Below, in pieces: positions 1 through 64,000 of a stretch of 64,000 nt of DNA (the stretch's first letter is position 1; every line of letters begins with the position of its first letter). The notes under the pieces were generated by a model. The model was given only the letters and a program-made list of their open reading frames with translations. It was not told the origin of the DNA and made no database searches. The stretch covers positions 36,653 through 100,652 of the forward strand of contig CAZBLT010000003.1 of the NCBI GenBank assembly GCA_964492745.1, read 5' to 3'. A program made the position numbers and the translations under genes. The stretch comes from an uncultured Anaerolineaceae bacterium. GTDB taxonomy: Bacteria; Chloroflexota; Anaerolineae; Anaerolineales; E44-bin32.

Positions 1-1
1 G

Positions 2-628
2 CCCGAGATCGTTGCCGTCATCTCCCCGCTGCACATTCCCGTGCCGGGCCAAATTTTCACCACCGGCCATGAGGCCTATGCCACCCCACTGGGAATCATC
101 CCGGTCGACCAGAACTGCATCGCCGACTTCACCTCCGCCCTGGAGGAGCTTGGCGGGCCCCGCCTTGAAATCATTCGCAACGATTCCGAGCACTCGCTGG
201 AAATCGAACTCCCCTTCCTTCAGCGTGTCCTCGGCGATCGCTTTCGCCTCCTGCCGATCATGCTGCGCGACCAGACCCGGGCTGTGGCCGAACTCGTAGG
301 CCACGCTCTCGCTCGCAGCTTGGCGGACCACAACGCCATCCTCGTTGCCAGCTCTGACCTCTCGCACTTCTACCCCCAAGAGGTGGCCCATCAGTTCGAC
401 CAGCAAATGCTGGCCCGCGTGGAAGCTTTCGATCCTGAGGGAGTGATCGAAATTGAGGAACAAGGACGCGGATTCGCCTGCGGGCGCGCAGCGATCGCTG
501 CCGGGCTTTGGGCAGCCAAAGACCTCGGTGCCCAGCGCGTTCGCGTGGTCGACTACGCCACCTCGGGCGATGTGACTGGGGACTACGCCTCCGTGGTGGG
601 ATACGCAGCCGCGGTCATCTTGCGGTAG
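2..628 (+). CDS. AmmeMemoRadiSam system protein B / MEMO1-family protein (5' partial, runs off window start)
   Basis: The frame is open from base 2 (PEIVAVISPLHIPVPGQ...). The ORF-track translation contains SSDLSHFYPQE, GFACGRAAIAAG and ATSGDVTGDYASVVGYAAAV, which are typical of Memo-like proteins. Confidence 0.8.
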   Translation, partial: PEIVAVISPLHIPVPGQIFTTGHEAYATPLGIIPVDQNCIADFTSALEELGGPRLEIIRNDSEHSLEIELPFLQRVLGDRFRLLPIMLRDQTRAVAELVGHALARSLADHNAILVASSDLSHFYPQEVAHQFDQQMLARVEAFDPEGVIEIEEQGRGFACGRAAIAAGLWAAKDLGAQRVRVVDYATSGDVTGDYASVVGYAAAVILR

Positions 629-714
629 AAATGGCCAACATCCGATACGCATGCACAAAGCCGCACCCTTCTCATTCCTTGCAGCCAAATGCGGGTAAGA
701 TTACCGGAGCTTGA

Positions 715-2073
715 ATGGATAACACTATCTGGTTTGACCTTCTTCGACTGGCCGGCGTGGCCTTATTGGTGCTCGCCAACGGCTTCTTTGTCGCGGCCGA
801 GTTTGCGCTAGTAAGCGTTCGCCGCACGCGCATCGCTGAACTTATGGCGCAGGGCCATACGCGGGCGCGCTGGGTCGACCGAGCGATCCAAGACCCCGAC
901 CGTTTCATCGCCGCCACCCAATTGGGCATCACCCTGGCCAGCCTTGCCCTGGGATGGATTGGCGAGCCTGCACTGGGCCATCTCATTGAACCCATCATCG
1001 AACTCTTCCCAGGCACCATGAAAGCGGGCCTTTCAAGCAGTCTCTCCGCCGGCCTGTCCTTTGCCGTCATCACCTTCTTGCACGTCGTCGTCGGCGAACT
1101 GGCACCCAAGTCCATCGCCCTCCAGAACCCCGAGAAGACCGCGCTGGTCGTGGCTCAGCCCACAGTCTGGACCGAAACGGTGTTCAAGCCCTTCATCTGG
1201 GCGCTCAACGGAACCGGCAACGCCCTCCTGCGCTGGGCGGGCGTGCAACCCGCCAAGGGCCATGAACTCGTCCATTCGGTCGAGGAACTCAAGATGCTCG
1301 TGCGCGCCAGCGCCGAGGGCGGGGTGGTTGAAGACGAGGCCGAAGAGATGGTCACCGCGGTCTTCGATTTCGGTGACCTGCTTGTCCGCCAGATCATGAT
1401 TCCCCGCACGGAGATGCTGGCGGTACCCGCGGATGCCAGCGTTGGCGAGATCCTCGCCCTGGCCGAGCAACATCCCTACACGAAATTTCCGGTATATGGT
1501 GAAAATCCTGATCAGATTCTCGGCGTTGTCCATCTCCAGGATCTGATCCCCATCCTGAACCGCGGCGAGACCGATCGCAGCCTCGCCCGCGACCTCATGC
1601 GACAGGCTATATTCATCCCCGAGACAGCCCGGGTGAGCCGCTTGTTGCAGCTCTTCCGGACCAATAGGCAGCACATGGCCATCGTACTGGACGAGTATGG
1701 AGGTACAGCGGGCGTCGTTACCCTCGACGATCTGCTCGAGGAGATCGTTGGCGAGGTCAACGATGCCTTCGATGCCGAACCCGTGATCCAACCCCTTCCA
1801 GACGGCTCGGCGCTCGTGGATGGGCTCACGCTGATCGAGGACGTGAACGAGCATTTCAATCTCTCCCTGGATGATCCCTACTACGACACCATCGCCGGCT
1901 ATATACTCGGCCGCTTGGAGCGCATCGCCCAGGTGGGAGACACTATCACAGCAGATGGAGTCCGATTGCGAGTCGAGGCCATGGATGGCAAGCGCATCGC
2001 CCGCATCTCCATCGCGCCGCTGCAGGAAGGCAGCCCGCGGCCGCCTGTCGCCGACCCTTCGCAGGACGCCTGA
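715..2073 (+). CDS. Hemolysin-family / CNNM (DUF21)-CBS-CorC_HlyC membrane protein
   Basis: 452 aa. The N-terminal TM region has the FFVAAEFALVSVRR motif, followed by a CBS pair and a C-terminal CorC/HlyC-like domain. GGAG lies 6 nt upstream of ATG 715. Confidence 0.9.
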   Translation: MDNTIWFDLLRLAGVALLVLANGFFVAAEFALVSVRRTRIAELMAQGHTRARWVDRAIQDPDRFIAATQLGITLASLALGWIGEPALGHLIEPIIELFPGTMKAGLSSSLSAGLSFAVITFLHVVVGELAPKSIALQNPEKTALVVAQPTVWTETVFKPFIWALNGTGNALLRWAGVQPAKGHELVHSVEELKMLVRASAEGGVVEDEAEEMVTAVFDFGDLLVRQIMIPRTEMLAVPADASVGEILALAEQHPYTKFPVYGENPDQILGVVHLQDLIPILNRGETDRSLARDLMRQAIFIPETARVSRLLQLFRTNRQHMAIVLDEYGGTAGVVTLDDLLEEIVGEVNDAFDAEPVIQPLPDGSALVDGLTLIEDVNEHFNLSLDDPYYDTIAGYILGRLERIAQVGDTITADGVRLRVEAMDGKRIARISIAPLQEGSPRPPVADPSQDA

Positions 2074-2077
2074 GGCA

Positions 2078-4579
2078 ATGTACGTCGAGGTCGCCGTCAA
2101 CCTCCCGCCTGTTCGCGGCACCTTCGACTACCACCTGCCCCCCAGACTCCGCACCAAAGTGAGCATCGGCCATCTCGTCACCGCACCATTTGGACACCGA
2201 GAGGTGCAGGGCCTGGTGATCGCCACACCGAGCAAGCCAGCCGTCCCCCAAACGAGGCCTATCATCTCGCTGCTCGATCCTGAGCCGGTGGTGACGCCTC
2301 CTCAGCTAGAATTGGCGCGTTGGCTCTCCACCGAGACACACACTCCCTTGATCGACTGCTTGACGTTGATGCTTCCGCCTGGCCTGAGTCAGCAGGCCGA
2401 CTCTCTCTATCATCTCGAGATCGAGGATGCCCAAGTCAGCGGACCTCTGCAGCAAAGACTTCTTGACATGCTGCGGAAGCGCGGCGATCTGCGCGGGCGC
2501 CAGATCAGCAGGGCCATGCCGCGGCGCCGTTGGCGGTCTGCCATGGAGAGCCTTATTCGGCGAGGCATCGTCAGCCGCACACCCGTCTTGGATCCTCCGC
2601 GCGTCCGACCCCGCAAGATCCGCGTGGTCAGCCTTGCGGTGCCGCCCGAAACCCTGCATCCTGCCGAGCTGGCTCTGGGCCGAGAGGGCAGCCAGGCTTC
2701 CACCCGCCGCCAAAAGACACTGGAAGCCCTGCTTCACGCCGAGGGGTCGCTGCCTGTGCGCCAGATCTATGAGAGCACTGGCGCGACCTGGGCTGACCTG
2801 CGATGGCTCCATGAGCACAGGCTCATAGCCCTGAGCGAATCCGAAATCTGGCGTGATCCCCTGGAAGAGATCGATTTCGTGCCTTCGACGCCGCCAGAGC
2901 TAACGCAGGATCAGGCCCGCCTCTGGGAAGCCATTCGCCCAGACCTGGGAACACCAGGGCGAAACCCAACCATGCCCTTCCTGCTGCAGGGCGTGACCGG
3001 CTCCGGCAAAACCGAGATCTACCTTCGCGCCGTGGAGGCCACCCTAAAGTCCGGAATGGCGGCTATCGTGCTCGTACCCGAAATCGCCCTCACGCCCCAG
3101 ACTTTGCGAAGATTTCTGGCCCGATTCCCAGGGCGGGTGGGTGTCTATCACTCGCAACTTTCCGATGGCGAGCGCTATGACACCTGGCGGCGTTGCCGGG
3201 CGGGCGAGCTCCAGGTGATCGTCGGCCCACGCTCGGCCCTATTCACCCCCTTCCCCCGCATCGGGCTCATCGTGCTCGATGAATCCCACGACGAATCCTA
3301 CAAGGAGCAGTTGCGGGCACCACGCTACCATGCCCGTGAGGCCGCGCAAGCCTACGCGCGGATACTCAACGCCGTATGCATCCTCGGAAGCGCCACCCCG
3401 GACGTTGTCACCCGCTTCCGGGCCGATCAGGGACAGTTGCAGCGCCTGACCCTGCCCCAGCGCATCCTCGGCCATCGCGACCGTCTTCAGCGCCAGGCCC
3501 GCCGTCTCGGATTGAGGCCCGAATACCGGCCCATCGGGGGCGATGCCCAGGCCATCGATCTTCCGCCCGTCCGTGTGGTGGACATGCGCATGGAGCTGAA
3601 ATCCGGCAACACTTCGATGTTCAGCCGGCCCCTTCAAGAGGCGTTGCGCGAGACTCTAGATGCCCGACAGCAAGCCATCCTTTTCCTCAATCGCCGTGGC
3701 GCCGCCACCTACGTCTTTTGCCGGGATTGCGGATGGGTGGCGCGCTGCTCACACTGCGATACACCCCTCACCTTCCACGCCGATGACAAGCGCTTGCGTT
3801 GTCACCACTGCAACCATAGCCGCGAGCCCTTCCATCGATGCCCGGAATGCGGCAGCCTGCGCGTGCGCCATTTCGGCGCCGGCACCCAGCGCGTACAGGC
3901 AGAAGTTGAGCGGCTCTTTCCCGGCGCGCGGACACTCCGCTGGGATCGCGACACCACTCGAGGAAAGGGCTCCCACGCCTCGATCCTGGCCCGATTCGCA
4001 GCCCACGAGGCCGACGTGCTCATCGGCACTCAGATGCTCGCCAAGGGATTGGACCTCCCACTCGTCACGCTCGTCGGCGTGATCTCCGCCGATATCGGCC
4101 TCAATCTGCCCGACTACCGGGCTCCGGAACGGACCTTTCAAGTGCTCACCCAGGTGGCCGGTCGCGCCGGGCGCGGTCTCTTGGGCGGCCGCGTAATCCT
4201 TCAGACGTATCAGCCCGACCACTACGTCATTCGGGCCGCATCGAACCATGACTACGAAGACTTCTACCGTCATGAATTGCGGTACCGCCTCGACCTGGAT
4301 TATCCACCCTACACGCGCCTCGTCTCGCTGACCTACAGGCATCCCTCCCGCGAAACTGCGGCGGCCGAGGCCGAGCGCATGGCGCGCGTGCTCAGGCATC
4401 GACTTGCGGAGAGGGCCAGCCGGGGCATTCTCATTGGGCCGGCACCGTGCTTCTTCGAGCGCATCCGAGGGCACTATCGCTGGCAGATTATCCTGCGGAG
4501 CAAGGAGCCCCTTGATGAATTTCTCGAAAATCTACCTGAGGGTTGGGCCGTCGATGTCGACCCGGTCAGTTTGCTCTAG
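2078..4579 (+). CDS. priA: Primosomal protein N' (replication restart helicase PriA)
   Basis: Walker A GVTGSGKTE, DExH-like VLDESHD, and a Cys-rich zinc region (CRDCGW..CSHCD..CHHCN..CPECG). I moved the start to ATG 2078 (MYVEVAVNLPP), just after the upstream stop. The track ORF start at 1871 overlaps the previous gene. Confidence 0.9.
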   Translation: MYVEVAVNLPPVRGTFDYHLPPRLRTKVSIGHLVTAPFGHREVQGLVIATPSKPAVPQTRPIISLLDPEPVVTPPQLELARWLSTETHTPLIDCLTLMLPPGLSQQADSLYHLEIEDAQVSGPLQQRLLDMLRKRGDLRGRQISRAMPRRRWRSAMESLIRRGIVSRTPVLDPPRVRPRKIRVVSLAVPPETLHPAELALGREGSQASTRRQKTLEALLHAEGSLPVRQIYESTGATWADLRWLHEHRLIALSESEIWRDPLEEIDFVPSTPPELTQDQARLWEAIRPDLGTPGRNPTMPFLLQGVTGSGKTEIYLRAVEATLKSGMAAIVLVPEIALTPQTLRRFLARFPGRVGVYHSQLSDGERYDTWRRCRAGELQVIVGPRSALFTPFPRIGLIVLDESHDESYKEQLRAPRYHAREAAQAYARILNAVCILGSATPDVVTRFRADQGQLQRLTLPQRILGHRDRLQRQARRLGLRPEYRPIGGDAQAIDLPPVRVVDMRMELKSGNTSMFSRPLQEALRETLDARQQAILFLNRRGAATYVFCRDCGWVARCSHCDTPLTFHADDKRLRCHHCNHSREPFHRCPECGSLRVRHFGAGTQRVQAEVERLFPGARTLRWDRDTTRGKGSHASILARFAAHEADVLIGTQMLAKGLDLPLVTLVGVISADIGLNLPDYRAPERTFQVLTQVAGRAGRGLLGGRVILQTYQPDHYVIRAASNHDYEDFYRHELRYRLDLDYPPYTRLVSLTYRHPSRETAAAEAERMARVLRHRLAERASRGILIGPAPCFFERIRGHYRWQIILRSKEPLDEFLENLPEGWAVDVDPVSLL

Positions 4580-4657
4580 CGAAATTGAGCGTGGCCCTTA
4601 TGGGGTCGAGCTGCCAAAGCATACACTTCAAGATAAAGATAAGAAAAGGAGCCAGGC

Positions 4658-5110
4658 ATGACCAGTATACGAGAGGCGCTTGACCGCCATCTTCAGAGTA
4701 TCTTCGACGGCGATCTCGAGACCTACCATCAGACCAGCGTCCCCGAGCTTACGCTCTATGAATGGCACGTGACCCCTCATCGCATCGAGGGTTTGCCGTT
4801 CCATGACTTCATGATGACGGAAGCTGCCCGCCCGGACACAGCGGGCATGGCCCTCGATCCGCAACCCGCGTCACCGCCGGAGGACAAGGCGCGAGTTCGC
4901 TTCGATCTGGCCAATTACCGCGAGCAGGTCTATGGGGAGGCGGCCGTATGTTCCTACACCATGCTCATCTCGAAGGGCACCTCCAAGGGCGTGCAAGTGA
5001 TCAGCTACAACGAAAGCAGGGTGCTTATTAGCATGGATGGGACATGGCGCGTGGTGCATGTGCACAAATCTCCAAGCTGGCACGCGCCATTCCAGCCCCC
5101 CGCCTGTTAG
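4658..5110 (+). CDS. SnoaL-like / NTF2-fold (DUF4440-like) small protein
   Basis: 150 aa. AAAAGGAG SD upstream of ATG 4658. The C-terminal pattern ...ESRVLISMDGTWRVVHVHKS is typical of the NTF2-like fold. Function unknown. Confidence 0.55.
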   Translation: MTSIREALDRHLQSIFDGDLETYHQTSVPELTLYEWHVTPHRIEGLPFHDFMMTEAARPDTAGMALDPQPASPPEDKARVRFDLANYREQVYGEAAVCSYTMLISKGTSKGVQVISYNESRVLISMDGTWRVVHVHKSPSWHAPFQPPAC

Positions 5111-5242
5111 CCGTTTCGAGACTGCGAATGCCGAGGTTCCCAGGCCCGTGCATATGGAGTAAACTGCGGATGGATTCGCCTGATACTCGCCTACCCTGCC
5201 CCCTTGAATCCAGCGACACTTCGCCAAGGAGGTTCTAATCCA

Positions 5243-6094
5243 ATGATTAAGATTGTGGCCGATACCACCTGCAATCTGCCCGATGACATCCTCACGCAAT
5301 ATGACATCCGGCTGGCGCCCATAGCGATCCAATTTGGCGATGAAACTTTCGAAGAAGGCGTCAACATCGACCGCGCTACCTTCTACGCCAAGATCGATGA
5401 ACTCGGTATGATACCCGGCACATCTCAACCGACTCCGGCCTGGTTCGCCCAGCACTTCCGCGAGCTGCATGCGCAAGGCCATTCGATTCTAGTCATTACC
5501 ATCACCCGTAAGCACAGCGGCACCTATGATTCAGCCGTGCTGGCCAAGTCGATGGTTCCCGAGGCCAAGATCGAGGTCTTCGATTCTGCCAGCATTTCCC
5601 TGGGAACCGGCTGGATGATATTGGAGGCAGCCCGGGCCATCGAACGCGGCCTCAGCATGGATTCCATCCTGGAGCGTCTGCGAACCATTCGGGAGCAAGC
5701 CAGGCTCTTCCTGACACCTGCCACTCTGAAGTACCTGCAGATGAGCGGAAGGGTTGGAAGGCTCCAAGGTGCAATCGCCTCGCTGCTGAATGTCAAGCCC
5801 ATCATCGCACTAAAGGATGGCGTGCTCGCGGCCGGGGAGAATGTCCGCACGCGCTCCAAGGCCCTCAACCGCCTCCTGGAGTTGATCGCCGAGACCTTCG
5901 GGGATGCACCCATCAATCTAGCGGTGATCCATGCCCGAGTTGCGGAGGAAGGGAATCATTTGCTCAAGCGAGCCCGGAGCATGTTCAATATCCGCGAGTT
6001 CATGATTGCCGATCTGGTCGCTTCGCTGGCGGTGCATGGAGGCCCTGGTGTGATCGGCATCTTTGCCTATCCGGCCGAGGATCTGCCGGCCTAG
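5243..6094 (+). CDS. DegV family fatty-acid-binding protein
   Basis: MIKIVADTTCNLP..., GTSQPTP and a DegV-like layout. AAGGAGG SD lies 10 nt upstream of ATG 5243, so the track start at 5204 is probably too early. Confidence 0.9.
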   Translation: MIKIVADTTCNLPDDILTQYDIRLAPIAIQFGDETFEEGVNIDRATFYAKIDELGMIPGTSQPTPAWFAQHFRELHAQGHSILVITITRKHSGTYDSAVLAKSMVPEAKIEVFDSASISLGTGWMILEAARAIERGLSMDSILERLRTIREQARLFLTPATLKYLQMSGRVGRLQGAIASLLNVKPIIALKDGVLAAGENVRTRSKALNRLLELIAETFGDAPINLAVIHARVAEEGNHLLKRARSMFNIREFMIADLVASLAVHGGPGVIGIFAYPAEDLPA

Positions 6095-6126
6095 GGTCCC
6101 AATCGTCAATCCGCCTGTTAAGAGAC

Positions 6127-6157
6127 GCGGGGGCGCCGGATGACGCCCCCGTTTTCT
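6127..6157 (+). terminator. Rho-independent terminator after degV (may serve convergent dnaA as well)
   Basis: GCGGGGGCG-ccggatga-CGCCCCCG stem followed by TTTTCT. It sits between the convergent degV and dnaA genes. Confidence 0.7.
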
Positions 6158-6177
6158 ATCCAGCAAAGGGCTCGGGG

Positions 6178-7515
6178 CTAAACGCGCACCCCAGCCTCCT
6201 GGTATATCCTCTCCCGCAAGCGCATCACCCGGCGCCGCAGCGCATCATCCGTATCCAATAGGCCGGCGATCTTCTCGCAGCCGTAGAGGATCGTGCTATG
6301 GTCCCGATCGCCCAGCGCTCTACCAATGCTGGGAAGCGACTGGGAGGTCTCCTCCCGGATGAGGTACATGGCGATGTGCCGAGGCAGCGCAATATCCTTC
6401 GACCGATCGCGCCCTAGGAGACGCGCCTCGTCCACACCGAACTCTTCCGCCACCAAGGAAATGATGCGATCGGCCGTCAAGCCCTCGCCCCGCACCAGCA
6501 GGTCCGATAATGCCATCTCCACCAGGTCGGGGCTGAGCACCTCGCCGCGCAAATCGGCGTAGGCCACGACACGCGTGAGTGCCCCTTCCAATTCGCGGAT
6601 GTTGCTCTGGACGAGCCGAGCGATGAGATCCAGGATTTCAGCCGGGATTGGGCGCCCTGTTCGTTCCGCTTTCGAGCGCAATATCGCCAGGCGGGTCTCG
6701 AAGTCCGGGGGCTGGATATCCGCTGCAAGGCCCCACTCGAAGCGCGAGCGCAGACGTTCCTCGAGCGTCACCAATGCGCGCGGAGGCCGGTCGGAGGAGA
6801 TCACGATCTGCTTGTCCTGACCATGCAAGGTATTGAAGGTGTGGAAGAACTCTTCCTGCGTCGATTCTTTCCCGGCAATGAACTGGATATCATCGATCAG
6901 CAGCACGTCGATGCGCCGGTATCTTTCCCGAAACGCGGCTGTGTTCTGCGTCCGGATGGCGTTGATGAGATCGTTGGTGAACTCTTCCGAGGAGACGTAG
7001 AGGACATGCAGACCTTGGTCCAGGCAAGCCTGGCCCACGGCATGGAGCAGGTGGGTCTTGCCCAGCCCCACACCCCCGTAGAGGAACAGCGGATTGTAGG
7101 CCTTGGCCGGGCTCTCGACCACCGCCAGCGCCGCGGCGTGCGCCAGGCGGTTGCTTGCACCTACCACGAAGTTATCGAAAGTGTATCGGCGGTTCAAGCT
7201 GATTTCCTGGGGCGGCACCTGTGCGGGCTTCACCGGCAGTGCCTCCGGGACCTCATCCTCCGCTGGCTCCCCTTGCCACACCACAAACCGGACCTCGACT
7301 GTGCGGCCCAGAATCCCAGTCAGAACGCGTTTGGTCGTGGCCAGGAGCCGATCCTCCAGCCAATCGCGTGCATATGCGTTTCGCACCCCGATGATGAAGG
7401 TTCCATCTTCATAGGCAAGGTATTCCGCGTCGCGCACCCATGTATCGAAGCTGGCCCGGGGCATCTCCATCTGCAGTTGGCCCAGCGCTGCTTGCCAGTG
7501 TCGCTCCGCGTCCAT
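6178..7515 (-). CDS. dnaA: Chromosomal replication initiator protein DnaA
   Basis: Walker [14 protein letters not shown], Walker B LLIDDIQF, and a C-terminal DnaA-box-binding domain ([14 protein letters not shown]). The start is set at ATG 7515 (MDAERHW) with GGAGGTGAGG immediately upstream. Confidence 0.95.
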
Positions 7516-7727
7516 CCTCACCTCCGGTACCATCCGCAGCCCGATAGGCTGCAACATGGCCGCGTGGCCATGCCATCGACGTGGCCGCTCCCAGGACTCA
7601 ATTGAAGAACCTCACAATGGTATTCAATCGCCGAGGACTTAACCGCTCTCACCCTCGGCGCTGGAGAGAACCGTGGACCCTCCTCCTCTCCCTTCCGGTC
7701 GCCTTGCCTGCGGTCCACGGTGGAAGC

Positions 7728-7756
7728 ATTCTAGCAAATCTTGGGGGCAGCTTCAA
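7728..7756 (-). promoter_or_regulatory. Candidate sigma70-type promoter for dnaA
   Basis: Minus strand reads TTGAAG (7756-7751), a 17-nt spacer, then TAGAAT (7733-7728). This implies a leader of about 200 nt that contains a 10-bp inverted repeat. Confidence 0.3.
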
Positions 7757-7810
7757 TACGCTAAGCCTTCGCCAACCTAAAAACTTTCAATGTTTTAAGG
7801 TGAAAGAACC

Positions 7811-8119
7811 TTAAGGAAGGCCGGCGCCAGGACCGCCCGACGAGCCTGCGCAGATCGGGCCGGCGGAGTCCGTAAGCCCTATATAGCGATGAGGTCTCCC
7901 GCACCTCCCCCAGATATAGGGAAGCTGCCCGCCGGATCCCGGTGCCCGCGCTAAGGCCAACCCCACCTTAAAGGCTCCCTCTGCCCTCCAGAGCGCCTGC
8001 GCCTCCAGACCGTTCGCCCTGCGGAGGCTTCCGAACTGGCTTGCTGGGACAAAAGCCGGGGCGGGCATCCCGCGCGGCCCCTCCAGAGTGCTGCGCGGGA
8101 CAAATTCTATTCGTTTCAA
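7811..8119 (-). CDS. Doubtful hypothetical ORF (102 codons) overlapping the radA stop; may instead be non-coding
   Basis: The TTG start overlaps the radA TGA (TTGA). The product is G/P/A/R-rich with no recognisable domain, which is typical of spurious ORFs in GC-rich DNA. Confidence 0.2.
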   Translation of the reverse strand: MKRIEFVPRSTLEGPRGMPAPAFVPASQFGSLRRANGLEAQALWRAEGAFKVGLALARAPGSGGQLPYIWGRCGRPHRYIGLTDSAGPICAGSSGGPGAGLP

Positions 8120-9492
8120 TCCCTGCGAGGCGCTAGAATCACCTTCAGGGCTTCCTGCAATGTGCGGGCCGGGACCGTCTCCAAACCCTTGCTGGGCGTG
8201 GCTCCATCGCGCAACCGCTTTGGCACGACCACGCGCCTGAAGCCTAGCTTGGCCGCCTCCTGCAAACGTTGCTCGATCTGCGAGACGGCCCGAAGCTCAC
8301 CTGAAAGGCCGAGTTCGCCGATAAGGGCCATATCCGCGGGGATGGCCTTGTCCTTGATCGAGGAGGCGATGGCCGCCGCCACCGCCAGATCCGCGGCCGG
8401 TTCCTGAATGCGAAGACCGCCCACCACATTTACGAACACATCCATATCTTCAACCCGGTAGCCGGCCCGGCGCGAGAGCACCGCAAGCGTCAGGAAAAGG
8501 CGGTTCAGGTCCACCCCATTGGCCATCCGCCGCGGGTGACCAAATCCCGTCTTGCTCGCCAATCCTTGGACCTCCACCAGCAGCGGTCGTGTCCCTTCCA
8601 TTGTCACCGCCACGGCCGAGCCAGGCTCCTTGACTACCCGCTCTGCCAAAAAGGCCTCGGAAGGATTGGGCACCTCCACCATGCCCGAGGAGCGCATTTC
8701 GAACACTCCAACTTCGGTCGTGGCGCCGAAGCGATTCTTCACCGAACGTAGCAGCCGATAGGCATGGTAGGGGTCGCCCTCCAGATAGAGCACCGTGTCG
8801 ACGATATGCTCCATCACCCGCGGGCCGGCGATGGCTCCCTCCTTGGTCACATGCCCGATCAGGAAAACAGCCGTCTCGGACCGCTTGGCCATCGCCTGCA
8901 ACCTGGCCGCGGATTCCCGGACCTGGGAAATCGAACCCGCGCTGGATTCCAATTCGGGGAGATGCATGGTCTGGATCGAGTCGATCACGACCAGGCTTGG
9001 CCGCAACTGGTCTACCTGGCCCAGCACCATCTCGAGGTCCGTCTCGGTCAGCACATAGAGCCCTTCTGGGAGTGGATCTGCCTGGAGCCTCAGGGCTCGC
9101 GACTTGATTTGGCGCTCCGATTCCTCGCCGGACACATAGAGCACTCGCTCTCTCCGCGCGATTTCGGTCGCCAATTGCAGCAGGAGGGTCGACTTTCCAA
9201 TACCGGGGTCACCGCCGATGAGCACTACCGAGCCGGGGACGATTCCCCCTCCCAAGACCCGTGCAAATTCACCAATCGGCAGTTCGATCCGTCCATCGCC
9301 GCCCCCCTCTACCTGCTCCAACGCGACGGCTCCGCGCCCTGCCTGCGCCCTTGGCCGGCGACGGGAGCCGCCCGCTGGGATGATCTCCTCCACCATGCTA
9401 TTCCAGGCACCGCATTGCGGACAACGGCCAAGCGCCTTGGGAGCTTTCCGGCCGCACTGCTGGCAGACATATTGCGCTCTGGCTTTGGTCAT
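8116..9492 (-). CDS. radA: DNA repair protein RadA/Sms
   Basis: N-terminal zinc ribbon CQQCG..CPQCG, Walker A GGDPGIGKST, the KNRFG motif and a Lon-protease-like C-terminal domain. ATG 9492 is preceded by CAGGAGGGG. Confidence 0.95.
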   Translation of the reverse strand: MTKARAQYVCQQCGRKAPKALGRCPQCGAWNSMVEEIIPAGGSRRRPRAQAGRGAVALEQVEGGGDGRIELPIGEFARVLGGGIVPGSVVLIGGDPGIGKSTLLLQLATEIARRERVLYVSGEESERQIKSRALRLQADPLPEGLYVLTETDLEMVLGQVDQLRPSLVVIDSIQTMHLPELESSAGSISQVRESAARLQAMAKRSETAVFLIGHVTKEGAIAGPRVMEHIVDTVLYLEGDPYHAYRLLRSVKNRFGATTEVGVFEMRSSGMVEVPNPSEAFLAERVVKEPGSAVAVTMEGTRPLLVEVQGLASKTGFGHPRRMANGVDLNRLFLTLAVLSRRAGYRVEDMDVFVNVVGGLRIQEPAADLAVAAAIASSIKDKAIPADMALIGELGLSGELRAVSQIEQRLQEAAKLGFRRVVVPKRLRDGATPSKGLETVPARTLQEALKVILAPRRD

Positions 9493-9528
9493 CGCCCCTC
9501 CTGGCGGGATTATACAGCCATCGACGCC

Positions 9529-9563
9529 GGACAAAAGAAGAGGCCCGACGCCTGTCGGGCCTC
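9529..9563 (-). terminator. Rho-independent terminator between clpC and radA
   Basis: Minus strand reads GAGGCCCGAC-aggc-GTCGGGCCTC (perfect 10-bp stem) followed by TTCTTTTGTCC. A perfect TATAAT (9514-9509) lies just downstream, ahead of radA. Confidence 0.7.
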
Positions 9564-9587
9564 TAAGATATCTGCGCGGCAATCTCT

Positions 9588-12086
9588 CTAGCCGGCAGGC
9601 ATGGCTTCGGCGGGTTCCTCCTCACCTTCCATTTCGCCCATCGCCTGCCGCAGCACGATTTGCTCGCCTTCGACGTCCACGAGAATGGTGTCCCCCTGCT
9701 TGAACTCGCCGGACAGCAGTGCGTCTGATAGGCGGTCCTCGACCTCGCTCTGGATGACCCTCCGCAGAGGCCGGGCGCCCATCTCGGGATCGTAGCCCAT
9801 GTCCGCAAGCAGCGTGCGGGCTACGCCGGTTGCCTGGAGCGTAATCTCATGTTCCTCGAGGCGCCTGGAGACCTTCCGCAGCTCGAGATCGACAATCTGA
9901 CGGATCTGCTCCTTATTCAGGGCGTGGAAGACCATGATGGAGTCAACCCGGTTGATGAACTCTGGCCGGAAGACCTTCTTCAAGGCCTCCATCAGCTTCT
10001 TGCGCATCTCCTCGTACTCGAGCCGCTCCTCGATCTGCTCATCCCGCGGCAGGTCGAAACCAAGCTGGGATTGGCGGCGGATCATGTCGGCGCCGACGTT
10101 GGAGGTCATCACAATGATCGTGTTGCGGAAATCGACTTTCCGTCCCCGGGCATCCGAGAGGTGCCCCTCCTCCATGATTTGCAGCAGCATATTGTGCGCT
10201 TCGGGATGCGCCTTTTCGACTTCGTCGAAGACCACAATCGAGTAAGGGCGGCGGCGGATGGCTTCGGTCAGTTGACCGGCATCCTCGTAGCCAACGTAGC
10301 CTGGCGGCGCCCCCACAAGTCGGCTGACGGTGTGTCGCTCCATCAGCTCCGACATGTCGATTTGCACTAGCGCCTCCTCAGAGCCGAAGAGAAACTCGGC
10401 CAGCGCCTTGGTCAATTCCGTCTTGCCCACGCCCGTCGGCCCCAGGAAGATGAACGATCCGATGGGCCGCTTGGGATCCTTCAATCCTGCGCGGGAGCGG
10501 CGCACCGCCTTGGCAATTGCATCGATGGCTTCGTCCTGGCCGACGATGCGTTCGTGCAGTGCCTCTTCCATCTTCAGGAGACGTTCTGACTCGGCCTGCG
10601 CCAGTTGCATCACTGGCACGCCGGTCCACATCGAGACCACTTCGGCGATGTCCTCCTGCGTCACCTTCGGGCCGCTCTCGCTGCGATCCCAAGCGCTCCG
10701 CAGTCGCTCGAGCTGTTCTTCCAGCTCCGCTTCGCGGGCCGCCAATTGCTCGGCATCGTCGTGACGGTCCTCCTCGATCGCCAGAGCATGCGCCTCGCGG
10801 ACTTCTCGCAGTTCCCGGATCACTTCCCGCAAGCTCACCGCCTCCGGACTCTTGTACATGCGCACCCGCGAGGCCGATTCGTCGATCAGATCGATGGCCT
10901 TGTCCGGGAGATAACGGTCGGTGACATAGCGGGCCGACAGATGCGCGGCCGATTCAATGGCTTCATCCGTGATGTGCAGCTTGTGATGCTCTTCGTAGGG
11001 CCTGCGAACGCCGCGCAGGATGTCGATCGTTTCCTCGATCGTCGGCTCTTCAACCATTACCGGCTGGAACCGGCGTTCCAAGGCGGCATCGTTTTCGATG
11101 TACTTCCGGTACTCGTCCAGCGTGGTCGCGCCGATGACCTGCAGCTCTCCCCGCGACAGTGCCGGCTTGAGGATGTTAGCGGCGTCCACAGACGAGCCCG
11201 CCGAGCCCGCACCCACAAGCATGTGCACTTCGTCGATGAAAAGAATGGCCTCGGAGGATTTCAGCTCGTCGATCACGCGCTTCAAGCGTTCCTCGAATTG
11301 ACCGCGATACATCGTCCCCGCCACCAAAGAGCCCACATCCAATTGCAGAACGCGTTTGCCGATCAACGGGCCAGGCGTCTCGCCTGCCACAATCCGCTGC
11401 GCCAGGCCTTCCACGATGGCCGTTTTTCCGACCCCTGGCTCGCCGATCAAGGCTGGATTGTTCTTCGTGCGGCGCGCGAGGATCTGGATCACACGCTCGA
11501 TCTCCATCTCCCGCCCGATCACCGGATCGAGCTTGCCCTCTTCGGCCAGCAGCGTCAGATCAGTGGCCAACTGGTCCACCAGAGGCGTCTTGGGTTGTTC
11601 CTTGCGTTTAGCAGCTGCGGAGTGCTGCGTCATGCGCCGGGTGGGACTCTCCTGAAGCACGCGGCGGGTCTGCCTGCGGATCTGCTCGGGAGTGATGCCC
11701 AACCGGCGGAGTACATCGATCCCCACGCCTTCGCCCTGGCGCACCAGGCCCAGCAGCAGGTGTTCCGTGCCGATGTAGTGGTGGCCCATGCGGCGGGCCT
11801 CTTCGATTGCAGTCTGTAGGACTTGCTCCGTCGCTGGGGCGAGCTCGATGCGCCCGCCCGTATGCCGCCCGACGCCCGTCAGGCGTTCGACCATCTCCTT
11901 GACCCGGGCCGGCTCCAGGCCCAGCTCACGCAACACCCTGCCGGCAACCCCGCCTTCCTCGCGCATTAGGCCGAGCAACAAATGCTCGGTCCCGATATAG
12001 TTATGATGTAGCCTCTCCGCTTCCTCATGCGCTAGGCTCAAGACTCGCCTTGCTCGCTGTGTGAAGCGCTCCATCTTATCCGCCAC
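9588..12086 (-). CDS. clpC: ATP-dependent Clp protease ATP-binding subunit ClpC
   Basis: Two Clp_N repeats ([11 protein letters not shown], twice) and two AAA+ modules ([15 protein letters not shown] and [14 protein letters not shown]) joined by a short UVR-type linker. GTG 12086 has GGAGGGT 5 nt upstream. Confidence 0.95.
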
Positions 12087-12194
12087 CGCTTACCCTCCAA
12101 TGGCATCGGCCATAATTGCCCTGTGCCTATCTCATTCTACCAAAGATTAATTTCAACCCTCTCAGCTTGAGATCTTTCTGCTTGTCGCCTTAAC

Positions 12195-12220
12195 GTAATC
12201 GGGCGCACTGCCGTGCGCCC
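12195..12220 (-). terminator. Hairpin 7 nt after the rpsA stop (weak U-tract)
   Basis: GGGCGCAC-tgcc-GTGCGCCC is a perfect 8-bp stem. The downstream tail on the minus strand (GATTACGTTAA) is only modestly T-rich. Confidence 0.45.
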
Positions 12221-12227
12221 GCGGGTT

Positions 12228-13805
12228 TCAGGAGTTCTCCTGTCCTCCTTCTTCGGGAGGTGTCTCCGCAAGACTCTCGGGAGGGTCAGGCTCCGGCGGC
12301 AGTTCTGCCTCCGGAGGAGCGTCCACCTCGGAGGCGCCTCCCCTCTCCTCTTCGGCTTCCGCCTCTTCGACCGGGCTCTCCACCGCCATGGCTTCGGCTT
12401 GTGCTACCGGAGGCTCGGCCTCCGCCTCGGCCGACTCGGGCTGCTCCTCTACTGAGGCCTCTGGCTCGGACTCGGTAATTTCCTCCGCCGGAAGCTCCGC
12501 TTCGGGAGCCACATCCTCGGCCACCTCCTCCAGTGCGGCATCGAAGTCTTCCACTTCGTCGGTGGCTTTTAACGCCACGCCTTCCACACCTTCCCGTTCG
12601 AGCTCCGCCGCAGCCGATTGCCAATCCACGTCGGCGTACTCAGGCGAGTCGACCCGTTTCAGGCTGAGGCCAATGCGCCGGCGTTCCCGGTCGATCTTGA
12701 TGAGGCGCATGGCGACATCCTGTCCCTCATGCACCACCTCGCGCGGATGCTCAATGCGGCTATCGGAGAGCTCAGAGATGTGAATCAAGCCCTCAATCTC
12801 ATATTCCCCGGTACCCTTCAAGGCTGCGAAGGCGCCAAACTTAGTCAACTTGGTGATCGTGCCCTCCACCAATTGGCCTTCCTGCAACCCATCTACAATC
12901 TCGTCCCATGGATCGGGCTCAAGCTCACGCAAGGAAAGGCTGATGCGCTTGCGCTCCGGGTCCACGCCCAAGATCTTGACCTGGACCTGCTGCCCCACTT
13001 TGAGGATATCGCGGGGGTTTTCGACCCGCTTCCAGGACAACTCGGAGACGTGTACCAAACCGTCCGCGCCGCCGATATCCACGAAGGCGCCGAAATCTGC
13101 GAGGCTGATGACGGTGCCGGTGCGCACCTCGCCGAGCTCGAGCTCGGCAATCAGGCGTTCCTTGAGTGCGTCGCGCGACTCCCGCGCCGCCGCCCGCTCG
13201 GAAAGGATCAGGCGGTTGCGCCGGCGGTCGACCTCGATCACGCGAGCGATGATCGGCTCCCCGACCATTTCGCCCCAGCGCTGGTCCGGCGTTTCGCCCT
13301 CAGCGCGCCGCCGTCGCGATAGGCTCACTTGGGAGGCAGGGATAAAGCCACGCAGCCGCCCCAGCTTCACGATCAGGCCGCCCTTGTTATAGCCAGAGAT
13401 CGTGCCTTCGTAGGCTTCCCGGCTTTCGAGCAGCCGTTCGGCCTCGCGCCAATCCTGCTCCTCCTCGGCCCGGTTAATCGAGAGCACGATGGTCCCGTCC
13501 CGCCCCCCGGACCGCACGACGTAGACCTCGATCTCCTTGCCGACCTCCAGGTCCGCCCGCAGTTCTTCCGGCAATTGCTCCACCTCGCGCGTCGGGATTA
13601 CGCCCTCCGATTTGGCGCCGATGTCGACCAGGATGTCACTGTCTGTAATTCTGGCGATGGTTCCGGTGCGAATATCCCCGCGTCGAGGGGTCTCCAGCTC
13701 GTAGGCCTCGCCCTCGAGCAATGCATCCATCGGGTGCTCGCTCGCCTTTTGGGCCTCCGCTTCGATAAACGTCTCTTCCCCGATGGTGTTCTCGTTGGAC
13801 TCCAT
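12228..13805 (-). CDS. rpsA: 30S ribosomal protein S1 with a long acidic C-terminal tail
   Basis: Repeated S1 domains (G.I..I...G.FV.. patterns) followed by about 110 aa of E/A/P-rich tail. ATG 13805 (MESNEN) has GGGAG upstream. Confidence 0.9.
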   Translation of the reverse strand: MESNENTIGEETFIEAEAQKASEHPMDALLEGEAYELETPRRGDIRTGTIARITDSDILVDIGAKSEGVIPTREVEQLPEELRADLEVGKEIEVYVVRSGGRDGTIVLSINRAEEEQDWREAERLLESREAYEGTISGYNKGGLIVKLGRLRGFIPASQVSLSRRRRAEGETPDQRWGEMVGEPIIARVIEVDRRRNRLILSERAAARESRDALKERLIAELELGEVRTGTVISLADFGAFVDIGGADGLVHVSELSWKRVENPRDILKVGQQVQVKILGVDPERKRISLSLRELEPDPWDEIVDGLQEGQLVEGTITKLTKFGAFAALKGTGEYEIEGLIHISELSDSRIEHPREVVHEGQDVAMRLIKIDRERRRIGLSLKRVDSPEYADVDWQSAAAELEREGVEGVALKATDEVEDFDAALEEVAEDVAPEAELPAEEITESEPEASVEEQPESAEAEAEPPVAQAEAMAVESPVEEAEAEEERGGASEVDAPPEAELPPEPDPPESLAETPPEEGGQENS

Positions 13806-13840
13806 GAATCTCTTGTTCTCCCTTGGTTGGCGTAGCACGC

Positions 13841-13869
13841 ATTATAAAAGCGAACCTACGCCTTGTAAA
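13841..13869 (-). promoter_or_regulatory. Sigma70-type promoter for rpsA
   Basis: Minus strand reads TTTACA (13869-13864), an exactly 17-nt spacer, then TATAAT (13846-13841). It lies about 35 nt upstream of the rpsA ATG. Confidence 0.65.
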
Positions 13870-14010
13870 CCTTCATGCCCAGATAGCCCAGCCCGGGTTT
13901 GGCCGGTACGGAATCGAAAGTCGCAGCCTCCAGCGGCATATCCCGGCGCCTCCTAAGCAGCCCGGAAATCCCGCTTCAAGGTATAATCTCGCCGGATAAG
14001 GATCACACAT

Positions 14011-15123
14011 ATGGCAGCCATCTACCCTTTCACCGCCATCGTTGGCCAGAACCGTATGCGCCGGGCGCTCATCCTCAACGCCGTCAACCCCCGCATCGGC
14101 GGTGTGCTGATCCGCGGCGAACGGGGTACCGCCAAATCGACCGCGGCGCGCGCCCTGGCCGCGCTTTTGCCGGAAGTCGAAGTCGTCGCCGATTGCCGCT
14201 TTGGGTGCGACCCGCATGACCCGCCCACATGGTGTACCGAATGCCGGGAGCGTGTGGCGCGCGGCGAGATTCTCCCCGTCGAGACTCGCAAGACTTCCTT
14301 CGTGGACTTGCCCGTCTCCGCCACCGAGGATCGGGTGGTCGGCACGCTGGATATCGAACGCGCCATCAAAGAGGGTGAGCGCCACTTCGAGCCCGGCGTG
14401 CTTGCAGCCGCCAACCGCGGCCTGCTCTATATCGACGAGGTCAACCTCCTGGACGACCATGTCGTCGATCTGTTGCTGGACTCGGCCGCCCTAGGCATGA
14501 ACATCGTCGAGCGTGAGGGTATCTCCTTCAGCCACCCGGCCCGCTACATCCTGGTCGGCACGATGAACCCCGAGGAGGGCGATCTGCGCCCCCAACTGCT
14601 CGACCGCTTCGCCCTCTCGGTCGAGATCCACGGGCTTCAGGACCCGCGTGACCGCGTCGCCATCATGGAACGCAACCTGGCCTTCGAGGCCGATCCCGAA
14701 GGTTTCCGTGCTGCTTGGATGGATAAGGAGCGCAACCTCTCCGAGGAGATCGAACGTGCCCGCGAGCTGGTGGATCAGGTGGGATACACGAAGCGCGATC
14801 TGCTCGCCATCGCGGCCTTGACCGCCTCGCTGCAGGTGGACGGCCACCGCGCCGACCTTGTCATCCTCAAGGCAGCCCGCGCGCATGCCGCCTTCGAGGG
14901 GCGTGACCGCATCACGGATCGCGATATCGCCATGGCCGCGGAGCTGGCCCTGCCTCACCGCCTGCGCCGGGGACCCTTCCAGCAAGTCGAAGTGAGCATC
15001 GAGGAGCTCCAATCCCGTCTGGAGCAAATTCAGCACGACGTCGGCCAGTCCGGCGAAGAATTGGAACCTCAGGCCGGCGAGCAGGAACCCGAATCTAAAA
15101 AAAAAGACCTAAGGCCGGCCTAG
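14011..15123 (+). CDS. ChlI/BchI-like AAA+ ATPase (magnesium-chelatase-type motor subunit)
   Basis: Walker A GERGTAKS, Walker B LLYIDEVNLL, and the VGTMNPEEGDLRPQLLDRF sensor/arginine-finger region. The acidic tail ends in an A9 run. AAGGA SD precedes ATG 14011. Confidence 0.85.
   Translation: MAAIYPFTAIVGQNRMRRALILNAVNPRIGGVLIRGERGTAKSTAARALAALLPEVEVVADCRFGCDPHDPPTWCTECRERVARGEILPVETRKTSFVDLPVSATEDRVVGTLDIERAIKEGERHFEPGVLAAANRGLLYIDEVNLLDDHVVDLLLDSAALGMNIVEREGISFSHPARYILVGTMNPEEGDLRPQLLDRFALSVEIHGLQDPRDRVAIMERNLAFEADPEGFRAAWMDKERNLSEEIERARELVDQVGYTKRDLLAIAALTASLQVDGHRADLVILKAARAHAAFEGRDRITDRDIAMAAELALPHRLRRGPFQQVEVSIEELQSRLEQIQHDVGQSGEELEPQAGEQEPESKKKDLRPA
15097..15105 (+). promoter_or_regulatory. 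A9 homopolymer / A_AAA_AAA slippery heptamer at the ChlI-like / VWA junction
   Basis: Zero-frame codons are TCT AAA AAA AAA GAC. The -1 frame is open from 15099 to 16097 with no start codon before 15249. Confidence 0.6.
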
Positions 15124-15248
15124 CCGAGGAAGAGGCCGAGGCCGCAGAGAAGAAGCAAGAGGCGGAGCCCATCCGCCGCCCGGCGCCGGATTCGCTCAGC
15201 GCCCGTTGGTGGGAGGGTGGGGAGAAGGTCAAGATCGGGCCCGCGTTC

Positions 15249-16097
15249 GTGCCTCGCCGCCTGGAGGGCAAGATCGACCGTCTTCTCCGCCGTCAGGGCG
15301 GCCGCCGCACGCGCACGCGCACCGACCGCAAGCGCGGCCGCTATATCCAGGCCCGTCCGGCTGGAGACTGCCTGGATGACATCGCCTTCGATGCCACCTT
15401 GCGCGCCGCTGCGCCTTACCAGCGCGACCGGCAGGCGCAGCGCAAGAAAGTTGCCTTCGCGATCCAGCCCTCCGATCTGCGGCGCAAGGTCCGAGTCCGC
15501 AAGGCCGCCAACCTCATCCTGTTCGTAGTCGATGCTAGTTGGTCGATGGCGGTGGCGGAACGCATGGCCGCCACCAAAGGGGCCATCTTCTCCCTGCTCA
15601 CCGATGCCTACCAGCGGCGCGACCGCGTGGGGCTAATCGTCTTCCAGAAGGACCGGGCGATGACAATCCTCCCGCCGACCAATTCGGTGCAATTGGCCCG
15701 GCGGGCGCTGGCTGACATCCCAGTGGGCGGCAAGACGCCTCTCTCCGCCGGATTGAACCTGGCCCTGGAGGTCTTCCGCAAGGAACGCATTCTACACCCC
15801 GATGTGCTCCCGCTCATGATCCTGCTCACGGATGGGGCCGGCAACGTCTCCATGGGGGATTTACCACCCCAGGAGGAGGCTCATCGGGTGGCAGATCGCA
15901 TCCGGCAAGCTGGCATTCGCTCTGTAGTGGTCAATATGGAGCACGCCGCTTTCGACCAGGGACTGGCCCAGGCCCTGGCTGAACGTCTGGATGGTCCTTG
16001 CTACACCCTGCACGAACTCAAGGCTGAGCACCTCTACCAGGCCGTCCGTCAGGAGCTGGAGGTGGGGGCGCCCCCTGGCAATCGGACATCCGCCTAG
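15249..16097 (+). CDS. VWA domain protein (ChlD/BchD C-terminal-half-like); may really begin by -1 frameshift at 15105
   Basis: MIDAS motif VVDASWSM and a VWA fold pattern (GGKTPLSAGL, LLTDGAGN). The only start candidate is GTG 15249, which lacks a well-spaced SD. The frame stays open for 50 codons upstream. Confidence 0.8.
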   Translation: MPRRLEGKIDRLLRRQGGRRTRTRTDRKRGRYIQARPAGDCLDDIAFDATLRAAAPYQRDRQAQRKKVAFAIQPSDLRRKVRVRKAANLILFVVDASWSMAVAERMAATKGAIFSLLTDAYQRRDRVGLIVFQKDRAMTILPPTNSVQLARRALADIPVGGKTPLSAGLNLALEVFRKERILHPDVLPLMILLTDGAGNVSMGDLPPQEEAHRVADRIRQAGIRSVVVNMEHAAFDQGLAQALAERLDGPCYTLHELKAEHLYQAVRQELEVGAPPGNRTSA

Positions 16098-16145
16098 ATC
16101 GTCGGCTGGCGATCCTCCGCAACCGATCTGTGAGGAGCATCACCC

Positions 16146-17123
16146 ATGTCCTCAAACCAAAGCAAACACGATCCCGAACCGTTCCGCGAGCCCATTCGCC
16201 TCGGCCACACCGGTTTGAGCGTCAGCCCGATGGGCATTGGTGTGTGGGCCTGGGGCTCGGGTTTCTATTGGGGCTATGGACGCGACTTTCAAGAGCAGGA
16301 TGCGCGCGAATCCTTTCATACCTGCATCCAAGCGGGGATCAATTTCTTCGACACGGCCGAAATCTATGGCTCTGGGCGCTCTGAACGTTTGCTCGGCACC
16401 TTCGCCCGGGAGACCGGAAGGCCGCTGGTCATCACCAGCAAATTCATGCCCTTCCCGTGGCGGCTCAACCGGAGGGCTCTGCGACGGGCCTTGCGCGCCA
16501 GCTTGCGGCGCCTTGGGCGGGAGGTGCTAGACCTGTATCTCATCCACCACCCATTGCCGCCTGTTCCCATTCCCACCTGGATGGAAGCCATGGCCGACGC
16601 AGTTGAGGAGGGCCTTGTCCGCGCAATAGGTGTCAGCAACTTCAACCTCGATCAAATGCGGCTCGCAGCCGATACTCTGGCGCGCCGGGGCATCCCTTTG
16701 GCGGCTAATCAAGTTCCCTACAGCCTGCTTTCCCAGGATATCGAGACCGAGGGTCTACTCGAGGCTGCGCGCGAGATGGGCGTGGCGGTCGTCGCCTACA
16801 GCCCGCTCGAGCAAGGTCTGCTCACAGGAAAATACTCCGCCAAGAACCCGCCCCGCGGGTTGCGCGGCCTACGTTTTCGCGGGGACTCCCTACAGCAACT
16901 AGATGACATTCTTGAGCGGATGCGGACCATCGGAGAGGCGCACGGCGGCAAGTCTCCCGCTCAAGTGGCGCTCAACTGGACGCTCTGCAAGGGAACGATC
17001 CCCATTCCCGGGGTCAAACGCAAACGGCAGGCCGACGAGAACCTCGGTGCGCTGGGCTGGCGCCTGACGACCGCGGAGGTGGAAGCGCTCGGCAAATTGG
17101 GCCGCAACCTAGTCCACGGCTGA
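16146..17123 (+). CDS. Aldo/keto reductase
   Basis: 325 aa. The motifs FFDTAEIYGSG, LDLYLIHHP and GVSNF are typical of the AKR family. Confidence 0.9.
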   Translation: MSSNQSKHDPEPFREPIRLGHTGLSVSPMGIGVWAWGSGFYWGYGRDFQEQDARESFHTCIQAGINFFDTAEIYGSGRSERLLGTFARETGRPLVITSKFMPFPWRLNRRALRRALRASLRRLGREVLDLYLIHHPLPPVPIPTWMEAMADAVEEGLVRAIGVSNFNLDQMRLAADTLARRGIPLAANQVPYSLLSQDIETEGLLEAAREMGVAVVAYSPLEQGLLTGKYSAKNPPRGLRGLRFRGDSLQQLDDILERMRTIGEAHGGKSPAQVALNWTLCKGTIPIPGVKRKRQADENLGALGWRLTTAEVEALGKLGRNLVHG

Positions 17124-18353
17124 TTTCGCCGCCTGCTTGCGGGCCAGGCGCTCGAGGCGGTGGGTTATTTCTCCCCAGGCCTGCTCCCGCCGCCAATCCT
17201 GTGGCCAATGGCTCAGGCAGTTCAGGGCTCTTTCAGCCCAAAGCCGGGCCGCATCGTAATCGCGCGCATGCCATTCATAGTACATGGCCAACTCAACGCA
17301 GGGCTGAGGATCATCCGGAGCGAGATCATGCCATTGCTCCCACCCGCCTCGCGCCTCCTCCCGCAGGCCGGCGCGCTTCAGCAAGGTGGTGAAATGGCGC
17401 AAGGCCTCCAACCTGAGGGCCGGATCCTCGCTCTCCAGCGCCGCAAGGTAGGCCTCGTTTGCCGCCTCCAGCCGGCCGGAGGCATGATGCCAACGCGCCA
17501 ACCCAAGCGCCTCCCCCGCGGATAACGAGACCGCCGGGCCTGACGCCCGCTCCACAACTTCTGTCATCAGGGTGGCCAGGCTTAGGATGTCGACGGCATT
17601 GTGGTAGATGACGCGGCGCATGCCATGGACCACCCCCGTGCGCAAGTACTCCAGGTAGAGGCCCGGAATCATGGCGCCCGGTACGTCCTCCTCACTCCGT
17701 TGTACCGAGAGCACGTTGCGCTCCAGGGATGCCAAACTGCAATCCCGCAGATCACGCCTCCACAGCCGGCGGGATGGGTAGAGCAGATCCAGTTGCGGCC
17801 AGCGGGTGAGAGCCCAGCGCCGCCGCATGCCCACGCCAAAACGCATCTCCAGCAGCGGGATGTCGAACGCGCGGCCATTGAAGGTCACGAATCCCTTGGC
17901 CTGCTCCAACTCTTCGGCCAGAGCGTGCAGCATGCCCCGCTCTTCGCCGGGGTCACGCAAGAAATATTGCCGTAATTCGAAGCTGCCGCCGCGGAACTTC
18001 CCCAGACCGACCAGAAAAACGAGCGTGCCTGCGCCCCCCGCGAGACCCGTGGTCTCGGTGTCCAGGAACAGCAAATCCTCGAGCGCCAGGCCATGGAGGG
18101 ATGTCTCCTGTAGCGCCGCGGACACTTGCGCCAGCGTGAGGCCCAAGAGGTCCCGCAGCGGCCGCCCTCCATGCTGGTGCTCGGGTGGGTAGGCATGCTG
18201 GATGCGCAGTGCCTGCCCCGCGGGCGTATCAATTAGATCGCCTGGCAGCCCGTCCTTGGCGCCAATAGGCGGGCGGAGCCGCGAGATTCCGCCGCGGCTG
18301 GAACCCCTGCCCAGCCGCTGGAGTCTCTGCCTCCAGCGATCTTTTTCATCCAT
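17109..18353 (-). CDS. RNase H-like (YprB/PF13482-type predicted exonuclease) domain protein with a C-terminal TPR-like region
   Basis: LFLDTETTGL..., VTFNGRAFDIPLLE and YHNAVDILSL match the DEDD-like RNase_H_2 pattern. The C-terminus is helical-repeat. The 3' end overlaps the convergent AKR gene by 15 nt. Confidence 0.7.
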   Translation of the reverse strand: MDEKDRWRQRLQRLGRGSSRGGISRLRPPIGAKDGLPGDLIDTPAGQALRIQHAYPPEHQHGGRPLRDLLGLTLAQVSAALQETSLHGLALEDLLFLDTETTGLAGGAGTLVFLVGLGKFRGGSFELRQYFLRDPGEERGMLHALAEELEQAKGFVTFNGRAFDIPLLEMRFGVGMRRRWALTRWPQLDLLYPSRRLWRRDLRDCSLASLERNVLSVQRSEEDVPGAMIPGLYLEYLRTGVVHGMRRVIYHNAVDILSLATLMTEVVERASGPAVSLSAGEALGLARWHHASGRLEAANEAYLAALESEDPALRLEALRHFTTLLKRAGLREEARGGWEQWHDLAPDDPQPCVELAMYYEWHARDYDAARLWAERALNCLSHWPQDWRREQAWGEITHRLERLARKQAAKSAVD

Positions 18354-18600
18354 GTTGCACTTGCCTGTGGGCCAGCCTGGTTTATGTCCGGACGTGCCGC
18401 ACAGCGATTATAGTACGGGGATTAATGTCACACCTCCGCAATGATCTTTTGCAATACCCGCTCCCATATGCCAAGAGTATGATTGCGCACGGAGACGAGA
18501 GACGGGGCACCCCTAAGCTCATCGCTGTCTCCTCCTTTGGCGAAGGCCTCCGCCGGGTTATCCCCCTCACCGCCCCGGCGGAGGCACCTTTTTAACCCCC

Positions 18601-18628
18601 ATGCGCGGCCTCGAAGGCCGCGCATTTT
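18601..18628. terminator. Perfect 10-bp hairpin downstream of the sensor-kinase operon
   Basis: ATGCGCGGCC-tcgaa-GGCCGCGCAT. The T-tract (TTT) is on the plus-strand side only. The hairpin lies about 35 nt past the minus-strand kinase stop. Confidence 0.45.
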
Positions 18629-18661
18629 CCATCCCGTCCCCCCCCCGGCACGCTTCGAAAC

Positions 18662-20554
18662 CTAATCCCGGATCGCCGGCAAGACGACAGTGAAGGTGGT
18701 TCCTTCGCCCAAACGAGAGTCCACCCAGATGCGGCCGTTGTGTTGCTCGACGATCGACTTGACGATCGAGAGGCCCAATCCCGTCCCCGGCGCATCATTG
18801 GGGATATTGCTGGCCCGGAAGAACTTGTCGAAGAGGTAGGGCTGGTCGGCCGGCGGGATGCCGGGGCCGGTATCCCGCACCTGCAGGATGACCTGATCGC
18901 CCTCTGCGCCCGCCTCCAGGCAGACCCGCCCGCCCGTTGGCGTATACTTAATGGCGTTTTCGAGAAGATTGCCGATCATCTGCCGCAATCGCAGTGGGTC
19001 GCCATGCACATGCGGCAAGCCGTTCTCGATTTTGGCCTCCAGCTCCAGGCCCTTGGCATCGGCGAGAGCGCGAATGCTCTCAACGGCATAGCTGGCCAGC
19101 GTCGCAAGCGGCGTATCCTCCTTGGTGGTATCCAGCCCAGCTTCGATTCGGCCCAGATCCAGCAAATCGGTCACCAGCGCGGTGATCTGTTCCACGCTTA
19201 TGCGCACACGTGAAAGGAACTGGGCCTGCGCCTCCGTCAGCGGCCCGGCGCGCTCGATCAACTCTGTGTATCCCAGAATGGCGGTGAGCGGTGAGCGCAG
19301 GTCATGCGAAACCGTGGTAACGAATTCGGACTTGATGCGGTCGAGCTCTTTCAAGTGTGTGATGTCATGCAGGATCACCGCATGCCCCACACCATGGATT
19401 GGGCTACGAACCGCCGCCAGCACTCTGCCGTCCTCCAGCTCAATATCGTCCCGCCTTGTCGAGCCGCCGGGTGCTCTCAGCAATTCCAGCAACGCGGCAT
19501 GATCGAAGACTTCCGCTGCCGAGCAGCCCAAGAAGTTCCCCTGCAGGTCGAAGATCTCCTGGGCCGCGCGGTTGGCCAACAGAAGGCGGTTCTCCTCGTC
19601 TACGACGATCACGCCATTTTGGCTTTGGGCCAATATGGTTTCGAGTTTGGCCCGCTCGTCCTCTGACTCCTGGTACAAGCGGGCATTCTCCACCGCGATG
19701 GCGGCGTAGTCGGCCATCGCCATCAATAGGGTCACGTCCTCCCGAGTCAAGAGTTTTCCGGCCTTGCGGTTATCCACTCCAAGCACCCCAATCGTCTTTC
19801 CCCGTACCTGCAGCGGCACATAAATCAGGGAGTGGACCAGATAGGCGGTCTTGATCTTCTGAGGCGACGTCTCGTCGAGCAGAATCGGCTCGCCCTTTTC
19901 GAGCACCTGGCCTGCCAACGAATCCTGAACCTGCAGCCGGAAGGTGTGCGCGAAATCTTCGTCAAAATTCTTGGAGGCCCGCATGTAGAGCTCGCCGCTG
20001 GCCTCGTCCACCAGCAAGAGGCTCCCTTCTTCCGCTCCGGTGAGCCGCACCGCGGCTTCCACGACGGTTGTGAGCACCACATCCAGGTCCAACACCGCGG
20101 TCACGGTACGGCCGATCATGGCCAGTGTCTCGAGTTCCTGGACGCGTCGGGCTAGTGTGCCTTCCTCCGTTCCCCTGCCCTCGCTCCTGGCCTCCAGCGC
20201 CCTCCGCACCGCTTGAAGCAGCTCATCCGAGGCGAATGGCTTCACCAGGAAATCACAGGCACCGGCGCGCAGCGCGGCTAAGATCAACTTATCGGAGCTC
20301 TCGCTGCTCATTAGAATGACCGGAATGCCGGGGAGGGCGGTTCGGAGGCGCCGGATAAGATCAAGGCCCGACAGACCAGGCATCTGTTGATCGGTGATCA
20401 CCAAGTCGGGCTTCAAGTCCTGGGCCAACGCTAAGGCCGACATCCCATCACCGACACGGCGAACCTGATAGCCAGCAGGCCGGAGAATCCTCTCCTCTAC
20501 AATCTGTGCGATGTCTCGATTATCTTCGGCGACGAGAATCAGCTTAGCGCTCAT
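18662..20554 (-). CDS. Hybrid sensor: receiver-GAF-PAS-histidine kinase (HisKA + HATPase_c)
   Basis: N-terminal REC (LILVAEDN...DLVITDQQMPGLSG), a GAF region, H-box SHDLRSPLT, an N-box, and G-box GTGLGLSIVK. Start placed at ATG 20554. Confidence 0.9.
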   Translation of the reverse strand: MSAKLILVAEDNRDIAQIVEERILRPAGYQVRRVGDGMSALALAQDLKPDLVITDQQMPGLSGLDLIRRLRTALPGIPVILMSSESSDKLILAALRAGACDFLVKPFASDELLQAVRRALEARSEGRGTEEGTLARRVQELETLAMIGRTVTAVLDLDVVLTTVVEAAVRLTGAEEGSLLLVDEASGELYMRASKNFDEDFAHTFRLQVQDSLAGQVLEKGEPILLDETSPQKIKTAYLVHSLIYVPLQVRGKTIGVLGVDNRKAGKLLTREDVTLLMAMADYAAIAVENARLYQESEDERAKLETILAQSQNGVIVVDEENRLLLANRAAQEIFDLQGNFLGCSAAEVFDHAALLELLRAPGGSTRRDDIELEDGRVLAAVRSPIHGVGHAVILHDITHLKELDRIKSEFVTTVSHDLRSPLTAILGYTELIERAGPLTEAQAQFLSRVRISVEQITALVTDLLDLGRIEAGLDTTKEDTPLATLASYAVESIRALADAKGLELEAKIENGLPHVHGDPLRLRQMIGNLLENAIKYTPTGGRVCLEAGAEGDQVILQVRDTGPGIPPADQPYLFDKFFRASNIPNDAPGTGLGLSIVKSIVEQHNGRIWVDSRLGEGTTFTVVLPAIRD

Positions 20555-20620
20555 GTGCAATCACCAGATGATCCCATGGGGGTTGGACAATCTTTGGATG
20601 GCTGGGCAGTCGGGGGAGGA

Positions 20621-21799
20621 TTAGTTCGCGGCCTGGCCCTTAGGCTCGGCTTTGAGCACCTCGGACAGCTTCTTAATGACCGCCTCCAGATCCCGCTGCA
20701 CCGTTTCGAGTTCTGTCCCAATTTCGGCCTCAGGCTTTCGGCTGCGTAATTCGTGGATTTCCGCTCGCGCAGCTCTGAGGCTGCGGTGCATCTCCTCGAG
20801 CCAATCAGGGTCCACGCGAATACCTTCCGCCACCCCCCGGATCTTGCTTTCGAGCATCCGCGCCCGTTCTTCGAGTGCCTGGAAAAGCCGGGCATTCACC
20901 AGCGAGATGGAGGCGTAATCTGCGACCGCCTCCAGCATGACCAGTTGACGCTCCGTAAAGGGCTTGGGGCTCTCGCGGGCCACGCAGATCACGCCAATGG
21001 GCTGGTCCTTGACCTTGATGGGAGCGATCAACGCCGCCGCCGCGAATTGTGAGAGCTTGAATTTGGACAGTCCCTCACCATGGATCGCCAGTGCCTCCCC
21101 CGAGAGCATGACGAGCGAACTCACGCCGTCGTCCCAAGGCTGCTGCAAGCGACCACGAATCCCGGCCGGGAGGTTCTGCTCCGCACGCAAGTACAGCTCG
21201 TCGGTGCCTTCCTTGCGAAGCAGCACCCAGCCGATATCGGCCTCCGTGACATAGAGGCTGCCCTCAATCAGCTTGCCGAAAAGTTGGCCTTGATGGGTTG
21301 TGGATGTGACCGTCTTCCCGAGGCCGAAGAGCGTGGTTAGCTCGCGCACTCGCCGCTCCAATTGGCGGTTGGATTCAGCCAATTGCCGGGCCAACTGGCG
21401 ATGCTCCCGGCGCAGCCGAATTTCCTTAACGACCCGCTCGAGTGCGGCCACAACCTCAGCCTCTCGCAAGGGCTTGACCAGGTAATCATGGGCGCCGAGC
21501 CGGAAGGCTTGAATGGCGTCGTTCTCCATGCCCTTGGGCGCCGTGACCAGCATGGGCACGTCCGTTCCTTGCGAGCGGAGTGCCACCAGCAAATCCTTGC
21601 CGCTGAGGCCCGGCAACGTCAGGCTGGCGATGATCAGGTCGGGGGCGAACTGGAGTGCCTGCTGGATGGCCGAACCCGCATCGGCCGCCGTGGCAACCTG
21701 GTACCCAAGCGGTTTGAGGACTTCCCGCGCCAAGAGATCCAGCGTTTCCGGGTCTTCATCGACGATGAGAACGCGTTCCAGGTTCATGGCCTCCGTCAT
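20621..21799 (-). CDS. Response-regulator receiver + GAF domain protein with a C-terminal coiled coil
   Basis: REC (VLIVDEDPETLDLL..DLIIASLTLPGLSG) followed by GAF. The start is ambiguous (ATG 21799 or ATG 21787). Confidence 0.8.
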   Translation of the reverse strand: MTEAMNLERVLIVDEDPETLDLLAREVLKPLGYQVATAADAGSAIQQALQFAPDLIIASLTLPGLSGKDLLVALRSQGTDVPMLVTAPKGMENDAIQAFRLGAHDYLVKPLREAEVVAALERVVKEIRLRREHRQLARQLAESNRQLERRVRELTTLFGLGKTVTSTTHQGQLFGKLIEGSLYVTEADIGWVLLRKEGTDELYLRAEQNLPAGIRGRLQQPWDDGVSSLVMLSGEALAIHGEGLSKFKLSQFAAAALIAPIKVKDQPIGVICVARESPKPFTERQLVMLEAVADYASISLVNARLFQALEERARMLESKIRGVAEGIRVDPDWLEEMHRSLRAARAEIHELRSRKPEAEIGTELETVQRDLEAVIKKLSEVLKAEPKGQAAN

Positions 21800-21896
21800 G
21801 CAGCTATGATAGCATGGAATGCTTTCCCCAGCGCTGCCGCAAAGGCTGCAGAGCTGCACGGATGATAGAATCAAAGGTGAGAGAAACCACCTTTCC

Positions 21897-21926
21897 TTGA
21901 CGTTCTCTCCACCCGACACGTACAAT
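21897..21926 (+). promoter_or_regulatory. Sigma70-type promoter for the J-protein gene
   Basis: TTGACG (21897-21902), an 18-nt spacer, then TACAAT (21921-21926). The inverted repeat AAAGGTG-n8-CACCTTT lies immediately upstream of the -35. Confidence 0.5.
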
Positions 21927-21946
21927 CAACGATACAAGGCAGCTCT

Positions 21947-22861
21947 ATGGAATACAAGGATTACTATAAGATCCTCGGCGTTGACCGCAACGCAAGCCTG
22001 GACGAGATCAAGCGCAAATATCGTCAGCTTGCGCTCAAGTACCATCCCGACAAGAACCCTGATGACAAGCAGGCTGAGGAACGCTTCAAGGAAATCAACG
22101 AGGCCTATGAGGTCCTGGGTGATCCCGAGAAGCGCGCCAAGTACGACCAGCTCGGCTCATCCTACCGCGCCTGGGAGCGGACGGGGCGCGACCCCGGCGG
22201 CTTCGACTGGTCGCAATGGGCTTCCGGCTTTCCTGGCGGCGGCGTGCGGGTGGAGATGGGCGATCTCGACGACATACTTGGCGGCTTCTCGGATTTCTTC
22301 CAGGCCATCTTCGGCGGGATGGGCGCCCAACGCACCGCATCCCGCGGTGGACGGGGGCGCGATATCGAGCAGCCGGTCACCATCAGCCTTGCCGAGGCAT
22401 ACAAGGGCACTTCGCGGACCTTTCAGTACAACGGCAAACGTCTTGAGGTGAAGATCCCGCCCGGGGCAAAGACCGGCACCAAAGTGAGGGTGAGCGGCAA
22501 GGGGCAGAAGGGCACCCGCCAGGCCGGCGACCTATACCTGGTGGTCCAGGTGGAACCCGATCCGCGCTTTGAGCGCAAGGGCGACGATCTGTACACTGAT
22601 GTTGAGGTCGACCTATACACCGCCGTTCTCGGGGGTGAGATCAAGGTCCCCACCCCTGGCGGCAGCGTCGTGCTGACCATCCCTGCCGGAAGCCAGCCCG
22701 GGCAGAAGTTTCGCCTTAAGGGCAAGGGCATGCCCAAACTTCGGCAACGGAGCCAGCACGGTGACCTTTACGCCCGCCTGCACGTCCGGTTGCCCAAGCA
22801 ACTCGGTTCAGAAGAACGAGAGCTCTTCGAGAAGCTCGCCAAGATGCAGAAGCGCGGCTAG
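21947..22861 (+). CDS. cbpA: DnaJ-class co-chaperone without a zinc finger (CbpA type)
   Basis: J domain DYYKILGV...KYHPDKNP, a G/F-rich linker, and two C-terminal beta domains. There is no CxxCxGxG repeat. Confidence 0.8.
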
Positions 22862-22916
22862 CTCCCAAGTTCTCGCCGCCGCGCTTTTCTTGCCGTGTAA
22901 AGGATTGGTACCATCC

Positions 22917-24122
22917 ATGAAGAAATGGCCTCTAGTTTCGGTTGCTGCCGCTCTCTCCCTCGCCGCCATTGCCTGCAGCCTGCAGCCCATCCCGGTCGAG
23001 AGTCCGACCCCGACGCGCTCCCCGGTCCCCCCCCTTCCCACAGCCGCACCGCCGGTTAGCCCTCCACCCTCCACTTCCGCAGCGGGAGGGGGGCTTCCCG
23101 TGGCCGGCGATTTGGTCGCACTCTACGAACGCGTCAGCCCAGGCGTGGTCACCATCTGGACCTTTGAGGAGCTCGGCGCCCCCCACGAGGCAAGTGTGCC
23201 CAGCGGACAGGGATCGGGCTTCGTGATCGACATACAAGGGCATATCGTCACCAACCAACATGTGGTCAACGGCGCCAGCGAGATCGAGGTGGATTTCCCC
23301 TCCGGGATCAAGGCCTGGGCCCGATTGCTCGGCACCGATCCGGATTCCGATCTGGCCGTCCTCGAAGTGGATGTCCCTGAGGAGACCCTGGTACCCCTAT
23401 CGTTGGGCGATTCGGACCAGGTGAGAGTGGGGCAATTTGTGGTGGCCATCGGCAATCCCTTCGGCCTTACCGGAACCATGACCGTGGGCGTGGTCTCTGC
23501 GATTGGCAGGACGCTGGAGTCGGAGCGGCTGGCGCCCGGCGGGACGCCCTTCTCCGCTGGCGATCTGATCCAGACGGACGCTGCCATCAATCCAGGAAAT
23601 TCCGGCGGGCCCCTCCTGAACCTGAGCGGCCAGGTCATCGGCATCAATCGCGCCATCCAGACCGAGATATTCACGGTCGAGGGCAGCGCCGCCAATTCTG
23701 GTGTAGGCTTCGCAGTTCCAGTGAATCTCCTCCGCCGGGTAGCGCCCAGCCTTATCGCAAGCGGCAGCTATGATTATCCCTACCTGGGCATCTCAAGCCT
23801 GGATGACGACCTATGGAACCTGAAGACTATCGAGGCGCTGGGGCTCCCGCCAAATGCGCTCGGGGCCTATGTGACTGAGGTGGTTCCTGGCGGCCCGGCC
23901 GACCAAGCCGGACTGCGCGGGGGTCGCCGCGAGACCGCCATTCCGGGTCTCCTCGCCGGCGGCGACCTCATCATCGCCATCGACGACCAGCCCGTAAAGA
24001 AATTCGCCGATTTGCTGTCCTTCCTCTTTAAGTACACCGAACCTGGCCAGCAAGTCGTCCTCACCGTGATCCGCGAGAATGAGGAGGTGGACATACCCCT
24101 GATGATCGGTGCTCGCCCCTGA
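22917..24122 (+). CDS. htrA: HtrA/DegP-family serine protease with one PDZ domain, predicted lipoprotein
   Basis: Signal peptide with lipobox (LAAIAC). Catalytic triad contexts are TNQHVV, DSDLAVLEV and GNSGGPLLN. C-terminal PDZ. Start moved to ATG 22917. Confidence 0.9.
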   Translation: MKKWPLVSVAAALSLAAIACSLQPIPVESPTPTRSPVPPLPTAAPPVSPPPSTSAAGGGLPVAGDLVALYERVSPGVVTIWTFEELGAPHEASVPSGQGSGFVIDIQGHIVTNQHVVNGASEIEVDFPSGIKAWARLLGTDPDSDLAVLEVDVPEETLVPLSLGDSDQVRVGQFVVAIGNPFGLTGTMTVGVVSAIGRTLESERLAPGGTPFSAGDLIQTDAAINPGNSGGPLLNLSGQVIGINRAIQTEIFTVEGSAANSGVGFAVPVNLLRRVAPSLIASGSYDYPYLGISSLDDDLWNLKTIEALGLPPNALGAYVTEVVPGGPADQAGLRGGRRETAIPGLLAGGDLIIAIDDQPVKKFADLLSFLFKYTEPGQQVVLTVIRENEEVDIPLMIGARP

Positions 24123-24171
24123 GTTCATCCGGCGTCCATTGGAGAGCTTCCCAGACGGAAGGAGGTCTGCC

Positions 24172-25278
24172 ATGCTAAGCGAGCAAATCCTCCAGGATCT
24201 GATCGCCTTCAAGCCCGGGGCACCCGTTTTAAGCGTATATCTCGACACCGATCCCACACAACGCACCACCGAAGAAACCAAGCTCATCCTTCGCCAGCTC
24301 ATCAAGCCCTTCGAAAATGAAGTCCCCGAGGACGTCGAGGCGATCTTGCGCTTTGCCGAACACGGCTTCGACTGGTCCGGACGTGGGCTGGCGCTCTTCT
24401 CCTCCGTGCCAGCCGAATTCTTCCGCTCTATTCCCCTGGGGCTGCCCGTGAGGAGCCGGGCCCGGCTCCTCGATCGCCCCTACGTCAAACCACTCGCAGC
24501 GCTGCTGGAGAATTTTGGTCATTACGGGGTGGCGCTTGTCGATCAGCAAAACCTGCGACTCTTCCGTTTCCACCTCGGCGAGCTGGTCGAGGAGCAGAAA
24601 CACAGCGGGAAGCCTGTTCGACACATGAAGCGAGGCGGAGGATCGCAGGCAGCCGGTCGCCGCGGCGGTGTGGCGGGCCTGAAGCGCGCCGCAGAGGAAA
24701 CCGTGGAGCGCAATCTGCGGGAAGCCGCCCGCCAGGCTGCCCGCTTCTTCGAGCGCCAGGCCATCCGCCGCGTTCTCATCGGAGGGACCGAAGAGAATAC
24801 CCAGCGATTCTTCGAGCAACTACCCAGGCGCTGGCAATCCCTCGTCGTCGGCACGTTCCCGATCGAGATGAACGCTGGCCACGCCCAGGTGCTTGAGAAG
24901 GCCTTGACGACCGCACAAGCCGCCGAGAGAGCGAAGGAGTCCCGTCTGGTGCAGGCGGTCATCACGGCCGCGGCGAAGGGGCAGGAAGGCGTTGTCGGGC
25001 TGGATGATACGCTGGAAGCGGTGCGCGCTGGCAAGGTGCAAACCCTGGTGCTCAGCGACGGCTATCGCGCTCCAGGGTACCGCTGCATGCATTGCGGCTT
25101 CCTGACGGCCCAAGACCTGGAATCCTGTCCCTTCTGCGGGAACCCCATCGAGCAAATCCCGGATGCCGTGGAGTTGGCCGTCCGGCGCGTGCTTAGCGAC
25201 GGTGGCGAGGTGGAGATCATCCCCACGAACCCTCAGCTCGAAGCGGCAGGGCGGATTGGCGCGCTGCTGCGTTACTAG
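24172..25278 (+). CDS. Bacterial eRF1/Pelota-like (aeRF1-superfamily) protein with a GGGSQ loop and a zinc-ribbon insert
   Basis: The C-terminus ...VVGLDDTLEAVRAGKVQTLVLS...GRIGALLRY resembles eRF1/Pelota domain 3. A central RGGGSQ loop lies at 24634-24648. CMHCG..CPFCG lies at 25084-25137. GGAAGGAGG SD precedes ATG 24172. Confidence 0.7.
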   Translation: MLSEQILQDLIAFKPGAPVLSVYLDTDPTQRTTEETKLILRQLIKPFENEVPEDVEAILRFAEHGFDWSGRGLALFSSVPAEFFRSIPLGLPVRSRARLLDRPYVKPLAALLENFGHYGVALVDQQNLRLFRFHLGELVEEQKHSGKPVRHMKRGGGSQAAGRRGGVAGLKRAAEETVERNLREAARQAARFFERQAIRRVLIGGTEENTQRFFEQLPRRWQSLVVGTFPIEMNAGHAQVLEKALTTAQAAERAKESRLVQAVITAAAKGQEGVVGLDDTLEAVRAGKVQTLVLSDGYRAPGYRCMHCGFLTAQDLESCPFCGNPIEQIPDAVELAVRRVLSDGGEVEIIPTNPQLEAAGRIGALLRY

Positions 25279-25320
25279 AGTGTCGGCCGCCTGTGCGGGA
25301 TGTCACCCCATAGACACGAA

Positions 25321-25360
25321 ACGGCTCCCACCGAACATGGTGGGAGCCGTCGCCTTTTAT
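25321..25360. terminator. Strong bidirectional terminator between convergent operons
   Basis: ACGGCTCCCACC-gaacat-GGTGGGAGCCGT is a perfect 12-bp stem, followed by CGCCTTTTAT. Confidence 0.8.
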
Positions 25361-25392
25361 CCGTTAGTGTGCGTTCTGTCTCTCGTGCCCGC

Positions 25393-26052
25393 CTACTGGC
25401 CAAAGAGATCCCGCTCCAAGGCAAGGATATCGTTGGCCAGCACTTCCAAGTCCCGACGGGCCGCAAAATCGTTCGTCTCGATTTCCTGAAGGGCGAGCGC
25501 CAGCCGCTCCCGAAGGCTGGCGATGGTCTTGGCGGCCGCACCCGTCAGGCGGTGTTCGAGCCTGGCCAAGCGCTGATCCGTGACCTCCAGCGCAGCAGCC
25601 GCCTTCACCGGCTCTTCCTGCATCATCTCGAGTTGGGCGGTGCTGACATCCACGAGCACCTGGAGCAGCTCTTGATGATTTTCCAATTCCTCGACCTGGG
25701 CCTTCAAAAGCCTGTTCTCCTCCTTCAAGAGCCGCAAGGTTTCGACTTCAGTCTGGAGCGACTCGACCCGTTCCTGCAGGCCAGCCATGTCGTATCGCAG
25801 CTCGCGGAGAGCCTGGTCCTGGGGGACGACGCGAAGATACCAGGTCGCGCCGGCTCCGATAGCAACCAATCCCACGACCAAGACCGCCCAGAGCAGGACC
25901 TTGCGCAGCCTGCGAGAGCTCGGAGGCGCGGCCGGCGCCTCGGGCGAAACGGCTTCCGCTACCGCCTCTTCCGGAGACATGTCTTCTTGCTGTTGTGGGA
26001 ATTCTTCGTTGTTCATGGCTTCTTCCTCACCGTCCGGGGATCGCCTTTGCAT
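25393..26052 (-). CDS. Single-pass membrane coiled-coil protein (HemX-like architecture), third of three
   Basis: Acidic N-terminus, TM segment VLLWAVLVVGLVAIGAGATWYL, then heptad-rich sequence. Lies 13 nt after the previous gene. Confidence 0.6.
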   Translation of the reverse strand: MQRRSPDGEEEAMNNEEFPQQQEDMSPEEAVAEAVSPEAPAAPPSSRRLRKVLLWAVLVVGLVAIGAGATWYLRVVPQDQALRELRYDMAGLQERVESLQTEVETLRLLKEENRLLKAQVEELENHQELLQVLVDVSTAQLEMMQEEPVKAAAALEVTDQRLARLEHRLTGAAAKTIASLRERLALALQEIETNDFAARRDLEVLANDILALERDLFGQ

Positions 26053-26065
26053 CCCGCGCCTTTCC

Positions 26066-26863
26066 CTAGGGTTGTTCGGTCATCTCCAGCAGCAACTTCC
26101 AACTCAGCTCCAGTTCCTCTTCGGCCAAATTGCGCTGAGTGAACACGGCTTCGAGGGCGGCGGCGAGATGCCCACGAAGGGCCGCACTGTTCTCATCCTC
26201 GCCATCCTCGCCCAACAGGAGATCAGCAATCTCCAGCGCGGCTTGGATATCCTCCGAGGCCAGACCAAAATTGCCCTGCTCAATCCACAGGCGGCTGCGT
26301 GTAAGCAAGGCCATAAGGCGCATCAACTCTAGTTGCCGTGCGATACGCTGTGCAGGGATCTCCTCGGCCTCCAATGCCTCTTCAATCGCCGCCAGCCGGT
26401 CCGAGAGGGCGCCGAATTCGCTCTCAAGACCCTCGAGCTCCGTGGCTCTCTCGGAGAGATCATCCAGCGAGGCGCTCAACTCTCCAAGCTGGCGCTTCGC
26501 CTCCTCCAGGCCTGCCTCCAAGACGGCAAACTGCTCCGCCTGGACTGCAAGCCTGCCCTCGAATTCGGCCGCGCGCGCCGCCTCCGCCTGGCTTGCGCTG
26601 CGGCGCTCGGCCTCGATCGCGTTGAGGGCCGCCTCGAGATCATCCAGCCTGGCCCCATACTCCTGGACTGGCATGACAAGATCCCGATAGAGTCTGCGCG
26701 TCCCCAGGAAGATTCCAGCGCCGAGCGCCGTGCCAATCAGGACCACCAGCAACATCCGGGCGGCCCAGCGCAAGACACGTGCCACCACGCTCGGCCCTCG
26801 GGGTGCCCCTTCCTGCGGAGTTTGCGGCTCGCGCGAGATCTCTTGAGTGTCCGCCTCCGTCAT
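26066..26863 (-). CDS. Single-pass membrane coiled-coil protein (HemX-like architecture), second of three
   Basis: TM segment MLLVVLIGTALGAGIFLG followed by a long coiled coil. The start ATG overlaps the upstream stop (ATGA at 26860-26863). Confidence 0.6.
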   Translation of the reverse strand: MTEADTQEISREPQTPQEGAPRGPSVVARVLRWAARMLLVVLIGTALGAGIFLGTRRLYRDLVMPVQEYGARLDDLEAALNAIEAERRSASQAEAARAAEFEGRLAVQAEQFAVLEAGLEEAKRQLGELSASLDDLSERATELEGLESEFGALSDRLAAIEEALEAEEIPAQRIARQLELMRLMALLTRSRLWIEQGNFGLASEDIQAALEIADLLLGEDGEDENSAALRGHLAAALEAVFTQRNLAEEELELSWKLLLEMTEQP

Positions 26864-27555
26864 GGGCTCATCCCTCCCGTCAGGAGCAGCTCCGCCAGCA
26901 ACTGGCTGAGGGCTTCGAAGAAATTGACCGTCTGCGCTGCCTGATCTCGCAGGCGTTCGACTTCGGACTCCATGGCGCGCACCTGCTCGACTGCCTGGTT
27001 GACCTCATCGAGGGAGGCCTGCACTTCTGACTCCACAGCCGTCATACGGCCGCTGAGTCCCTCCACCGCCTTGAGCCGCTGGTCCAGCCGCTGCAGCGTG
27101 GAGGCAACCTCCCCCACGCGCACCTCAAGCGCCCGAACCTCTGCATCCAGGTTTCGGACGGAGGGGTGGCGCGCAACGCTTAGAGTGCGGTTCACTCCTA
27201 CCAGGATGGCCAGCGTGAGGGCCAGCGACAGGATCACGCTTATGGCCGCCGTCAGCAGGGAGATCCAAAGCGTCTGAGTGCGGGTGAACCCGGAGGGGGC
27301 GGGTGGCGACGTCTCTTTCTCTGCCACCGCCACCTCGATACGCTCGGGTTCAGGCGCAGACTCCAGCGTCAGGAACGGGCGGAGGCGCGCCAGCGTCCTC
27401 TCCCCCAAACCTGGGACGTCGGCCAATTCCTCCAACGAAGCGAAAGGCCTGGCATCGATGATCCTTTGAGCCAGGCGCTCCCCAATGCCGGGTAGCGCCT
27501 CCAAGGCCTCCAAACCGGCTGTGTTGGGATCTATGGGCATGAACTCATTTTCCAT
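26860..27555 (-). CDS. ComEA-like helix-hairpin-helix domain + TM + coiled-coil protein, first of three
   Basis: The N-terminus IDPNTAGLEALEALPGIGERLAQRII...LADVPGLGERTLARL is tandem HhH. TM segment LWISLLTAAISVILSLALTLAILVGV, then coiled coil. ATG 27555 has AGGTGG 8 nt upstream. Confidence 0.65.
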   Translation of the reverse strand: MENEFMPIDPNTAGLEALEALPGIGERLAQRIIDARPFASLEELADVPGLGERTLARLRPFLTLESAPEPERIEVAVAEKETSPPAPSGFTRTQTLWISLLTAAISVILSLALTLAILVGVNRTLSVARHPSVRNLDAEVRALEVRVGEVASTLQRLDQRLKAVEGLSGRMTAVESEVQASLDEVNQAVEQVRAMESEVERLRDQAAQTVNFFEALSQLLAELLLTGGMSP

Positions 27556-27620
27556 TTTCGCTACCACCTGCCGGGTGACGGGCCGGATTCCCGCCAGCTA
27601 GGTTCTAGTGCATTATAGCC

Positions 27621-28310
27621 CTAATAGAACGGCCAATTCTCTCCCTGATGGGAATAGATTTCCACTCGCGGCCGGCGGATGAACCTCCTTACGAGGAGCA
27701 TCCCGAACAGGAACCCCCCGATGTGCGCCCACCAGGCGATGCCGCTCATGAACTGGTTCGCGAGCAGACCGTTGGCCAATTGCGAGAAGAACCACATGCC
27801 CAGGTAGAAGAAAGCGGGAATATCCACGAACCAGGGGAGGAAGAAGAACGGTATGAAGGTCACCACCCGCGCAGCGGGGAAGAGGACAAAGTACGCTCCC
27901 AGCACCGCCGCCACCGCCCCGCTCGCGCCGACGGTCGGAACGCCCAGCTTCGGCGAGAAGAATACATGCGTCAGCGCCGCAGCCGTGCCTCCCAATAGGT
28001 AGAACACCATATAACGCAGATGCCCCATGCGGTCTTCGACATTGTCCCCGAAGATGTAGAGCGTCCACATGTTGCTGATCAGGTGGAACCAATTGCCGTG
28101 CATGAACATCGAGGTGAAGACCGTCAGCAGGCTCATCGGTCTGAGGAGTGAGAAGTCCGCGGGCACGAGCCCGAAGTAGCGTACGAGCAGATTGAAGCCG
28201 CGTTCGCTCAGCGAGGATTGCAGCAAGAACACCAGCGCGTTCAAGCCGATCAGGATGTAGTTCACGACCGGCAGCGATCGCGAACGGATCGTATCCCGCA
28301 GTGGAAACAT
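27621..28310 (-). CDS. Rhomboid-family intramembrane serine protease
   Basis: Multi-pass TM protein with catalytic GASGAVAAVLGAY and HIGGFLFG motifs. ATG 28310 has GGGAG 5 nt upstream. Confidence 0.9.
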   Translation of the reverse strand: MFPLRDTIRSRSLPVVNYILIGLNALVFLLQSSLSERGFNLLVRYFGLVPADFSLLRPMSLLTVFTSMFMHGNWFHLISNMWTLYIFGDNVEDRMGHLRYMVFYLLGGTAAALTHVFFSPKLGVPTVGASGAVAAVLGAYFVLFPAARVVTFIPFFFLPWFVDIPAFFYLGMWFFSQLANGLLANQFMSGIAWWAHIGGFLFGMLLVRRFIRRPRVEIYSHQGENWPFY

Positions 28311-28330
28311 GGAATCTCCCGGCGCGGTTT

Positions 28331-28366
28331 CGAGAAATACAATGGGCGGCTTACGCCGCCCATTGT
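28331..28366 (-). terminator. Terminator/attenuator hairpin after hsp20, only about 20 nt before the rhomboid start
   Basis: Minus strand reads ACAATGGGCGGC-gtaa-GCCGCCCATTGT (perfect 12-bp stem) followed by ATTTCTCG. Confidence 0.6.
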
Positions 28367-28398
28367 ACCTCAGAGATCGTTTCAAGCCTTGGCGCGGT

Positions 28399-28794
28399 TC
28401 AGCGGACTGAGATCTCGATCCGCTTCGGCCTGGCCTCCTCGACCTTCGGAATGCGCACTCGCAGCACGCCGTTCTCGATCTCGGCCTCTACCTTCTCAGC
28501 CTCTACCGGGTCCGGAAGCCGCAGGCGCCGGGAGAAGGAAAGCGGGCAGCGCTCACGTAGCAAGAGACCCGGCTCTTCCTCGGTCATCTCCACCTCGGCC
28601 CTCAGCGTGACCTCATTATCCAGTATCTCGACTTTCAGATCCTCCGCTTTCAGACCAGGGACATCGGCGAGGATCACATAGGCATCATCCTCCACGCGAA
28701 CATCCACGGGAAGCCGCCTCCCGCCATTGAAGGCCACGCGCTCTGCGCGCCGCAGGCCTCGGTAGCCGGCCGGTGCAATGTAGTAGCGAACCAT
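28399..28794 (-). CDS. Hsp20/alpha-crystallin family small heat-shock protein
   Basis: 131 aa. The alpha-crystallin pattern is present (YVILADVPGLKAEDLKVEILDNEVTLRAE...GVLRVRIPK). GGAGG lies 9 nt upstream. Confidence 0.9.
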   Translation of the reverse strand: MVRYYIAPAGYRGLRRAERVAFNGGRRLPVDVRVEDDAYVILADVPGLKAEDLKVEILDNEVTLRAEVEMTEEEPGLLLRERCPLSFSRRLRLPDPVEAEKVEAEIENGVLRVRIPKVEEARPKRIEISVR

Positions 28795-28806
28795 TCTGAT
28801 GAACCT

Positions 28807-28917
28807 CCGTTAACGCAACTTGGTTGCCTCGAATGCCCACATGCTATCCGCCCCGCATTAGAGTTTAGAAAATCGGATATACGAAATCCATTAACTAGGT
28901 TGCCAACCTTCCGTTAA
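28807..28917. promoter_or_regulatory. Repeated/palindromic operator-like motifs in the hsp20-clpB divergent region
   Basis: The 7-mers CCGTTAA (28807-13 and 28911-17) and GGTTGCC (28822-28 and 28898-904) each occur twice. The nested palindrome TTAAC-ta-GGTTG-c-CAACC-ttcc-GTTAA spans 28891-28917. Confidence 0.4.
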
Positions 28918-29027
28918 TAGGCTTCCTACATGGCTCCAACATGCCCCCTCTACAATGACTGCGATGCTCATGCATCCGGGGCCGGCTACCGCGCCCCAGA
29001 AAACACCCTAAACAGGAGAAGGTAGAG

Positions 29028-31634
29028 ATGAATCTGGAACGGTATACCCAGAAGGCGCAGGAAGCGCTGCTGGATGCACAATCGCTGGCGCAGGGTCACC
29101 AGCACCCCGCGATCGAACCCTTGCACCTTATGCTTGCGCTCGTCCGGCAACAGGACGGGATCGTCCCGGCGATCGTCAGCCGCATCGCCGGCAGCCCGGC
29201 GATGCTGCGCGCCGATCTCGAGAAGGAGGTCGCAGCCCGGCCGAAGATGTATGGTGGTGCCGGGCAACCTGGCCTTTCGCGGCAGCTCGCGGACGTGCTC
29301 CAGGACGCTGAGACTCGCGCCGCCAACATGAAAGACGAATATGTCTCGACCGAGCATCTACTGCTCGCTCTGGCCTCCGGCCCGGAGGCCCAGCGCTTGA
29401 AGTCCTTCGGCATTACACCGGAGAAGATCCTCGATGTCCTGACAGAAATCAGGGGCTCGCAACGGGTTGTGAGCCCAACGCCGGAGGATACCTTCCAGGC
29501 CCTCGAAAAATTCGGACGGGATCTTACCCAGCTCGCCCGCCAGGGGAAATTGGACCCCGTGATCGGGCGCGATGAAGAGATCCGCCGTGTTATCCAGGTG
29601 ATCTCGCGACGCACCAAGAACAACCCCGCACTCATCGGAGAGCCCGGTGTGGGCAAGACCGCCATTGTTGAAGGCCTCGCTCAGCGCATTGTCAATGGCG
29701 ATGTGCCCGAAGGTCTTAAGAACAAACGCATCGTGCAACTCGACATCGGGGCCCTGGTGGCCGGCTCCAAGTACCGGGGCGAGTTCGAGGAGCGTCTTAA
29801 GGCGGTGCTCAAGGAAATCACCGACTCGGCGGGCGAGATCATCCTCTTCGTGGATGAGCTGCACACCGTCGTTGGAGCCGGCGCCGCAGAGGGCGCTATG
29901 GACGCCGGCAACATGCTCAAACCCATGTTGGCCCGGGGCGAGCTCCATATGATCGGCGCCACGACCCTGGATGAATACCGCAAGTACATCGAGAAGGATG
30001 CTGCGCTCGAACGCCGCTTCCAGCCGGTCTTCGTGGCCGAGCCGGGCGTTGAAGATACCATCAGCATCCTGCGTGGTCTCAAAGACCGCTACGAAGTCCA
30101 CCACGGCGTGCGCATTCAAGATAGCGCCGTGATCGCCGCAGCCACACTCTCTCACCGCTACATCACTGACCGCTTCCTCCCCGATAAGGCCATCGACCTG
30201 ATCGATGAGGCTGCCGCGCGCCTGCGGACCGAGATCGACTCAAAGCCTCAGGCGCTCGATGAGGTCGACCGCCAGATCATGCAGCTTGAAATTGAGCGCG
30301 AGGCCCTGAAGAAAGAGAAGGACAAGGCCTCCCGCGAGCGGCTGGAGCGCATTGAGCAGGAGTTGGCCGAACTCCGGGAGGAATCGTCCCGCCTGACCGC
30401 ACGCTGGCAGGCTGAGAAAGACGTCATCGCACAGATCCGGGCCACCAAGGAAGAGATCGAGAAAACCCGCCACCAGATCGAGCGGGCCGAGCGCGAGGCC
30501 GACCTCGAACAAGCCGCCCGCTTGCGCTACAGCACACTGCACGATCTCGAAGCGCAGCTCACAGAGCTTGAGCAGCGCCTGCGCGAGATTCAAGGAGACA
30601 GCCCGCTCCTGAAGGAGGAGGTGGATGCCGAAGATGTGGCCGCCGTCGTCTCACGATGGACCGGCATCCCCGTCTCCAGATTGCTGGAAGGCGAGATGGA
30701 GAAGCTGCTCCGCATGGAGGAGCGCATTCACCAGCGCGTGGTTGGACAGGATGAGGCCGTTCAGGCCATCGCCAACGCGGTTCGCCGCTCGCGCTCCGGC
30801 TTGCAGGACCCCGATCGTCCGATTGGATCCTTCATCTTCCTGGGCCCCACCGGTGTTGGAAAAACCGAGCTGGCCCGAGCGCTGGCTGAGTTCCTCTTCG
30901 ACGATGAGCGGGCGCTGGTGCGCATCGACATGGGCGAATACCAGGAGAAGCACACCGTCTCCCGCTTGATCGGCGCTCCGCCGGGCTATGTGGGCTATGA
31001 GGAGGGCGGCCAGCTGACCGAAGCCGTGCGCCGCCGGCCTTATAGCGTGATCTTGCTGGATGAAATCGAGAAGGCTCATCCCGAAGTGTTCAATGTGCTG
31101 CTGCAGCTCCTGGACGACGGCAGGCTGACCGATGGCCAAGGTCGCACGGTCGACTTCCGGAATACGGTCGTGATTATGACCAGTAACCTTGGGACCGAAC
31201 TCTGGGACGACCCTGCCCGTTCGGCAGAGGCCACAGAGGAGGAAGTGCGTCAATTGCTCACACGCCACTTCCGCCCCGAGTTCCTCAACCGCATCGACGA
31301 GGTCATCATCTTCCACCGCCTGACCCGGCAGGACCTGCGCCAGATCGTCGACATCCAGCTTCGGCGTGTGCAGGCCAGACTGGAGGAGCAGGGGTATGCG
31401 ATGCAGGTGAGCGAGCAAGCCAAGGACTATCTTGCCGAAAAGGGCTACGACCCAGTTTACGGTGCGCGTCCGCTTAAGCGCACCATCCAGCGCGAGCTTC
31501 AAGATCCACTCGCTCTGAAGATCCTGGCTGGAGAATTCGCCCCTGGCGATACGATCTTCGTGGATCACGGATCCGAGGGCTTGGCCTTCTCGGCACAGCC
31601 TCAGGTGGAGACCGCCATGGGCGAAGCGGCCTGA
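29028..31634 (+). CDS. clpB: ATP-dependent chaperone/disaggregase ClpB
   Basis: Clp_N domain, NBD1 [15 protein letters not shown], a long coiled-coil middle domain, and NBD2 [25 protein letters not shown] precedes ATG 29028. Confidence 0.95.
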
Positions 31635-31648
31635 CGTAGGATCGTTGC

Positions 31649-31690
31649 AGAGCCGCCCGGCGCTTGGGCGCATGGGCGGCTCTCTTCATT
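31649..31690 (+). terminator. Hairpin terminator after clpB
   Basis: AGAGCCGCCC-n15-GGGCGGCTCT is a 10-bp stem, followed by CTTCATT. It overlaps the stop of the convergent esterase gene. Confidence 0.55.
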
Positions 31691-32660
31691 CCTTTGCGCT
31701 TGGGATCCAATCCCTGGTAACGAAGCGAAGCATTTCTGGGAGAAGCGCCTTCCAGGTCGTACCATCATGCGTGCCGGGGACGACCGAGAAAGCATACTCA
31801 ACCCCCTCCTGGCGGAGAATGTCCCGTAACTGCTTCGCCCCCATAAGCGCCGAGTCCGAATCGCCAACGCCCAGGTAAATCCTTGGCGCAGTATCGTCCA
31901 ACCCCTCTGCCAGCCGAATTGGATCGTATGCTTCGCGTGCCTGGTTAAGGCTCAGCGCCGGGCTGAGCGCAGCCAGCGCGCCGAATGCACCCGGGTGCCG
32001 CAACCCTATCTCAAGCGCCCAAACCGCCCCGCGCGAAATACCTACCAGGGCGCGTCGCTCCCGGTCGGTGGATACCAAGTAGTCCGACTCCACAAAGGGA
32101 AGTAACGCCGCAAAGAATTCTTGCTCATACGAACCCGGACCACCATCCGTGCCCGAGAACAACGGCTCGGGCAGGTATGGCATGACCAGGATCAGCGGAG
32201 GAATGTTTCCTTCCTGAAGGCCTTCCTCTACCAGGTCGATGATCCCCAATAACTGCCAATGGCGCTCATCCTGAGGCTTGCCATGGAAGAGGAACAATAC
32301 CGGGTAGGGTTCTGCCCGCTCTGCGTAGCAGGGAGGTAGATAGAGATGGACCGGGATCCAGGCGCCCACGAGCCGGCTGTCGTAGCGCCTACGCTCCACC
32401 CGCCCACCGCGCTCATCGCACAAGGCGACACGGGGTCCTGGCAAGGATGTGGGGCCTGTGGCCTCCGGAGTGCCGGAGGGCAAAACGGTTGAAGGCAGCC
32501 CCGGGCTTGGGATTGCCGGGGGTGTCAAGCCGGGCATGCGCAGGCCTTCGGGGCTGGGCGTTCGGAGATCGCTCTGGAATCCAGCAACCGGAGTGCAGGC
32601 CCCCAGCAAGATCGCGCCCAGCAGGATCCCCGCCCATCCAAGTGTCCTTCGCATGGCCAT
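31686..32660 (-). CDS. Esterase-family alpha/beta hydrolase (putative-esterase/enterochelin-esterase-like), predicted lipoprotein
   Basis: YPVLFLFHGKPQDERHW, and a nucleophile-elbow-like VGISRGAVWAL. The signal peptide has the lipobox LLGAC when started at ATG 32660 or 32654. Confidence 0.7.
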   Translation of the reverse strand: MAMRRTLGWAGILLGAILLGACTPVAGFQSDLRTPSPEGLRMPGLTPPAIPSPGLPSTVLPSGTPEATGPTSLPGPRVALCDERGGRVERRRYDSRLVGAWIPVHLYLPPCYAERAEPYPVLFLFHGKPQDERHWQLLGIIDLVEEGLQEGNIPPLILVMPYLPEPLFSGTDGGPGSYEQEFFAALLPFVESDYLVSTDRERRALVGISRGAVWALEIGLRHPGAFGALAALSPALSLNQAREAYDPIRLAEGLDDTAPRIYLGVGDSDSALMGAKQLRDILRQEGVEYAFSVVPGTHDGTTWKALLPEMLRFVTRDWIPSAKE

Positions 32661-32805
32661 GTCCACCCTTCGGTATCCCCTGGCTCGGAGTAGCGATCTC
32701 CCCTTGTAGCCACCCCTCCTAATTGTCCCGAAGTCTAACACGAGTATCCCATCCGAAGGGGTCTTGCGCCCAACTCCGTCGCTGGCTGTACAATCATGGA
32801 CAGCG

Positions 32806-35193
32806 ATGGGCTCAACCCATTCCCTCCCTCGAGATCGAACTGTTGTGGGGCTTGCGCTGGTATCCGCGGCCAGCCTCGCCTATGAGGTTACCCTCACTCG
32901 CCTCTTCGCCATCCAGCAATTCCATCATTTTGCCTTTCTGGTTGTGAGCATGGCAGTGATGGGGTTTGCCGCCAGCGGCCTTGCTCTCTCGATTCGGCCA
33001 CATGGCCCGAAGCCCTGGAATCTGGCGCTGGCCTTCAGCTTCAGCGCCCTTGCTGCCTACACCGTTCTGCTCTACCTGCCCTTCGATTCGTACAGCGTTG
33101 CCTGGGACCGCCGGCAAGTGGTTATCCTGGGAATGTACTTTCTGACAGCGGGCGCCCCCTTTCTGTTCGCAGGATGGACCGCCGCGGCGGCGATGGCCGC
33201 GGCCGGGGAGAGGCTTCATCAACCCTATGCAGCCAATCTGATGGGTGCTGCTCTGGGTGGACCGCTGGCCCTTCTCGCCATGCAGATCCGAAGCGGTGAG
33301 GCGGCCTTTGGCCTGTCCATCGCCCTGGGCTTGGCAGGCACCGCGGCCTTTCTGCCGAGATCTCGCGCCCGTCTTGCGCATCTCGCTGGCGGCCTCATCC
33401 TGCTCACCTGCTTCGCCTTGCCTCTCAGGCCTCTCCAGTTCCGCCTCTCCCCTTACAAACCGCTGGAGATCGCCCACCTCGCACTCGGCGCCCGCCATAC
33501 CTTCACACGCTGGAGCGCCTCGACGCGGGTCGACGTCCTTGAGGGCCCCAGCATTCATATCTTCCCGGGCCTCAGCCTGCAGACGGGTTTGGAGCTGCCC
33601 GAACAGGCCGGGCTCTTTGTTGACGGCGACGGACCACTGCCCATAACCCGCGCGGCCCCCGAAGATCCCCGTACGGCTACATTAGCCGCGGCCATGCCGC
33701 CTCACATCGCCTACCAGCTCCGCCCCAACGGCCGGGCATTGATCCTCGATGCCGGAGCTGGGTTGGCCCCTTTGCTGGCGCTGACGAACCCGGGAATCGA
33801 GGTGCATCTTCCCGTGGAAGATCCCCTGATCCTGCACGTTCTTAAGGACCCTTATGCATCCTTCAGCGAAGATCTCGCCACCCACCCAAGGCTTCACTGG
33901 ATCCCGCGAGCCGCACGTGGCGTCTTGGCGCAGGCAGGAGAGCCATACCACCTGATTGAGTTTGCACTTAGCGATAGCTTCCGCCCGATTACTTCTGGCG
34001 CGTTCAGCCTGTCCGAGGACTATTTGCTGACCGTGGAAGCCTTCCAGGCAGCATGGCGGAGGCTCGATCCGGATGGGCTGTTGGTGATGACTCGCTGGAT
34101 CGGAACCCCTCCCAGCGAATCGGCCCGCGCCTGGGTCACGCTGATGACCGCCTTGCGGGCCGAGGGCATCGCAGAGTTTGAGGAGCATCTGATCGCCTTC
34201 AGGGGCATGCGGACAGTTACTATCCTGGCCGCGCGCCAGCCCTTCAATGATCAGGAGCTTGCGAGCGTGCGCGCCTTTCTTAGATCCGGCGGCTATGACG
34301 CGCTTGCATTGCCCGGCCTCCAGCCAGATGAAGTCAACCGCTTCAACATTCTCCCCGAGCCTGTCTACCACCGGCTATTCATGGCTCTGCTCGAGGATCC
34401 CGAGGCCACCATCACCGCCTATCCCTTCGACCTGCGTCCACCGTCTGATCTCCGGCCCTACTTCTTCCACTTTTTCCGCTGGGGCCAAACCCGCGAACTC
34501 CTTGCCCAACTCGGCACCCGGTGGCAGCCCTTCGGCGGCAGCGGATACCTGGTTCTCTTGGCATTGCTAGCGCTCATGGTCCTGGCAGCCGTTCCGATGG
34601 TCCTCATCCCCGCCGTGCTCCGCCGTCGCCGCGAGAGGCTGAGCCCTCCAGGCGTCATGCCTTTACTCTACTTCGCCGGGCTCGGCGCGGGATATTTGCT
34701 GATTGAGATTCCGCTCATCCAGATATCGACCCTGATTCTCGATCGCCCAGCCCTAGCCCTGGCCAACGTGCTCGTGGCGTTGCTGCTGGCCTCCGGCCTC
34801 GGCAGCCTGCTCTCCCCCCGCATCCGCCTTCAAAGGGCGCTTCCCTGTCTCTGCCTGCTCCTGTTTTCGACCATCGTGGCGGCAGGGCCGCTCAGCCGCG
34901 CTGTCCTCCCGGCCAGCCTGCCGGTTCGGTGGCTGCTCACATTCGCATGGATCTTGCCATTGGGTGTCCTGATGGGGATCCCCTTTGCGGCGGGTCTGCG
35001 AAAGCTGGAGGCCACCTCGCCCGGGTGGATCCCTTGGGCCTGGGCCATCAACGGATCCCTGTCGGGCATCAGTGGGGTGATCGCGGCGATTCTCGCAATA
35101 GCTTGGGGGTTCCGGGCAACGCTTGTCGCGGGCCTGGCAGCCTACCTACTGGCCTGGCTTTCTTCCGGCTTTCTACCTCACGCCCGGCATTGA
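32806..35193 (+). CDS. Polytopic membrane protein with a central spermidine-synthase-like (SAM-MTase fold) domain
   Basis: N- and C-terminal TM bundles (LAYEVTLTRLFAIQQFHHFAFLVVS). The central region ALILDAGAGLAP...LIEFALSDSF...LLTVEAFQAAWRRLDPDGLLVM resembles SpeE-like domains. Confidence 0.65.
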   Translation: MGSTHSLPRDRTVVGLALVSAASLAYEVTLTRLFAIQQFHHFAFLVVSMAVMGFAASGLALSIRPHGPKPWNLALAFSFSALAAYTVLLYLPFDSYSVAWDRRQVVILGMYFLTAGAPFLFAGWTAAAAMAAAGERLHQPYAANLMGAALGGPLALLAMQIRSGEAAFGLSIALGLAGTAAFLPRSRARLAHLAGGLILLTCFALPLRPLQFRLSPYKPLEIAHLALGARHTFTRWSASTRVDVLEGPSIHIFPGLSLQTGLELPEQAGLFVDGDGPLPITRAAPEDPRTATLAAAMPPHIAYQLRPNGRALILDAGAGLAPLLALTNPGIEVHLPVEDPLILHVLKDPYASFSEDLATHPRLHWIPRAARGVLAQAGEPYHLIEFALSDSFRPITSGAFSLSEDYLLTVEAFQAAWRRLDPDGLLVMTRWIGTPPSESARAWVTLMTALRAEGIAEFEEHLIAFRGMRTVTILAARQPFNDQELASVRAFLRSGGYDALALPGLQPDEVNRFNILPEPVYHRLFMALLEDPEATITAYPFDLRPPSDLRPYFFHFFRWGQTRELLAQLGTRWQPFGGSGYLVLLALLALMVLAAVPMVLIPAVLRRRRERLSPPGVMPLLYFAGLGAGYLLIEIPLIQISTLILDRPALALANVLVALLLASGLGSLLSPRIRLQRALPCLCLLLFSTIVAAGPLSRAVLPASLPVRWLLTFAWILPLGVLMGIPFAAGLRKLEATSPGWIPWAWAINGSLSGISGVIAAILAIAWGFRATLVAGLAAYLLAWLSSGFLPHARH

Positions 35194-35228
35194 CGACCAC
35201 ACCCGCCTTTCCTGGGTGGTCGTTTCGC
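35194..35228 (+). terminator. Imperfect hairpin terminator after the membrane protein gene
   Basis: CGACCACACCC...GGGTGGTCG (bulged stem) followed by TTTCGC. It lies between convergent genes. Confidence 0.4.
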
Positions 35229-35236
35229 TCACCTGC

Positions 35237-36004
35237 TCACCCGTTCGCTCGGGTCAGGGGGACAAAGCGCACCCCTCCGAGGCTTACGGATTGGAACTCA
35301 TCTTCGGAGAGTCTCGTGATCTTCCAGAGTTCCTGGATCCCACCTACAGGCCCGACAGGTATGACCATCGTTGCCCCCACCTTCAATTGTTCCAGCAGCG
35401 GCTGGGGCACATGGTCTGGAGCAGCCGTGACAATGATCCCATCGAAGGGTGCTTCCTCCGGCCATCCGAAATAGCCATCGGCGTTCCTAACTCGGATAAC
35501 CTCATAGCCCAGCGCCTTGAGGCGCCCCTCGGCTTGCCTGGCCAGGGGCTCGATGATCTCCATCGTGTAGACTTGAGCTCCCATCTCGGCCATAATCGCG
35601 GCCTGATAGCCCGATCCGGTGCCGATTTCCAACACTTTATCCCCGCTCCCAACCCCCAATTCCTGGCTCATCAGCGCAACGATATAGGGTTGCGAGATGG
35701 TCTGCCCATACCCAATCGGCAAGGGGTGGTTGTCATAGGCCTGCGAGAGATACGCTTCAGGCACGAAGGCGTGGCGGGGAACCCTTAGCATGGCCTCGAT
35801 CACCGCCTCGGATTCGATCCCATAGCCAACGATCCCCTGTTCGACCATGCGCGCACGGGCTTCGGCGAAGGGGTCGGCGGTCGGAGCGGCCTCCTCCGAG
35901 GCAGCTGGCCGGTCAACAGGCTCCCTCTCGGCAGGTAGCGCCGCCTTGCAGGAAGACAAGCCTATCAGACCCAGCAATAGAAGAAGGGCGGTCAGCCTGC
36001 GCAT
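35237..36004 (-). CDS. pcm: Protein-L-isoaspartate O-methyltransferase with an N-terminal lipoprotein-type signal peptide
   Basis: GYGQTISQPYIVALM and VLEIGTGSGYQAA (SAM motif I). The N-terminus is MRRLTALLLLLGLIGLSSC (lipobox). Confidence 0.9.
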   Translation of the reverse strand: MRRLTALLLLLGLIGLSSCKAALPAEREPVDRPAASEEAAPTADPFAEARARMVEQGIVGYGIESEAVIEAMLRVPRHAFVPEAYLSQAYDNHPLPIGYGQTISQPYIVALMSQELGVGSGDKVLEIGTGSGYQAAIMAEMGAQVYTMEIIEPLARQAEGRLKALGYEVIRVRNADGYFGWPEEAPFDGIIVTAAPDHVPQPLLEQLKVGATMVIPVGPVGGIQELWKITRLSEDEFQSVSLGGVRFVPLTRANG

Positions 36005-36116
36005 CGCATCAGCCTCCGCCCCTCATTGTAGCCCAGCTTGGCGAATCTATTCTCTGTTCGCCTGAATGTGCCTCCGCAAGCTATTGAAGCGCCAAAGGCA
36101 TTCCCCCTCATGGGGG

Positions 36117-36527
36117 TTAGCTCAGGGAAGGCTCCACCACCTGGGCATGGATGGCAAAGCTCGGGGGCCGTTCAAAGTGCTTCTTTACCGCGCAAAGCTC
36201 GGCTGCCCGGACCAATGCCTCCCGGTATTGCGGGGGGATATGCGGCGGAACCTGAATCTCCAGTTCGATCTCACGGACCATCCCACTGGAGGGATCGGCC
36301 GATACACGTTGGATCAAGCGCACGCCCTCGGTCGAGATCCCCCGTTGCCGTAGAAAACCCAGCACATAGATGCCTGCACAGGTCCCCACCGAAGCCAGGA
36401 ATGTGGCGAAGGGCGTGGGTGCGGATCCCTCGCCGCCCCCTATCGGCGGTTGATCGGTTTTGACAGTATAGGGGCCAAAGCGCGCGTCGACCCTGGCCCC
36501 GCCTGGGAAATGAATTTCCATCTCCAT
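36117..36527 (-). CDS. OsmC/Ohr-family peroxiredoxin-like protein
   Basis: PTPFATFLASVGTCAGIYV ... AELCAVKKHF carries the two conserved Cys contexts. ATG 36527 (MEMEIH) has a GGAGG upstream. Confidence 0.8.
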   Translation of the reverse strand: MEMEIHFPGGARVDARFGPYTVKTDQPPIGGGEGSAPTPFATFLASVGTCAGIYVLGFLRQRGISTEGVRLIQRVSADPSSGMVREIELEIQVPPHIPPQYREALVRAAELCAVKKHFERPPSFAIHAQVVEPSLS

Positions 36528-36743
36528 AGAATACGAACCTCCTGATTGGGTATTCTTGTTGGATGCCTTAGGGGCCAAAAGGTCACAATCTGCGCTCGAC
36601 GGAATTCCCGCAGGTTCCAAGACCATCCAAGGCTGTCCGCTCGCCTCAAACGCTTCCAGCACGCCTCGAGCTCGTCAATAAAGCTGGATATCCGCCGTTC
36701 ACCGAGAGCCAGGCCGCCCTCCCTAGCGACCTCTTCTTGCCAT

Positions 36744-36773
36744 GAAGACAAAGAGCGGCGCTGAGCGCCGCTC
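36744..36773 (-). terminator. Rho-independent terminator after the NfeD-FHA operon
   Basis: Minus strand reads GAGCGGCGC-tca-GCGCCGCTC (perfect 9-bp stem) followed by TTTGTCTTC. Confidence 0.7.
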
Positions 36774-36804
36774 CACGACGTGGGCAGGGCAGTCGGCCGA
36801 TGGC

Positions 36805-37395
36805 CTAGTAGAAGCCGAAAATGCGCAGGGGCGCGTAAAGAATCTCGGGATAGAAAGCATCCATGAACCAGAGGAAACCCCCGCAGGCCAACACAAGCAC
36901 GAAGCAACCGATCCCAGCCAGGAGCCAGGGAGATCGGCGCCTTTTTTCAACTGCGGGCGCCGCCGCGGCGGCCGGGGCCGCTTGGGGAGCCTGGGAAAGC
37001 TTTGGTGCTGGCGCGGGTGCAACCTCGGCAGCCGGCGGGGCAGGTTCGGCCTTGGCCGCAGTGCTGGCGACCGTCGCAGCCGCTTCGGGAGCCACCGCAT
37101 CGAAGGTCAGGGTCACGTTCTCGCCGAAGGCCACCAGGTCGCCAGGATTGAGCACCCGTGGCGCCACCAACCTCTCGCCATTCACGAAGGTCCCATTGGT
37201 GGATCCGAGATCTTCGAGCACGAAGCCCCCGGGCGTACGCGTCAGGCGAGCATGTTGCCTGGAAACCTCGGCATCGCCCAGGACAACCTCATTGGTGACA
37301 TCACGGCCAATCATGGTGACGTCCTTGGTGAGATCGAAAACCGTGCCCGGCGCAGGGCCTGTTCGCACAATAAGACGGAATGAAGACGATGTCAT
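36805..37395 (-). CDS. FHA domain protein with a Pro/Ala-rich linker and C-terminal TM anchor
   Basis: The FHA pattern is MIGRD....VVLGDAEVSRQHARL......LEDLGSTNGTFVNGERL. C-terminal TM segment WLLAGIGCFVLVLACGGFLWF. GGAGG lies 5 nt upstream. Confidence 0.85.
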   Translation of the reverse strand: MTSSSFRLIVRTGPAPGTVFDLTKDVTMIGRDVTNEVVLGDAEVSRQHARLTRTPGGFVLEDLGSTNGTFVNGERLVAPRVLNPGDLVAFGENVTLTFDAVAPEAAATVASTAAKAEPAPPAAEVAPAPAPKLSQAPQAAPAAAAAPAVEKRRRSPWLLAGIGCFVLVLACGGFLWFMDAFYPEILYAPLRIFGFY

Positions 37396-37446
37396 AGTGG
37401 CCTCCTTCCCTGTCGTCGGCTAGTGTACATTTAGGCAGGAAGCGAG

Positions 37447-38769
37447 TCAACCAGACCCTTTGTCCTCGGTCTCCACTCGGAGCCTCAGCCCGTCCACACC
37501 CACCACGCGCACCCGAGCGCCCTTTGGAATCTCTGACCCCTGGACACTCTCTGCCGACCAGAGTTCCCCGGCCACATGCACACTGCCAAACGGCCGCAGA
37601 TCCTCTCGCACCTCCCCCCATCGGCCGATCAGCGCTTCGACACCCACGGCGGGCGGTCTTCTTTGCGCCCGGATTGCGAAGGTCACGATGGCGATGAACA
37701 GCCCCGCCGTGATCAGCCCTGTGGCCACGACCAGGGGAATGGAGACTCTCTGGAAGGAAGGTGTGTTGGGCGAGTTGAAGAGCACCAACGCCCCCAGAAT
37801 GAACGAGGCGATCCCCGCTGCAGCCAGGGCGCCATGGGTGGGCGCCTTCACCTCCAGCAGAAAGAGCACGAAGGCCATAACCAGGAAGATCAGGCCGAAC
37901 CAGTTCACCGGCAGAACACCCAGGCCATAGGCCCCCAGGGCAAGGCAGACCACTCCGATGAACCCTGCCACCCACCCCCCGGGGCTTGAGATCTCAATCA
38001 GCACAGCTTGTACGCCGATGGTGATCAGCAGAAAGACAATATTGGGGTTGGTGAGCACCTGAAGCAGCTGCTCGATCAGAGTCTGCGGGACCTCCACGAC
38101 CTTGGCGCCACTGGTATCGAGCACCCTTCCTCCATCCAACTTCACTTCGAAGCCGTTTAGTTGCTCAAGGAGAGCCGAAAGGTCAGGCGCGATGAAATCG
38201 ACCAGGCCCGCCTTAAATGCCTCATCCGCGGAGGCAGCCTTGGCCACTTCAATTGTGGCTTCCGCCAGAGCGACTGCTTCTTCCCCGCGCCGGGCCGCCA
38301 AGCTTCGGACCGTCGCCCGCAAGATCTCCTTCTCCTTGGCAGCCAGGGTCTCGTTCAAATCCTCTCCCTGGGCCCCCACCGGGCTGGCCGCTCCGATGGC
38401 CGTCTCCGGCGCCATGGCGGCCGCATGCCCCGCCAGCGTGAGGACCGTCCCAGCGCTCCCGGCGATGGCCCCGCGCGGCGCAATATATACGATCACCGGC
38501 ACCCGGCTGGCTCGGATGAGTTGAACCATGCGGTTCATGAGGTCGATGGAACCACCGGGGGTGTCGAGCTGGAAGATCAGCGCGGTGCCCCCTTCCTGCT
38601 CCGCGCGCCGGATGCCGCGTTCGAGGTATTCTGCCATGGCCGGCGTCAGCGGTCCTCGGGCCTGGAGCAGGTAGACGGCGGGGCTCTCCTCGCTCGAGGA
38701 TGCGGTCCCTACGTGGATGAATGTCGCCGCGGCCATCAGCAACGCAATTGCGAACGCACGAAGTCTCAT
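37447..38769 (-). CDS. NfeD-family membrane-bound ClpP-class serine protease (long form)
   Basis: Signal peptide, a ClpP-like domain (LDTPGGSIDLM...AGSAGTVL), a multi-TM region and a C-terminal NfeD OB-fold (VHVAGELWSAES...VRVVGVDGLRLRV). Confidence 0.85.
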   Translation of the reverse strand: MRLRAFAIALLMAAATFIHVGTASSSEESPAVYLLQARGPLTPAMAEYLERGIRRAEQEGGTALIFQLDTPGGSIDLMNRMVQLIRASRVPVIVYIAPRGAIAGSAGTVLTLAGHAAAMAPETAIGAASPVGAQGEDLNETLAAKEKEILRATVRSLAARRGEEAVALAEATIEVAKAASADEAFKAGLVDFIAPDLSALLEQLNGFEVKLDGGRVLDTSGAKVVEVPQTLIEQLLQVLTNPNIVFLLITIGVQAVLIEISSPGGWVAGFIGVVCLALGAYGLGVLPVNWFGLIFLVMAFVLFLLEVKAPTHGALAAAGIASFILGALVLFNSPNTPSFQRVSIPLVVATGLITAGLFIAIVTFAIRAQRRPPAVGVEALIGRWGEVREDLRPFGSVHVAGELWSAESVQGSEIPKGARVRVVGVDGLRLRVETEDKGSG

Positions 38770-38820
38770 GGTACTCCCTGTCTGGGCATTATAGTCACAA
38801 AAGTGGGATCGGGGCGGGAT

Positions 38821-38848
38821 TTGTCCCTGCCGTTGTCTGTCTTATAAT
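38821..38848 (+). promoter_or_regulatory. Sigma70-type promoter for the NERD-like gene
   Basis: TTGTCC (38821-26), a 16-nt spacer, then TATAAT (38843-48). A second perfect TATAAT on the minus strand (38793-38788) faces nfeD. Confidence 0.5.
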
Positions 38849-38938
38849 GAGCCGGTGAGGGTTGCAAGTCCTGATCTCGAAACAGGCCACCTGCCAGAGA
38901 GAATTCAACCCTGCGCAACCGGTCAGGAAGGCAGCGCC

Positions 38939-39814
38939 ATGCGACGCAAAGATTGTTCACCGTTCCGCGATGAAGACGGCAGCATATCGCTCGAAAACCG
39001 CATCCGAGGCATGCTCCAATTCGGGCCTTCCTGGTACGCCGAGATGCAGGCTCAGGATGAAGCGTTCGCCCGCCTGGACAAGTCCCTCGGTCGCGAGCAT
39101 GTGGCCATCATGAATGCCACCCTTCCCGGATTCGCACTCACCATCCCCATGATTCTGCTTAGCCCGCAGGGCGTGCGAGTGATTCTCCCGAGCCGGCTGA
39201 AAGGTGTCTACCGCGCTAAGGGGGAGGATTGGCTGAAGTTTGGCGGCGGGCGCTCACGGCGCTTTTCGACTGCCCGGCCCAACCTTCAGACGCGTGTCAC
39301 CAGTATGGCCCAGCAACTCTTCAATTTCTTGCGTGACCGGGGATACGAAATCCCTGAAGTAGAGCCTGTGCTTATCTTCACCAACCCGCGCACACACGTG
39401 GACTCGCTCAACGCCCGCGTCCACATTGTGCTCGCCGACGCCATCGATCACTTCGCCGCCAATTTGCAGCAATTCCAGCCCATTATGGACCAGGAAGATA
39501 TCCGTGACCTCAGCGAATTGCTCACCAACCCCGAAGCCGCGCTAGAGGCCGAGGCCCAGGCCGCGGCGCCCCCCGAGCCGTCTGCGCCCCGCCCCGATGC
39601 GCCTATCGATCTGCCCGAACCTACGGCAGCCGAGAAAGATGTGCTCACTGCCGAACAGGCTCCGGCGCTCGTTCCTCGACGCCCACGCGCCATCCGCAAA
39701 GGACCGCTGGCGCTTTCTCGCCGCCAATGGATCCTGCTCGCAACGATGGCTTTCTTAGAGCTGCTTGTCTTGGGCATCTTCCTAATCTACTTCCTCGCCT
39801 ACAGCGTCTATTAG
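38939..39814 (+). CDS. Hypothetical membrane-anchored protein, NERD-domain-like N-terminus (apparently degenerate)
   Basis: The layout ...HVAIMNATLPGFALTIPMILLSPQGVRVILPSRLKGVY...WLKFGG... resembles NERD but lacks the usual acidic/Lys residues. C-terminal TM segment WILLATMAFLELLVLGIFLIYFL. AGGAAGG SD is present. Confidence 0.5.
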   Translation: MRRKDCSPFRDEDGSISLENRIRGMLQFGPSWYAEMQAQDEAFARLDKSLGREHVAIMNATLPGFALTIPMILLSPQGVRVILPSRLKGVYRAKGEDWLKFGGGRSRRFSTARPNLQTRVTSMAQQLFNFLRDRGYEIPEVEPVLIFTNPRTHVDSLNARVHIVLADAIDHFAANLQQFQPIMDQEDIRDLSELLTNPEAALEAEAQAAAPPEPSAPRPDAPIDLPEPTAAEKDVLTAEQAPALVPRRPRAIRKGPLALSRRQWILLATMAFLELLVLGIFLIYFLAYSVY

Positions 39815-39841
39815 CCTGCGGCGGCACCCAGGGAGAGACTA

Positions 39842-40588
39842 TTGCCCCCACTCTTGTCCATTATCATTCCCGCTCACAACGAAGAGCAACGTCTCCCCGC
39901 CAGCCTGGAAGCGATCCTGGATTTCTTACACTCGCAGCCCTATGAAGCCGAAGTGCTTGTGGTTGAGAATGGCAGCCAGGACGCCACTTATGGTATAGCC
40001 TGCGACTTTGCTGCAAGGCACGATAAAGTCCATGCCTTGCACGAGCCTCGCGCCGGCAAGGGTTTGGCCGTGCGCCGCGGAATGCTAAAGGCCACGGGCG
40101 AATACCGCTTCATCTGCGACGCCGATCTCTCCATGCCTATCGCCGAAGTCAACCGGTTCCTGCCCCCGCAGGCTCCGGCCTACGATATCGCCATTGCTTC
40201 GCGGGAGGTCCCCGGCGCGGTGCGCTACGGCGAGCCCGCCTACCGCCATTTCATTGGGAGGACCTTCAACCTGCTCGTGCGCTGGATCGCCCTTCCAGGG
40301 ATCCAGGATACTCAGTGCGGGTTCAAGTCTTTCCGTGCACCCGTGGCCAAGGACCTCTTTCGAATCCAGACCCTGGATGGCTGGACCTTCGATGTGGAGG
40401 TGCTCTACATCGCGCAGAAGCGAGGGTACCGCATCATCGAGGTTCCCATCCCCTGGTATTACAACCCGGGCAGCCGCATCCGCCTCTGGCGCGACTCCTT
40501 GACGATGCTCCTGGACTTGTTTCGCATCCGAGCCAGGGCCAGGCGGGGATACTACGGAGACCTGCATGGCAAGACACTCTCCACCTGA
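39842..40588 (+). CDS. Family 2 glycosyltransferase (dolichyl/polyprenyl-phosphate glycosyltransferase-like)
   Basis: LSIIIPAHNEE, VVENGSQD and CDADLSM (DxD). TTG start with GGGAGAG SD. Confidence 0.85.
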   Translation: MPPLLSIIIPAHNEEQRLPASLEAILDFLHSQPYEAEVLVVENGSQDATYGIACDFAARHDKVHALHEPRAGKGLAVRRGMLKATGEYRFICDADLSMPIAEVNRFLPPQAPAYDIAIASREVPGAVRYGEPAYRHFIGRTFNLLVRWIALPGIQDTQCGFKSFRAPVAKDLFRIQTLDGWTFDVEVLYIAQKRGYRIIEVPIPWYYNPGSRIRLWRDSLTMLLDLFRIRARARRGYYGDLHGKTLST

Positions 40589-41210
40589 CCTGCATCTGGA
40601 ACGAGGGCTGCTTGAGGCCGGCTTCAGCCTCATCGCCGGACTCGACGAGGCCGGCCGCGGCGCCTGGGCCGGACCTGTGGTGGCCGCGGCCGTGATACTG
40701 CCGGTGGATGAACCCAATCTCCTGCATAGCCTCAACGGAATCCATGATTCCAAATTGCTGACAGCCCGACAACGCGAGCGCGCTTGCTCCTGCATCCAGC
40801 GCAAAGCCCTCGGGTGGGGCCTGGGCAAGGCTGATGCGGGCGAGATCGACCGCACAGGCCTGCTTCGCGCCACACGCATCGCCATGCGCCGGGCCTTGCA
40901 GGCCCTCGAGATCGAACCGCGCTACTTGCTGCTCGATCATCTCGTTCTTCCCGAGGTTTCAACACCCCAAACGGCTCTCCCCCATGGCGATGCCCGCTCG
41001 CTTAGCATCGCTGCCGCCTCCATCTTGGCCAAAGTCCACCGCGACCGCGTCATGGCGGATTTGGGCAGGGCCTACCCCGGCTACGGCTTCGGGCAGCATA
41101 AGGGCTATGGCACGCCCGAGCACCGGCGCGCACTTCAAGATTTAGGGCCCTGCGCTATCCACCGCTACAGCTATGCGCCGGTGGCGGCCGCCTTGCGCGT
41201 GGGCACATAG
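40566..41210 (+). CDS. rnhB: Ribonuclease HII
   Basis: AGLDEAGRGAWAGPVVAAAV, DSKLL and ASILAKVHRD. It overlaps the upstream GT2 gene by 23 nt. Confidence 0.9.
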   Translation: MARHSPPDLHLERGLLEAGFSLIAGLDEAGRGAWAGPVVAAAVILPVDEPNLLHSLNGIHDSKLLTARQRERACSCIQRKALGWGLGKADAGEIDRTGLLRATRIAMRRALQALEIEPRYLLLDHLVLPEVSTPQTALPHGDARSLSIAAASILAKVHRDRVMADLGRAYPGYGFGQHKGYGTPEHRRALQDLGPCAIHRYSYAPVAAALRVGT

Positions 41211-41340
41211 CCAATGGATGGGGCGGCACGCGTTAGCATCATGGGCGACATTCGGCAGCCAAGGGGCATGAGCCTTGTCATTGGGCTTCCCTCCCAAGCG
41301 AGGTACACTTGCTGAGCATGAAAACGCCCGGAGAAACTCC

Positions 41341-43494
41341 GTGACGATCGAAGCCTTCTTCCAGCCCCAATCGGTCGCCGTGATCGGTGCCTCAACCAAC
41401 GCCACAAAGCTGGGGCACGCGGTCGTCGCCAACTTGATCGATGGCGGCTTCCTTCAGGATGGGCGCGCGATCTACCCCATCAACCCCAATGCCAGTGAGA
41501 TCCTGGGACTAAAGGCCTACCCCAGCGTCCTGGATGTAGAAGATTCCATCGACCTGGCGATCATCGTCATCCCGTATCCACACGTGCCCCAGGCCCTTCG
41601 CATCTGCGGCGAAAAGGGAATCCAATCCGTCATCGTCATCAGCGCCGGTTTCCGAGAGGCTGGCATGGAGGGCCTCGAGCGCGAACGCGAATTGGTCGAG
41701 ATCGCGCGATCCTATGGGCTGCGCCTGATCGGACCCAATTGCCTGGGCGTGATCGACACCTTCACGCCCCTGAATGCCTCCTTCTCCGCCGGCATGCCCC
41801 CCCAAGGCCCCATGGCATTCATGTCCCAATCCGGGGCACTGGGGACGGCCATCCTGGACTGGGCCCAAGCCGGCCGTTTGGGTCTATCCAAATTCGTCTC
41901 GCTCGGCAACAAGGCCGACGTCGACGAGGTCGATCTTCTCCGCGCCTGGGCCGATGATGAAACTTCGAAGGTCATCCTGTGCTACATCGAAGGCCTGCCG
42001 GATGGCCAGGAATTCATCCGGGTCGCACGCCAGGTTTCGAAACACAAACCGATCGTGGTGCTCAAATCCGGGGTCACACAAGCGGGCTCGCGCGCCGTGA
42101 GCTCGCACACAGGCTCGTTGGCCGGCTCGGAGCAGGCCTATGAAGCCGCCTTCCGTCAGGCCGGCGTGGTGCGTGCCGGTTCACTCCAGGATCTCTTCGA
42201 CTACGCTCTCGCCTTTGCCTACCTGCCCCCTTTGCAAGGCGATCGCATCGCCATCATCACCAACGCAGGCGGCCCGGGTATCCTGGCCACCGACGCCCTC
42301 GAGCAGGCAGACCTGCAACTGGCCCGATTCGATGTCGAGTGTATCCAAGCCCTGGAGCAATTCCTGCCAGATGCCGCCAGCGCCGCCAACCCCGTGGACG
42401 TGCTCGGGGATGCGCGGGCGGATCGCTACCGCTTCGCGCTTGAACGGGTTCTCGCCGACCCGCATGTCGATGGCGTCCTGGTTATCCTGACTCCCCAGGC
42501 GATGACGGAAATCCCTGAGACGGCAGAAGTCATCGGTGAGCTGGCACGGAAGGCGGATGTACCGGTCATAGCCTGCTTCATGGGCGAGGCGCGGGTCGAA
42601 GAGGGCACACGCATCTTGGAGCGTTATCGAGTTCCGAACTTCGGCTTCCCCGAGCGAGCCGCGCAGGTCTTCGCCGCCATGAGCCGATACCGCCGCTATC
42701 GGCAAGAGCCGACTCCCACCTACGAACGATTCGACACCGACCAGGCTGCTGTGCGCGCCATCTTCGATGAAGTCTTGAGCCAGGGCCGTGTGGCTATCGG
42801 AGACGCCGAAGCGCGTGCCATCCTGCAGGCCTATGGATTGGCCATCCCCGAATCGGAGCTTGCCTCCACACCCGAAGAGGCTGTGGAGATCGCTGGTCGC
42901 ATCGGCTACCCCGTGGTACTGAAGGTGGCCTCACCGGACATCCTCCACAAGACCGATGTGGGCGGCGTGCGCGTAGGCTTGGAAAGCCCCGCCGATGTGC
43001 GCGATGCCTTCGATCTGATCACGTACAGGGCCCAGCGGTACTTGCCTGAAGCCCGGCTGTGGGGCTGTCTGGTGCAGAAGATGGTGCCACAGGGTCTCGA
43101 AATCCTGATCGGCATGAATCGAGACCCGCAGTTCGGCCCCCTGGTGACATTCGGCCTGGGCGGCATCTACGTCGAGATCCTCAAGGACGTGACCTTCCGG
43201 GTGGCCCCCTTTTCGCGGCAGGAGGCCCAGGCCATGCTGAGCGAAATCCGAACTCGCGCCTTGCTAGACGGCGTGCGTGGCAATCCGCCCGTCGATAAGC
43301 AGGCCCTATTGGAGGCTCTCTTGCGCATCGGCCAGCTTGTCACCGATTTCCCGGAAATCGCTGAGTTGGATATCAATCCCTTTATGGTGTATGAGGAGGG
43401 GCAGGGAGGCATCGCCCTGGACATGCGCCTGATCTTGCGCCCGCCCTCTGCGGCGCATACCTCCGCGAATCTAGACACAGGGAGTGGGCCATGA
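41341..43494 (+). CDS. ADP-forming acetyl/acyl-CoA synthetase (fused alpha-beta, CoA-binding + ATP-grasp)
   Basis: SVAVIGAS CoA-binding region, a succinyl-CoA-synthetase-like flavodoxin domain with SHTGSLAG (phospho-His loop), and a C-terminal ATP-grasp. GTG 41341 with GGAGA SD is preferred over the track start at 41275. Confidence 0.85.
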   Translation: MTIEAFFQPQSVAVIGASTNATKLGHAVVANLIDGGFLQDGRAIYPINPNASEILGLKAYPSVLDVEDSIDLAIIVIPYPHVPQALRICGEKGIQSVIVISAGFREAGMEGLERERELVEIARSYGLRLIGPNCLGVIDTFTPLNASFSAGMPPQGPMAFMSQSGALGTAILDWAQAGRLGLSKFVSLGNKADVDEVDLLRAWADDETSKVILCYIEGLPDGQEFIRVARQVSKHKPIVVLKSGVTQAGSRAVSSHTGSLAGSEQAYEAAFRQAGVVRAGSLQDLFDYALAFAYLPPLQGDRIAIITNAGGPGILATDALEQADLQLARFDVECIQALEQFLPDAASAANPVDVLGDARADRYRFALERVLADPHVDGVLVILTPQAMTEIPETAEVIGELARKADVPVIACFMGEARVEEGTRILERYRVPNFGFPERAAQVFAAMSRYRRYRQEPTPTYERFDTDQAAVRAIFDEVLSQGRVAIGDAEARAILQAYGLAIPESELASTPEEAVEIAGRIGYPVVLKVASPDILHKTDVGGVRVGLESPADVRDAFDLITYRAQRYLPEARLWGCLVQKMVPQGLEILIGMNRDPQFGPLVTFGLGGIYVEILKDVTFRVAPFSRQEAQAMLSEIRTRALLDGVRGNPPVDKQALLEALLRIGQLVTDFPEIAELDINPFMVYEEGQGGIALDMRLILRPPSAAHTSANLDTGSGP

Positions 43495-44573
43495 AAGCAC
43501 TCTATATTACCTCTATCGAGCCACACGCCGGCAAAACTGCCGTCTGTCTTGCCCTGGGATGCCAATTCCAGGAAGACGGCTACTCGGTGGGATACCTCAA
43601 ACCCGTGAGCACTCAACCTTGGCGCACAGAGGACGGCCGGCTCGCTGATGAGGACGCCTTCTTCGTGCATACCTCGCTGGGCCTTCCGGGAGATCCCATC
43701 GAGGCCGCGCCCGTGATTGTGACCCGCCAGGCCCTCCGTAGCCGCCTGAAGGGCGATGGCGAGGAAGACCTGATGGCGAGGATCGAGGCCGCCGCCGCAA
43801 AGGCCGGGGAGGGCAAGGATGTGCTCTTGCTCGAGGGCGGGGCCAGCCTCCGCGAGGGCTATGCCATGGGCCTATCCAATCTGCAGGTCGCAGGCGAACT
43901 TGGAGCCCCTGCCATCGTGATCGTGCCCTACCGGGGCGAGATGTGCTTGGTGGACGACGCGCTCACCGCCCGCTTCCGCCTCGGCGACCAACTCATGGGC
44001 ATCCTCATTAACCGCGTTCCCGCAGAGGATGGCGAGTTCATCCAGGAGTACGCCAGGCCCTATCTCGAGGCCAAGGGCATCCCTGTCTTGGGAACCCTTC
44101 CCAGCATGCCGCGCCTCTCCGCGCTCAGTGTCGGGGAATTGGCCGAACTGCTCGATGCCGAGGTGCTCACAAAGAACATGGACTCTGATGCGTTGGCGGA
44201 GACGCTCACCGTGGGGGCCATGACCGCCGAGGCGGCCCTCAAGCGCTTCCGCCGCTACCAAAAAAAGGCCGTCATCACCGGCGGCGACCGCACTGACATC
44301 CAGCTTGCTGCCCTCGAAACTTCCACTGTGGTTCTGATCCTGACCGGCAATCTGCGCCCCAGTCCGCTCATCATAAAACAAGCCGAAGCCCTGAACGTTC
44401 CCATCCTGTTGGTCAAGGACAACACGATGGAGACTGTGAACCGCATCGAACAGGCCCATGGCAAGACCCGCCTGGGTCAACCCGAAAAGCTGGAGACTTT
44501 CATTCGATTGGTGAAGGAAAACGTCCGGCTTGAGGTAATCTACAAGGCTCTGGGGCTCGAGCCACGCAGTTGA
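43491..44573 (+). CDS. Stand-alone phosphotransacetylase N-terminal-like protein (BioD-like P-loop + DRTGG domain), no PTA catalytic domain
   Basis: MKALYITSIEPHAGKTAVCLAL P-loop and a GGDRTDIQLAAL DRTGG-type region. Its ATG overlaps the upstream stop (ATGA at 43491-43494). Confidence 0.75.
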   Translation: MKALYITSIEPHAGKTAVCLALGCQFQEDGYSVGYLKPVSTQPWRTEDGRLADEDAFFVHTSLGLPGDPIEAAPVIVTRQALRSRLKGDGEEDLMARIEAAAAKAGEGKDVLLLEGGASLREGYAMGLSNLQVAGELGAPAIVIVPYRGEMCLVDDALTARFRLGDQLMGILINRVPAEDGEFIQEYARPYLEAKGIPVLGTLPSMPRLSALSVGELAELLDAEVLTKNMDSDALAETLTVGAMTAEAALKRFRRYQKKAVITGGDRTDIQLAALETSTVVLILTGNLRPSPLIIKQAEALNVPILLVKDNTMETVNRIEQAHGKTRLGQPEKLETFIRLVKENVRLEVIYKALGLEPRS

Positions 44574-44585
44574 ATGAGGGCGCCG

Positions 44586-47500
44586 CTATACGGGCAGCCA
44601 CATGGTGAATTGGCTTCCCTTTCCGGGCTGGCTCTTGAGGGTTATCCGTCCCCCATGCCGCTCCAGGATCTCCCTGCATATGGACAGACCCAGGCCCGTT
44701 CCAGGCGTCCCCATGCTCCGGCTGGCCTCACCGCGATAGAAGCGGTCGAATATCCGATCCTGCTCTTCCCGGGGGATGCCCAATCCATTATCCTCGACCG
44801 TTAGTGTGACCCAGGCGCGGCCGCCCTCATCCCACCGGGGTGCCGTTGATATGGTTACTCTGCCACCCGCAGGCGTATAGTTGAGGGCGTTGGTCATCAG
44901 GTTCGCCACGACTTGCGAAATCATCTTTGCATCCGCTTGCACGGTAGGCAGCTTGGCATCCAGCGATAATCGCAGCTTCAGGTCTCGGCCGGCAAACAGC
45001 CTGCGGCGATCCTCCACCAGCCCCCGCGCGAGAGAGTTGATATCCAACGCAACCGGCGAGGGGATGGCCGTGCCCGCGTCCAGACGCGAGATGGCTAGCA
45101 GGTCTTCGATCAAGGATGAAAGCCGGTTCGTCTCCCTGTCCAGGGTTTGCAGATAGCTCTCGAAGCGTTCCTCGCGCCCTTTCCGGATAAGATCCAGGTA
45201 GAGGCGGATATTGCTCAGAGGTGTGCGCAGCTCATGGGAGACATCAGAAACGAATTGGGTCTTCAGGCGATCCGCGGCTTGGGCCTTGACCAGGGCCTCG
45301 GCGAGCTCCGCCGTGCGCTCCTGGACCACGCCCTCCAACTCATCCGCGTGCGTTCGCAATCGCTCATAGAGGGCTGCGTTCTCGATGGCAACTGAGATTT
45401 GATCGGCAAGCAGCATAAGCAGCCGCAAATCATCCTCGCTGAGATCGCCAGGGTTGGGAGATTCGACGTTCAGCACGCCCACTACCACCTCGCCCTTCCG
45501 CATGGGAACGACGATCTCCGTGCGGGTCTCCGGCGTCCCAGGAATGTAATCCGGATCGGCCGACGCGTCGGGAACCAGGGCCGGCTCTCCGCTTCGCATC
45601 ACGCGCCCTAGGATCCCTTCCTCCATGCCATAGCGGACCCCCAGATCCAGCGGGCCGCCATGCCCCGCCCTCAGCACCAGATCGTTCTCTTCGACAAGGT
45701 ATACTTCGACGATGGGATAACCCAGGACCTCGCCGACCTGGTGGACGATCTCCTCCAGCAGCGGCTGCATCTCCAACCGCCGGTTCACAACCTGGACCAC
45801 TTGCCTCACCGCCGCCATCTCGGCTAGACGACGCTCCAGTGCCTCATAGCGATGGGCGTTGGCAAGCGCCAAGCTGACCTGGTGCGCGATGGATGCAAGC
45901 AGTTCCTGGTGATCCTCTTCAAAGGCCCCAGCTTGGCGATGGAATAGCGCGAAAACACCCAGAATGCGGTCCTCGGAGATCACCGGCGCGCAAAGCGCGG
46001 AGCGCATCTCCTCGTCTACGCCGGGGATCACTACCCAGCGCTCATCCTCGCGCACATCTTTCACCAGCGCGGGGAGGCGGTTCTCCGCCACCCAACCTAT
46101 CAGGCCATGGCCCATGGAAAGATCGAACCGCGTTTGGAGTTCGCTCAGCGTAATCCCATCCTTGCGGATGGAAGCGAAGGGGATCAGTTGCCTGCCGTCT
46201 GGGCCGACCAGAACGACCTCTCCTGCATGCGCCCCAAGGTGTTTGACTGTCAGCGTGACTGCTCGTTCCAAGATCTCATCGGGTGTCAGCACATCCACCA
46301 ATTCTTGCGCCACGTCGTAGACCAATTGGATGTGGCGCTGTTCGCGCACGACATTCTCGAACAGACGTGCGTTCTGGATCATGATGGCCGCCTGGTCGGC
46401 CAGCAACCGCATGGCCCGCAATTCGGCATCATCGAAGACATGCGGTCGCAGCATGGCCACGTTCATGACCCCTACCACGCGCTCACCTATCTTCAAGGGA
46501 AGCCCTACGATGGCTCCGCCCCATTTCCATTCCGTGAACAAGGGATGTTCATTTACATTCGGAATGACCATGGCCTCGCCGCTTCGGGCGACTAAATAGG
46601 TGAGGCCATCCTCCCGGGGCTCCCTATAGGGCTCTCCCTGCACCCCCGCCGCCCATTGCGCCGCTCCAAAGCTGAGCTTGCCCCCTTCATAAAGGAAGAT
46701 ATGCGCATCATCCGCGGCCACAAGCTTAAGCGCGCTGGCCAGAATGGAATCGAACACGGTCTCCAGCTCGAGGTTGGAGGTGACGCTCAAGCTGGCTTCT
46801 CGCACGGCCTCCAATTCCCGGCTGCGCCGGCGTTCGCCTTCCAGCGCCTGCATCTTTGCCAGCGCCAGGGCCACCTGCCCGGCCGCTTGCTCACAAAGCG
46901 CCAACTCATGCTGCGTAAGCATGCGGCGGCCCTCGAATGCGAGAAGCAGGCCGCCCAGATTCTCGCTGCCTGCAATCAACGGCAAGGCAACCATGGATGT
47001 CCCCCCCAGCACATTGGCGGAATCCCTGCCTCCCCGGACCATCGGGGCTTCGGTGCTCAGCGCCTCCATCAATAGGCTAATCGCATCTGCACTCAGAACC
47101 CGCGATGCATCTGCTGCGGTTGCCTGCGATGGATCGCCGGCTGGGATAATTTCCTGAGACCTCGAGTCTAAAAAGGCCATGCGGCACTCGGCGGCCTGCA
47201 CGAGTGCGGTCATATGCTCGCAGACACGTTCCACCAGGTCGCCCAAATCCTTGGCTCCCAGCGCGGCTCGTGTGAGCGCGTTGAGCTGGTCCAATTGGCG
47301 CATGCGCATGCGCACATCTTCAAGCAGCCGGGCGTTCTCTAGCACCACCGCCGCCTGGTCGGCAAACAGGGTGAGAAGCTCCAAATCGGCCGGTGTGAAA
47401 GGCGGGGTCTCCTTCTCGCGCAAGATGTGAATCACGCCTGTAACCTGGCGCTGCCATTTCATGGGCGCACTGAGGACCGAGGAGAATGAATCACCTTCGA

Positions 47501-48317
47501 GCTTCCCGGAGCGATGGTCCCACTTGGCGTAGTCTGTGATGATCAATGGCTCGCCGCTCTCCGCTACCACGCCTGCGGCGCCCTCGCCGAAGGCTAGCTC
47601 GGTCCCCCGATAATCGCGATCCGTACCGTGGCTCACCACACAGCGCGCCATTCTGGCCTTATGATCGCAGAGGTACATGCCGCCCCCATATCCGCCGATC
47701 AAGGCTACGGCCCGCTCCACGATCATCTCGAGCAGATTGTCGAGCGGCTGGCCCGAGATGATATCGCCCGCCAGACGGCGGATCGCGTCCATCTCGCTTC
47801 GCGTCTTCTGATAGCGGTCGGCTGCTTCGGCTCTCGCCAAGCCGAGCGACAGATCCAGGCCTACTTCACCCAAGATATCAAGCCAGGCCTCCAAATCTTC
47901 GGGGTCACCGAAGATCTCCAGACGCCCAAGCCTTTCATCACCATGGATCAGCGGCACCACAACGAGGCTTCCGAGAGGTTCGCTGGATTCCCAGCCCGGG
48001 CGCCCTAACACAGGCGCACGGGTGGACCAAGCACGTCCAACCAGCCGCTCGTACCCCTCCCAGCGCTCGAACTTGAGTCGCAAGGGCTTAGAGACTTCGA
48101 CCCCGGACGCGACGGCAGCAAGATCTTTCTTGGCCGGAGGTGCTCCTTCCCATAGAAACCACGCAGCCCGCATAGGTGCGCAGGCGGCGATCAACTCGCA
48201 CACACTTTGCCCGATGTCAAGGGGATCCATGCCGCGCAGGATGGCCCCCCGTACTTCAAGCAGCAGACCGGTCTTCTCTTGCTCGATCGACAAACCTTCC
48301 AACCGTTCTTGCTCCAT
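44586..48317 (-). CDS. Large multi-GAF sensor histidine kinase
   Basis: 1243 aa. About six consecutive GAF-like modules, then H-box SHELRTPLS, an N-box, and G-box GTGLGLSICREI. Confidence 0.9.
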   Translation of the reverse strand: MEQERLEGLSIEQEKTGLLLEVRGAILRGMDPLDIGQSVCELIAACAPMRAAWFLWEGAPPAKKDLAAVASGVEVSKPLRLKFERWEGYERLVGRAWSTRAPVLGRPGWESSEPLGSLVVVPLIHGDERLGRLEIFGDPEDLEAWLDILGEVGLDLSLGLARAEAADRYQKTRSEMDAIRRLAGDIISGQPLDNLLEMIVERAVALIGGYGGGMYLCDHKARMARCVVSHGTDRDYRGTELAFGEGAAGVVAESGEPLIITDYAKWDHRSGKLEGDSFSSVLSAPMKWQRQVTGVIHILREKETPPFTPADLELLTLFADQAAVVLENARLLEDVRMRMRQLDQLNALTRAALGAKDLGDLVERVCEHMTALVQAAECRMAFLDSRSQEIIPAGDPSQATAADASRVLSADAISLLMEALSTEAPMVRGGRDSANVLGGTSMVALPLIAGSENLGGLLLAFEGRRMLTQHELALCEQAAGQVALALAKMQALEGERRRSRELEAVREASLSVTSNLELETVFDSILASALKLVAADDAHIFLYEGGKLSFGAAQWAAGVQGEPYREPREDGLTYLVARSGEAMVIPNVNEHPLFTEWKWGGAIVGLPLKIGERVVGVMNVAMLRPHVFDDAELRAMRLLADQAAIMIQNARLFENVVREQRHIQLVYDVAQELVDVLTPDEILERAVTLTVKHLGAHAGEVVLVGPDGRQLIPFASIRKDGITLSELQTRFDLSMGHGLIGWVAENRLPALVKDVREDERWVVIPGVDEEMRSALCAPVISEDRILGVFALFHRQAGAFEEDHQELLASIAHQVSLALANAHRYEALERRLAEMAAVRQVVQVVNRRLEMQPLLEEIVHQVGEVLGYPIVEVYLVEENDLVLRAGHGGPLDLGVRYGMEEGILGRVMRSGEPALVPDASADPDYIPGTPETRTEIVVPMRKGEVVVGVLNVESPNPGDLSEDDLRLLMLLADQISVAIENAALYERLRTHADELEGVVQERTAELAEALVKAQAADRLKTQFVSDVSHELRTPLSNIRLYLDLIRKGREERFESYLQTLDRETNRLSSLIEDLLAISRLDAGTAIPSPVALDINSLARGLVEDRRRLFAGRDLKLRLSLDAKLPTVQADAKMISQVVANLMTNALNYTPAGGRVTISTAPRWDEGGRAWVTLTVEDNGLGIPREEQDRIFDRFYRGEASRSMGTPGTGLGLSICREILERHGGRITLKSQPGKGSQFTMWLPV

Positions 48318-48701
48318 TCCCCGTCATTCAATGGCGCTGTCTTAAAGACAGTCAGGCTACGCACACAATGCCCCACCCGCTCCGGCGCAGGGTCCTTCCA
48401 TCTTAGACCAAAGATGGCATCCTGCAAGCCCGTCCTTTCCTCCCAGGCGTGGGGCTTACCCGGCCGTACCTAGCGGGCAGCGTCCGGAAAGCCCAGTATG
48501 CCCGGCGAGGGCGGCTTCGGCCACGGATTCCATCCCGTATCCACCCTGCATTTCTTCCTCCTCTGCCGAAGTGATGTCAGGCATAGACGGCTCCGCCGAC
48601 AAAGACGTCTCGGCGGCATCAGTTATACTCCTTCCCGTATGCCTTTTATGTGCCTCGAAACTGCAGGCGAGACTTTGGCGAGAATCGTTTGGGAGTGGGA
48701 C

Positions 48702-51401
48702 ATGACTTTCGACCCCTTGCAAGCCCGAGGCCGATTACACACCCCAGAGGGTGACTTCACGATCGCCCGGCTCGACGCGTTGGAGCGGGCCGGCTTGGCC
48801 CAGATCGATCTTCTTCCCTTCTCGATCCGAGTGCTGTTGGAATCAATCCTGCGCCAGGTCGACGGCCGAGTTGTCCGCACCGAGGATCTGCTAGCACTGG
48901 TGAGTTGGAGGCCTGCCGCCGAGAGCCGGCCAGAAATCCCTTTTCAACCCGCGCGCGTGATCATGCAGGATTTCACCGGCGTGCCAGCCATCGTCGATCT
49001 GGCTGCCATGCGCTCGGCTCTCGCCCGCGCGGGGGGAGACCCGCAGCGCATCAACCCCAAGGTTCCCGTGGATCTTGTGATCGACCACTCCGTCCAGGTG
49101 GATTTCTTCGCCTCACAGGAGGCGCTCCGTCGCAATGCCGAATTGGAATTCCAGCGCAATCGCGAGCGCTATGAGTTCCTGCGCTGGGGAATGGAAGCCT
49201 TCGACCATTTCCGCGTCGTGCCACCCGCCACCGGCATCGTCCACCAAGTGAATCTCGAATACCTGGCGCAAGTCGTTGTCAGCCAGGAAATCGAGGGGAC
49301 GCGTTGGGCCTATCCGGATTCGCTTGTCGGAACCGACTCCCACACAACCATGATTAACGGGCTGGGCGTGCTTGGCTGGGGGGTCGGCGGCATCGAGGCT
49401 GAAGCCGCCATGCTCGGGCAGCCATTGGTGATGCTCGCTCCTGATGTGGTCGGGGTCCGCCTTATAGGAACTCTGCCGGAGGGCAGCACAGCGACTGATC
49501 TCGCGCTCACACTCACCGAATTGCTTCGGCGGCATGGGGTGGTGGGCAAGTTCGTCGAATTCTGCGGGCCCGGCCTCGAGTTTCTCAGCCTCGCTGACCG
49601 CGCCACGCTGGCCAACATGGCGCCCGAATACGGTGCCACGGTCGGATTCTTCCCGGTCGACGAAGAGACGCTGCGCTATTTGCGCCTCACCGGCAGGGAT
49701 GAGGCCCTTATTGACCGGGTAGAGCGCTACTGCAAAGAGCAGCGCCTCTTCCGGCGACCCGAGTCTCCGGCCCCCGAGTTCACAGACCTGCTCGAATTGG
49801 ACCTCTCGATGGTGGAGACCAGCCTTGCCGGCCCGAAACGGCCACAGGATCGCGTCCCTCTATCCACAGCGAAATCGGCCTTCCAGACCAGCCTGCGGAA
49901 GCCTATGCAAGAGGGCGGCTACGGTCTTGCTCAAGAGGATCTCGCCAGGAGAGCCCGTCTGCGCGCCAACGGCCATGAGATCGAGATCGGCCACGGCGCG
50001 GTGGTCATTGCGGCAATCACATCTTGCACCAACACTTCTAACCCCTCTGTGATGGTGGGCGCCGGCTTGTTGGCCAAGAAAGCCGTCGAACGCGGCCTGC
50101 GGGTGGCCCCCTATGTGAAAACCAGCCTTGCGCCGGGCTCACGCGTGGTCACCGAGTATCTCCAGAAGGCGGGGCTGCTCGAGCCGCTCGCGACCCTCGG
50201 GTTCCATGTGGTCGGATATGGATGCACCACCTGCATTGGTAACTCTGGCCCACTGCCTGGGGAAATGGTGAAGACCATCGGCGAGGCCGACCTGGTAGCC
50301 GCCGCGGTTCTGTCGGGCAACCGCAATTTCGAGGGGCGCATCAACCCCCATGTGCGTGCCAATTACCTCGCCTCGCCTCCACTCGTTATAGCCTACGCGC
50401 TGGCAGGCACCCTGGCCGTCGATCTGATCCAAGAGCCGCTCGGCCGCGATGCCCAGGGGAATCCGGTCTACCTGCGCGAGCTCTGGCCTTCGCCGGAGGA
50501 GGTGAGCCAGGCGGTCGAGGCCTCCCTTTCCCCCGGCCTTTTCCGTGAGCGCTACAAGGATGTTTTCACCGGGAACGATACCTGGAACGCTATCCCGGTC
50601 TCAGGCGGCGCGCTGTTCGAGTGGGACCCCGAGTCGACCTATATCCAGGAGCCTCCCTTCTTCATCGACCTTTCGCCGGAGCCGAGGCCCATGGAAGACA
50701 TCCGAGGGGCGCGGGTACTGGCACTGCTGGGCGACTCGGTCACCACCGACCACATATCCCCCGCGGGTGCCATCCCTCTGGATAGCCCTGCAGGCCGCTA
50801 TCTGGTCGAGCGCGGCGTGCCCCCTCGCGAGTTCAATTCCTTCGGCTCTCGCCGCGGGAACGACCGCGTGATGACTCGGGGCACCTTCGGCAACATCCGC
50901 TTGAAGAACCGGCTGGTGCCGGGCGTCGAGGGCGGGCTGACGCGCCATTTTCCGGACGGAGAGCGCATGAGCATCTACGATGCGGCGATGAAATATCGTC
51001 AGGAAGGCGTTCCGCTGATCGTGATCGCGGGGAAGGAATATGGCACAGGGTCGTCTCGCGATTGGGCCGCAAAGGGGACCTCGCTGCTCGGCGTCCGGGC
51101 GGTCCTGGCCGAATCCTTCGAACGCATCCACCGCTCTAATTTGATCGGCATGGGAGTGCTCCCGCTCCAGTTTCCGGCTGGCGTCAGCTATGAGTCACTG
51201 GGCTTAAGCGGCGAAGAGATCTTCGATATCACCGGTCTTGAAGATTCTCTGGCTCCCGGCGAGCAGTTAACCATCACCGCCGATGGCGAGCCTATTGCCT
51301 TCCGTGCCATTGCGCGGCTGGATACGCCCATCGAGGTGGAATACTACCGCAACGGCGGCATCCTGCACACGGTCCTGCGCCAGATGTTGCGGGAGTCATA
51401 G
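48702..51401 (+). CDS. acnA: Aconitate hydratase A
   Basis: The aconitase/IRP pattern includes the Fe-S ligand contexts [10 protein letters not shown] and [12 protein letters not shown], plus a swivel domain. ATG 48702 (MTFDPLQ) has GGGAGTGGGA upstream. Confidence 0.95.
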
Positions 51402-51449
51402 CATCCTGAAGCCGGCGGGCAGTGCAGGGTTCGGCGCAATAGCAAGACA

Positions 51450-51477
51450 GAGCGGGATGACCGCTCCGTTTCTTTCC
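51450..51477 (+). terminator. Short hairpin terminator after acnA
   Basis: GAGCGG-gatga-CCGCTC (6-bp stem) followed by CGTTTCTTTCC. Confidence 0.45.
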
Positions 51478-51498
51478 TAGGCCCTCGCTGTACAGCGA

Positions 51499-52299
51499 TC
51501 ATCCAAGGCCTGCCAATTCAACCTCCAACCTAGCTATTTCCGCCCGCAGTTCCTTGGCCATCTCCTCTAGCAAGTCCCGGCCGCTCCTGGCCGCGATCGT
51601 CACTTCCAACATGAGCTGCACGGTGTGGGAATGAACCAGCTCCTGCAGTTTGCGCTCCAAGGATTGGATCACGCGATCCAGGCGAGCGATTTCACTCCGC
51701 AGTTCTATGATGAGCTGCTCGCGCGTCTTCGGCCGGTGCTCCTCGAGGCGGTCTGGACGCTCAGCCAGTTTGCGCAGCGCCGCCAGGTCATGGGAGGCGT
51801 AAGCCTCATTGACCTCCGCCATGATCTTCACCCGCCACCGCTTTTCGTTTAGGTCGGTGACCAGGTCGGGGTGAAAGCGTTTTGCCAGGAATCGGAAGAG
51901 GCTGCGCATCTCCGCCTTAAGCTCCTCCGGGACGGGCTGCTCCTGGGGAGGCTCGGCCTCCTTGGGGCGCTGAGTCCAAGTGCGCCGGAACTGCTCCTCC
52001 ACATCAATGGGCGGCTCCTCGGCATCCAGCCGCTCGCCCCATTGTGCCCTCCGCGCCGCCTCCCGCCGCGCTTTCTCCAGTTGCTGCTCGAGTTGCGCTT
52101 GGCGTTGTTGAAGCGGGCCGAGCCGGCGCTCGAGTTCCTGCTCGAACCTTGCCAAGTCGGCGCGCGTATCGGAGAGTTCGAACTCCAGCTGGGCGACCCG
52201 TTCCTGGCGCTTGCTCACCTCGGCGCGCAGCAAGCGCAGCTCATCATCACCTGCTTCTTCGAGTGCTCTCTTCAGCGAACGCCGCCGTCGTTGGAACAT
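51499..52299 (-). CDS. Coiled-coil protein with an internal J-domain-like segment
   Basis: LFRFLAKRFHPDL...MAEVNEAYASHDLAALR has an HPD motif in a J-like context, flanked by long heptad-rich regions. Confidence 0.6.
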   Translation of the reverse strand: MFQRRRRSLKRALEEAGDDELRLLRAEVSKRQERVAQLEFELSDTRADLARFEQELERRLGPLQQRQAQLEQQLEKARREAARRAQWGERLDAEEPPIDVEEQFRRTWTQRPKEAEPPQEQPVPEELKAEMRSLFRFLAKRFHPDLVTDLNEKRWRVKIMAEVNEAYASHDLAALRKLAERPDRLEEHRPKTREQLIIELRSEIARLDRVIQSLERKLQELVHSHTVQLMLEVTIAARSGRDLLEEMAKELRAEIARLEVELAGLG

Positions 52300-52357
52300 A
52301 CCTCAGTGCACCATTTCCTGGCCGCGGTTCCGGCCGAGCCCACCGGCCGTGCGGTTC

Positions 52358-53212
52358 TCAGCGCAAAGATGCCGGTCTCTTGCGGGAGATGCGGGCGGCA
52401 TAATAGCCCAGACCGCCTGCCGCCACAAGCATGAGCACGCCGATCGCGCCCAGCAACGTGGAGCGCGCCCCGGCCTCGCCCGCCCCTCCGCCTCCTGCCG
52501 AAGAGCTCGCCTGCGCGCCGAACTGGAGGTACTTCACATCGCCGGCTTCCAGGCTCACCGGGAGGTTCAGGCCTGTGGTTGGATTGTAGCCCGGAGGCAC
52601 GGCTGCACTGACGTTATAGGCCCCACTCGCGAGTTCCTCGAAGCAATGCCCGCCTGGATTGAGCTCAAGGTCCAGAGATTCGGTGGACACCTCGCCTGCC
52701 AGGGCGCCCGAAGCATCCGCCACACTGATTTGGCCTCCTGCCAAGGCTTGCTCGCCATCCTCCAGCCTGCCGTTGCCATTGGTGTCCTCAAAGAGCAACA
52801 CGCAGATTTCGCCGGTCAAAACAGAGGGCGTGGGCGTGGGTTCCGCTTCCGTCGGCGTGGCCACTATGCCCCCGGCTTCCCCCGTGACGACGGCCGGCCC
52901 CGCTCTTCCCAGCTCGAGCCGGGTGCCCGGCGTCAGGAAATCACCGGGCTGGATGCCGTTCATGGCCATCAGCTCCTCCAGGCTCAAGCCCGCAATGGCT
53001 GCGATGCGCCAGAGCGAATCCCCCTCCTGGGCAATGTAGATGATGCGACCATCGGGCCCCGGCGTGGGCGTGGGGAAGGGCGTCGGCTGTTTGGGTGAAT
53101 GACTTGCGCCTTCCACCCCCAACACCCAAACCACACCCATCAGGGCCAGCCCGAGGGCGCAAACGCTTGCCAAGACGATCGGTTGACGGAGAGGGCGTGA
53201 TCCAACACCCAT
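52358..53212 (-). CDS. LysM domain protein with an SdrD-B/Cna-like beta domain and N- and C-terminal TM anchors
   Basis: LysM segment YIAQEGDSLWRIAAIAGLSLEELMAMNGI. FEDTNGNGRLEDGE is a calcium-binding beta-repeat-like segment. Both termini are hydrophobic. Confidence 0.7.
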   Translation of the reverse strand: MGVGSRPLRQPIVLASVCALGLALMGVVWVLGVEGASHSPKQPTPFPTPTPGPDGRIIYIAQEGDSLWRIAAIAGLSLEELMAMNGIQPGDFLTPGTRLELGRAGPAVVTGEAGGIVATPTEAEPTPTPSVLTGEICVLLFEDTNGNGRLEDGEQALAGGQISVADASGALAGEVSTESLDLELNPGGHCFEELASGAYNVSAAVPPGYNPTTGLNLPVSLEAGDVKYLQFGAQASSSAGGGGAGEAGARSTLLGAIGVLMLVAAGGLGYYAARISRKRPASLR

Positions 53213-53309
53213 GGCTATATTCCTCGGCTGGATTATAGCGGCTTTGACGGCTCGCGAGTAGCGGGATCCTTCCCTGGGCAGCCTGTGCTATACTCGCGTG
53301 GGGTGGTCT

Positions 53310-54605
53310 ATGCCTATAGATCTGATCATCGGAGCCCAGTGGGGCGATGAGGGCAAGGGCAGGGTTACCGACCTGCTGGCCGCCGAGGCGGACATCGTCG
53401 CCCGTTTCAACGGAGGAGACAACGCCGGTCATACCGTCACCGTTGGAGAGCAGACCTTCCAGCTCCACCTGGTACCCTCGGGTATCCTCTACGAGCATAC
53501 CGTAGCAATCCTGGGCCCTGGGATGGCCATCAATCCCGCCACACTAGTTGAAGAACTGGACCACCTCAACGCGCTGGGGCTGGAGACGACGCCCGCCCGG
53601 GTGCGGATTTCCCCCGCCGCACACCTCATCACCGCCGCCCATCGCCGGTTGGATGGCGCCGAGGAGGCCCGCCGAGCCGGCAGGGCTCTCGGCACTACCC
53701 GTCGCGGGATTGGGCCTGCCTATACCGACCGGGCAGCCCGCCGCGGCCTGCGCGCCGGAACCATGCTGGATCCACAAACTTTCCAGGCAGAGCTGCGGGC
53801 ACACCTGGTCTTTGCCTCCGAATTGCTGGAGACTTTCTATCATCAAGAGGGCCTCGACATCGACGCCGAGCTCGAGGCCTATATGGGCTATGCAGACCGG
53901 TTGCGGCCCTACATCACCGAGGTCGGCGCTTTCCTGGAGCAATCGTTGGTAGATGGCAAACTGATCCTCGGGGAAGGGGCCCAAGGCACCCTGCTCGACG
54001 TGGATCACGGCACATACCCCTATGTGACCAGCTCGCATCCCACGACCGCGGGCGCCCTGCTCGGATTGGGCCTGGGTGCGGGACATCTGCGGCGTATTCT
54101 GGGGGTGGTAAAGGCCTTCCAGACCCGCGTAGGTGAAGGACCGTTCCCAACCGAGGTCGAGGGCGAAACCGCCGAAAGGTTCCGCGGCACCGGCGAGCAA
54201 CCCTGGGATGAGTTCGGCGTGACCACCGGCCGTCCGAGGCGCTGTGGTTGGCTCGATGGGGTCTTACTCCGCTATGCGCAGCGCATCAATGGCTTCACTG
54301 CCCTGGCGCTTACCAAGCTGGATATCCTAAGCGGTATCCACCCTCTCAAGGTTTGCACAGCCTACGAATGGGCAGGCGGCTCCTTGGAGCGCCTGCCCGA
54401 TGGGCCCTCGCACTTGGAGAGCTTCTCCCCCCAATATGAGGAGCTTCCTGGCTGGGAGATGGACCTGACCGCGGTGAATCGCTGGGAGGAGCTTCCTGCC
54501 GAGGCCCGGGTTTATGTGAGCAAGGTCGAGACGCTGGCCGGCGCGCCGGCTGCGTTCATCTCGGTCGGCCCGGAACGCAACCAGATCATCCGCCGCGACG
54601 ACTGA
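53310..54605 (+). CDS. purA: Adenylosuccinate synthase
   Basis: GAQWGDEGKGRVTD, GTTRRGIGPAYTD, and a TKLDIL C-terminal motif. Confidence 0.95.
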   Translation: MPIDLIIGAQWGDEGKGRVTDLLAAEADIVARFNGGDNAGHTVTVGEQTFQLHLVPSGILYEHTVAILGPGMAINPATLVEELDHLNALGLETTPARVRISPAAHLITAAHRRLDGAEEARRAGRALGTTRRGIGPAYTDRAARRGLRAGTMLDPQTFQAELRAHLVFASELLETFYHQEGLDIDAELEAYMGYADRLRPYITEVGAFLEQSLVDGKLILGEGAQGTLLDVDHGTYPYVTSSHPTTAGALLGLGLGAGHLRRILGVVKAFQTRVGEGPFPTEVEGETAERFRGTGEQPWDEFGVTTGRPRRCGWLDGVLLRYAQRINGFTALALTKLDILSGIHPLKVCTAYEWAGGSLERLPDGPSHLESFSPQYEELPGWEMDLTAVNRWEELPAEARVYVSKVETLAGAPAAFISVGPERNQIIRRDD

Positions 54606-54648
54606 CCCCGCGCAGGTCCCGCCATTCGCTCTCGGTTATAATCCCGCC

Positions 54649-55953
54649 ATGTTCAGAAGCCGCCCGTTCTTCCTGACGGGCCTTTTCTTGCTCCTTGGGC
54701 TCTGTATCCTGTTGGGCGCCTTTGTCTACCGCTTACCGCCGGTGTATGAACGCCTGGGCTGGCGGGTTTCGCAATGGCGCGCCGAACTCCAGTACGCTCT
54801 GTCCCCTCCAGAGGAAGCTGTGTTTACCCCCAACCCAACCATCGCAGCCATGGTCCAGGAGACCCTGGCTGCGCTCAGTCCCACACCCAGCCCGAATCCA
54901 CCCTCCGCGACTCCCGGCCCCTCCGCCACGCCTGGTGCAACGCCCACTCAGACTCCCGAGCCCACCCCCCTGCCTAGCAGCGTCCGGCTCAAGGGCGTGC
55001 GGCACGAGTACCAGAAGTGGAATAACTGCGGCCCCGCCAATCTGGCCATGGCCTTGTCCTATTGGGGTTGGCAAGGTGATCAGCATCCGATTGCGGCTTT
55101 CGTTAAGCCCAATCCCCGCGACAAGAACGTGATGCCCTATGAGATGGCCGCCTACGTCGAGGAAGCCACGGACCTAAGCGTGCTGGTGCGGGTGAGCGGG
55201 GACCTGGATCTGCTGAAGTCCTTCCTCGCCGCCGGCTTCCCAGTCATGGTGGAAAAGGGATTCGAGGGCCCCGGCTTCGATGGCTGGATGGGGCATTACG
55301 AGGTTGTCACGGGTTACGACGACAGCAAGGAGCAGTTCACCGTCCAGGATTCCTATATCATGCCCGACCTACCCATCGCGTACGAGGACCTGGAGCGGTA
55401 CTGGCGCCACTTTAACTACACCTACCTGATCATCTACCCACCGGCTCGCGAGGAAGAAGTTCTCCAACTGCTCGGCCCCCATGTGGATGAAACCTACAAC
55501 ATGGAGCACGCCGCCCGGAAGGCCTCCGATGAGATCTTCCGTCTCAGCGGGCGCGAGCAATTTTTCGCCTGGTTCAACCGCGGCACGAGCCTCATGCGCC
55601 TGCAAGATTACGGCGGGGCCGCAGCCGCCTATGATCAAGCCTTCCAAATCGACGCCCAGCTTGCGGTCACCGACCCCGAGCACCGACCCTGGCGAATCCT
55701 CTGGTATCAGACTGGTCCCTATTGGGCCTATTACTACACCGGCCGCTACTACGACGTGCTCAATCTGGCTAACTTCACACTCGAGAATATGAGCGAACCC
55801 GCCGTCGAAGAGAGTTTCTACTGGCGCGCCCTGGCAAAGGAAGCGCTCGGAGACATCTCCGGCGCGATCGAAGATCTGCGCAAGGCGCTGAAGTGGCATC
55901 CGGATTGGGCCCCGGCGCTTCAGCAACTCGACCGCCTGGGATCGACGCCCTAG
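54649..55953 (+). CDS. Membrane-anchored C39-like (papain-fold) peptidase domain + TPR protein
   Basis: N-terminal TM, a P/T/S-rich linker, KWNNCGPANLAMALSYWGW (catalytic Cys context), and C-terminal TPR-like repeats. TATAAT (54637-42) lies 6 nt before the ATG. Confidence 0.6.
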   Translation: MFRSRPFFLTGLFLLLGLCILLGAFVYRLPPVYERLGWRVSQWRAELQYALSPPEEAVFTPNPTIAAMVQETLAALSPTPSPNPPSATPGPSATPGATPTQTPEPTPLPSSVRLKGVRHEYQKWNNCGPANLAMALSYWGWQGDQHPIAAFVKPNPRDKNVMPYEMAAYVEEATDLSVLVRVSGDLDLLKSFLAAGFPVMVEKGFEGPGFDGWMGHYEVVTGYDDSKEQFTVQDSYIMPDLPIAYEDLERYWRHFNYTYLIIYPPAREEEVLQLLGPHVDETYNMEHAARKASDEIFRLSGREQFFAWFNRGTSLMRLQDYGGAAAAYDQAFQIDAQLAVTDPEHRPWRILWYQTGPYWAYYYTGRYYDVLNLANFTLENMSEPAVEESFYWRALAKEALGDISGAIEDLRKALKWHPDWAPALQQLDRLGSTP

Positions 55954-55960
55954 GAGCTCC

Positions 55961-57568
55961 ATGCAGAATCGAGTGCAATCCGGCCTTCCGCAGAAAGGTG
56001 AGCTATCCACACGCGTGGCCTCCTCCGCGCTGGTCGTCATGCTCGGGCTTGCGGGCTCAATCCTTTTCGGCCTGATCCGGCAACGGGTGATCGCCATCCG
56101 CTTCGGGACCTCCGGGGCACTCGACGCCTACACGGCAGCCAACGGCATCCCCGAATTGCTCTTCACCATGCTGGCCGGTGGCGCTTTGGCGTTCGCGTTC
56201 ATCCCCATCTACACCCAGTTGTTGAAGACCGCCTCCCCGGCTTCCGCCAATCGTCTCTTCAGCCAGGTGGTCAACACCATCTTCCTGCTCGTTCTCGCCT
56301 CGGGCAGCTTGCTGGCGGTTTTAGCACCTGTGCTTGTCACCGCGCCCTGGGGGATCGGCCCCAACTTCCCAGCCGAACTCCAGCAGCTCACGGCCGAGCT
56401 CATGCGCATCCTGCTGATATCTACCGCCATCTTCGCCATCAGCAGCATCCTCACCGGCGCCCTGCACGCCCACCAGCATTTCCTGCTCCCCGCGCTTGCG
56501 CCTTCCATGTATAGCTTAGGCATCATCCTGGGAGCCGTTCTCCTGTCGCCGCGCCTGGGTATCATCGGCCTTGCTTGGGGAGCCGTCCTGGGAGCCGGGC
56601 TGCATCTCGCCATTCAGCTCCCCGGCCTCTGGCGCTTCAATATCCGTTGGAATCCAGGGTTGGGATGGACCGATCCGACGCTCCGCCGCGTGGCAATTCT
56701 GATGGCACCACGCGTGGTGGACCTGCTGATGGCTCGGGCGAGCATCGATTGGATCAACGCGAATCTGGGTTCGGGGTTGGGGGAAGGACGTCTGTCGGCA
56801 TTGCGCTATGCCTTTCAACTCATGAACACCCCCTGGACGTTGATTGGGACAGCCATCGGCATCGCCGTGTTCCCAACCATGGCAGCCCTCGCCGCCGATC
56901 AGGATATAGCCGCGCAGCGGCGCGCGCTCAGCGGGTCGCTGCGTGCCATCCTCGTTCTCGCTCTCCCCGCCGGCGCGTTCTTGCTCGTCCTGGGCAAGCC
57001 ACTTATTGCACTGCTATTCCAGGAGGGTGCCTTCACGGCTCAGAGCACGGACTTGGTCTTCTTCGTATTGCAATTCTACGTGTTGGCCTTACTGAGCCAG
57101 TCTACGCTGGAAGTGGTAGTGCGGGCTTTCGCTGCCCAGAAGGATACCCTGACCCCCTTATTAGTCTCGTTTTTCACCACGGCCCTAAATTTGCTGCTCG
57201 CTATCCATCTCTCTCGGCCCTTCCAGAGCGGGGGGCTCGAACACGGAGGGCTTGCGCTGGCCAATGGCCTGGCTGTGGCAGTCGAGGCCTTGATAGGTCT
57301 CACGATACTGCATTTCCGATGGGGCGGTGTGAGCGCCGGACGCATTCTGAAAGATGCACTGCGTGCGGCGCTTGCTGCGGGCCTGATGGGGGCGTCCATC
57401 CTGGCATACCAGCGCCTGCTCAACCCCAGCAACCTGCAACTGCTGTTGGTGGGAGGATCGTTGGGAGCAGTGGTCTACCTAGTTGCCGCCCAGTTGTTCG
57501 GGATGCGTGAGATCCGCGAGCTTCCCTTGGCCGTCCTACGCGGCCTGGTGCGCCGCGCCGCAGGCTGA
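55961..57568 (+). CDS. murJ: Lipid II flippase MurJ
   Basis: 535 aa polytopic MOP/MVF-family pattern (RQRVIAIRFGTSGALDAY..., about 14 TM segments). Confidence 0.9.
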   Translation: MQNRVQSGLPQKGELSTRVASSALVVMLGLAGSILFGLIRQRVIAIRFGTSGALDAYTAANGIPELLFTMLAGGALAFAFIPIYTQLLKTASPASANRLFSQVVNTIFLLVLASGSLLAVLAPVLVTAPWGIGPNFPAELQQLTAELMRILLISTAIFAISSILTGALHAHQHFLLPALAPSMYSLGIILGAVLLSPRLGIIGLAWGAVLGAGLHLAIQLPGLWRFNIRWNPGLGWTDPTLRRVAILMAPRVVDLLMARASIDWINANLGSGLGEGRLSALRYAFQLMNTPWTLIGTAIGIAVFPTMAALAADQDIAAQRRALSGSLRAILVLALPAGAFLLVLGKPLIALLFQEGAFTAQSTDLVFFVLQFYVLALLSQSTLEVVVRAFAAQKDTLTPLLVSFFTTALNLLLAIHLSRPFQSGGLEHGGLALANGLAVAVEALIGLTILHFRWGGVSAGRILKDALRAALAAGLMGASILAYQRLLNPSNLQLLLVGGSLGAVVYLVAAQLFGMREIRELPLAVLRGLVRRAAG

Positions 57569-57661
57569 ACCCTTCTCTATCCGTCCCGGCCATAAAGAAA
57601 GGCAGATGCGGCTCATGGTCACATCCGCTATTGGCGCGCTTTTTGGAAGCCGCGGCTTGAG

Positions 57662-58927
57662 CTATTCCTTCACATAGGGCTGGCCATCGGCGGCCGGCAT
57701 CTGGCCGCGCCCGACGACGCCCGCCAGGACAATCATAGTGGCCGCATAGGGCGCCATTAAGAGAAACTCCGAAGGGATGCGAACGCCGAGAATGGCCAGT
57801 TTGGAGGCCAGCGAGTCCGCGAATCCGAAGAGCAGCCCGGCACCAAAGGCGCCGAAGGGATTCCAGTTGCCGAAGATCATCGCTGCCAGGCCAATGAAGC
57901 CGCGGCCGGCGGTCATGAACTCGTCAAAGCGTCCCACCGATCCAATCGTGAAGTAGGCACCCGCAAATCCCGCCACCATTCCGCCCAGAACCACCGCAAT
58001 GTAGCGCGTGCGGAAGATATTGATACCCAGCGTATCCGCCGCCTTGGGGTGCTCCCCTGCCGAACGATGACGCAGGCCCCACCGAGTATAGAAGAGACCC
58101 ACGTGAAGCAACGTCAGCAGCAAGAACATGGCGTAGATGAACAAGTTGTTGTTGAAAAGTATGGGCCCAAGCAGCGGGATCTTGACCAGGCCCGGGATCG
58201 GCACCGGTTTGAAGATGCCGGGGTCGTTCAGTTCCTGGACGCGCTGCAGGAACTTGGAGGACACGAAGGCGGTGATGCCTCCGGCGAAGATGTTAATCAC
58301 CGTGCCAGAGATGATCTGATCGGTCAGATACTTGATCGAAAGCACGGCGTGAATCAAGCCCAGCAACGCGCCGGTGAGGATTGCGGCCCCCAGCCCGACC
58401 CATAAATTCCCGGCTAGACTGCCCACCAGCGAGGCCACCATGGCGCTGGCGAGCATCATGCCCTCGATGGCGATGTTCACCACGCCCGCCCGCTCGCAGA
58501 GCACGCCCGAGAGTGCGCCCAGCGTGATGGGAACGGATTTGTTCAGAGTGGTATTGAGCAGGCCAGCGAGGTTCATCGACTTCCCGGCCGCGGCCCAGGT
58601 CAGGAACCCGAAAATGAACAGCCCTGAAACCAGTCCCAGCAGTAGGTTGGTCTTGCGGCCGAATCCGCGCACGAGCTGAGCGCCACCGCTAAACGCGCAA
58701 AACAGGGCCAGCACGTTCAGTGTGGCGACCGTCGGCAACCGCCAGTCCGGCAGCCTTGGCTCGAAAGCACCCGGGACGAGATTGAAGGTGGTCGTCAATC
58801 CCGGTTCAACCGTGCGTCCGAAGAAGAACCAGATGGCCGCCCCGATCAGCAAGAACATGATCCCCATCACACGCTGGCGGGTGGGTGAGACGTATTCGAT
58901 CTCGCGTCGCAAAGCGGTGGTTGCCAT
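57662..58927 (-). CDS. ABC transporter permease (BMP/nucleoside-type system, YufQ/NupQ-like)
   Basis: 421 aa polytopic protein. It lies in an operon with a second permease, a duplicated ATPase and a BMP lipoprotein. Confidence 0.85.
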   Translation of the reverse strand: MATTALRREIEYVSPTRQRVMGIMFLLIGAAIWFFFGRTVEPGLTTTFNLVPGAFEPRLPDWRLPTVATLNVLALFCAFSGGAQLVRGFGRKTNLLLGLVSGLFIFGFLTWAAAGKSMNLAGLLNTTLNKSVPITLGALSGVLCERAGVVNIAIEGMMLASAMVASLVGSLAGNLWVGLGAAILTGALLGLIHAVLSIKYLTDQIISGTVINIFAGGITAFVSSKFLQRVQELNDPGIFKPVPIPGLVKIPLLGPILFNNNLFIYAMFLLLTLLHVGLFYTRWGLRHRSAGEHPKAADTLGINIFRTRYIAVVLGGMVAGFAGAYFTIGSVGRFDEFMTAGRGFIGLAAMIFGNWNPFGAFGAGLLFGFADSLASKLAILGVRIPSEFLLMAPYAATMIVLAGVVGRGQMPAADGQPYVKE

Positions 58928-58929
58928 GC

Positions 58930-60210
58930 TCAGTCTCCTCCCCAGCCCCGCACGAAGAAGCCCTCGCCCTCCTCAGGCAGCCGCAGCCGGTAGATGGTGC
59001 GGATGATGGCCGGTGCGGCGATAAAGGCCAGGATGAAGGCCTGCAGAACGGTGATGATGTCAATGGGAATCTGGGCTGCCACCTGCATGCGCGTGGCCCC
59101 GTTCCTGAGGGTGCCGAACAGCAGGGAGGCCAGCACGCAGCCCAGCGGATGGCTCTTCCCCAGCAGGGCCAGGGCGATGGCGTCGAAGCCATAGCCCGAT
59201 GAGAACGCCATGGCCAGGTTGTGGTTTAGCCCCAGCACTTCGTTCGTTCCCGCCAAGCCAGCCAGCGCGCCCGACAGCGACATGGCCAGCACGGTGCTGC
59301 CCACGATCGTCATCCCCGCATATCTGGCTGCATGCGGGTTGGCTCCCACGGTGCGCAACTCAAATCCCCATTTCGTGCGGAACAGGAACCAATACACCAG
59401 CCAGGCCACCGCCAGAGCGATGAAGAAACCCAGATGAAACCGGATCGGAGGCTCGAAGAATTTGGGCAGCTTGGCGCTATCTTGAATGGTGGGGCTTACG
59501 GGGTTGAAGGAATCCGGCCTCTGCATCGGGCCATTGAGCAGCCAGTCGCTAAGCCGGAAGGCTATGTAGTTCATCATGATGGTGTTGATGACTTCGTGCC
59601 CTCCAGTCTTGGCCTTCAGCCATCCGGGGATGAAACCCCACGCAGCGCCCCCCAGCGCGCCCGCCAGTAGCGACAGTGGGATGTGGATGATTGCGGGCAG
59701 CCCTGTAATCGAATAGCCCACGAACACCGAGGTGATAGCACCGACGAAAAGTTGCCCCTCGACGCCGATGTTGAATAATCCGGTTCGGAACCCCAGCGCC
59801 ACTGCCAAGCTGGCAAAGATATAGGGCGTACTGGCGACCAGGCTCTCCAGAATGGGGTTGAACGCCCTTCGGATGGCCATGCTCTCACCGGAACGGAGGG
59901 CTTCCACGATTTTCACCGGATCGCCAATCGAGCCTGTGAACAACGCCGTATAGGCCACGCGGATTTCCTCCCAGCCGGCCCTGAGCGCCAGCAAAGGGGA
60001 TTCGCTCCAACTGCTATAAACCGGCTCGGCGGTGAGCGCGATCAGGATGGCGCCCAGCACCAATCCACTGAACACGGCCAGCAGTGGCACCAGCATCGTC
60101 TGCCACGCACGGCCCCAGAACGAAGCCTTCGGCGGCGGTCCGTTGACCACTTCCTCCAGAAGGATCTCCCCGGCACCGGGCTTCCTGGATGGCTTCTTGT
60201 CTTCGCTCAA
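58930..60210 (-). CDS. ABC transporter permease (BMP/nucleoside-type system, YufP/NupP-like)
   Basis: 426 aa polytopic protein. There is a 2-nt gap to the downstream permease. Confidence 0.85.
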   Translation of the reverse strand: MSEDKKPSRKPGAGEILLEEVVNGPPPKASFWGRAWQTMLVPLLAVFSGLVLGAILIALTAEPVYSSWSESPLLALRAGWEEIRVAYTALFTGSIGDPVKIVEALRSGESMAIRRAFNPILESLVASTPYIFASLAVALGFRTGLFNIGVEGQLFVGAITSVFVGYSITGLPAIIHIPLSLLAGALGGAAWGFIPGWLKAKTGGHEVINTIMMNYIAFRLSDWLLNGPMQRPDSFNPVSPTIQDSAKLPKFFEPPIRFHLGFFIALAVAWLVYWFLFRTKWGFELRTVGANPHAARYAGMTIVGSTVLAMSLSGALAGLAGTNEVLGLNHNLAMAFSSGYGFDAIALALLGKSHPLGCVLASLLFGTLRNGATRMQVAAQIPIDIITVLQAFILAFIAAPAIIRTIYRLRLPEEGEGFFVRGWGGD

Positions 60211-60222
60211 GGGACCCCTCGC

Positions 60223-61800
60223 TTATATCTCGGGTGATGCCGCTGCCTTCACCTCGGCCTCCGCGGCTTCCGGCGCCACGCCCGCCATCAGCAGGCCCAC
60301 CTGCTCCTTGGTCGCCTCGGCGGCGTCAAGCACCCCCACGATCTTGCCTCGATAGAGCACGGCGATTCGGTCGGAGAGCTCCATGATCTCATCCAGTTCG
60401 GGCGAGACCAGCAGTACGGCCGTGCCTTCGTCGCGTTTCTCCACGATGCGCTTATGGATGTACTCGATCGAGCCCACATCTAATCCGCGTGTCGGTTGGG
60501 AGGCCACCAGCAATCGAATCGGTCGTGAGAATTCGCGCGCAACGATCAATTTTTGCTGGTTCCCGCCCGAGAGCGAACTGACCGGCGTCAGGGGACTAGG
60601 CGTGCGGATGTCGAACTCGTGGATCCGCTGCTCCGCCGCGCGCAGGATCGGCTCCGGCTGCAACACGACGCCCCGAGTGAAGGGTGGCTGGTAATAGGTG
60701 TTCAGGACCAGGTTATCGGCCACCGAGAATGGCAGCACCAGCCCGTCCCGCTGCCGGTCTTCGGGAACATGTGCCGTGCCCAATTCGGTGATAAGCCGGG
60801 GATTAGCGTGGCTGATATCCTCCCCGCGAAAGCGGATGGACCCACTGAAAGGCTCCTTTAAGCCGGTCACCGCTTCGACTAGCTCCGTCTGGCCGTTGCC
60901 CTGGACTCCGGCGATGCCCAGGATCTCACCCTCACGGACTTCGAAGGAAACTCCATCGACAGCGACCTGATTGCGTTCGTCCAGCACCACCAGGTCCTCC
61001 ACTTCCAGCACCACATCGCCGGGCTTTGCGGGCTCCTTATCCACGCCGAGCTGTACCGCTCGTCCAACCATCATCTCCGCCAATTTGGCCTGCGTGGCCT
61101 CCTTGGGGGTGGTGGTGCCGATCACCTTTCCGCGGCGCAGCACGGTGATGCGGTCCGCCACATCCATCACCTCCCGCAGCTTGTGGGTGATGAAAATGAT
61201 CGACTTCTCCTGCTCGGCGAGTGAACGCATGATCTTGAACAGCTCATCCGCCTCCTGGGGGGTGAGCACGGCCGTCGGCTCGTCCAGGATGATAATATTT
61301 GCTTCCCGATAAAGCAGCTTGATGATCTCCACCCGCTGCTGAACGCCCACGGGGAGGTCCTTTACGTAGGCATCCGGTTCGACCTCGAGATGATATTGCT
61401 CCGAGATCTGCCGGATGCGCTCGGCGGCGCGCTCGCGATCGAGAAAGTCTCCATAGCGCAGGCTTTCTTCTCCCAGCATGACGTTTTCTGTGACCGTGAA
61501 GACCGGGATGAGCATGAAGTGTTGGTGGACCATGCCAATCCCTGCGCGGATGGCATCACCAGGTTCCTGAATCTTGAGGCGCTCCCCGCGGACCAGAATC
61601 TCCCCTTCGTCCGGGGCATAGAGTCCATAGAGAATGTTCATGAGGGTGGTCTTGCCGGCGCCGTTTTCGCCCAGCAGGGCGTGTATCTCGCCTGGGTTCA
61701 GATCCAGGTCTATATGATCGTTCGCCAAAACACCGGGGAAGCGCTTAGTGATGCCGCGAAGCTCGAGGACAGGTTCCATGATCACCTTGGAAGCACTCAT
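60223..61800 (-). CDS. ABC transporter ATP-binding protein with two fused ABC domains
   Basis: GENGAGKTT, GVQGNGQTE, the signature LSGGNQQK, and the Walker B motifs ILDEPT and LLVASQPTRGLD. The start is uncertain (ATG 61800, 61779 or 61821; the track ORF extends to 61863). Confidence 0.9.
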   Translation of the reverse strand: MSASKVIMEPVLELRGITKRFPGVLANDHIDLDLNPGEIHALLGENGAGKTTLMNILYGLYAPDEGEILVRGERLKIQEPGDAIRAGIGMVHQHFMLIPVFTVTENVMLGEESLRYGDFLDRERAAERIRQISEQYHLEVEPDAYVKDLPVGVQQRVEIIKLLYREANIIILDEPTAVLTPQEADELFKIMRSLAEQEKSIIFITHKLREVMDVADRITVLRRGKVIGTTTPKEATQAKLAEMMVGRAVQLGVDKEPAKPGDVVLEVEDLVVLDERNQVAVDGVSFEVREGEILGIAGVQGNGQTELVEAVTGLKEPFSGSIRFRGEDISHANPRLITELGTAHVPEDRQRDGLVLPFSVADNLVLNTYYQPPFTRGVVLQPEPILRAAEQRIHEFDIRTPSPLTPVSSLSGGNQQKLIVAREFSRPIRLLVASQPTRGLDVGSIEYIHKRIVEKRDEGTAVLLVSPELDEIMELSDRIAVLYRGKIVGVLDAAEATKEQVGLLMAGVAPEAAEAEVKAAASPEI

Positions 61801-61873
61801 CGGGGGCTCTGTGTGGCCCATCGGCGTGCGGCGATTGTACCATGACCCGGAAAACCGACCCATGCGCTCTTGC

Positions 61874-61916
61874 TCGAAAAGAAATAGCAGGGGCTGCCCT
61901 AAATGGGCAGCCCCTG
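61874..61916 (-). terminator. Intra-operon hairpin (attenuator/terminator) between the binding-protein gene and the ABC ATPase
   Basis: Minus strand reads CAGGGGCTGCCC-attta-GGGCAGCCCCTG (perfect 12-bp stem) followed by CTATTTCTTTTCG. Confidence 0.65.
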
Positions 61917-61953
61917 ACCTCTTGCAGAAGTGCTCAAGTCGAGCGGCGCTGGA

Positions 61954-63000
61954 TTACGGGTTCGCCGAAAGTTCGCCGGCGATGATTTTCGCCGCCACAT
62001 CCTCGATCTCGGCTTTCAGGTCCGCCGGGACCTGATCGTCGAGCGCGTGGAAGGGTGCCAGCCCCACGCCGCCATTCTCGAGCGTACCGACGGTTACGCC
62101 ACCCGCGAAGGTGTCGTTGATCACGCTCTCGATGACTTCCATGGTGGTGACATCCATGTTCTTGAGCACGGAGGTCAGCGTGATGGCCTCGTACTGCGGG
62201 TTCGTGAGCACCCAGTCGGCGTCCACACCGATGATGAAGACCCCACCACGGTCCTCCGCCGCAGCTGCGGTTCCGAGACCCACCGGGCCGGCCACGGGCA
62301 GGATGATGTCGGCGCCCTCATCCATGAGTGACTCGCCCAGGTTGCGGCCGTCCTCCAGGCTCTCGAAGTTGCCCGTGAAGAGGCCGGTCTGCGCCTCCGG
62401 ATCCCAGCCCAGCACCTGCACGTCGGTCCCATGGACCTCGTTATAGTAGCGGGCGCCCAGTGCGAAGCCGTCCATGAAGACTGTTACCGGTGGGATCTGG
62501 ATGCCGCCGTAGGTGCCGATCTTGCCTGTCTTGGAGAGGCCGGCGGCCAGGTAGCCAGCCAGGAAGGCGGCCTCCTGGGTATTGAAGACCTGCCCCACGA
62601 CGTTCGGGAAAGCCGGGTCATAGGCGAAGTCCACGATGGTGAACTTCTGATCGGGATTGGCCTCGGCCGCCGCGGCCGTGGCGTCGCCCAGCAGGAAGCC
62701 GACGGTGACGATCAGATCACAGCCCTCCTCGATAAAGGCGTTGATGTTCTTCTCGTAATCCGTCTGTTGCTGGGACTCGAGGTACTTGCCCTCGACCCCG
62801 AACTTCTCAATCGCGTCCTCGACGCCCTTCCAGGCAGTGGCGTTGAAGGACTTGTCATCAATGCCGCCTGTGTCGGTCACCTGGCAGACCTTGATGGCCG
62901 CTTCGGGCTCCTCAGGGGCCTGCGCAGGCGCGCCACACGCCGCCAGCACAATTGATGCCATCAGCAAGAGCGATAGCAAGGCGAGACTCTTCTTTTGCAT
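61954..63000 (-). CDS. BMP-family (PnrA/Med/TmpC-like) ABC substrate-binding lipoprotein
   Basis: Signal peptide with lipobox (IVLAAC). The BMP pattern is present (VTDTGGIDDKSFN, IGVDAD). Confidence 0.9.
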   Translation of the reverse strand: MQKKSLALLSLLLMASIVLAACGAPAQAPEEPEAAIKVCQVTDTGGIDDKSFNATAWKGVEDAIEKFGVEGKYLESQQQTDYEKNINAFIEEGCDLIVTVGFLLGDATAAAAEANPDQKFTIVDFAYDPAFPNVVGQVFNTQEAAFLAGYLAAGLSKTGKIGTYGGIQIPPVTVFMDGFALGARYYNEVHGTDVQVLGWDPEAQTGLFTGNFESLEDGRNLGESLMDEGADIILPVAGPVGLGTAAAAEDRGGVFIIGVDADWVLTNPQYEAITLTSVLKNMDVTTMEVIESVINDTFAGGVTVGTLENGGVGLAPFHALDDQVPADLKAEIEDVAAKIIAGELSANP

Positions 63001-63121
63001 GTCCTACTCCTCCATCGGAATCGGGTTGGTGAAATGCGGCTAATGCATTGTGATCCGGCTACCCCCTCTCTCCACGACCCATCGGTCTGTTTGAGGTATG
63101 GGTTCTGGTATCACAGGCGAA

Positions 63122-63150
63122 ATCATAGCACGAGATTTCATCCCTTGCAA
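63122..63150 (-). promoter_or_regulatory. Sigma70-type promoter for the BMP/ABC operon
   Basis: Minus strand reads TTGCAA (63150-63145), an exactly 17-nt spacer, then TATGAT (63127-63122). This leaves a leader of about 115 nt. Confidence 0.55.
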
Positions 63151-63180
63151 TGAACTCCCATTGCTTTGCAAGGCGGCCAT

Positions 63181-64000
63181 TCAGGCAACCCCCTCGCCGC
63201 CTTCCAGCTCGCCATAATCGAGTACCTCGCGGGGCTGCGAGCCTCTCTGGGCAGGCCCAACGATGCCCTTGGCTTCCAGTTGGTCGACCAGCCGGGCGGC
63301 ACGTGTATAGCCGATGCGCAGCCGCCGTTGGAGCAGAGAGATCGAGGCCCTGCGCATCTGGCGCACAATCGACACCGCCTCGTCGAAAAGCGGATCCAAC
63401 TCTCCTTGTTCCTCTTGCTGCAGTTCCTCCCAGAGCGGGGCTTGCTTCAGAGACGCGCCAGCCGGGATGCCTTCATGCGGCGTGGTTGGCCGCGAGGCCT
63501 CTGGCTCCTGGTCCAGACGCGCAAGCCGCCAGTGTTGAATCAGGCGCTGCAACTCGTTCTCCGACACGAAGGCGCCCTGCATGCGGATCGGCGCAGCGGC
63601 GTCGGGCGCCTGGAAGAGCATATCACCGCGGCCGAGCAGCCTTTCAGCTCCGGGTTGATCCAGGATGACCCGGCTGTCTACAGAGGATGCCACGGCAAAT
63701 GCGATCCGGGCGGGGAAGTTGGCCTTGATCAGGCCGGTGACCACATCCACTGAAGGCCGTTGCGTTGCGATGACCAAATGGATGCCCGTGGCGCGAGCCA
63801 ACTGCGCCAGCCGGGTGATCACGCGCTCGGTCTCGTCCGGCGCCAGCATCATCAGATCCGCAAGCTCATCGATCACCACCACAATGGTGTGCAGCGGACG
63901 CTCGCCAGCCGCCTCCATTCGCCGGTTATAGTCCTCCAGGTTGCGGACGCCCTCCCGTGAGAAGAGATGGTAGCGCCGGTCCATCTCCCGCGACACCCAC
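63181..64000 (-). CDS. ftsK: DNA translocase FtsK/SpoIIIE (C-terminal part; 5' end beyond window)
   Basis: VVVIDELADLM (Walker B), VIATQRPSVDV, and a C-terminal gamma winged-helix (ISLLQRRLRIGYTRAARLVDQLE). The frame is still open at the window end. Confidence 0.9.
   Translation of the reverse strand, partial: WVSREMDRRYHLFSREGVRNLEDYNRRMEAAGERPLHTIVVVIDELADLMMLAPDETERVITRLAQLARATGIHLVIATQRPSVDVVTGLIKANFPARIAFAVASSVDSRVILDQPGAERLLGRGDMLFQAPDAAAPIRMQGAFVSENELQRLIQHWRLARLDQEPEASRPTTPHEGIPAGASLKQAPLWEELQQEEQGELDPLFDEAVSIVRQMRRASISLLQRRLRIGYTRAARLVDQLEAKGIVGPAQRGSQPREVLDYGELEGGEGVA

Follow-up and report, generated by a model that had tools for sequence, protein, structure and literature searches.

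A probable AAA+/VWA gene of the fs-chlD type with its two halves in different reading frames at a conserved A-run in an uncultured Anaerolineales bacterium

The window is a 64-kb stretch of DNA (62.4% GC) from an uncultured Anaerolineales bacterium. Within it, one open reading frame (ORF1) encodes a ChlI-like AAA+ ATPase and a VWA domain is encoded downstream in the -1 frame, with a run of nine adenines (A9) at the overlap. The coordinates, codons, frames and stops given for this split locus in a preliminary description were all re-checked and are correct. The features of the locus are as follows:

14011 to 15123, plus strand: ORF1, the 0-frame and short product, a ChlI-like AAA+ ATPase of 370 amino acids with the C-terminal end ...EPESKKKDLRPA before the stop
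15083 to 15086, plus strand: AGGA, a Shine–Dalgarno (SD)-like tetramer 12 nt upstream of the heptamer; candidate dnaX-type stimulator
15096 to 15098, plus strand: TAA in the -1 frame, overlapping the 5′ edge of the A9 run; upstream bound of the -1 frame
15097 to 15105, plus strand: A9 run in phase 0 (AAA AAA AAA); candidate slip site
15099 to 15248, plus strand: start-less part of the -1 frame, with the acidic linker and an ARWWEGGxKV motif (WWEGG at 15207-15221)
15105 to 16097, plus strand: -1 frame coding segment of the predicted long product, with linker, AAPxQ motif region and VWA domain with MIDAS

The codons that span the run in ORF1 are TCT AAA AAA AAA GAC, and the in-phase heptamer A_AAA_AAA occupies 15099-15105 inside it. 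The 0-frame ends at a TAG (15121-15123), 16 nt 3′ of the run, and the -1 frame is open from 15099 up to the TAG at 16095-16097. As the TAA at 15096-15098 bounds the -1 frame on its 5′ side, a -1 shift must fall within the A9 run. The predicted long product has 695 amino acids and the junction ...EPESKKK/RPKAGLAEEE..., with the trans-frame peptide ESKKKRPKAGLAEEE (also written ...EPESKKKRPKAGLAEEEAEAAEK). The A9 run is the longest A/T homopolymer in the window, where the sole other A/T run of at least seven is an A7 at 44260, and it exceeds chance expectation.

Domain searches matched ORF1 to AAA_lid_2, Mg_chelatase and AAA_5, and the -1 frame to VWA and VWA_2. The Walker A motif of ORF1 is GERGTAKS (14116-14139), in which alanine replaces the second canonical glycine. 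This alanine is nearly invariant among relatives, and MCM proteins carry the same variant. The Walker B motif, LLYIDE, is intact with its DE at 14434-14439, and the MIDAS motif of the VWA domain, DASWS, lies at 15531-15545. ORF1 aligns over its full length with the solved ChlI/BchI structures 8osf, 6l8d and 1g8p (E 1e-92 to 1e-104), and the C-terminal VWA domain matches the integrin-I-like domain of BchD, structure 2x31 (E 1e-20). A match to the dnaX model TIGR02397 was obtained at E = 0.006.

The two frames are collinear halves of one family model, TIGR02442 (“putative cobaltochelatase”), of which ORF1 covers positions 1-354 and the -1 frame positions 363-640. The NCBIfam curated cut-off for this model is 779.45 bits for the whole protein. 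Both halves on their own lie under it (515.3 bits for ORF1 and 264.8 bits for the -1 part), and the fused product, matched over positions 1-640, passes it by only 9 bits at 788.9 bits. This end-to-end match bears out the BchD/ChlD architecture proposed in the preliminary description. The fused product misses the cut-off of the BchD/ChlD equivalog TIGR02031 (447.2 bits against 499.55), and ORF1 misses that of the BchI/ChlI equivalog TIGR02030 (426.2 bits against 466.95). Single-chain homologues of 680-690 amino acids are 64-80% identical to the fused product, and the best 120 protein-database matches are all fused, in a ranking that favours full-length ORFs.

The first ATG, GTG or TTG of the -1 frame is GTG 15249, and no GGAGG-type motif precedes it at normal spacing; the preliminary description had reported both the missing start codon and the lack of a well-spaced SD, and both hold on re-checking. 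Within the start-less stretch, the TIGR02442 match sets in at residue 20. Five residues that are invariant in 16 sequences (W400, W401, G403, G404 and F413) are all encoded upstream of GTG 15249, the invariant WWEGG and F413 falling after the 0-frame stop and ahead of the first start codon. Selection acts on this segment. The equivalent interval is free of ATG, GTG and TTG in 37 of 75 relatives, and in the present locus the segment 15099-15248 is expressible only as an extension of ORF1.

Alignment with orthologous loci, which the preliminary description had proposed, showed that the A-run is conserved and that split genes predominate. Among 109 distinct related loci, the VWA half is in the -1 frame in 80, in frame in 26 and in the +1 frame in three. 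An A7-A10 run is present at the matching point in each of the 80 -1 loci. An A-run of at least seven, usually A7-A10 and occasionally A11-A12, marks the junction of every locus that reaches 73% identity. In the set of species-representative genomes, the -1 frame encodes the VWA half in 37 of the 38 closest loci. The linker around the run is hypervariable and its flanking codons differ, with the run itself kept; elsewhere in these genes, only 51% of Lys codons are AAA. The 0-frame stop of the relatives lies a median of 5 nt 3′ of the run.

Three phases of the run are in use among the relatives. A thymine stands directly 5′ of the run in every one of the 18 distinct phase-0 loci with the -1 arrangement, and the two “extra” adenines are kept in all 18 phase-0 A9 loci. 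No phase but 2 gives an A7 run an in-phase A_AAA_AAA, and all seven distinct A7 variants with the -1 arrangement have this phase. The A10 phase-1 variants all have G as the next base (17/17), which makes A_AAA_AAG.

A tree of frame states built on the 109 distinct loci shows that the state has switched at least eight times. In-frame alleles occur among very close relatives (L084-L088, L167 and L168); the -1 arrangement can therefore be dispensed with, and run length also changes at the DNA level. The in-frame A10 allele L167 and the -1 A9 alleles L108/L109 are 98.3% identical with the run as the only gap, at a coverage of just 3.5x for L167, and A9 and A10 alleles are apparently both present within one species-level lineage. 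The run is kept in the in-frame alleles, with the -1 frame closing within 45 nt in 22 of 22. In-frame Chloroflexaceae and basal Anaerolineae carry A9 or A10. The A-run thus arose before the frame split, and relatives with the in-frame arrangement still have it.

Recoding of chlD by a -1 shift is already known, and this locus belongs to the published fs-chlD family (2013-2022). These frameshifted genes for the medium subunit of magnesium or cobalt chelatase have been described before (Antonov 2013, PMC3711429; Atkins 2016, PMC5009743; Kuznetsov 2022, PMC9227772). Within the Chloroflexi they have been reported from Herpetosiphon, Anaerolinea, Levilinea, Longilinea, Ornatilinea and Brevefilum, with some genomes lacking the large subunit or the tetrapyrrole pathway (PMC3711429; PMC5009743; PMC9227772), and fs-chlD without a large subunit has been noted in Anaerolineae (PMC9227772). 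When A-run cassettes of the family from other species were placed in E. coli, frameshifting reached 10% on A7, about 40% on A9 and 63% on A11 (PMC3711429). The present locus shares with the family a ChlI-like AAA+ ORF upstream of a -1 frame VWA ORF, a poly-A or A_AAA_AAR motif at the overlap, and the conservation among orthologues of the position, direction and slippery motif of the frameshift; the derivation of two products from one gene is predicted here. Unlike the published cases, the host is an uncultured Anaerolineales lineage unnamed in the fs-chlD papers. The retention of the run in in-frame relatives, the frame switches (at least eight) and the A9/A10 polymorphism are unmentioned in PMC3711429, PMC5009743 and PMC9227772, the papers used for this comparison.

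The locus is very probably one gene of the fs-chlD type, encoding a ChlD-like medium subunit with its AAA+ and VWA halves in different frames and giving rise to both products through slippage. The central proposal of the preliminary description, -1 recoding at the A-run to make a short I-like and a long D-like product, is supported by the 80 of 109 loci with the -1 arrangement and a conserved A7-A10 run, together with the reporter experiments of PMC3711429.

The preliminary description regarded an A10 miscalled as A9 as the parsimonious alternative, and a pseudogenising frameshift as another. Homopolymers are error-prone, and a true run of A10 or A7 would make the locus a plain in-frame chlD-like fusion, as suggested by genuine in-frame A10 alleles in the close relatives L084-L087 and L167 and by the uniformly fused top matches, ranked as described above. 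However, the Logan, ENA and NCBI assemblies of this organism, three that are independent of one another, are 99.3-99.9% identical without gaps, and all carry A9 in phase 0. They come from three sources and assemblers, and across about 4 kb they show 3-25 SNPs relative to the window. The identical 370-amino acid ORF1 product occurs on six contigs, three of which were compared as DNA. Sequencing error is excluded as the cause of the frame split, and with 80 distinct related loci sharing the -1 arrangement, the probability of a miscall is negligible. The three SNP-diverged assemblies with A9 also led to rejection of the pseudogene. An inactivating frameshift, leaving either a pseudogene or a ChlI-like half that still functions alone, would agree with the inability of standard decoding to yield the long product and with the absence of a large subunit nearby. 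Yet decay would pile up stops and indels downstream, and the VWA half showed neither a dN/dS near 1 within the -1 clade nor scattered stops or indels in relatives, where tblastn spans the whole half in one frame. At the present locus this half runs for 333 codons without a stop and is intact, with strong conservation that takes in the MIDAS and numerous invariant columns, and the -1 arrangement persists clade-wide at 73-85% protein identity, which makes inactivation barely credible.

It may also be supposed that the two halves are separate genes, the VWA protein starting at GTG 15249 or arising by termination-reinitiation at a non-canonical codon, with the A-run incidental. Gene callers do annotate a 282-amino acid ORF from GTG 15249, and initiation of the downstream ORF beside frameshifting was reported in some candidate clusters (PMC3711429). 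Independent initiation was rejected because conserved residues, the five invariant ones included, lie upstream of GTG 15249 and because half of the relatives have no start codon in the interval (37/75). In addition, homology to the single-chain family is already evident from residue 20 of the start-less stretch onwards, GTG 15249 has no properly spaced SD, and the conservation of the A-run across three phases would be left unexplained. Two separate genes are thus quite improbable. Heritable phase variation in place of recoding, in which DNA-level changes between A9 and A10 create subpopulations making the short product only or the long product only, draws on the gap at the run between L167 and L108/L109 and on the repeated frame-state changes of the tree. 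However, the L167 evidence has the low coverage given above, and an A9 cell would be left without the VWA subunit, yet the -1 state is the stable majority (80/109) and three diverged populations of this organism are fixed for A9. The retained run and promptly closing -1 frame of all 22 in-frame alleles would fit two products from either allele. Phase variation is compatible with recoding and not exclusive of it; as a replacement for recoding, it is unlikely.

Published fs-chlD signals “usually” include a downstream stimulatory structure (PMC9227772). Unlike these, the present locus and 77 relatives have no detectable structure of this kind. The preliminary description had placed GC-rich pairing at about 15113-15145. 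The region does fold, with 15106-15175 reaching -23.8 kcal/mol, but a stimulatory hairpin finds no support, as the fold is no better than chance (z = -1.28; 19 of 200 dinucleotide shuffles were equally stable) and the relatives give it no backing. In the 77 loci, 50-nt windows after the run were compared with other positions of the same gene, and gave a mean z of -0.11 and a median percentile of 0.49. A downstream hairpin or pseudoknot was accordingly rejected as a stimulator. An Rfam scan of 14900-15400, with E up to 1, returned no match. The GC-rich stem of the proposed hairpin includes GGCCGGCC.

Upstream of the run, SD-like tetramers occur within 20 nt in 45 of the 77 loci. This is 58% against 14% for the whole-gene background, a gap that shrinks against acidic-linker windows (26-28 of 77 in the linker controls), the linker being rich in GAG and GGA codons. 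The AGGA at 15083-15086 is a weakly supported candidate for an upstream stimulator of the dnaX type.

For the favoured reading, a single fs-chlD-type gene expressed by slippage, the following scheme is proposed. Standard decoding of 14011-15123 would yield the 370-amino acid ATPase, ending 16 nt after A9. In a substantial fraction of expression events, a -1 move would take place within the run, either through insertion of one extra A by RNA polymerase (transcriptional slippage) or through a -1 shift of the ribosome on A_AAA_AAA. Either route would give the identical 695-amino acid product (...ESKKK-RPKAGLAEEE...), with the acidic/Pro-rich linker and the MIDAS-containing VWA domain, and the AAA+ module would be common to the short and long products. 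Slippage probably occurs in this organism. A ribosomal component is favoured by the confinement of the A7 variants to phase 2 (7/7) and by the G that follows the A10 phase-1 runs (17/17). A transcriptional component is favoured by the kept extra adenines, the use of three phases, the three +1 variants and the lack of downstream structure, with the A9 of Thermus dnaX as a precedent (PMC3711429). Transcriptional slippage is estimated to have the larger share at A9 and A10, with ribosomal -1 frameshifting adding to it and dominating in the A7 variants. By analogy with BchI/BchD, the short and long products presumably co-assemble as a two-tier AAA+ motor, in which the slippage rate would set the I:D ratio.

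A comparable use of an A-run is known from dnaX, in which E. coli employs -1 PRF on A_AAA_AAG and Thermus thermophilus transcriptional slippage on A9, and in which a “reverse” organisation exists where tau needs recoding (PMC3711429). As with tau and gamma, the present locus is predicted to give an AAA+ protein in short and long forms that share the ATPase module, and relatives show both organisations, with the long form in frame or needing the shift. The candidate slip site is an A9, the length of the slippage site in Thermus, and the AGGA 12 nt upstream may parallel E. coli dnaX. The protein families are unrelated beyond the AAA+ fold, however; the locus has no stem-loop stimulator, and the extra domain is VWA/MIDAS instead of tau domains IV-V. 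The resemblance to BchI/BchD (ChlI/ChlD) lies in ORF1, in the VWA domain and in the acidic/Pro-rich linker between AAA+ and VWA. Classical BchD has a degenerate AAA+ module. In contrast, the long-form module here is identical to that of the short form, with catalytic motifs present, and the scores fall under both equivalog cut-offs, TIGR02442 being the best fit.

No CobN/ChlH-type large subunit ORF was found in the 64-kb window, in agreement with the preliminary description, nor in the 6-kb flanks of 38 relatives, which is a further difference from BchI/BchD. The ORFs of at least 650 amino acids in the window encode a GAF histidine kinase, PriA, ClpB, ClpC, acetyl-CoA synthetase, aconitase and one unknown protein. 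A second ChlI is likewise absent from the window. The gene neighbourhoods of the relatives have just two members in common, ClpC and an S1-domain gene in divergent orientation (24 of 38 loci), and neither is informative on function. The chelatase role of the gene product is putative.

A more far-reaching reading, which is tentative and somewhat doubtful, is that the A-run acts as a two-way heritable ratio switch instead of a recoding site with a fixed output. Both products would come from either allele, and one-base changes between A9 and A10 would flip the I:D stoichiometry. An in-frame allele would then yield chiefly the long D-like form, and a -1 slip into the frame that closes within 45 nt would supply the short one; from an out-of-frame allele, the short I-like form would be the main product. 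Since no large chelatase subunit accompanies it, the motor would, on this reading, probably have a non-chelatase function.

With this locus and its relatives, a recoding family known since 2013 gains a large, well-sampled Anaerolineales clade, in which the signal is the homopolymer alone and RNA structure is undetectable. As its members toggle in and out of frame, the clade lends itself well, as a natural system, to telling transcriptional and ribosomal slippage apart and to asking what determines the ratio of subunits in an AAA+/VWA motor. Such loci are routinely annotated as “Mg chelatase ChlI” followed by a truncated “VWA protein” from a spurious GTG, and would be better described as one recoded gene with two products.

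The locus in the window belongs to a recoding family that is already described, fs-chlD, in which a chlD-type gene is split over two frames. Antonov et al. (2013) reported a -1 frameshift in 23 clustered magnesium-chelatase genes from Pseudomonas, Burkholderia, Delftia, Herpetosiphon, Methanocaldococcus and Methanococcus, with frameshifting of 63%, 40% and 10% in E. coli reporters carrying 11, 9 and 7 A's, respectively (PMC3711429). The magnesium-chelatase case was reviewed by Atkins et al. (2016) (PMC5009743), and Kuznetsov et al. (2022) described fs-chlD among the Anaerolineae in Anaerolinea thermophila, Ornatilinea, Longilinea, Levilinea and Brevefilum (PMC9227772). As these descriptions include Anaerolineae, the locus is a further member of a described kind. 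It is composed of the following features:

14011-15123, + strand: ORF1, the zero-frame ChlI-like AAA+ ORF, 370 aa, with the C-terminal end ...EPESKKKDLRPA before the stop
15083-15086, + strand: AGGA, 12 nt 5′ of the heptamer, a dnaX-like spacing
15097-15105, + strand: A9 run, within codons TCT AAA AAA AAA GAC of ORF1
15099-15105, + strand: A_AAA_AAA heptamer, candidate ribosomal -1 site
15096-16097, + strand: -1 frame (VWA half), TAA at 15096-15098, then open for 333 codons to TAG 16095-16097
15249, + strand: GTG, earliest ATG/GTG/TTG of the -1 frame, codon 414 of the fused product

The coordinates of ORF1, the A9 run, the -1 frame and GTG 15249 in the preliminary description were all reproduced on the sequence. 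ORF1 matches AAA_lid_2, Mg_chelatase and AAA_5 in Pfam, and the -1 frame matches VWA/VWA_2. The Walker A motif noted previously is present (14116-14139), but its sequence is GERGTAKS, where an Ala occupies the position of the second canonical Gly. This Ala is nearly invariant among 16 aligned sequences, with Gly found in a single relative protein (P0005). The MCM proteins share this variant. The G+C content of the window is 62.4%; none of its A/T homopolymers exceeds A9, and there is one other A/T run of at least 7.

TIGR02442, an NCBIfam model named “putative cobaltochelatase” (641 positions, curated cut-off of 779.45 bits), matches ORF1 over model positions 1-354 and the -1 frame over positions 363-640. 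In the -1 frame, similarity to the model already sets in at residue 20 of the stretch that lacks a start codon, far 5′ of GTG 15249. Joined into one chain of 695 aa (ESKKK followed by RPKAGLAEEE at the junction), the two parts score 788.9 bits, above the cut-off, which neither part reaches alone. When 15 full-length relatives are aligned with the product, W400, W401, G403, G404 and F413 are invariant. Their codons lie after the zero-frame stop and before GTG 15249, and thus mark a conserved coding segment without its own start codon. In 37 of 75 -1 loci, no ATG, GTG or TTG occurs from the upstream stop of the VWA frame to the WWEGG motif. Judged from the sequence, the AAA+ and VWA halves are one gene, not two.

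It had been proposed that the A9 run directs -1 recoding, with an A10 miscalled as A9 or a pseudogene as alternatives. The exact ORF1 product, which requires an identical frame at the run, is present on 6 contigs, three of which were read as DNA: the Logan assembly of SRR15988951, the ENA assembly of SRR3223410 (a hydrothermal-vent run) and the NCBI MAG GCA_029934135.1. Over ~4 kb, each shows 99.3-99.9% identity to the window; mismatches number 3-25, gaps are absent, and A9 stands in phase 0 in all three. A scan of species-representative genomes yielded 80 loci; the 38 nearest to the window, all from Anaerolineales/Chloroflexota MAGs, share 73-84% identity over the AAA+ half, with the VWA half in the -1 frame in 37 and in the +1 frame in one. 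With loci from a metagenome scan added and duplicates removed, the set comprises 109 distinct loci at identity of at least 59%, of which 80 have the VWA half at -1, 26 are in frame and 3 are at +1. The ortholog alignment suggested in the preliminary description reveals that the junction A-run is kept in every locus with at least 73% identity, chiefly as A9 or A10, with some A7 and with A8, A11 and A12 once each, in an otherwise hypervariable linker. In the -1 loci, the median distance from the run to the zero-frame stop downstream is 5 nt. Codon usage does not explain the run, as Lys codons outside it are 51% AAA and 49% AAG. A miscall is rejected because A9 recurs in three assemblies that differ by SNPs and most relatives are in the -1 state, while the conservation of this arrangement and of the run rejects a pseudogene; both observations support -1 recoding.

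The base directly 5′ of A9 (window 15096) is T in 18/18 distinct phase-0 -1 loci (e.g., L016, L019, L022 and L102-L116), although the preceding codon spans 8 different triplets and third-position T amounts to only 18% in these genes. This T creates the TAA of the -1 frame at the run start, and is also found in 7/8 in-frame phase-0 A9 loci.

Recoding could proceed through one A added in transcription or through a ribosomal -1 shift on A_AAA_AAA, and the protein would be identical. A ribosomal component is favoured because the A7 variants in the -1 arrangement are always in phase 2 (7/7 distinct cases), the only phase giving A7 an in-phase X_XXY_YYZ heptamer, and because the A10 phase-1 variants are always followed by G (17/17), which gives A_AAA_AAG, the heptamer of E. 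coli dnaX. The AGGA at 15083-15086 is no more than a possible upstream stimulator, with SD-like tetramers 5′ of the run only modestly enriched (45/77 loci vs 26-28/77 in other linker windows). The GC-rich hairpin previously suggested downstream is not supported as a stimulator: the pairing reaches -23.8 kcal/mol, yet 19/200 shuffles fold as well (z = -1.28), and over 77 distinct -1 loci the 50 nt 3′ of the run show no greater stability than elsewhere in those genes (mean z -0.11, median percentile 0.49). An Rfam search at the junction returned nothing. This lack of structure favours a transcriptional component, as do the 9-10 A's of most loci, though a ribosome would need just 7; the two “extra” A's are retained in all 18 distinct phase-0 A9 loci, despite the variable preceding codon. 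All three run phases occur among relatives, and the VWA half is at +1 in three loci, L043 (A9), L130 (A12) and L137 (A10), which would have to lose one A, gain two A's or shift by +1. L043 resembles a long-read assembly and could be an error; if real, the +1 loci favour bidirectional transcriptional slippage. A further precedent is Thermus dnaX, where transcriptional slippage occurs on A9, the run length of this locus (cited in PMC3711429). We estimate that transcriptional slippage probably makes the largest contribution at A9/A10, and that ribosomal frameshifting probably contributes too and dominates in the A7 variants.

Among in-frame relatives that share 59-75% identity (Chloroflexaceae, basal Anaerolineae), most have A8-A10 in the same place, and A8-A11 occurs at the same linker position in the in-frame loci L001, L004-L009, L013-L015 and L084-L101. 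The run is absent from the more distant Dehalococcoidia, archaea and Desulfobacterota. This distribution dates the run to before the frame split. On an NJ tree, parsimony requires at least 8 frame-state changes from an in-frame root, and the group that includes the window has an in-frame A10 clade, L084-L088, nested beside it. L167 (in frame, A10 at L167:1591-1600) is 98.3% identical over 2049 nt to L108 and L109 (-1, A9, near position 2580 in each), the sole gap being the run. This suggests A9/A10 run-length polymorphism inside one species-level lineage, as a single case in which L167 has a coverage of just 3.5x. In 22/22 distinct in-frame loci with at least A8, a stop closes the -1 frame no more than 45 nt past the run, against 34% of background positions, so these genes may also make the short ChlI-like form by slippage. 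The in-frame and out-of-frame chlD-like genes would then mirror the two known organisations of dnaX. Run age, the early -1 closure in in-frame genes, frame switching and polymorphism go beyond PMC3711429, PMC5009743 and PMC9227772 and are possibly new, although part may already be published.

ORF1 aligns end to end with the solved ChlI/BchI structures 8osf, 6l8d and 1g8p, and the VWA domain with the BchD domain of 2x31, yet the proteins of the window miss the equivalog cut-offs of both BchI/ChlI and BchD/ChlD. By analogy with BchI/BchD, the most reasonable reading is that both products would build a two-tier AAA+/VWA motor. No CobN/ChlH-type protein is encoded in the 64-kb window, as noted previously, or in the 6 kb on either side of the gene in 38 relatives. 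In some Anaerolineae genomes with fs-chlD, neither a large subunit nor the pathways for chlorophyll and B12 are present, and the role of the I+D pair there is not known (PMC9227772). Only two neighbours are conserved among the 38 relatives:

12228-13838, - strand: S1-domain gene with an acidic C-terminal tail, divergent, upstream of fs-chlD in 24/38 relatives
9588-12086, - strand: ClpC gene, further upstream in 12/38 relatives

Elsewhere in the window, an 809-aa ORF with a TTG start (32764-35193, + strand) yields nothing in Pfam at E up to 1e-5; it could encode a lineage-specific protein or be spurious, as a long reading frame in GC-rich DNA. The remaining long homopolymers are C8 at 23027-23034 and C9 at 18638-18646, the latter just past the 3′ end of a response-regulator/histidine-kinase ORF (18662-20560, - strand).

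Follow-up and report, generated by a model that had tools for sequence, protein, structure and literature searches.

Organization of the locus

Three same-strand ORFs encoding a J-protein, an HtrA protease and a 368-aa aeRF1-like protein are present in the window, which is a 64,000-nucleotide stretch of DNA from an uncultured Anaerolineaceae bacterium, and all of them lie where the initial annotation had placed them. The features of this region, with positions counted from the first letter of the window, are as follows.

18662-20560, minus strand: hybrid REC-GAF-PAS-HisKA-HATPase kinase (Pfam domains)
20621-21802, minus strand: REC-GAF protein (Pfam domains), which forms with the kinase a divergent signalling pair (18662-21802)
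21866-21884, plus strand: upstream promoter element, TAGAATCAAAGGTGAGAGA in the window
21897-21926, plus strand: sigma-70-type promoter TTGACG-18-TACAAT, heading the operon
21947-22861, plus strand: class B (CbpA-type) J-protein, 304 aa (Pfam DnaJ, DnaJ_C)
22846-22893, plus strand: weak hairpin followed by UUUUCUU over the stop codon of the J-protein gene, probably not functional
22917-24122, plus strand: HtrA-family serine protease, an extracytoplasmic lipoprotein with one PDZ domain, 401 aa (Pfam Trypsin_2, PDZ_2)
24172-25278, plus strand: Balon-like member of baeRF-1 family 10 with an aeRF1 fold, 368 aa (PF18854)
24628-24678, plus strand: Gly/Arg-rich loop of the middle domain, K153-RGGGSQAAGRRGGVAG-169, located where eRF1 has its GGQ loop
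25084-25137, plus strand: Cys4 zinc ribbon within the C-terminal (eRF1 domain 3/Pelota-like) domain, an insertion with C305-x2-C308 ... C319-x2-C322
25321-25360, plus strand: intrinsic terminator at the operon end, 13-bp stem (9 GC pairs) with a T-tract
28399-28794, minus strand: small heat-shock protein Hsp20, whose gene converges on the operon (Pfam HSP20, E = 6e-24)
29028-31634, after Hsp20 and divergent to it: ClpB (Pfam ClpB domains)

The promoter proposed in the initial annotation is found at 21897-21926 and is the sole sigma-70-like match within 21500-25700, where shuffled sequences give 0.5 matches on average. The scan of the same region detects no match to an internal promoter or terminator within the operon. 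A sequence of the form CTTGAC[TG]-N17/18-TA[CG]AAT is located within 150 nt 5' of the first operon gene at 44 of the 52 J-first and 4 of the 14 baeRF-first loci. The upstream element has the form GTTAGAAT-N3/4-(T)AT(T)AGA in the orthologs and precedes the −35 hexamer at a fixed distance of approximately 15 nt. When 48 orthologous promoters are aligned by this hexamer, the element is in register across them, and its core word is present in 34 of them, as compared with 20% of shuffles. TAGART-N20-28-TTGAC occurs only once in the 64-kb window, at the operon promoter. This common promoter with its upstream element heads the J-first loci and also some of the baeRF-first loci.

The strong terminator proposed for the end of the operon is likewise confirmed. 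Its stem (25321-25350) has a dG of −26.9 kcal/mol (z = −5.7), none of 200 shuffles folds equally well, and 30 of 77 loci have a terminator-like hairpin 3' of baeRF. The hairpin after the J-protein gene also exists (dG = −20.5 kcal/mol), but is probably not a functional attenuator, because its z-score is only −1.9 and no more than 2 of 58 orthologous loci contain a similar hairpin followed by a T-run, indicating that it is not conserved. The role in uncoupling the J-protein gene that had been suggested for it is therefore unlikely.

The J-protein contains the DnaJ (E = 1.4e-30) and DnaJ_C (E = 3.4e-48) domains and an HPD motif, but neither a zinc-finger domain nor any Cys residue, and its architecture is therefore of class B, or CbpA-type. 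Neither of two NCBIfam models, CbpA and DnaJ, reaches its cut-off with this protein (207.5 bits against 403 for PRK10266, the CbpA model). Thus, the earlier description as a CbpA-type J-protein holds for the predicted class B architecture, but orthology to CbpA is not demonstrable. The description of the second gene product as a lipoprotein HtrA protease is borne out. Its translation shows the ...LAAIAC lipobox (AIAC) of a signal peptide and the His/Asp/Ser triad motifs, and contains a Trypsin_2 domain (E = 2.7e-34) and a PDZ_2 domain, while the NCBIfam Do-family model gives 277.9 bits, below its cut-off of 416.

Family and fold of the 368-aa protein

The gene for the 368-aa protein is preceded by a GGAGG Shine-Dalgarno sequence. 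Its product matches PF18854 (Pfam baeRF_family10) at residues 103-248 with 127.5 bits against a gathering cut-off of 27.1 (E = 6e-37), and is a member of the already-catalogued baeRF-1 family 10. It has 1269 close homologs of approximately 368 aa from Anaerolineales. The AF2 model (pLDDT 87, pTM 0.71) and Foldseek reveal the three-domain aeRF1 architecture, which consists of an N-domain of approximately 100 aa, an RNase-H-fold middle domain and a Pelota-like C-domain. Foldseek gives full-length matches of this model to Balon, aRF1 and eRF1. The top match is the ribosome-bound mycobacterial protein Msmeg1130/Balon (8v9l_z, E = 3.3e-25, TM 0.74), followed by the Balon homolog structures 8rdw_B, 8rd8_B and 8v9k_z (E ~1e-18, TM 0.62-0.64). 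aRF1 and eRF1 rank behind Msmeg1130 with TM of approximately 0.5, and Pelota gives E ~1e-10 with TM 0.26-0.41. Msmeg1130 also ranks first in the PDB sequence and profile searches (6e-9 and 1.7e-15), and itself scores as PF18854 with 125 bits, although its identity to the 368-aa protein is only approximately 20%. Thus, the eRF1/Pelota-like fold suggested in the initial annotation is supported by Pfam, the PDB sequence search, and AF2 with Foldseek, all of which agree on the aeRF1 superfamily, and the structure comparison specifies Msmeg1130/Balon as the best match.

The protein is matched over its full length, but below threshold, by each of the three NCBIfam models named 'ribosome hibernation factor' (100.6, 66.4 and 50.7 bits for NF052288, NF052289 and NF052287 against cut-offs of 480, 320 and 330), and best by the MSMEG_1130 model. 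Scores below cut-off are also obtained with TIGR03676, the aRF1/eRF1 equivalog model (52.8 against 234.7), Pfam eRF1_3 (23.4 against 25.8), PF18859, the Pfam acVLRF1 model (15.2 against 27.1), and TIGR00111, the NCBIfam pelota model (12.7 against 177.65). A NIKS-like stop-codon motif is absent from the query and from all 80 of the 80 orthologs. In the profile alignment, two sites are candidates for the HP motif, the extended decoding-centre loop published for Balon. The D27-P28 loop aligns with D-P of Msmeg1130, and the invariant K106-P107 aligns with H-P of Msmeg1130 (FIHPL).

The protein shares with family 10 (PF18854) the three-domain aeRF1 architecture, the loop Gln and the canonically placed zinc-ribbon insertion of the C-domain, which are the features highlighted by Burroughs and Aravind (PMC6514570). 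The Anaerolineales clade differs from the rest of the family in having G instead of W in the loop (GGGSQ versus GGW[SA]Q), a loop insertion of approximately 8 residues (xxGRRGGxAG) and the J>HtrA operon context. With the Balon-type proteins, Msmeg1130 (PDB 8V9J/8V9L), Rv2629 (8V9K) and P. urativorans Balon (8RD8), it shares the best structure and sequence matches, the absence of NIKS, a compact N-domain, a C-domain insertion at the same site, a stress-gene setting (Hsp20, DnaJ), PF18854 membership (Msmeg1130) and the ...GALLRY tail (Rv2629). Unlike Balon, in which the insertion is a degenerate beta-hairpin, it still has the GG...Q form of the loop and a complete Cys4 zinc ribbon. It also differs from the Balon-type proteins in its low identity, in missing the NCBIfam equivalog cut-offs and in having no RaiA/HPF gene nearby.

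The domain order, the folds and a Gly-rich loop with Gln at the GGQ-loop position are common to the 368-aa protein and aRF1/eRF1. Archaeal aRF1 also has the domain 3 zinc ribbon. However, the 368-aa protein lacks the GGQ tripeptide, NIKS and YxCxxxF, has a shorter N-domain and occurs in bacteria, which terminate translation with RF1/RF2. Identification as an aRF1/eRF1 class-I release factor was rejected on the basis of the TIGR03676 score and the lack of GGQ and NIKS. Vms1/ANKZF1 and the archaeal and actinobacterial-chloroflexi VLRF-1 proteins, whose own proposed role is in stalled-ribosome quality control, also have a displaced-Gln GGxSQ-type motif in a longer catalytic-site loop. Unlike acVLRF-1, the 368-aa protein retains the N-terminal domain, and unlike Vms1, it lacks the Vms1 accessory domains. 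An acVLRF-1 or Vms1-like identity was rejected on account of PF18859 and the N-domain, the GGxSQ form alone being shared. Pelota/Dom34 shares the superfamily, the overall shape and possibly a non-catalytic role at the A site, but is a much weaker structural match, and no loop A is identified in the 368-aa protein.

Conservation of the middle-domain loop and zinc ribbon

In place of a GGQ tripeptide, the protein has a GGGSQ (GGxSQ) sequence at residues 155-159 (24634-24648). The AF2 model shows low pLDDT at residues 152-166, followed by a long helix (168-195). Among 80 orthologs, K153 is conserved in 80, G155 in 78, G156 in 76, S158 in 77, G162 in 79, R163 in 76 and R164 in 74. Q159 is the least conserved core position (66 of 80) and is replaced by T, S, K or L in 14 orthologs (17.5%), in at least eight independent changes, with the operon context kept. 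Thus, the loop noted in the initial annotation is present and its Gly and Arg residues are conserved, but an indispensable catalytic Gln is unlikely, because this residue has been lost repeatedly. Q159 aligns with the Gln of GGQ in four eRF1 profile alignments. In the aRF1 alignment, GGQ pairs instead with the second motif, GRRGG, and the homology of the Gln is therefore ambiguous. Members of the Anaerolineales clade have loops of almost constant length, while the loops of the wider family 10 read GGW[SA][QA]xR[FY]QR, vary in length and often lack Q.

The zinc ribbon proposed at 25084-25137 is confirmed, with C305, C308, C319 and C322 invariant in 80 of 80 orthologs. CxxC...CxxC is present in 120 of 120 homologs among the matches listed and in nearly all distant family-10 representatives. 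The insertion that carries it (residues 302-329) is located at the same site as the insertion in the EF-Tu-binding C-domain of Balon, and the ribbon aligns to the insertion of aRF1 4af1. The C-terminal translational-GTPase-binding domain, including the tail common to Rv2629, is conserved. The GG and Gln of the loop and the Cys4 zinc ribbon are ancestral release-factor features that are absent from Balon.

Conservation of the gene neighbourhood

The survey of the neighbourhood covered 65 species-level loci, each with 3.5 kb or more of upstream sequence. The order is J>HtrA>baeRF at 41 loci, J>baeRF at 8 and HtrA>baeRF at 3, and baeRF is alone at 13. The J>HtrA>baeRF string is far beyond chance, and it is kept where flanking synteny is lost (e.g. 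L027, L041, L042, L051, L055, L065 and L078). Only short distances separate the genes (median near 50 nt between HtrA and baeRF). The REC-GAF/kinase pair is located immediately upstream in most loci, and at 10 loci baeRF follows this pair directly, without J or HtrA. At 41 of 70 loci, an opposite-strand Hsp20 gene is located no more than 6 kb downstream of baeRF, and at 9 it is directly adjacent (81-111 nt). Thus, the string, the promoter with its position-locked element, the REC-GAF/kinase pair and Hsp20 are conserved across species-level Anaerolineales, and the stress-gene setting with J-protein and HtrA that had been pointed out for the window is recovered at orthologous loci, together with Hsp20. 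Distant family-10 members have varied neighbours, including a Clp ATPase, an ECF sigma factor, RelA and HicAB.

Stress operons containing Balon genes with Hsp20 and DnaJ have been reported by Helena-Bueno et al. (2024) (PMC10901736). Family and setting are therefore already known, and the find is solid but largely expected. New here are the conservation of the operon, promoter element, kinase pair and Hsp20, the replaceability of the Gln and the non-conservation of the hairpin.

Possible function

The view in the initial annotation that bacterial aeRF1-like families lack experimental characterisation is out of date. Cryo-EM has validated Balon, Msmeg1130 and Rv2629 as ribosome hibernation factors, and for Msmeg1130, a PF18854 protein, translation assays have done so as well (PMC10901736). 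The 368-aa protein is rather likely to be a Balon-type, stress-induced A-site factor that pauses or hibernates ribosomes. The conserved sigma-70-type promoter would transcribe J-protein, HtrA and baeRF, in this order, as part of an Anaerolineales proteostasis cluster that includes the REC-GAF/histidine-kinase pair, the convergent Hsp20 and the nearby ClpB. Upon proteotoxic or heat stress, the 368-aa protein would enter the A site of the ribosome without requiring mRNA, probably together with EF-Tu through its C-terminal domain, and the conserved Gly/Arg-rich loop would be placed beside the peptidyl-transferase centre. Fewer new chains would be made, while the co-expressed chaperones and envelope protease handle the damage. 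The fold, the family membership and the conservation of loop, zinc ribbon, operon and regulon are demonstrated by the analysis, whereas we infer ribosome binding, EF-Tu dependence, a non-catalytic mode and stress induction. Direct passage of released nascent chains to HtrA is physically implausible, because HtrA is an exported lipoprotein, and the link between HtrA and baeRF is at the level of the regulon.

Rather than hibernating ribosomes, the protein might be a catalytic rescue factor, with a GGxSQ loop that hydrolyses peptidyl-tRNA or cleaves the CCA end of tRNA at the peptidyl-transferase centre. Vms1 cleaves the CCA end of tRNA. Such a factor would act on stalled ribosomes independently of stop codons and release chains to J-protein/Hsp70 during stress. 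The near-invariant GG (78 and 76 of 80), the frequent Gln, its alignment with that of GGQ, the near-fixed loop length in the clade, the predicted co-transcription with the J-protein gene and the Clp ATPase beside some distant members are consistent with this role, which has previously been proposed for family 10, as is the identity of the GGxSQ form to that of aVLRF-1/acVLRF-1 (PMC6514570). However, the Gln is replaced with the operon unchanged, the aRF1 alignment places GGQ opposite GRRGG, loops across family 10 differ in length and are often without Q, and the Pfam acVLRF1 score is low (15 bits against 27). In addition, the nearest characterised relative is a translation-inhibiting hibernation factor and not a release factor (PMC10901736). 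Rescue or peptidyl-tRNA hydrolysis is less likely than hibernation, and we consider it rather doubtful that the protein is such a factor. It is similarly doubtful that the Anaerolineales family-10 proteins, with GGxSQ, the GRRGG insertion and the zinc ribbon, are active, EF-Tu-delivered, stop-codon-independent, stress-induced peptidyl-tRNA hydrolases or CCA-end nucleases. If they were, the clade would stand between archaeal aRF1 and the inert hibernation factors of the Balon type as a surviving intermediate form. It would also be the bacterial equivalent of nascent-chain release by Vms1-type proteins, under joint regulation with chaperones.

A non-catalytic splitting or recycling factor like Pelota/Dom34, which would sense ribosomes that are damaged or have an empty A site, recruit EF-Tu or another GTPase/ATPase and dissociate the subunits during recovery from stress, agrees with the aeRF1/Pelota fold, the Pelota matches and the conserved GTPase-binding C-domain with its Rv2629-like tail. 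A Pelota/RRF-like analogy has been raised for Balon in a 2026 preprint (10.64898/2026.07.03.736309). This role is improbable; TM is far lower than to Balon (about 0.3-0.4 against 0.74), the pelota model gives 12.7 bits against 177, and the genes nearby include none for an ABCE1-like or Hbs1-like partner. It is equally improbable that the adjacency of J, HtrA and baeRF is inherited synteny, with baeRF autonomous and functionally uncoupled. The 13 of 65 loci with neither J nor HtrA, 10 of them beside the REC-GAF/kinase pair, the varied neighbours of distant members and the action of HtrA outside the cytoplasm fit such an arrangement. In contrast, the survival of the trio where flanking synteny is lost (e.g. 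L027, L041), the short spacers, the lack of internal promoter or terminator matches in the scan and the single type of promoter and upstream element at J-first and some baeRF-first loci argue for a common unit.

Several observations count against ribosome hibernation, namely the GG dipeptide with Gln in 82% of orthologs, the Cys4 zinc ribbon, the approximately 20% identity to Msmeg1130, the NCBIfam cut-offs missed by a wide margin and the absence of an HPF/RaiA gene adjoining the gene for the 368-aa protein. In class-I release factors, the glycines weigh more than the Gln in catalysis, and therefore loss of the Gln is no proof of inactivity. Furthermore, Burroughs and Aravind (2019) drew attention to family 10 as potentially catalytic on account of its conserved loop Gln (PMC6514570). 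The structure and sequence matches that place Balon first, the absence of NIKS, the variability of the Gln and the conservation of the operon count for hibernation.

Organization of the operon in the window

Three genes on the same strand were described in the initial annotation as lying between a promoter and a very strong terminator, and their third product, a 368-aa protein with an eRF1/Pelota-like C-terminus, was interpreted as a possible stress-linked nascent-chain or ribosome-rescue factor. All three genes and both flanking signals are found as described, and this observation is confirmed overall. The interpretation is supported in part: the aeRF1 fold of the third protein is confirmed, but an indispensable loop Gln and conservation of the hairpin proposed to uncouple the J-protein gene are not supported. 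The features are as follows.

21897-21926, + strand: promoter TTGACG-18-TACAAT, the sole promoter-like site within 21.5-25.7 kb
21947-22861, + strand: J-protein, with DnaJ and DnaJ_C domains, an HPD motif and no Cys
22917-24122, + strand: HtrA, with Trypsin_2 and a single PDZ domain, His/Asp/Ser motifs and an N-terminal signal peptide whose lipobox reads …LAAIAC
24172-25278, + strand: baeRF gene (368 aa), with the Shine-Dalgarno sequence GGAGG
24634-24648: GGGSQ loop (residues 155-159 of the baeRF protein)
25084-25137: CxxC…CxxC zinc ribbon (residues 305-322 of the baeRF protein)
25321-25350, + strand: terminator, very strong (dG -26.9, z = -5.7)

The J-protein is assigned to class B (CbpA type), because it has the DnaJ and DnaJ_C domains and the HPD motif, and lacks Cys.

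Identification of the baeRF protein

The baeRF protein is assigned by Pfam to baeRF_family10 with 127.5 bits, as compared to a cut-off of 27.1. It also matches baeRF families 3 and 2, more weakly, and its matches to eRF1_3 and acVLRF1 are below threshold. Three NCBIfam models for ribosome hibernation factors match it over the full length (MSMEG_1130 > Rv2629 > AOC03_06830 in the order of score), as does the aRF1 model, all far under the cut-off. Its top PDB sequence matches are the Balon homologs Msmeg1130 and Rv2629, and comparison of the family profile with the PDB gives 1.7e-15 for Msmeg1130, 2e-7 for aRF1 and ~1e-4 for eRF1. The AF2 model, which was built on 47 homologs (pLDDT 87, pTM 0.71), is divided into three domains, and its residues 152-166 form a disordered loop. 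When this model is compared with the PDB by Foldseek, ribosome-bound Msmeg1130 ranks on top (E = 3e-25, TM 0.74), followed by aRF1, P. urativorans Balon, Rv2629, eRF1 (TM ~0.5) and Pelota. The proposed aeRF1-superfamily fold is confirmed, because the sequence and structural matches agree. Membership in acVLRF-1, which was considered because the host is a member of Chloroflexota, is ruled out by the HMM score and the domain architecture.

The baeRF-1 clade has been defined by Burroughs and Aravind (PMC6514570). According to their analysis, the catalytic Gln is missing from most baeRF-1 families but is retained, 'most notably', by family 10, which was suggested as a possible peptidyl hydrolase; aVLRF-1/acVLRF-1 bear GGxSQ; and the C-domain houses the zinc ribbon or its two-strand remnant (PMC6514570). 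A literature search under the name of family 10 yields this 2019 analysis alone, and no experimental study. Binding to the A-site has been shown for Balon, Msmeg1130 and Rv2629, all of which lack NIKS and GGQ, and EF-Tu has been observed with Balon and Msmeg1130 (Helena-Bueno et al., PMC10901736). A GFP translation assay has been run on both mycobacterial homologs alongside RaiA, and Balon-type genes are 'typically' located in stress operons including Hsp20, DnaK and DnaJ (PMC10901736). A search of supplementary files of this paper finds no details on Chloroflexi, Anaerolineae or DnaJ. When Msmeg1130 was rebuilt from the printed alignment, which covers most of its sequence, and used as a Pfam query, it is assigned to family 10 with 125 bits, while Rv2629 is assigned to family 2. 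Therefore, the family of the window protein already holds an experimentally validated hibernation factor.

Conservation of the operon and its neighbourhood

To survey the operon, the neighbour genes of the window were searched by tblastn against 80 orthologous loci, and the gene composition was counted in the 65 loci that have 3.5 kb or more of upstream sequence. The order J>HtrA>baeRF is found in 41 of them, J>baeRF in eight and HtrA>baeRF in three, and baeRF stands alone in 13. The HtrA-baeRF spacer is short (median ~50 nt), and the trio survives in loci whose other flanking genes differ. Terminator-like hairpins are present 3' of baeRF in 30 of 77 loci. A convergent Hsp20 gene is located within 6 kb downstream of baeRF in 41 of 70 loci, and is directly adjacent in nine. 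On the other side, the operon is flanked by the following gene pair.

18662-21802, - strand: REC-GAF protein and hybrid REC-GAF-PAS-HisKA-HATPase kinase, divergent from the operon

This pair is kept upstream in most loci, and is directly followed by baeRF in ten. These two genes are the most constant neighbours of the operon across Anaerolineales, even in the absence of J and HtrA. Distant family-10 genes, most of whose contigs are too short to be informative, have different neighbours of a stress type. In three contigs a Clp ATPase gene comes immediately 3' of them, and the others are an ECF sigma/anti-sigma pair, RelA/SpoT and HicAB.

Promoter and other regulatory signals

The promoter CTTGAC[TG]-N17/18-TA[CG]AAT is found ahead of the first gene in 44 of the 52 operons that begin with J and in 4 of the 14 that begin with baeRF. 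In most orthologous loci, a conserved word pair, GTTAGAAT-N3/4-(T)AT(T)AGA, is position-locked ~15 nt 5' of the -35 hexamer; among the loci L002-L080, it is seen for example in L006, L067 and L078, and four baeRF-first loci are included. The window contains a degenerate copy of this upstream element at the conserved position (21866-21884), an architecture that is unique in the window, and zero matches to the ortholog consensus, TTAGAATCATATTAGA, when up to three mismatches are allowed. The upstream element could serve as a binding site for an activator, as an operator or as a UP-like element. The REC-GAF protein beside the operon has no recognisable DNA-binding domain. No CIRCE or HAIR operator is detected in the window even when three mismatches are tolerated, and neither an Rfam family at gathering thresholds nor a tRNA/tmRNA gene is detected in the scan of the whole 64 kb.

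The hairpin across the stop codon of the J gene is present yet weak (z = -1.9). It is rejected as a conserved attenuator, since a comparable hairpin with a T-run is found in just 2 of 58 loci.

Two further signals are observed. The sequence TATGATAGCATGGAA (+ strand), conserved in many loci, is located at the 5' end of the REC-GAF gene (window 21790-21830, - strand). Its minus-strand sequence, TTCCATGCTATCATA, is likely a -10 region, and the true start of the REC-GAF gene is probably an internal ATG (MNLERV...) with GGAGG ahead. In one subclade, 5' leaders of ~100 nt contain a small hairpin (L041:2133-2161, L078:3637-3664 and L077:3642-3669, coordinates local to each locus), which is not part of the window. 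In this hairpin CCUCUGAAG pairs with CUUCAAGG and hides the AAGGA Shine-Dalgarno sequence of the J gene, a layout that resembles that of an RNA thermometer. The hairpin is weak (~-8 kcal/mol), with unremarkable z-scores and little covariation in the stem.

Conservation of the loop and the zinc ribbon

The window protein has 1269 close homologs. The best 120 belong to Anaerolineales/Chloroflexota, show identities of 56-92% and are nearly all 368 aa long. K-x-GGGSQ-xx-GRRGG and the four Cys are common to the close homologs. Residues were counted over 80 species-representative genomic orthologs. G146 and K153 are conserved in all 80, as are the four Cys of the zinc ribbon. The other loop residues are conserved in 78 (G155), 76 (G156), 70 (G157), 77 (S158), 79 (G162), 76 (R163), 74 (R164), 73 (G165) and 75 (G166) of the 80. 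Q159 is conserved in 66, and is replaced by T in seven, S in five, K in one and L in one. The Gln-less loops (GGAS[TS]F, GGGST, GAGSS and others) are still encoded inside J>HtrA>baeRF operons, and the loss of Gln represents at least eight independent changes on a neighbour-joining tree with the loop masked. In 121 distant family-10 representatives (28-50% identity), the loop is mostly K-Q-GGW-[SA]-[QA]-x-R-[FY]-Q-R, without the GRRGG insertion, with a variable Q and now and then with large insertions, while the zinc ribbon is almost always kept.

These results indicate that strong constraint acts on the Gly/Arg-rich loop in its entirety. In contrast, Q159 is unlikely to be an indispensable catalytic Gln, because it is replaced repeatedly in orthologs that keep the same operon. 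The homology of this residue to the GGQ Gln is ambiguous from the alignments: Q159 is placed opposite the GGQ Gln by the eRF1 HMMs, whereas the aRF1 alignment places GGQ opposite the second motif, GRRGG.

Possible role of the baeRF protein

The window protein is a baeRF-1 family 10, Balon-like protein encoded in a stress operon. It is best explained as a predicted Balon-type A-site factor, either non-catalytic or at most weakly catalytic, which would be co-regulated with chaperones and an envelope protease and, under proteotoxic stress, would slow ribosomes down or park them. Since the HtrA lipoprotein is exported, the three products are linked through regulation and do not form a physical relay. 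A catalytic rescue factor is a less likely alternative. The GG of the loop is kept, and the glycines count more than Gln in class-I release factors; however, this alternative is weakened, because Gln is lost repeatedly and because the nearest characterised relative is the hibernation factor Msmeg1130.

Among bacterial ribosome hibernation factors, the Balon type is a third class that was discovered recently, and the question at stake is which of the many baeRF-1 families act as inert plugs of the A-site and which of them, if any, have kept peptidyl-tRNA hydrolysis. The Anaerolineales proteins provide a clean test case: a tightly conserved clade with the most release-factor-like features (GG...Q loop and zinc ribbon), integrated into an operon of the heat-shock type whose promoter and cis-element are defined, and with natural Gln-less variants that can serve as ready-made mutants. 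The additions are incremental, namely the conserved Anaerolineales operon with its cis-element, its linkage to the TCS and Hsp20, the evidence for dispensability of Gln, and the placement of Msmeg1130 in the same Pfam family. This kind of system is not new, and the practical value lies chiefly in a well-documented example and in the evidence for Gln dispensability.

Other genes of the window

Proteostasis genes are dense in the region, as listed below with other neighbouring genes.

9588-12086, - strand: ClpC-like AAA+ ATPase
12228-13838, - strand: ribosomal protein S1-like gene with four S1 domains
25393-27567, - strand: three genes convergent with the operon
27621-28385, - strand: rhomboid protease
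28399-28794, - strand: Hsp20, divergent from ClpB
29028-31634, + strand: ClpB

The Hsp20-ClpB spacer holds ATTAGAGTTTAGAAAAT (28857-28873), which recalls the TTAGA words in the upstream element of the operon. Two of the three convergent genes encode coiled-coil proteins that have TM-like segments at the N-terminus and fall into no real Pfam family. The third encodes a ComEA-like HhH protein whose tail is a coiled coil. Synteny of the three genes is kept in the closer relatives. The S1-like gene adjoins the ClpC-like gene.
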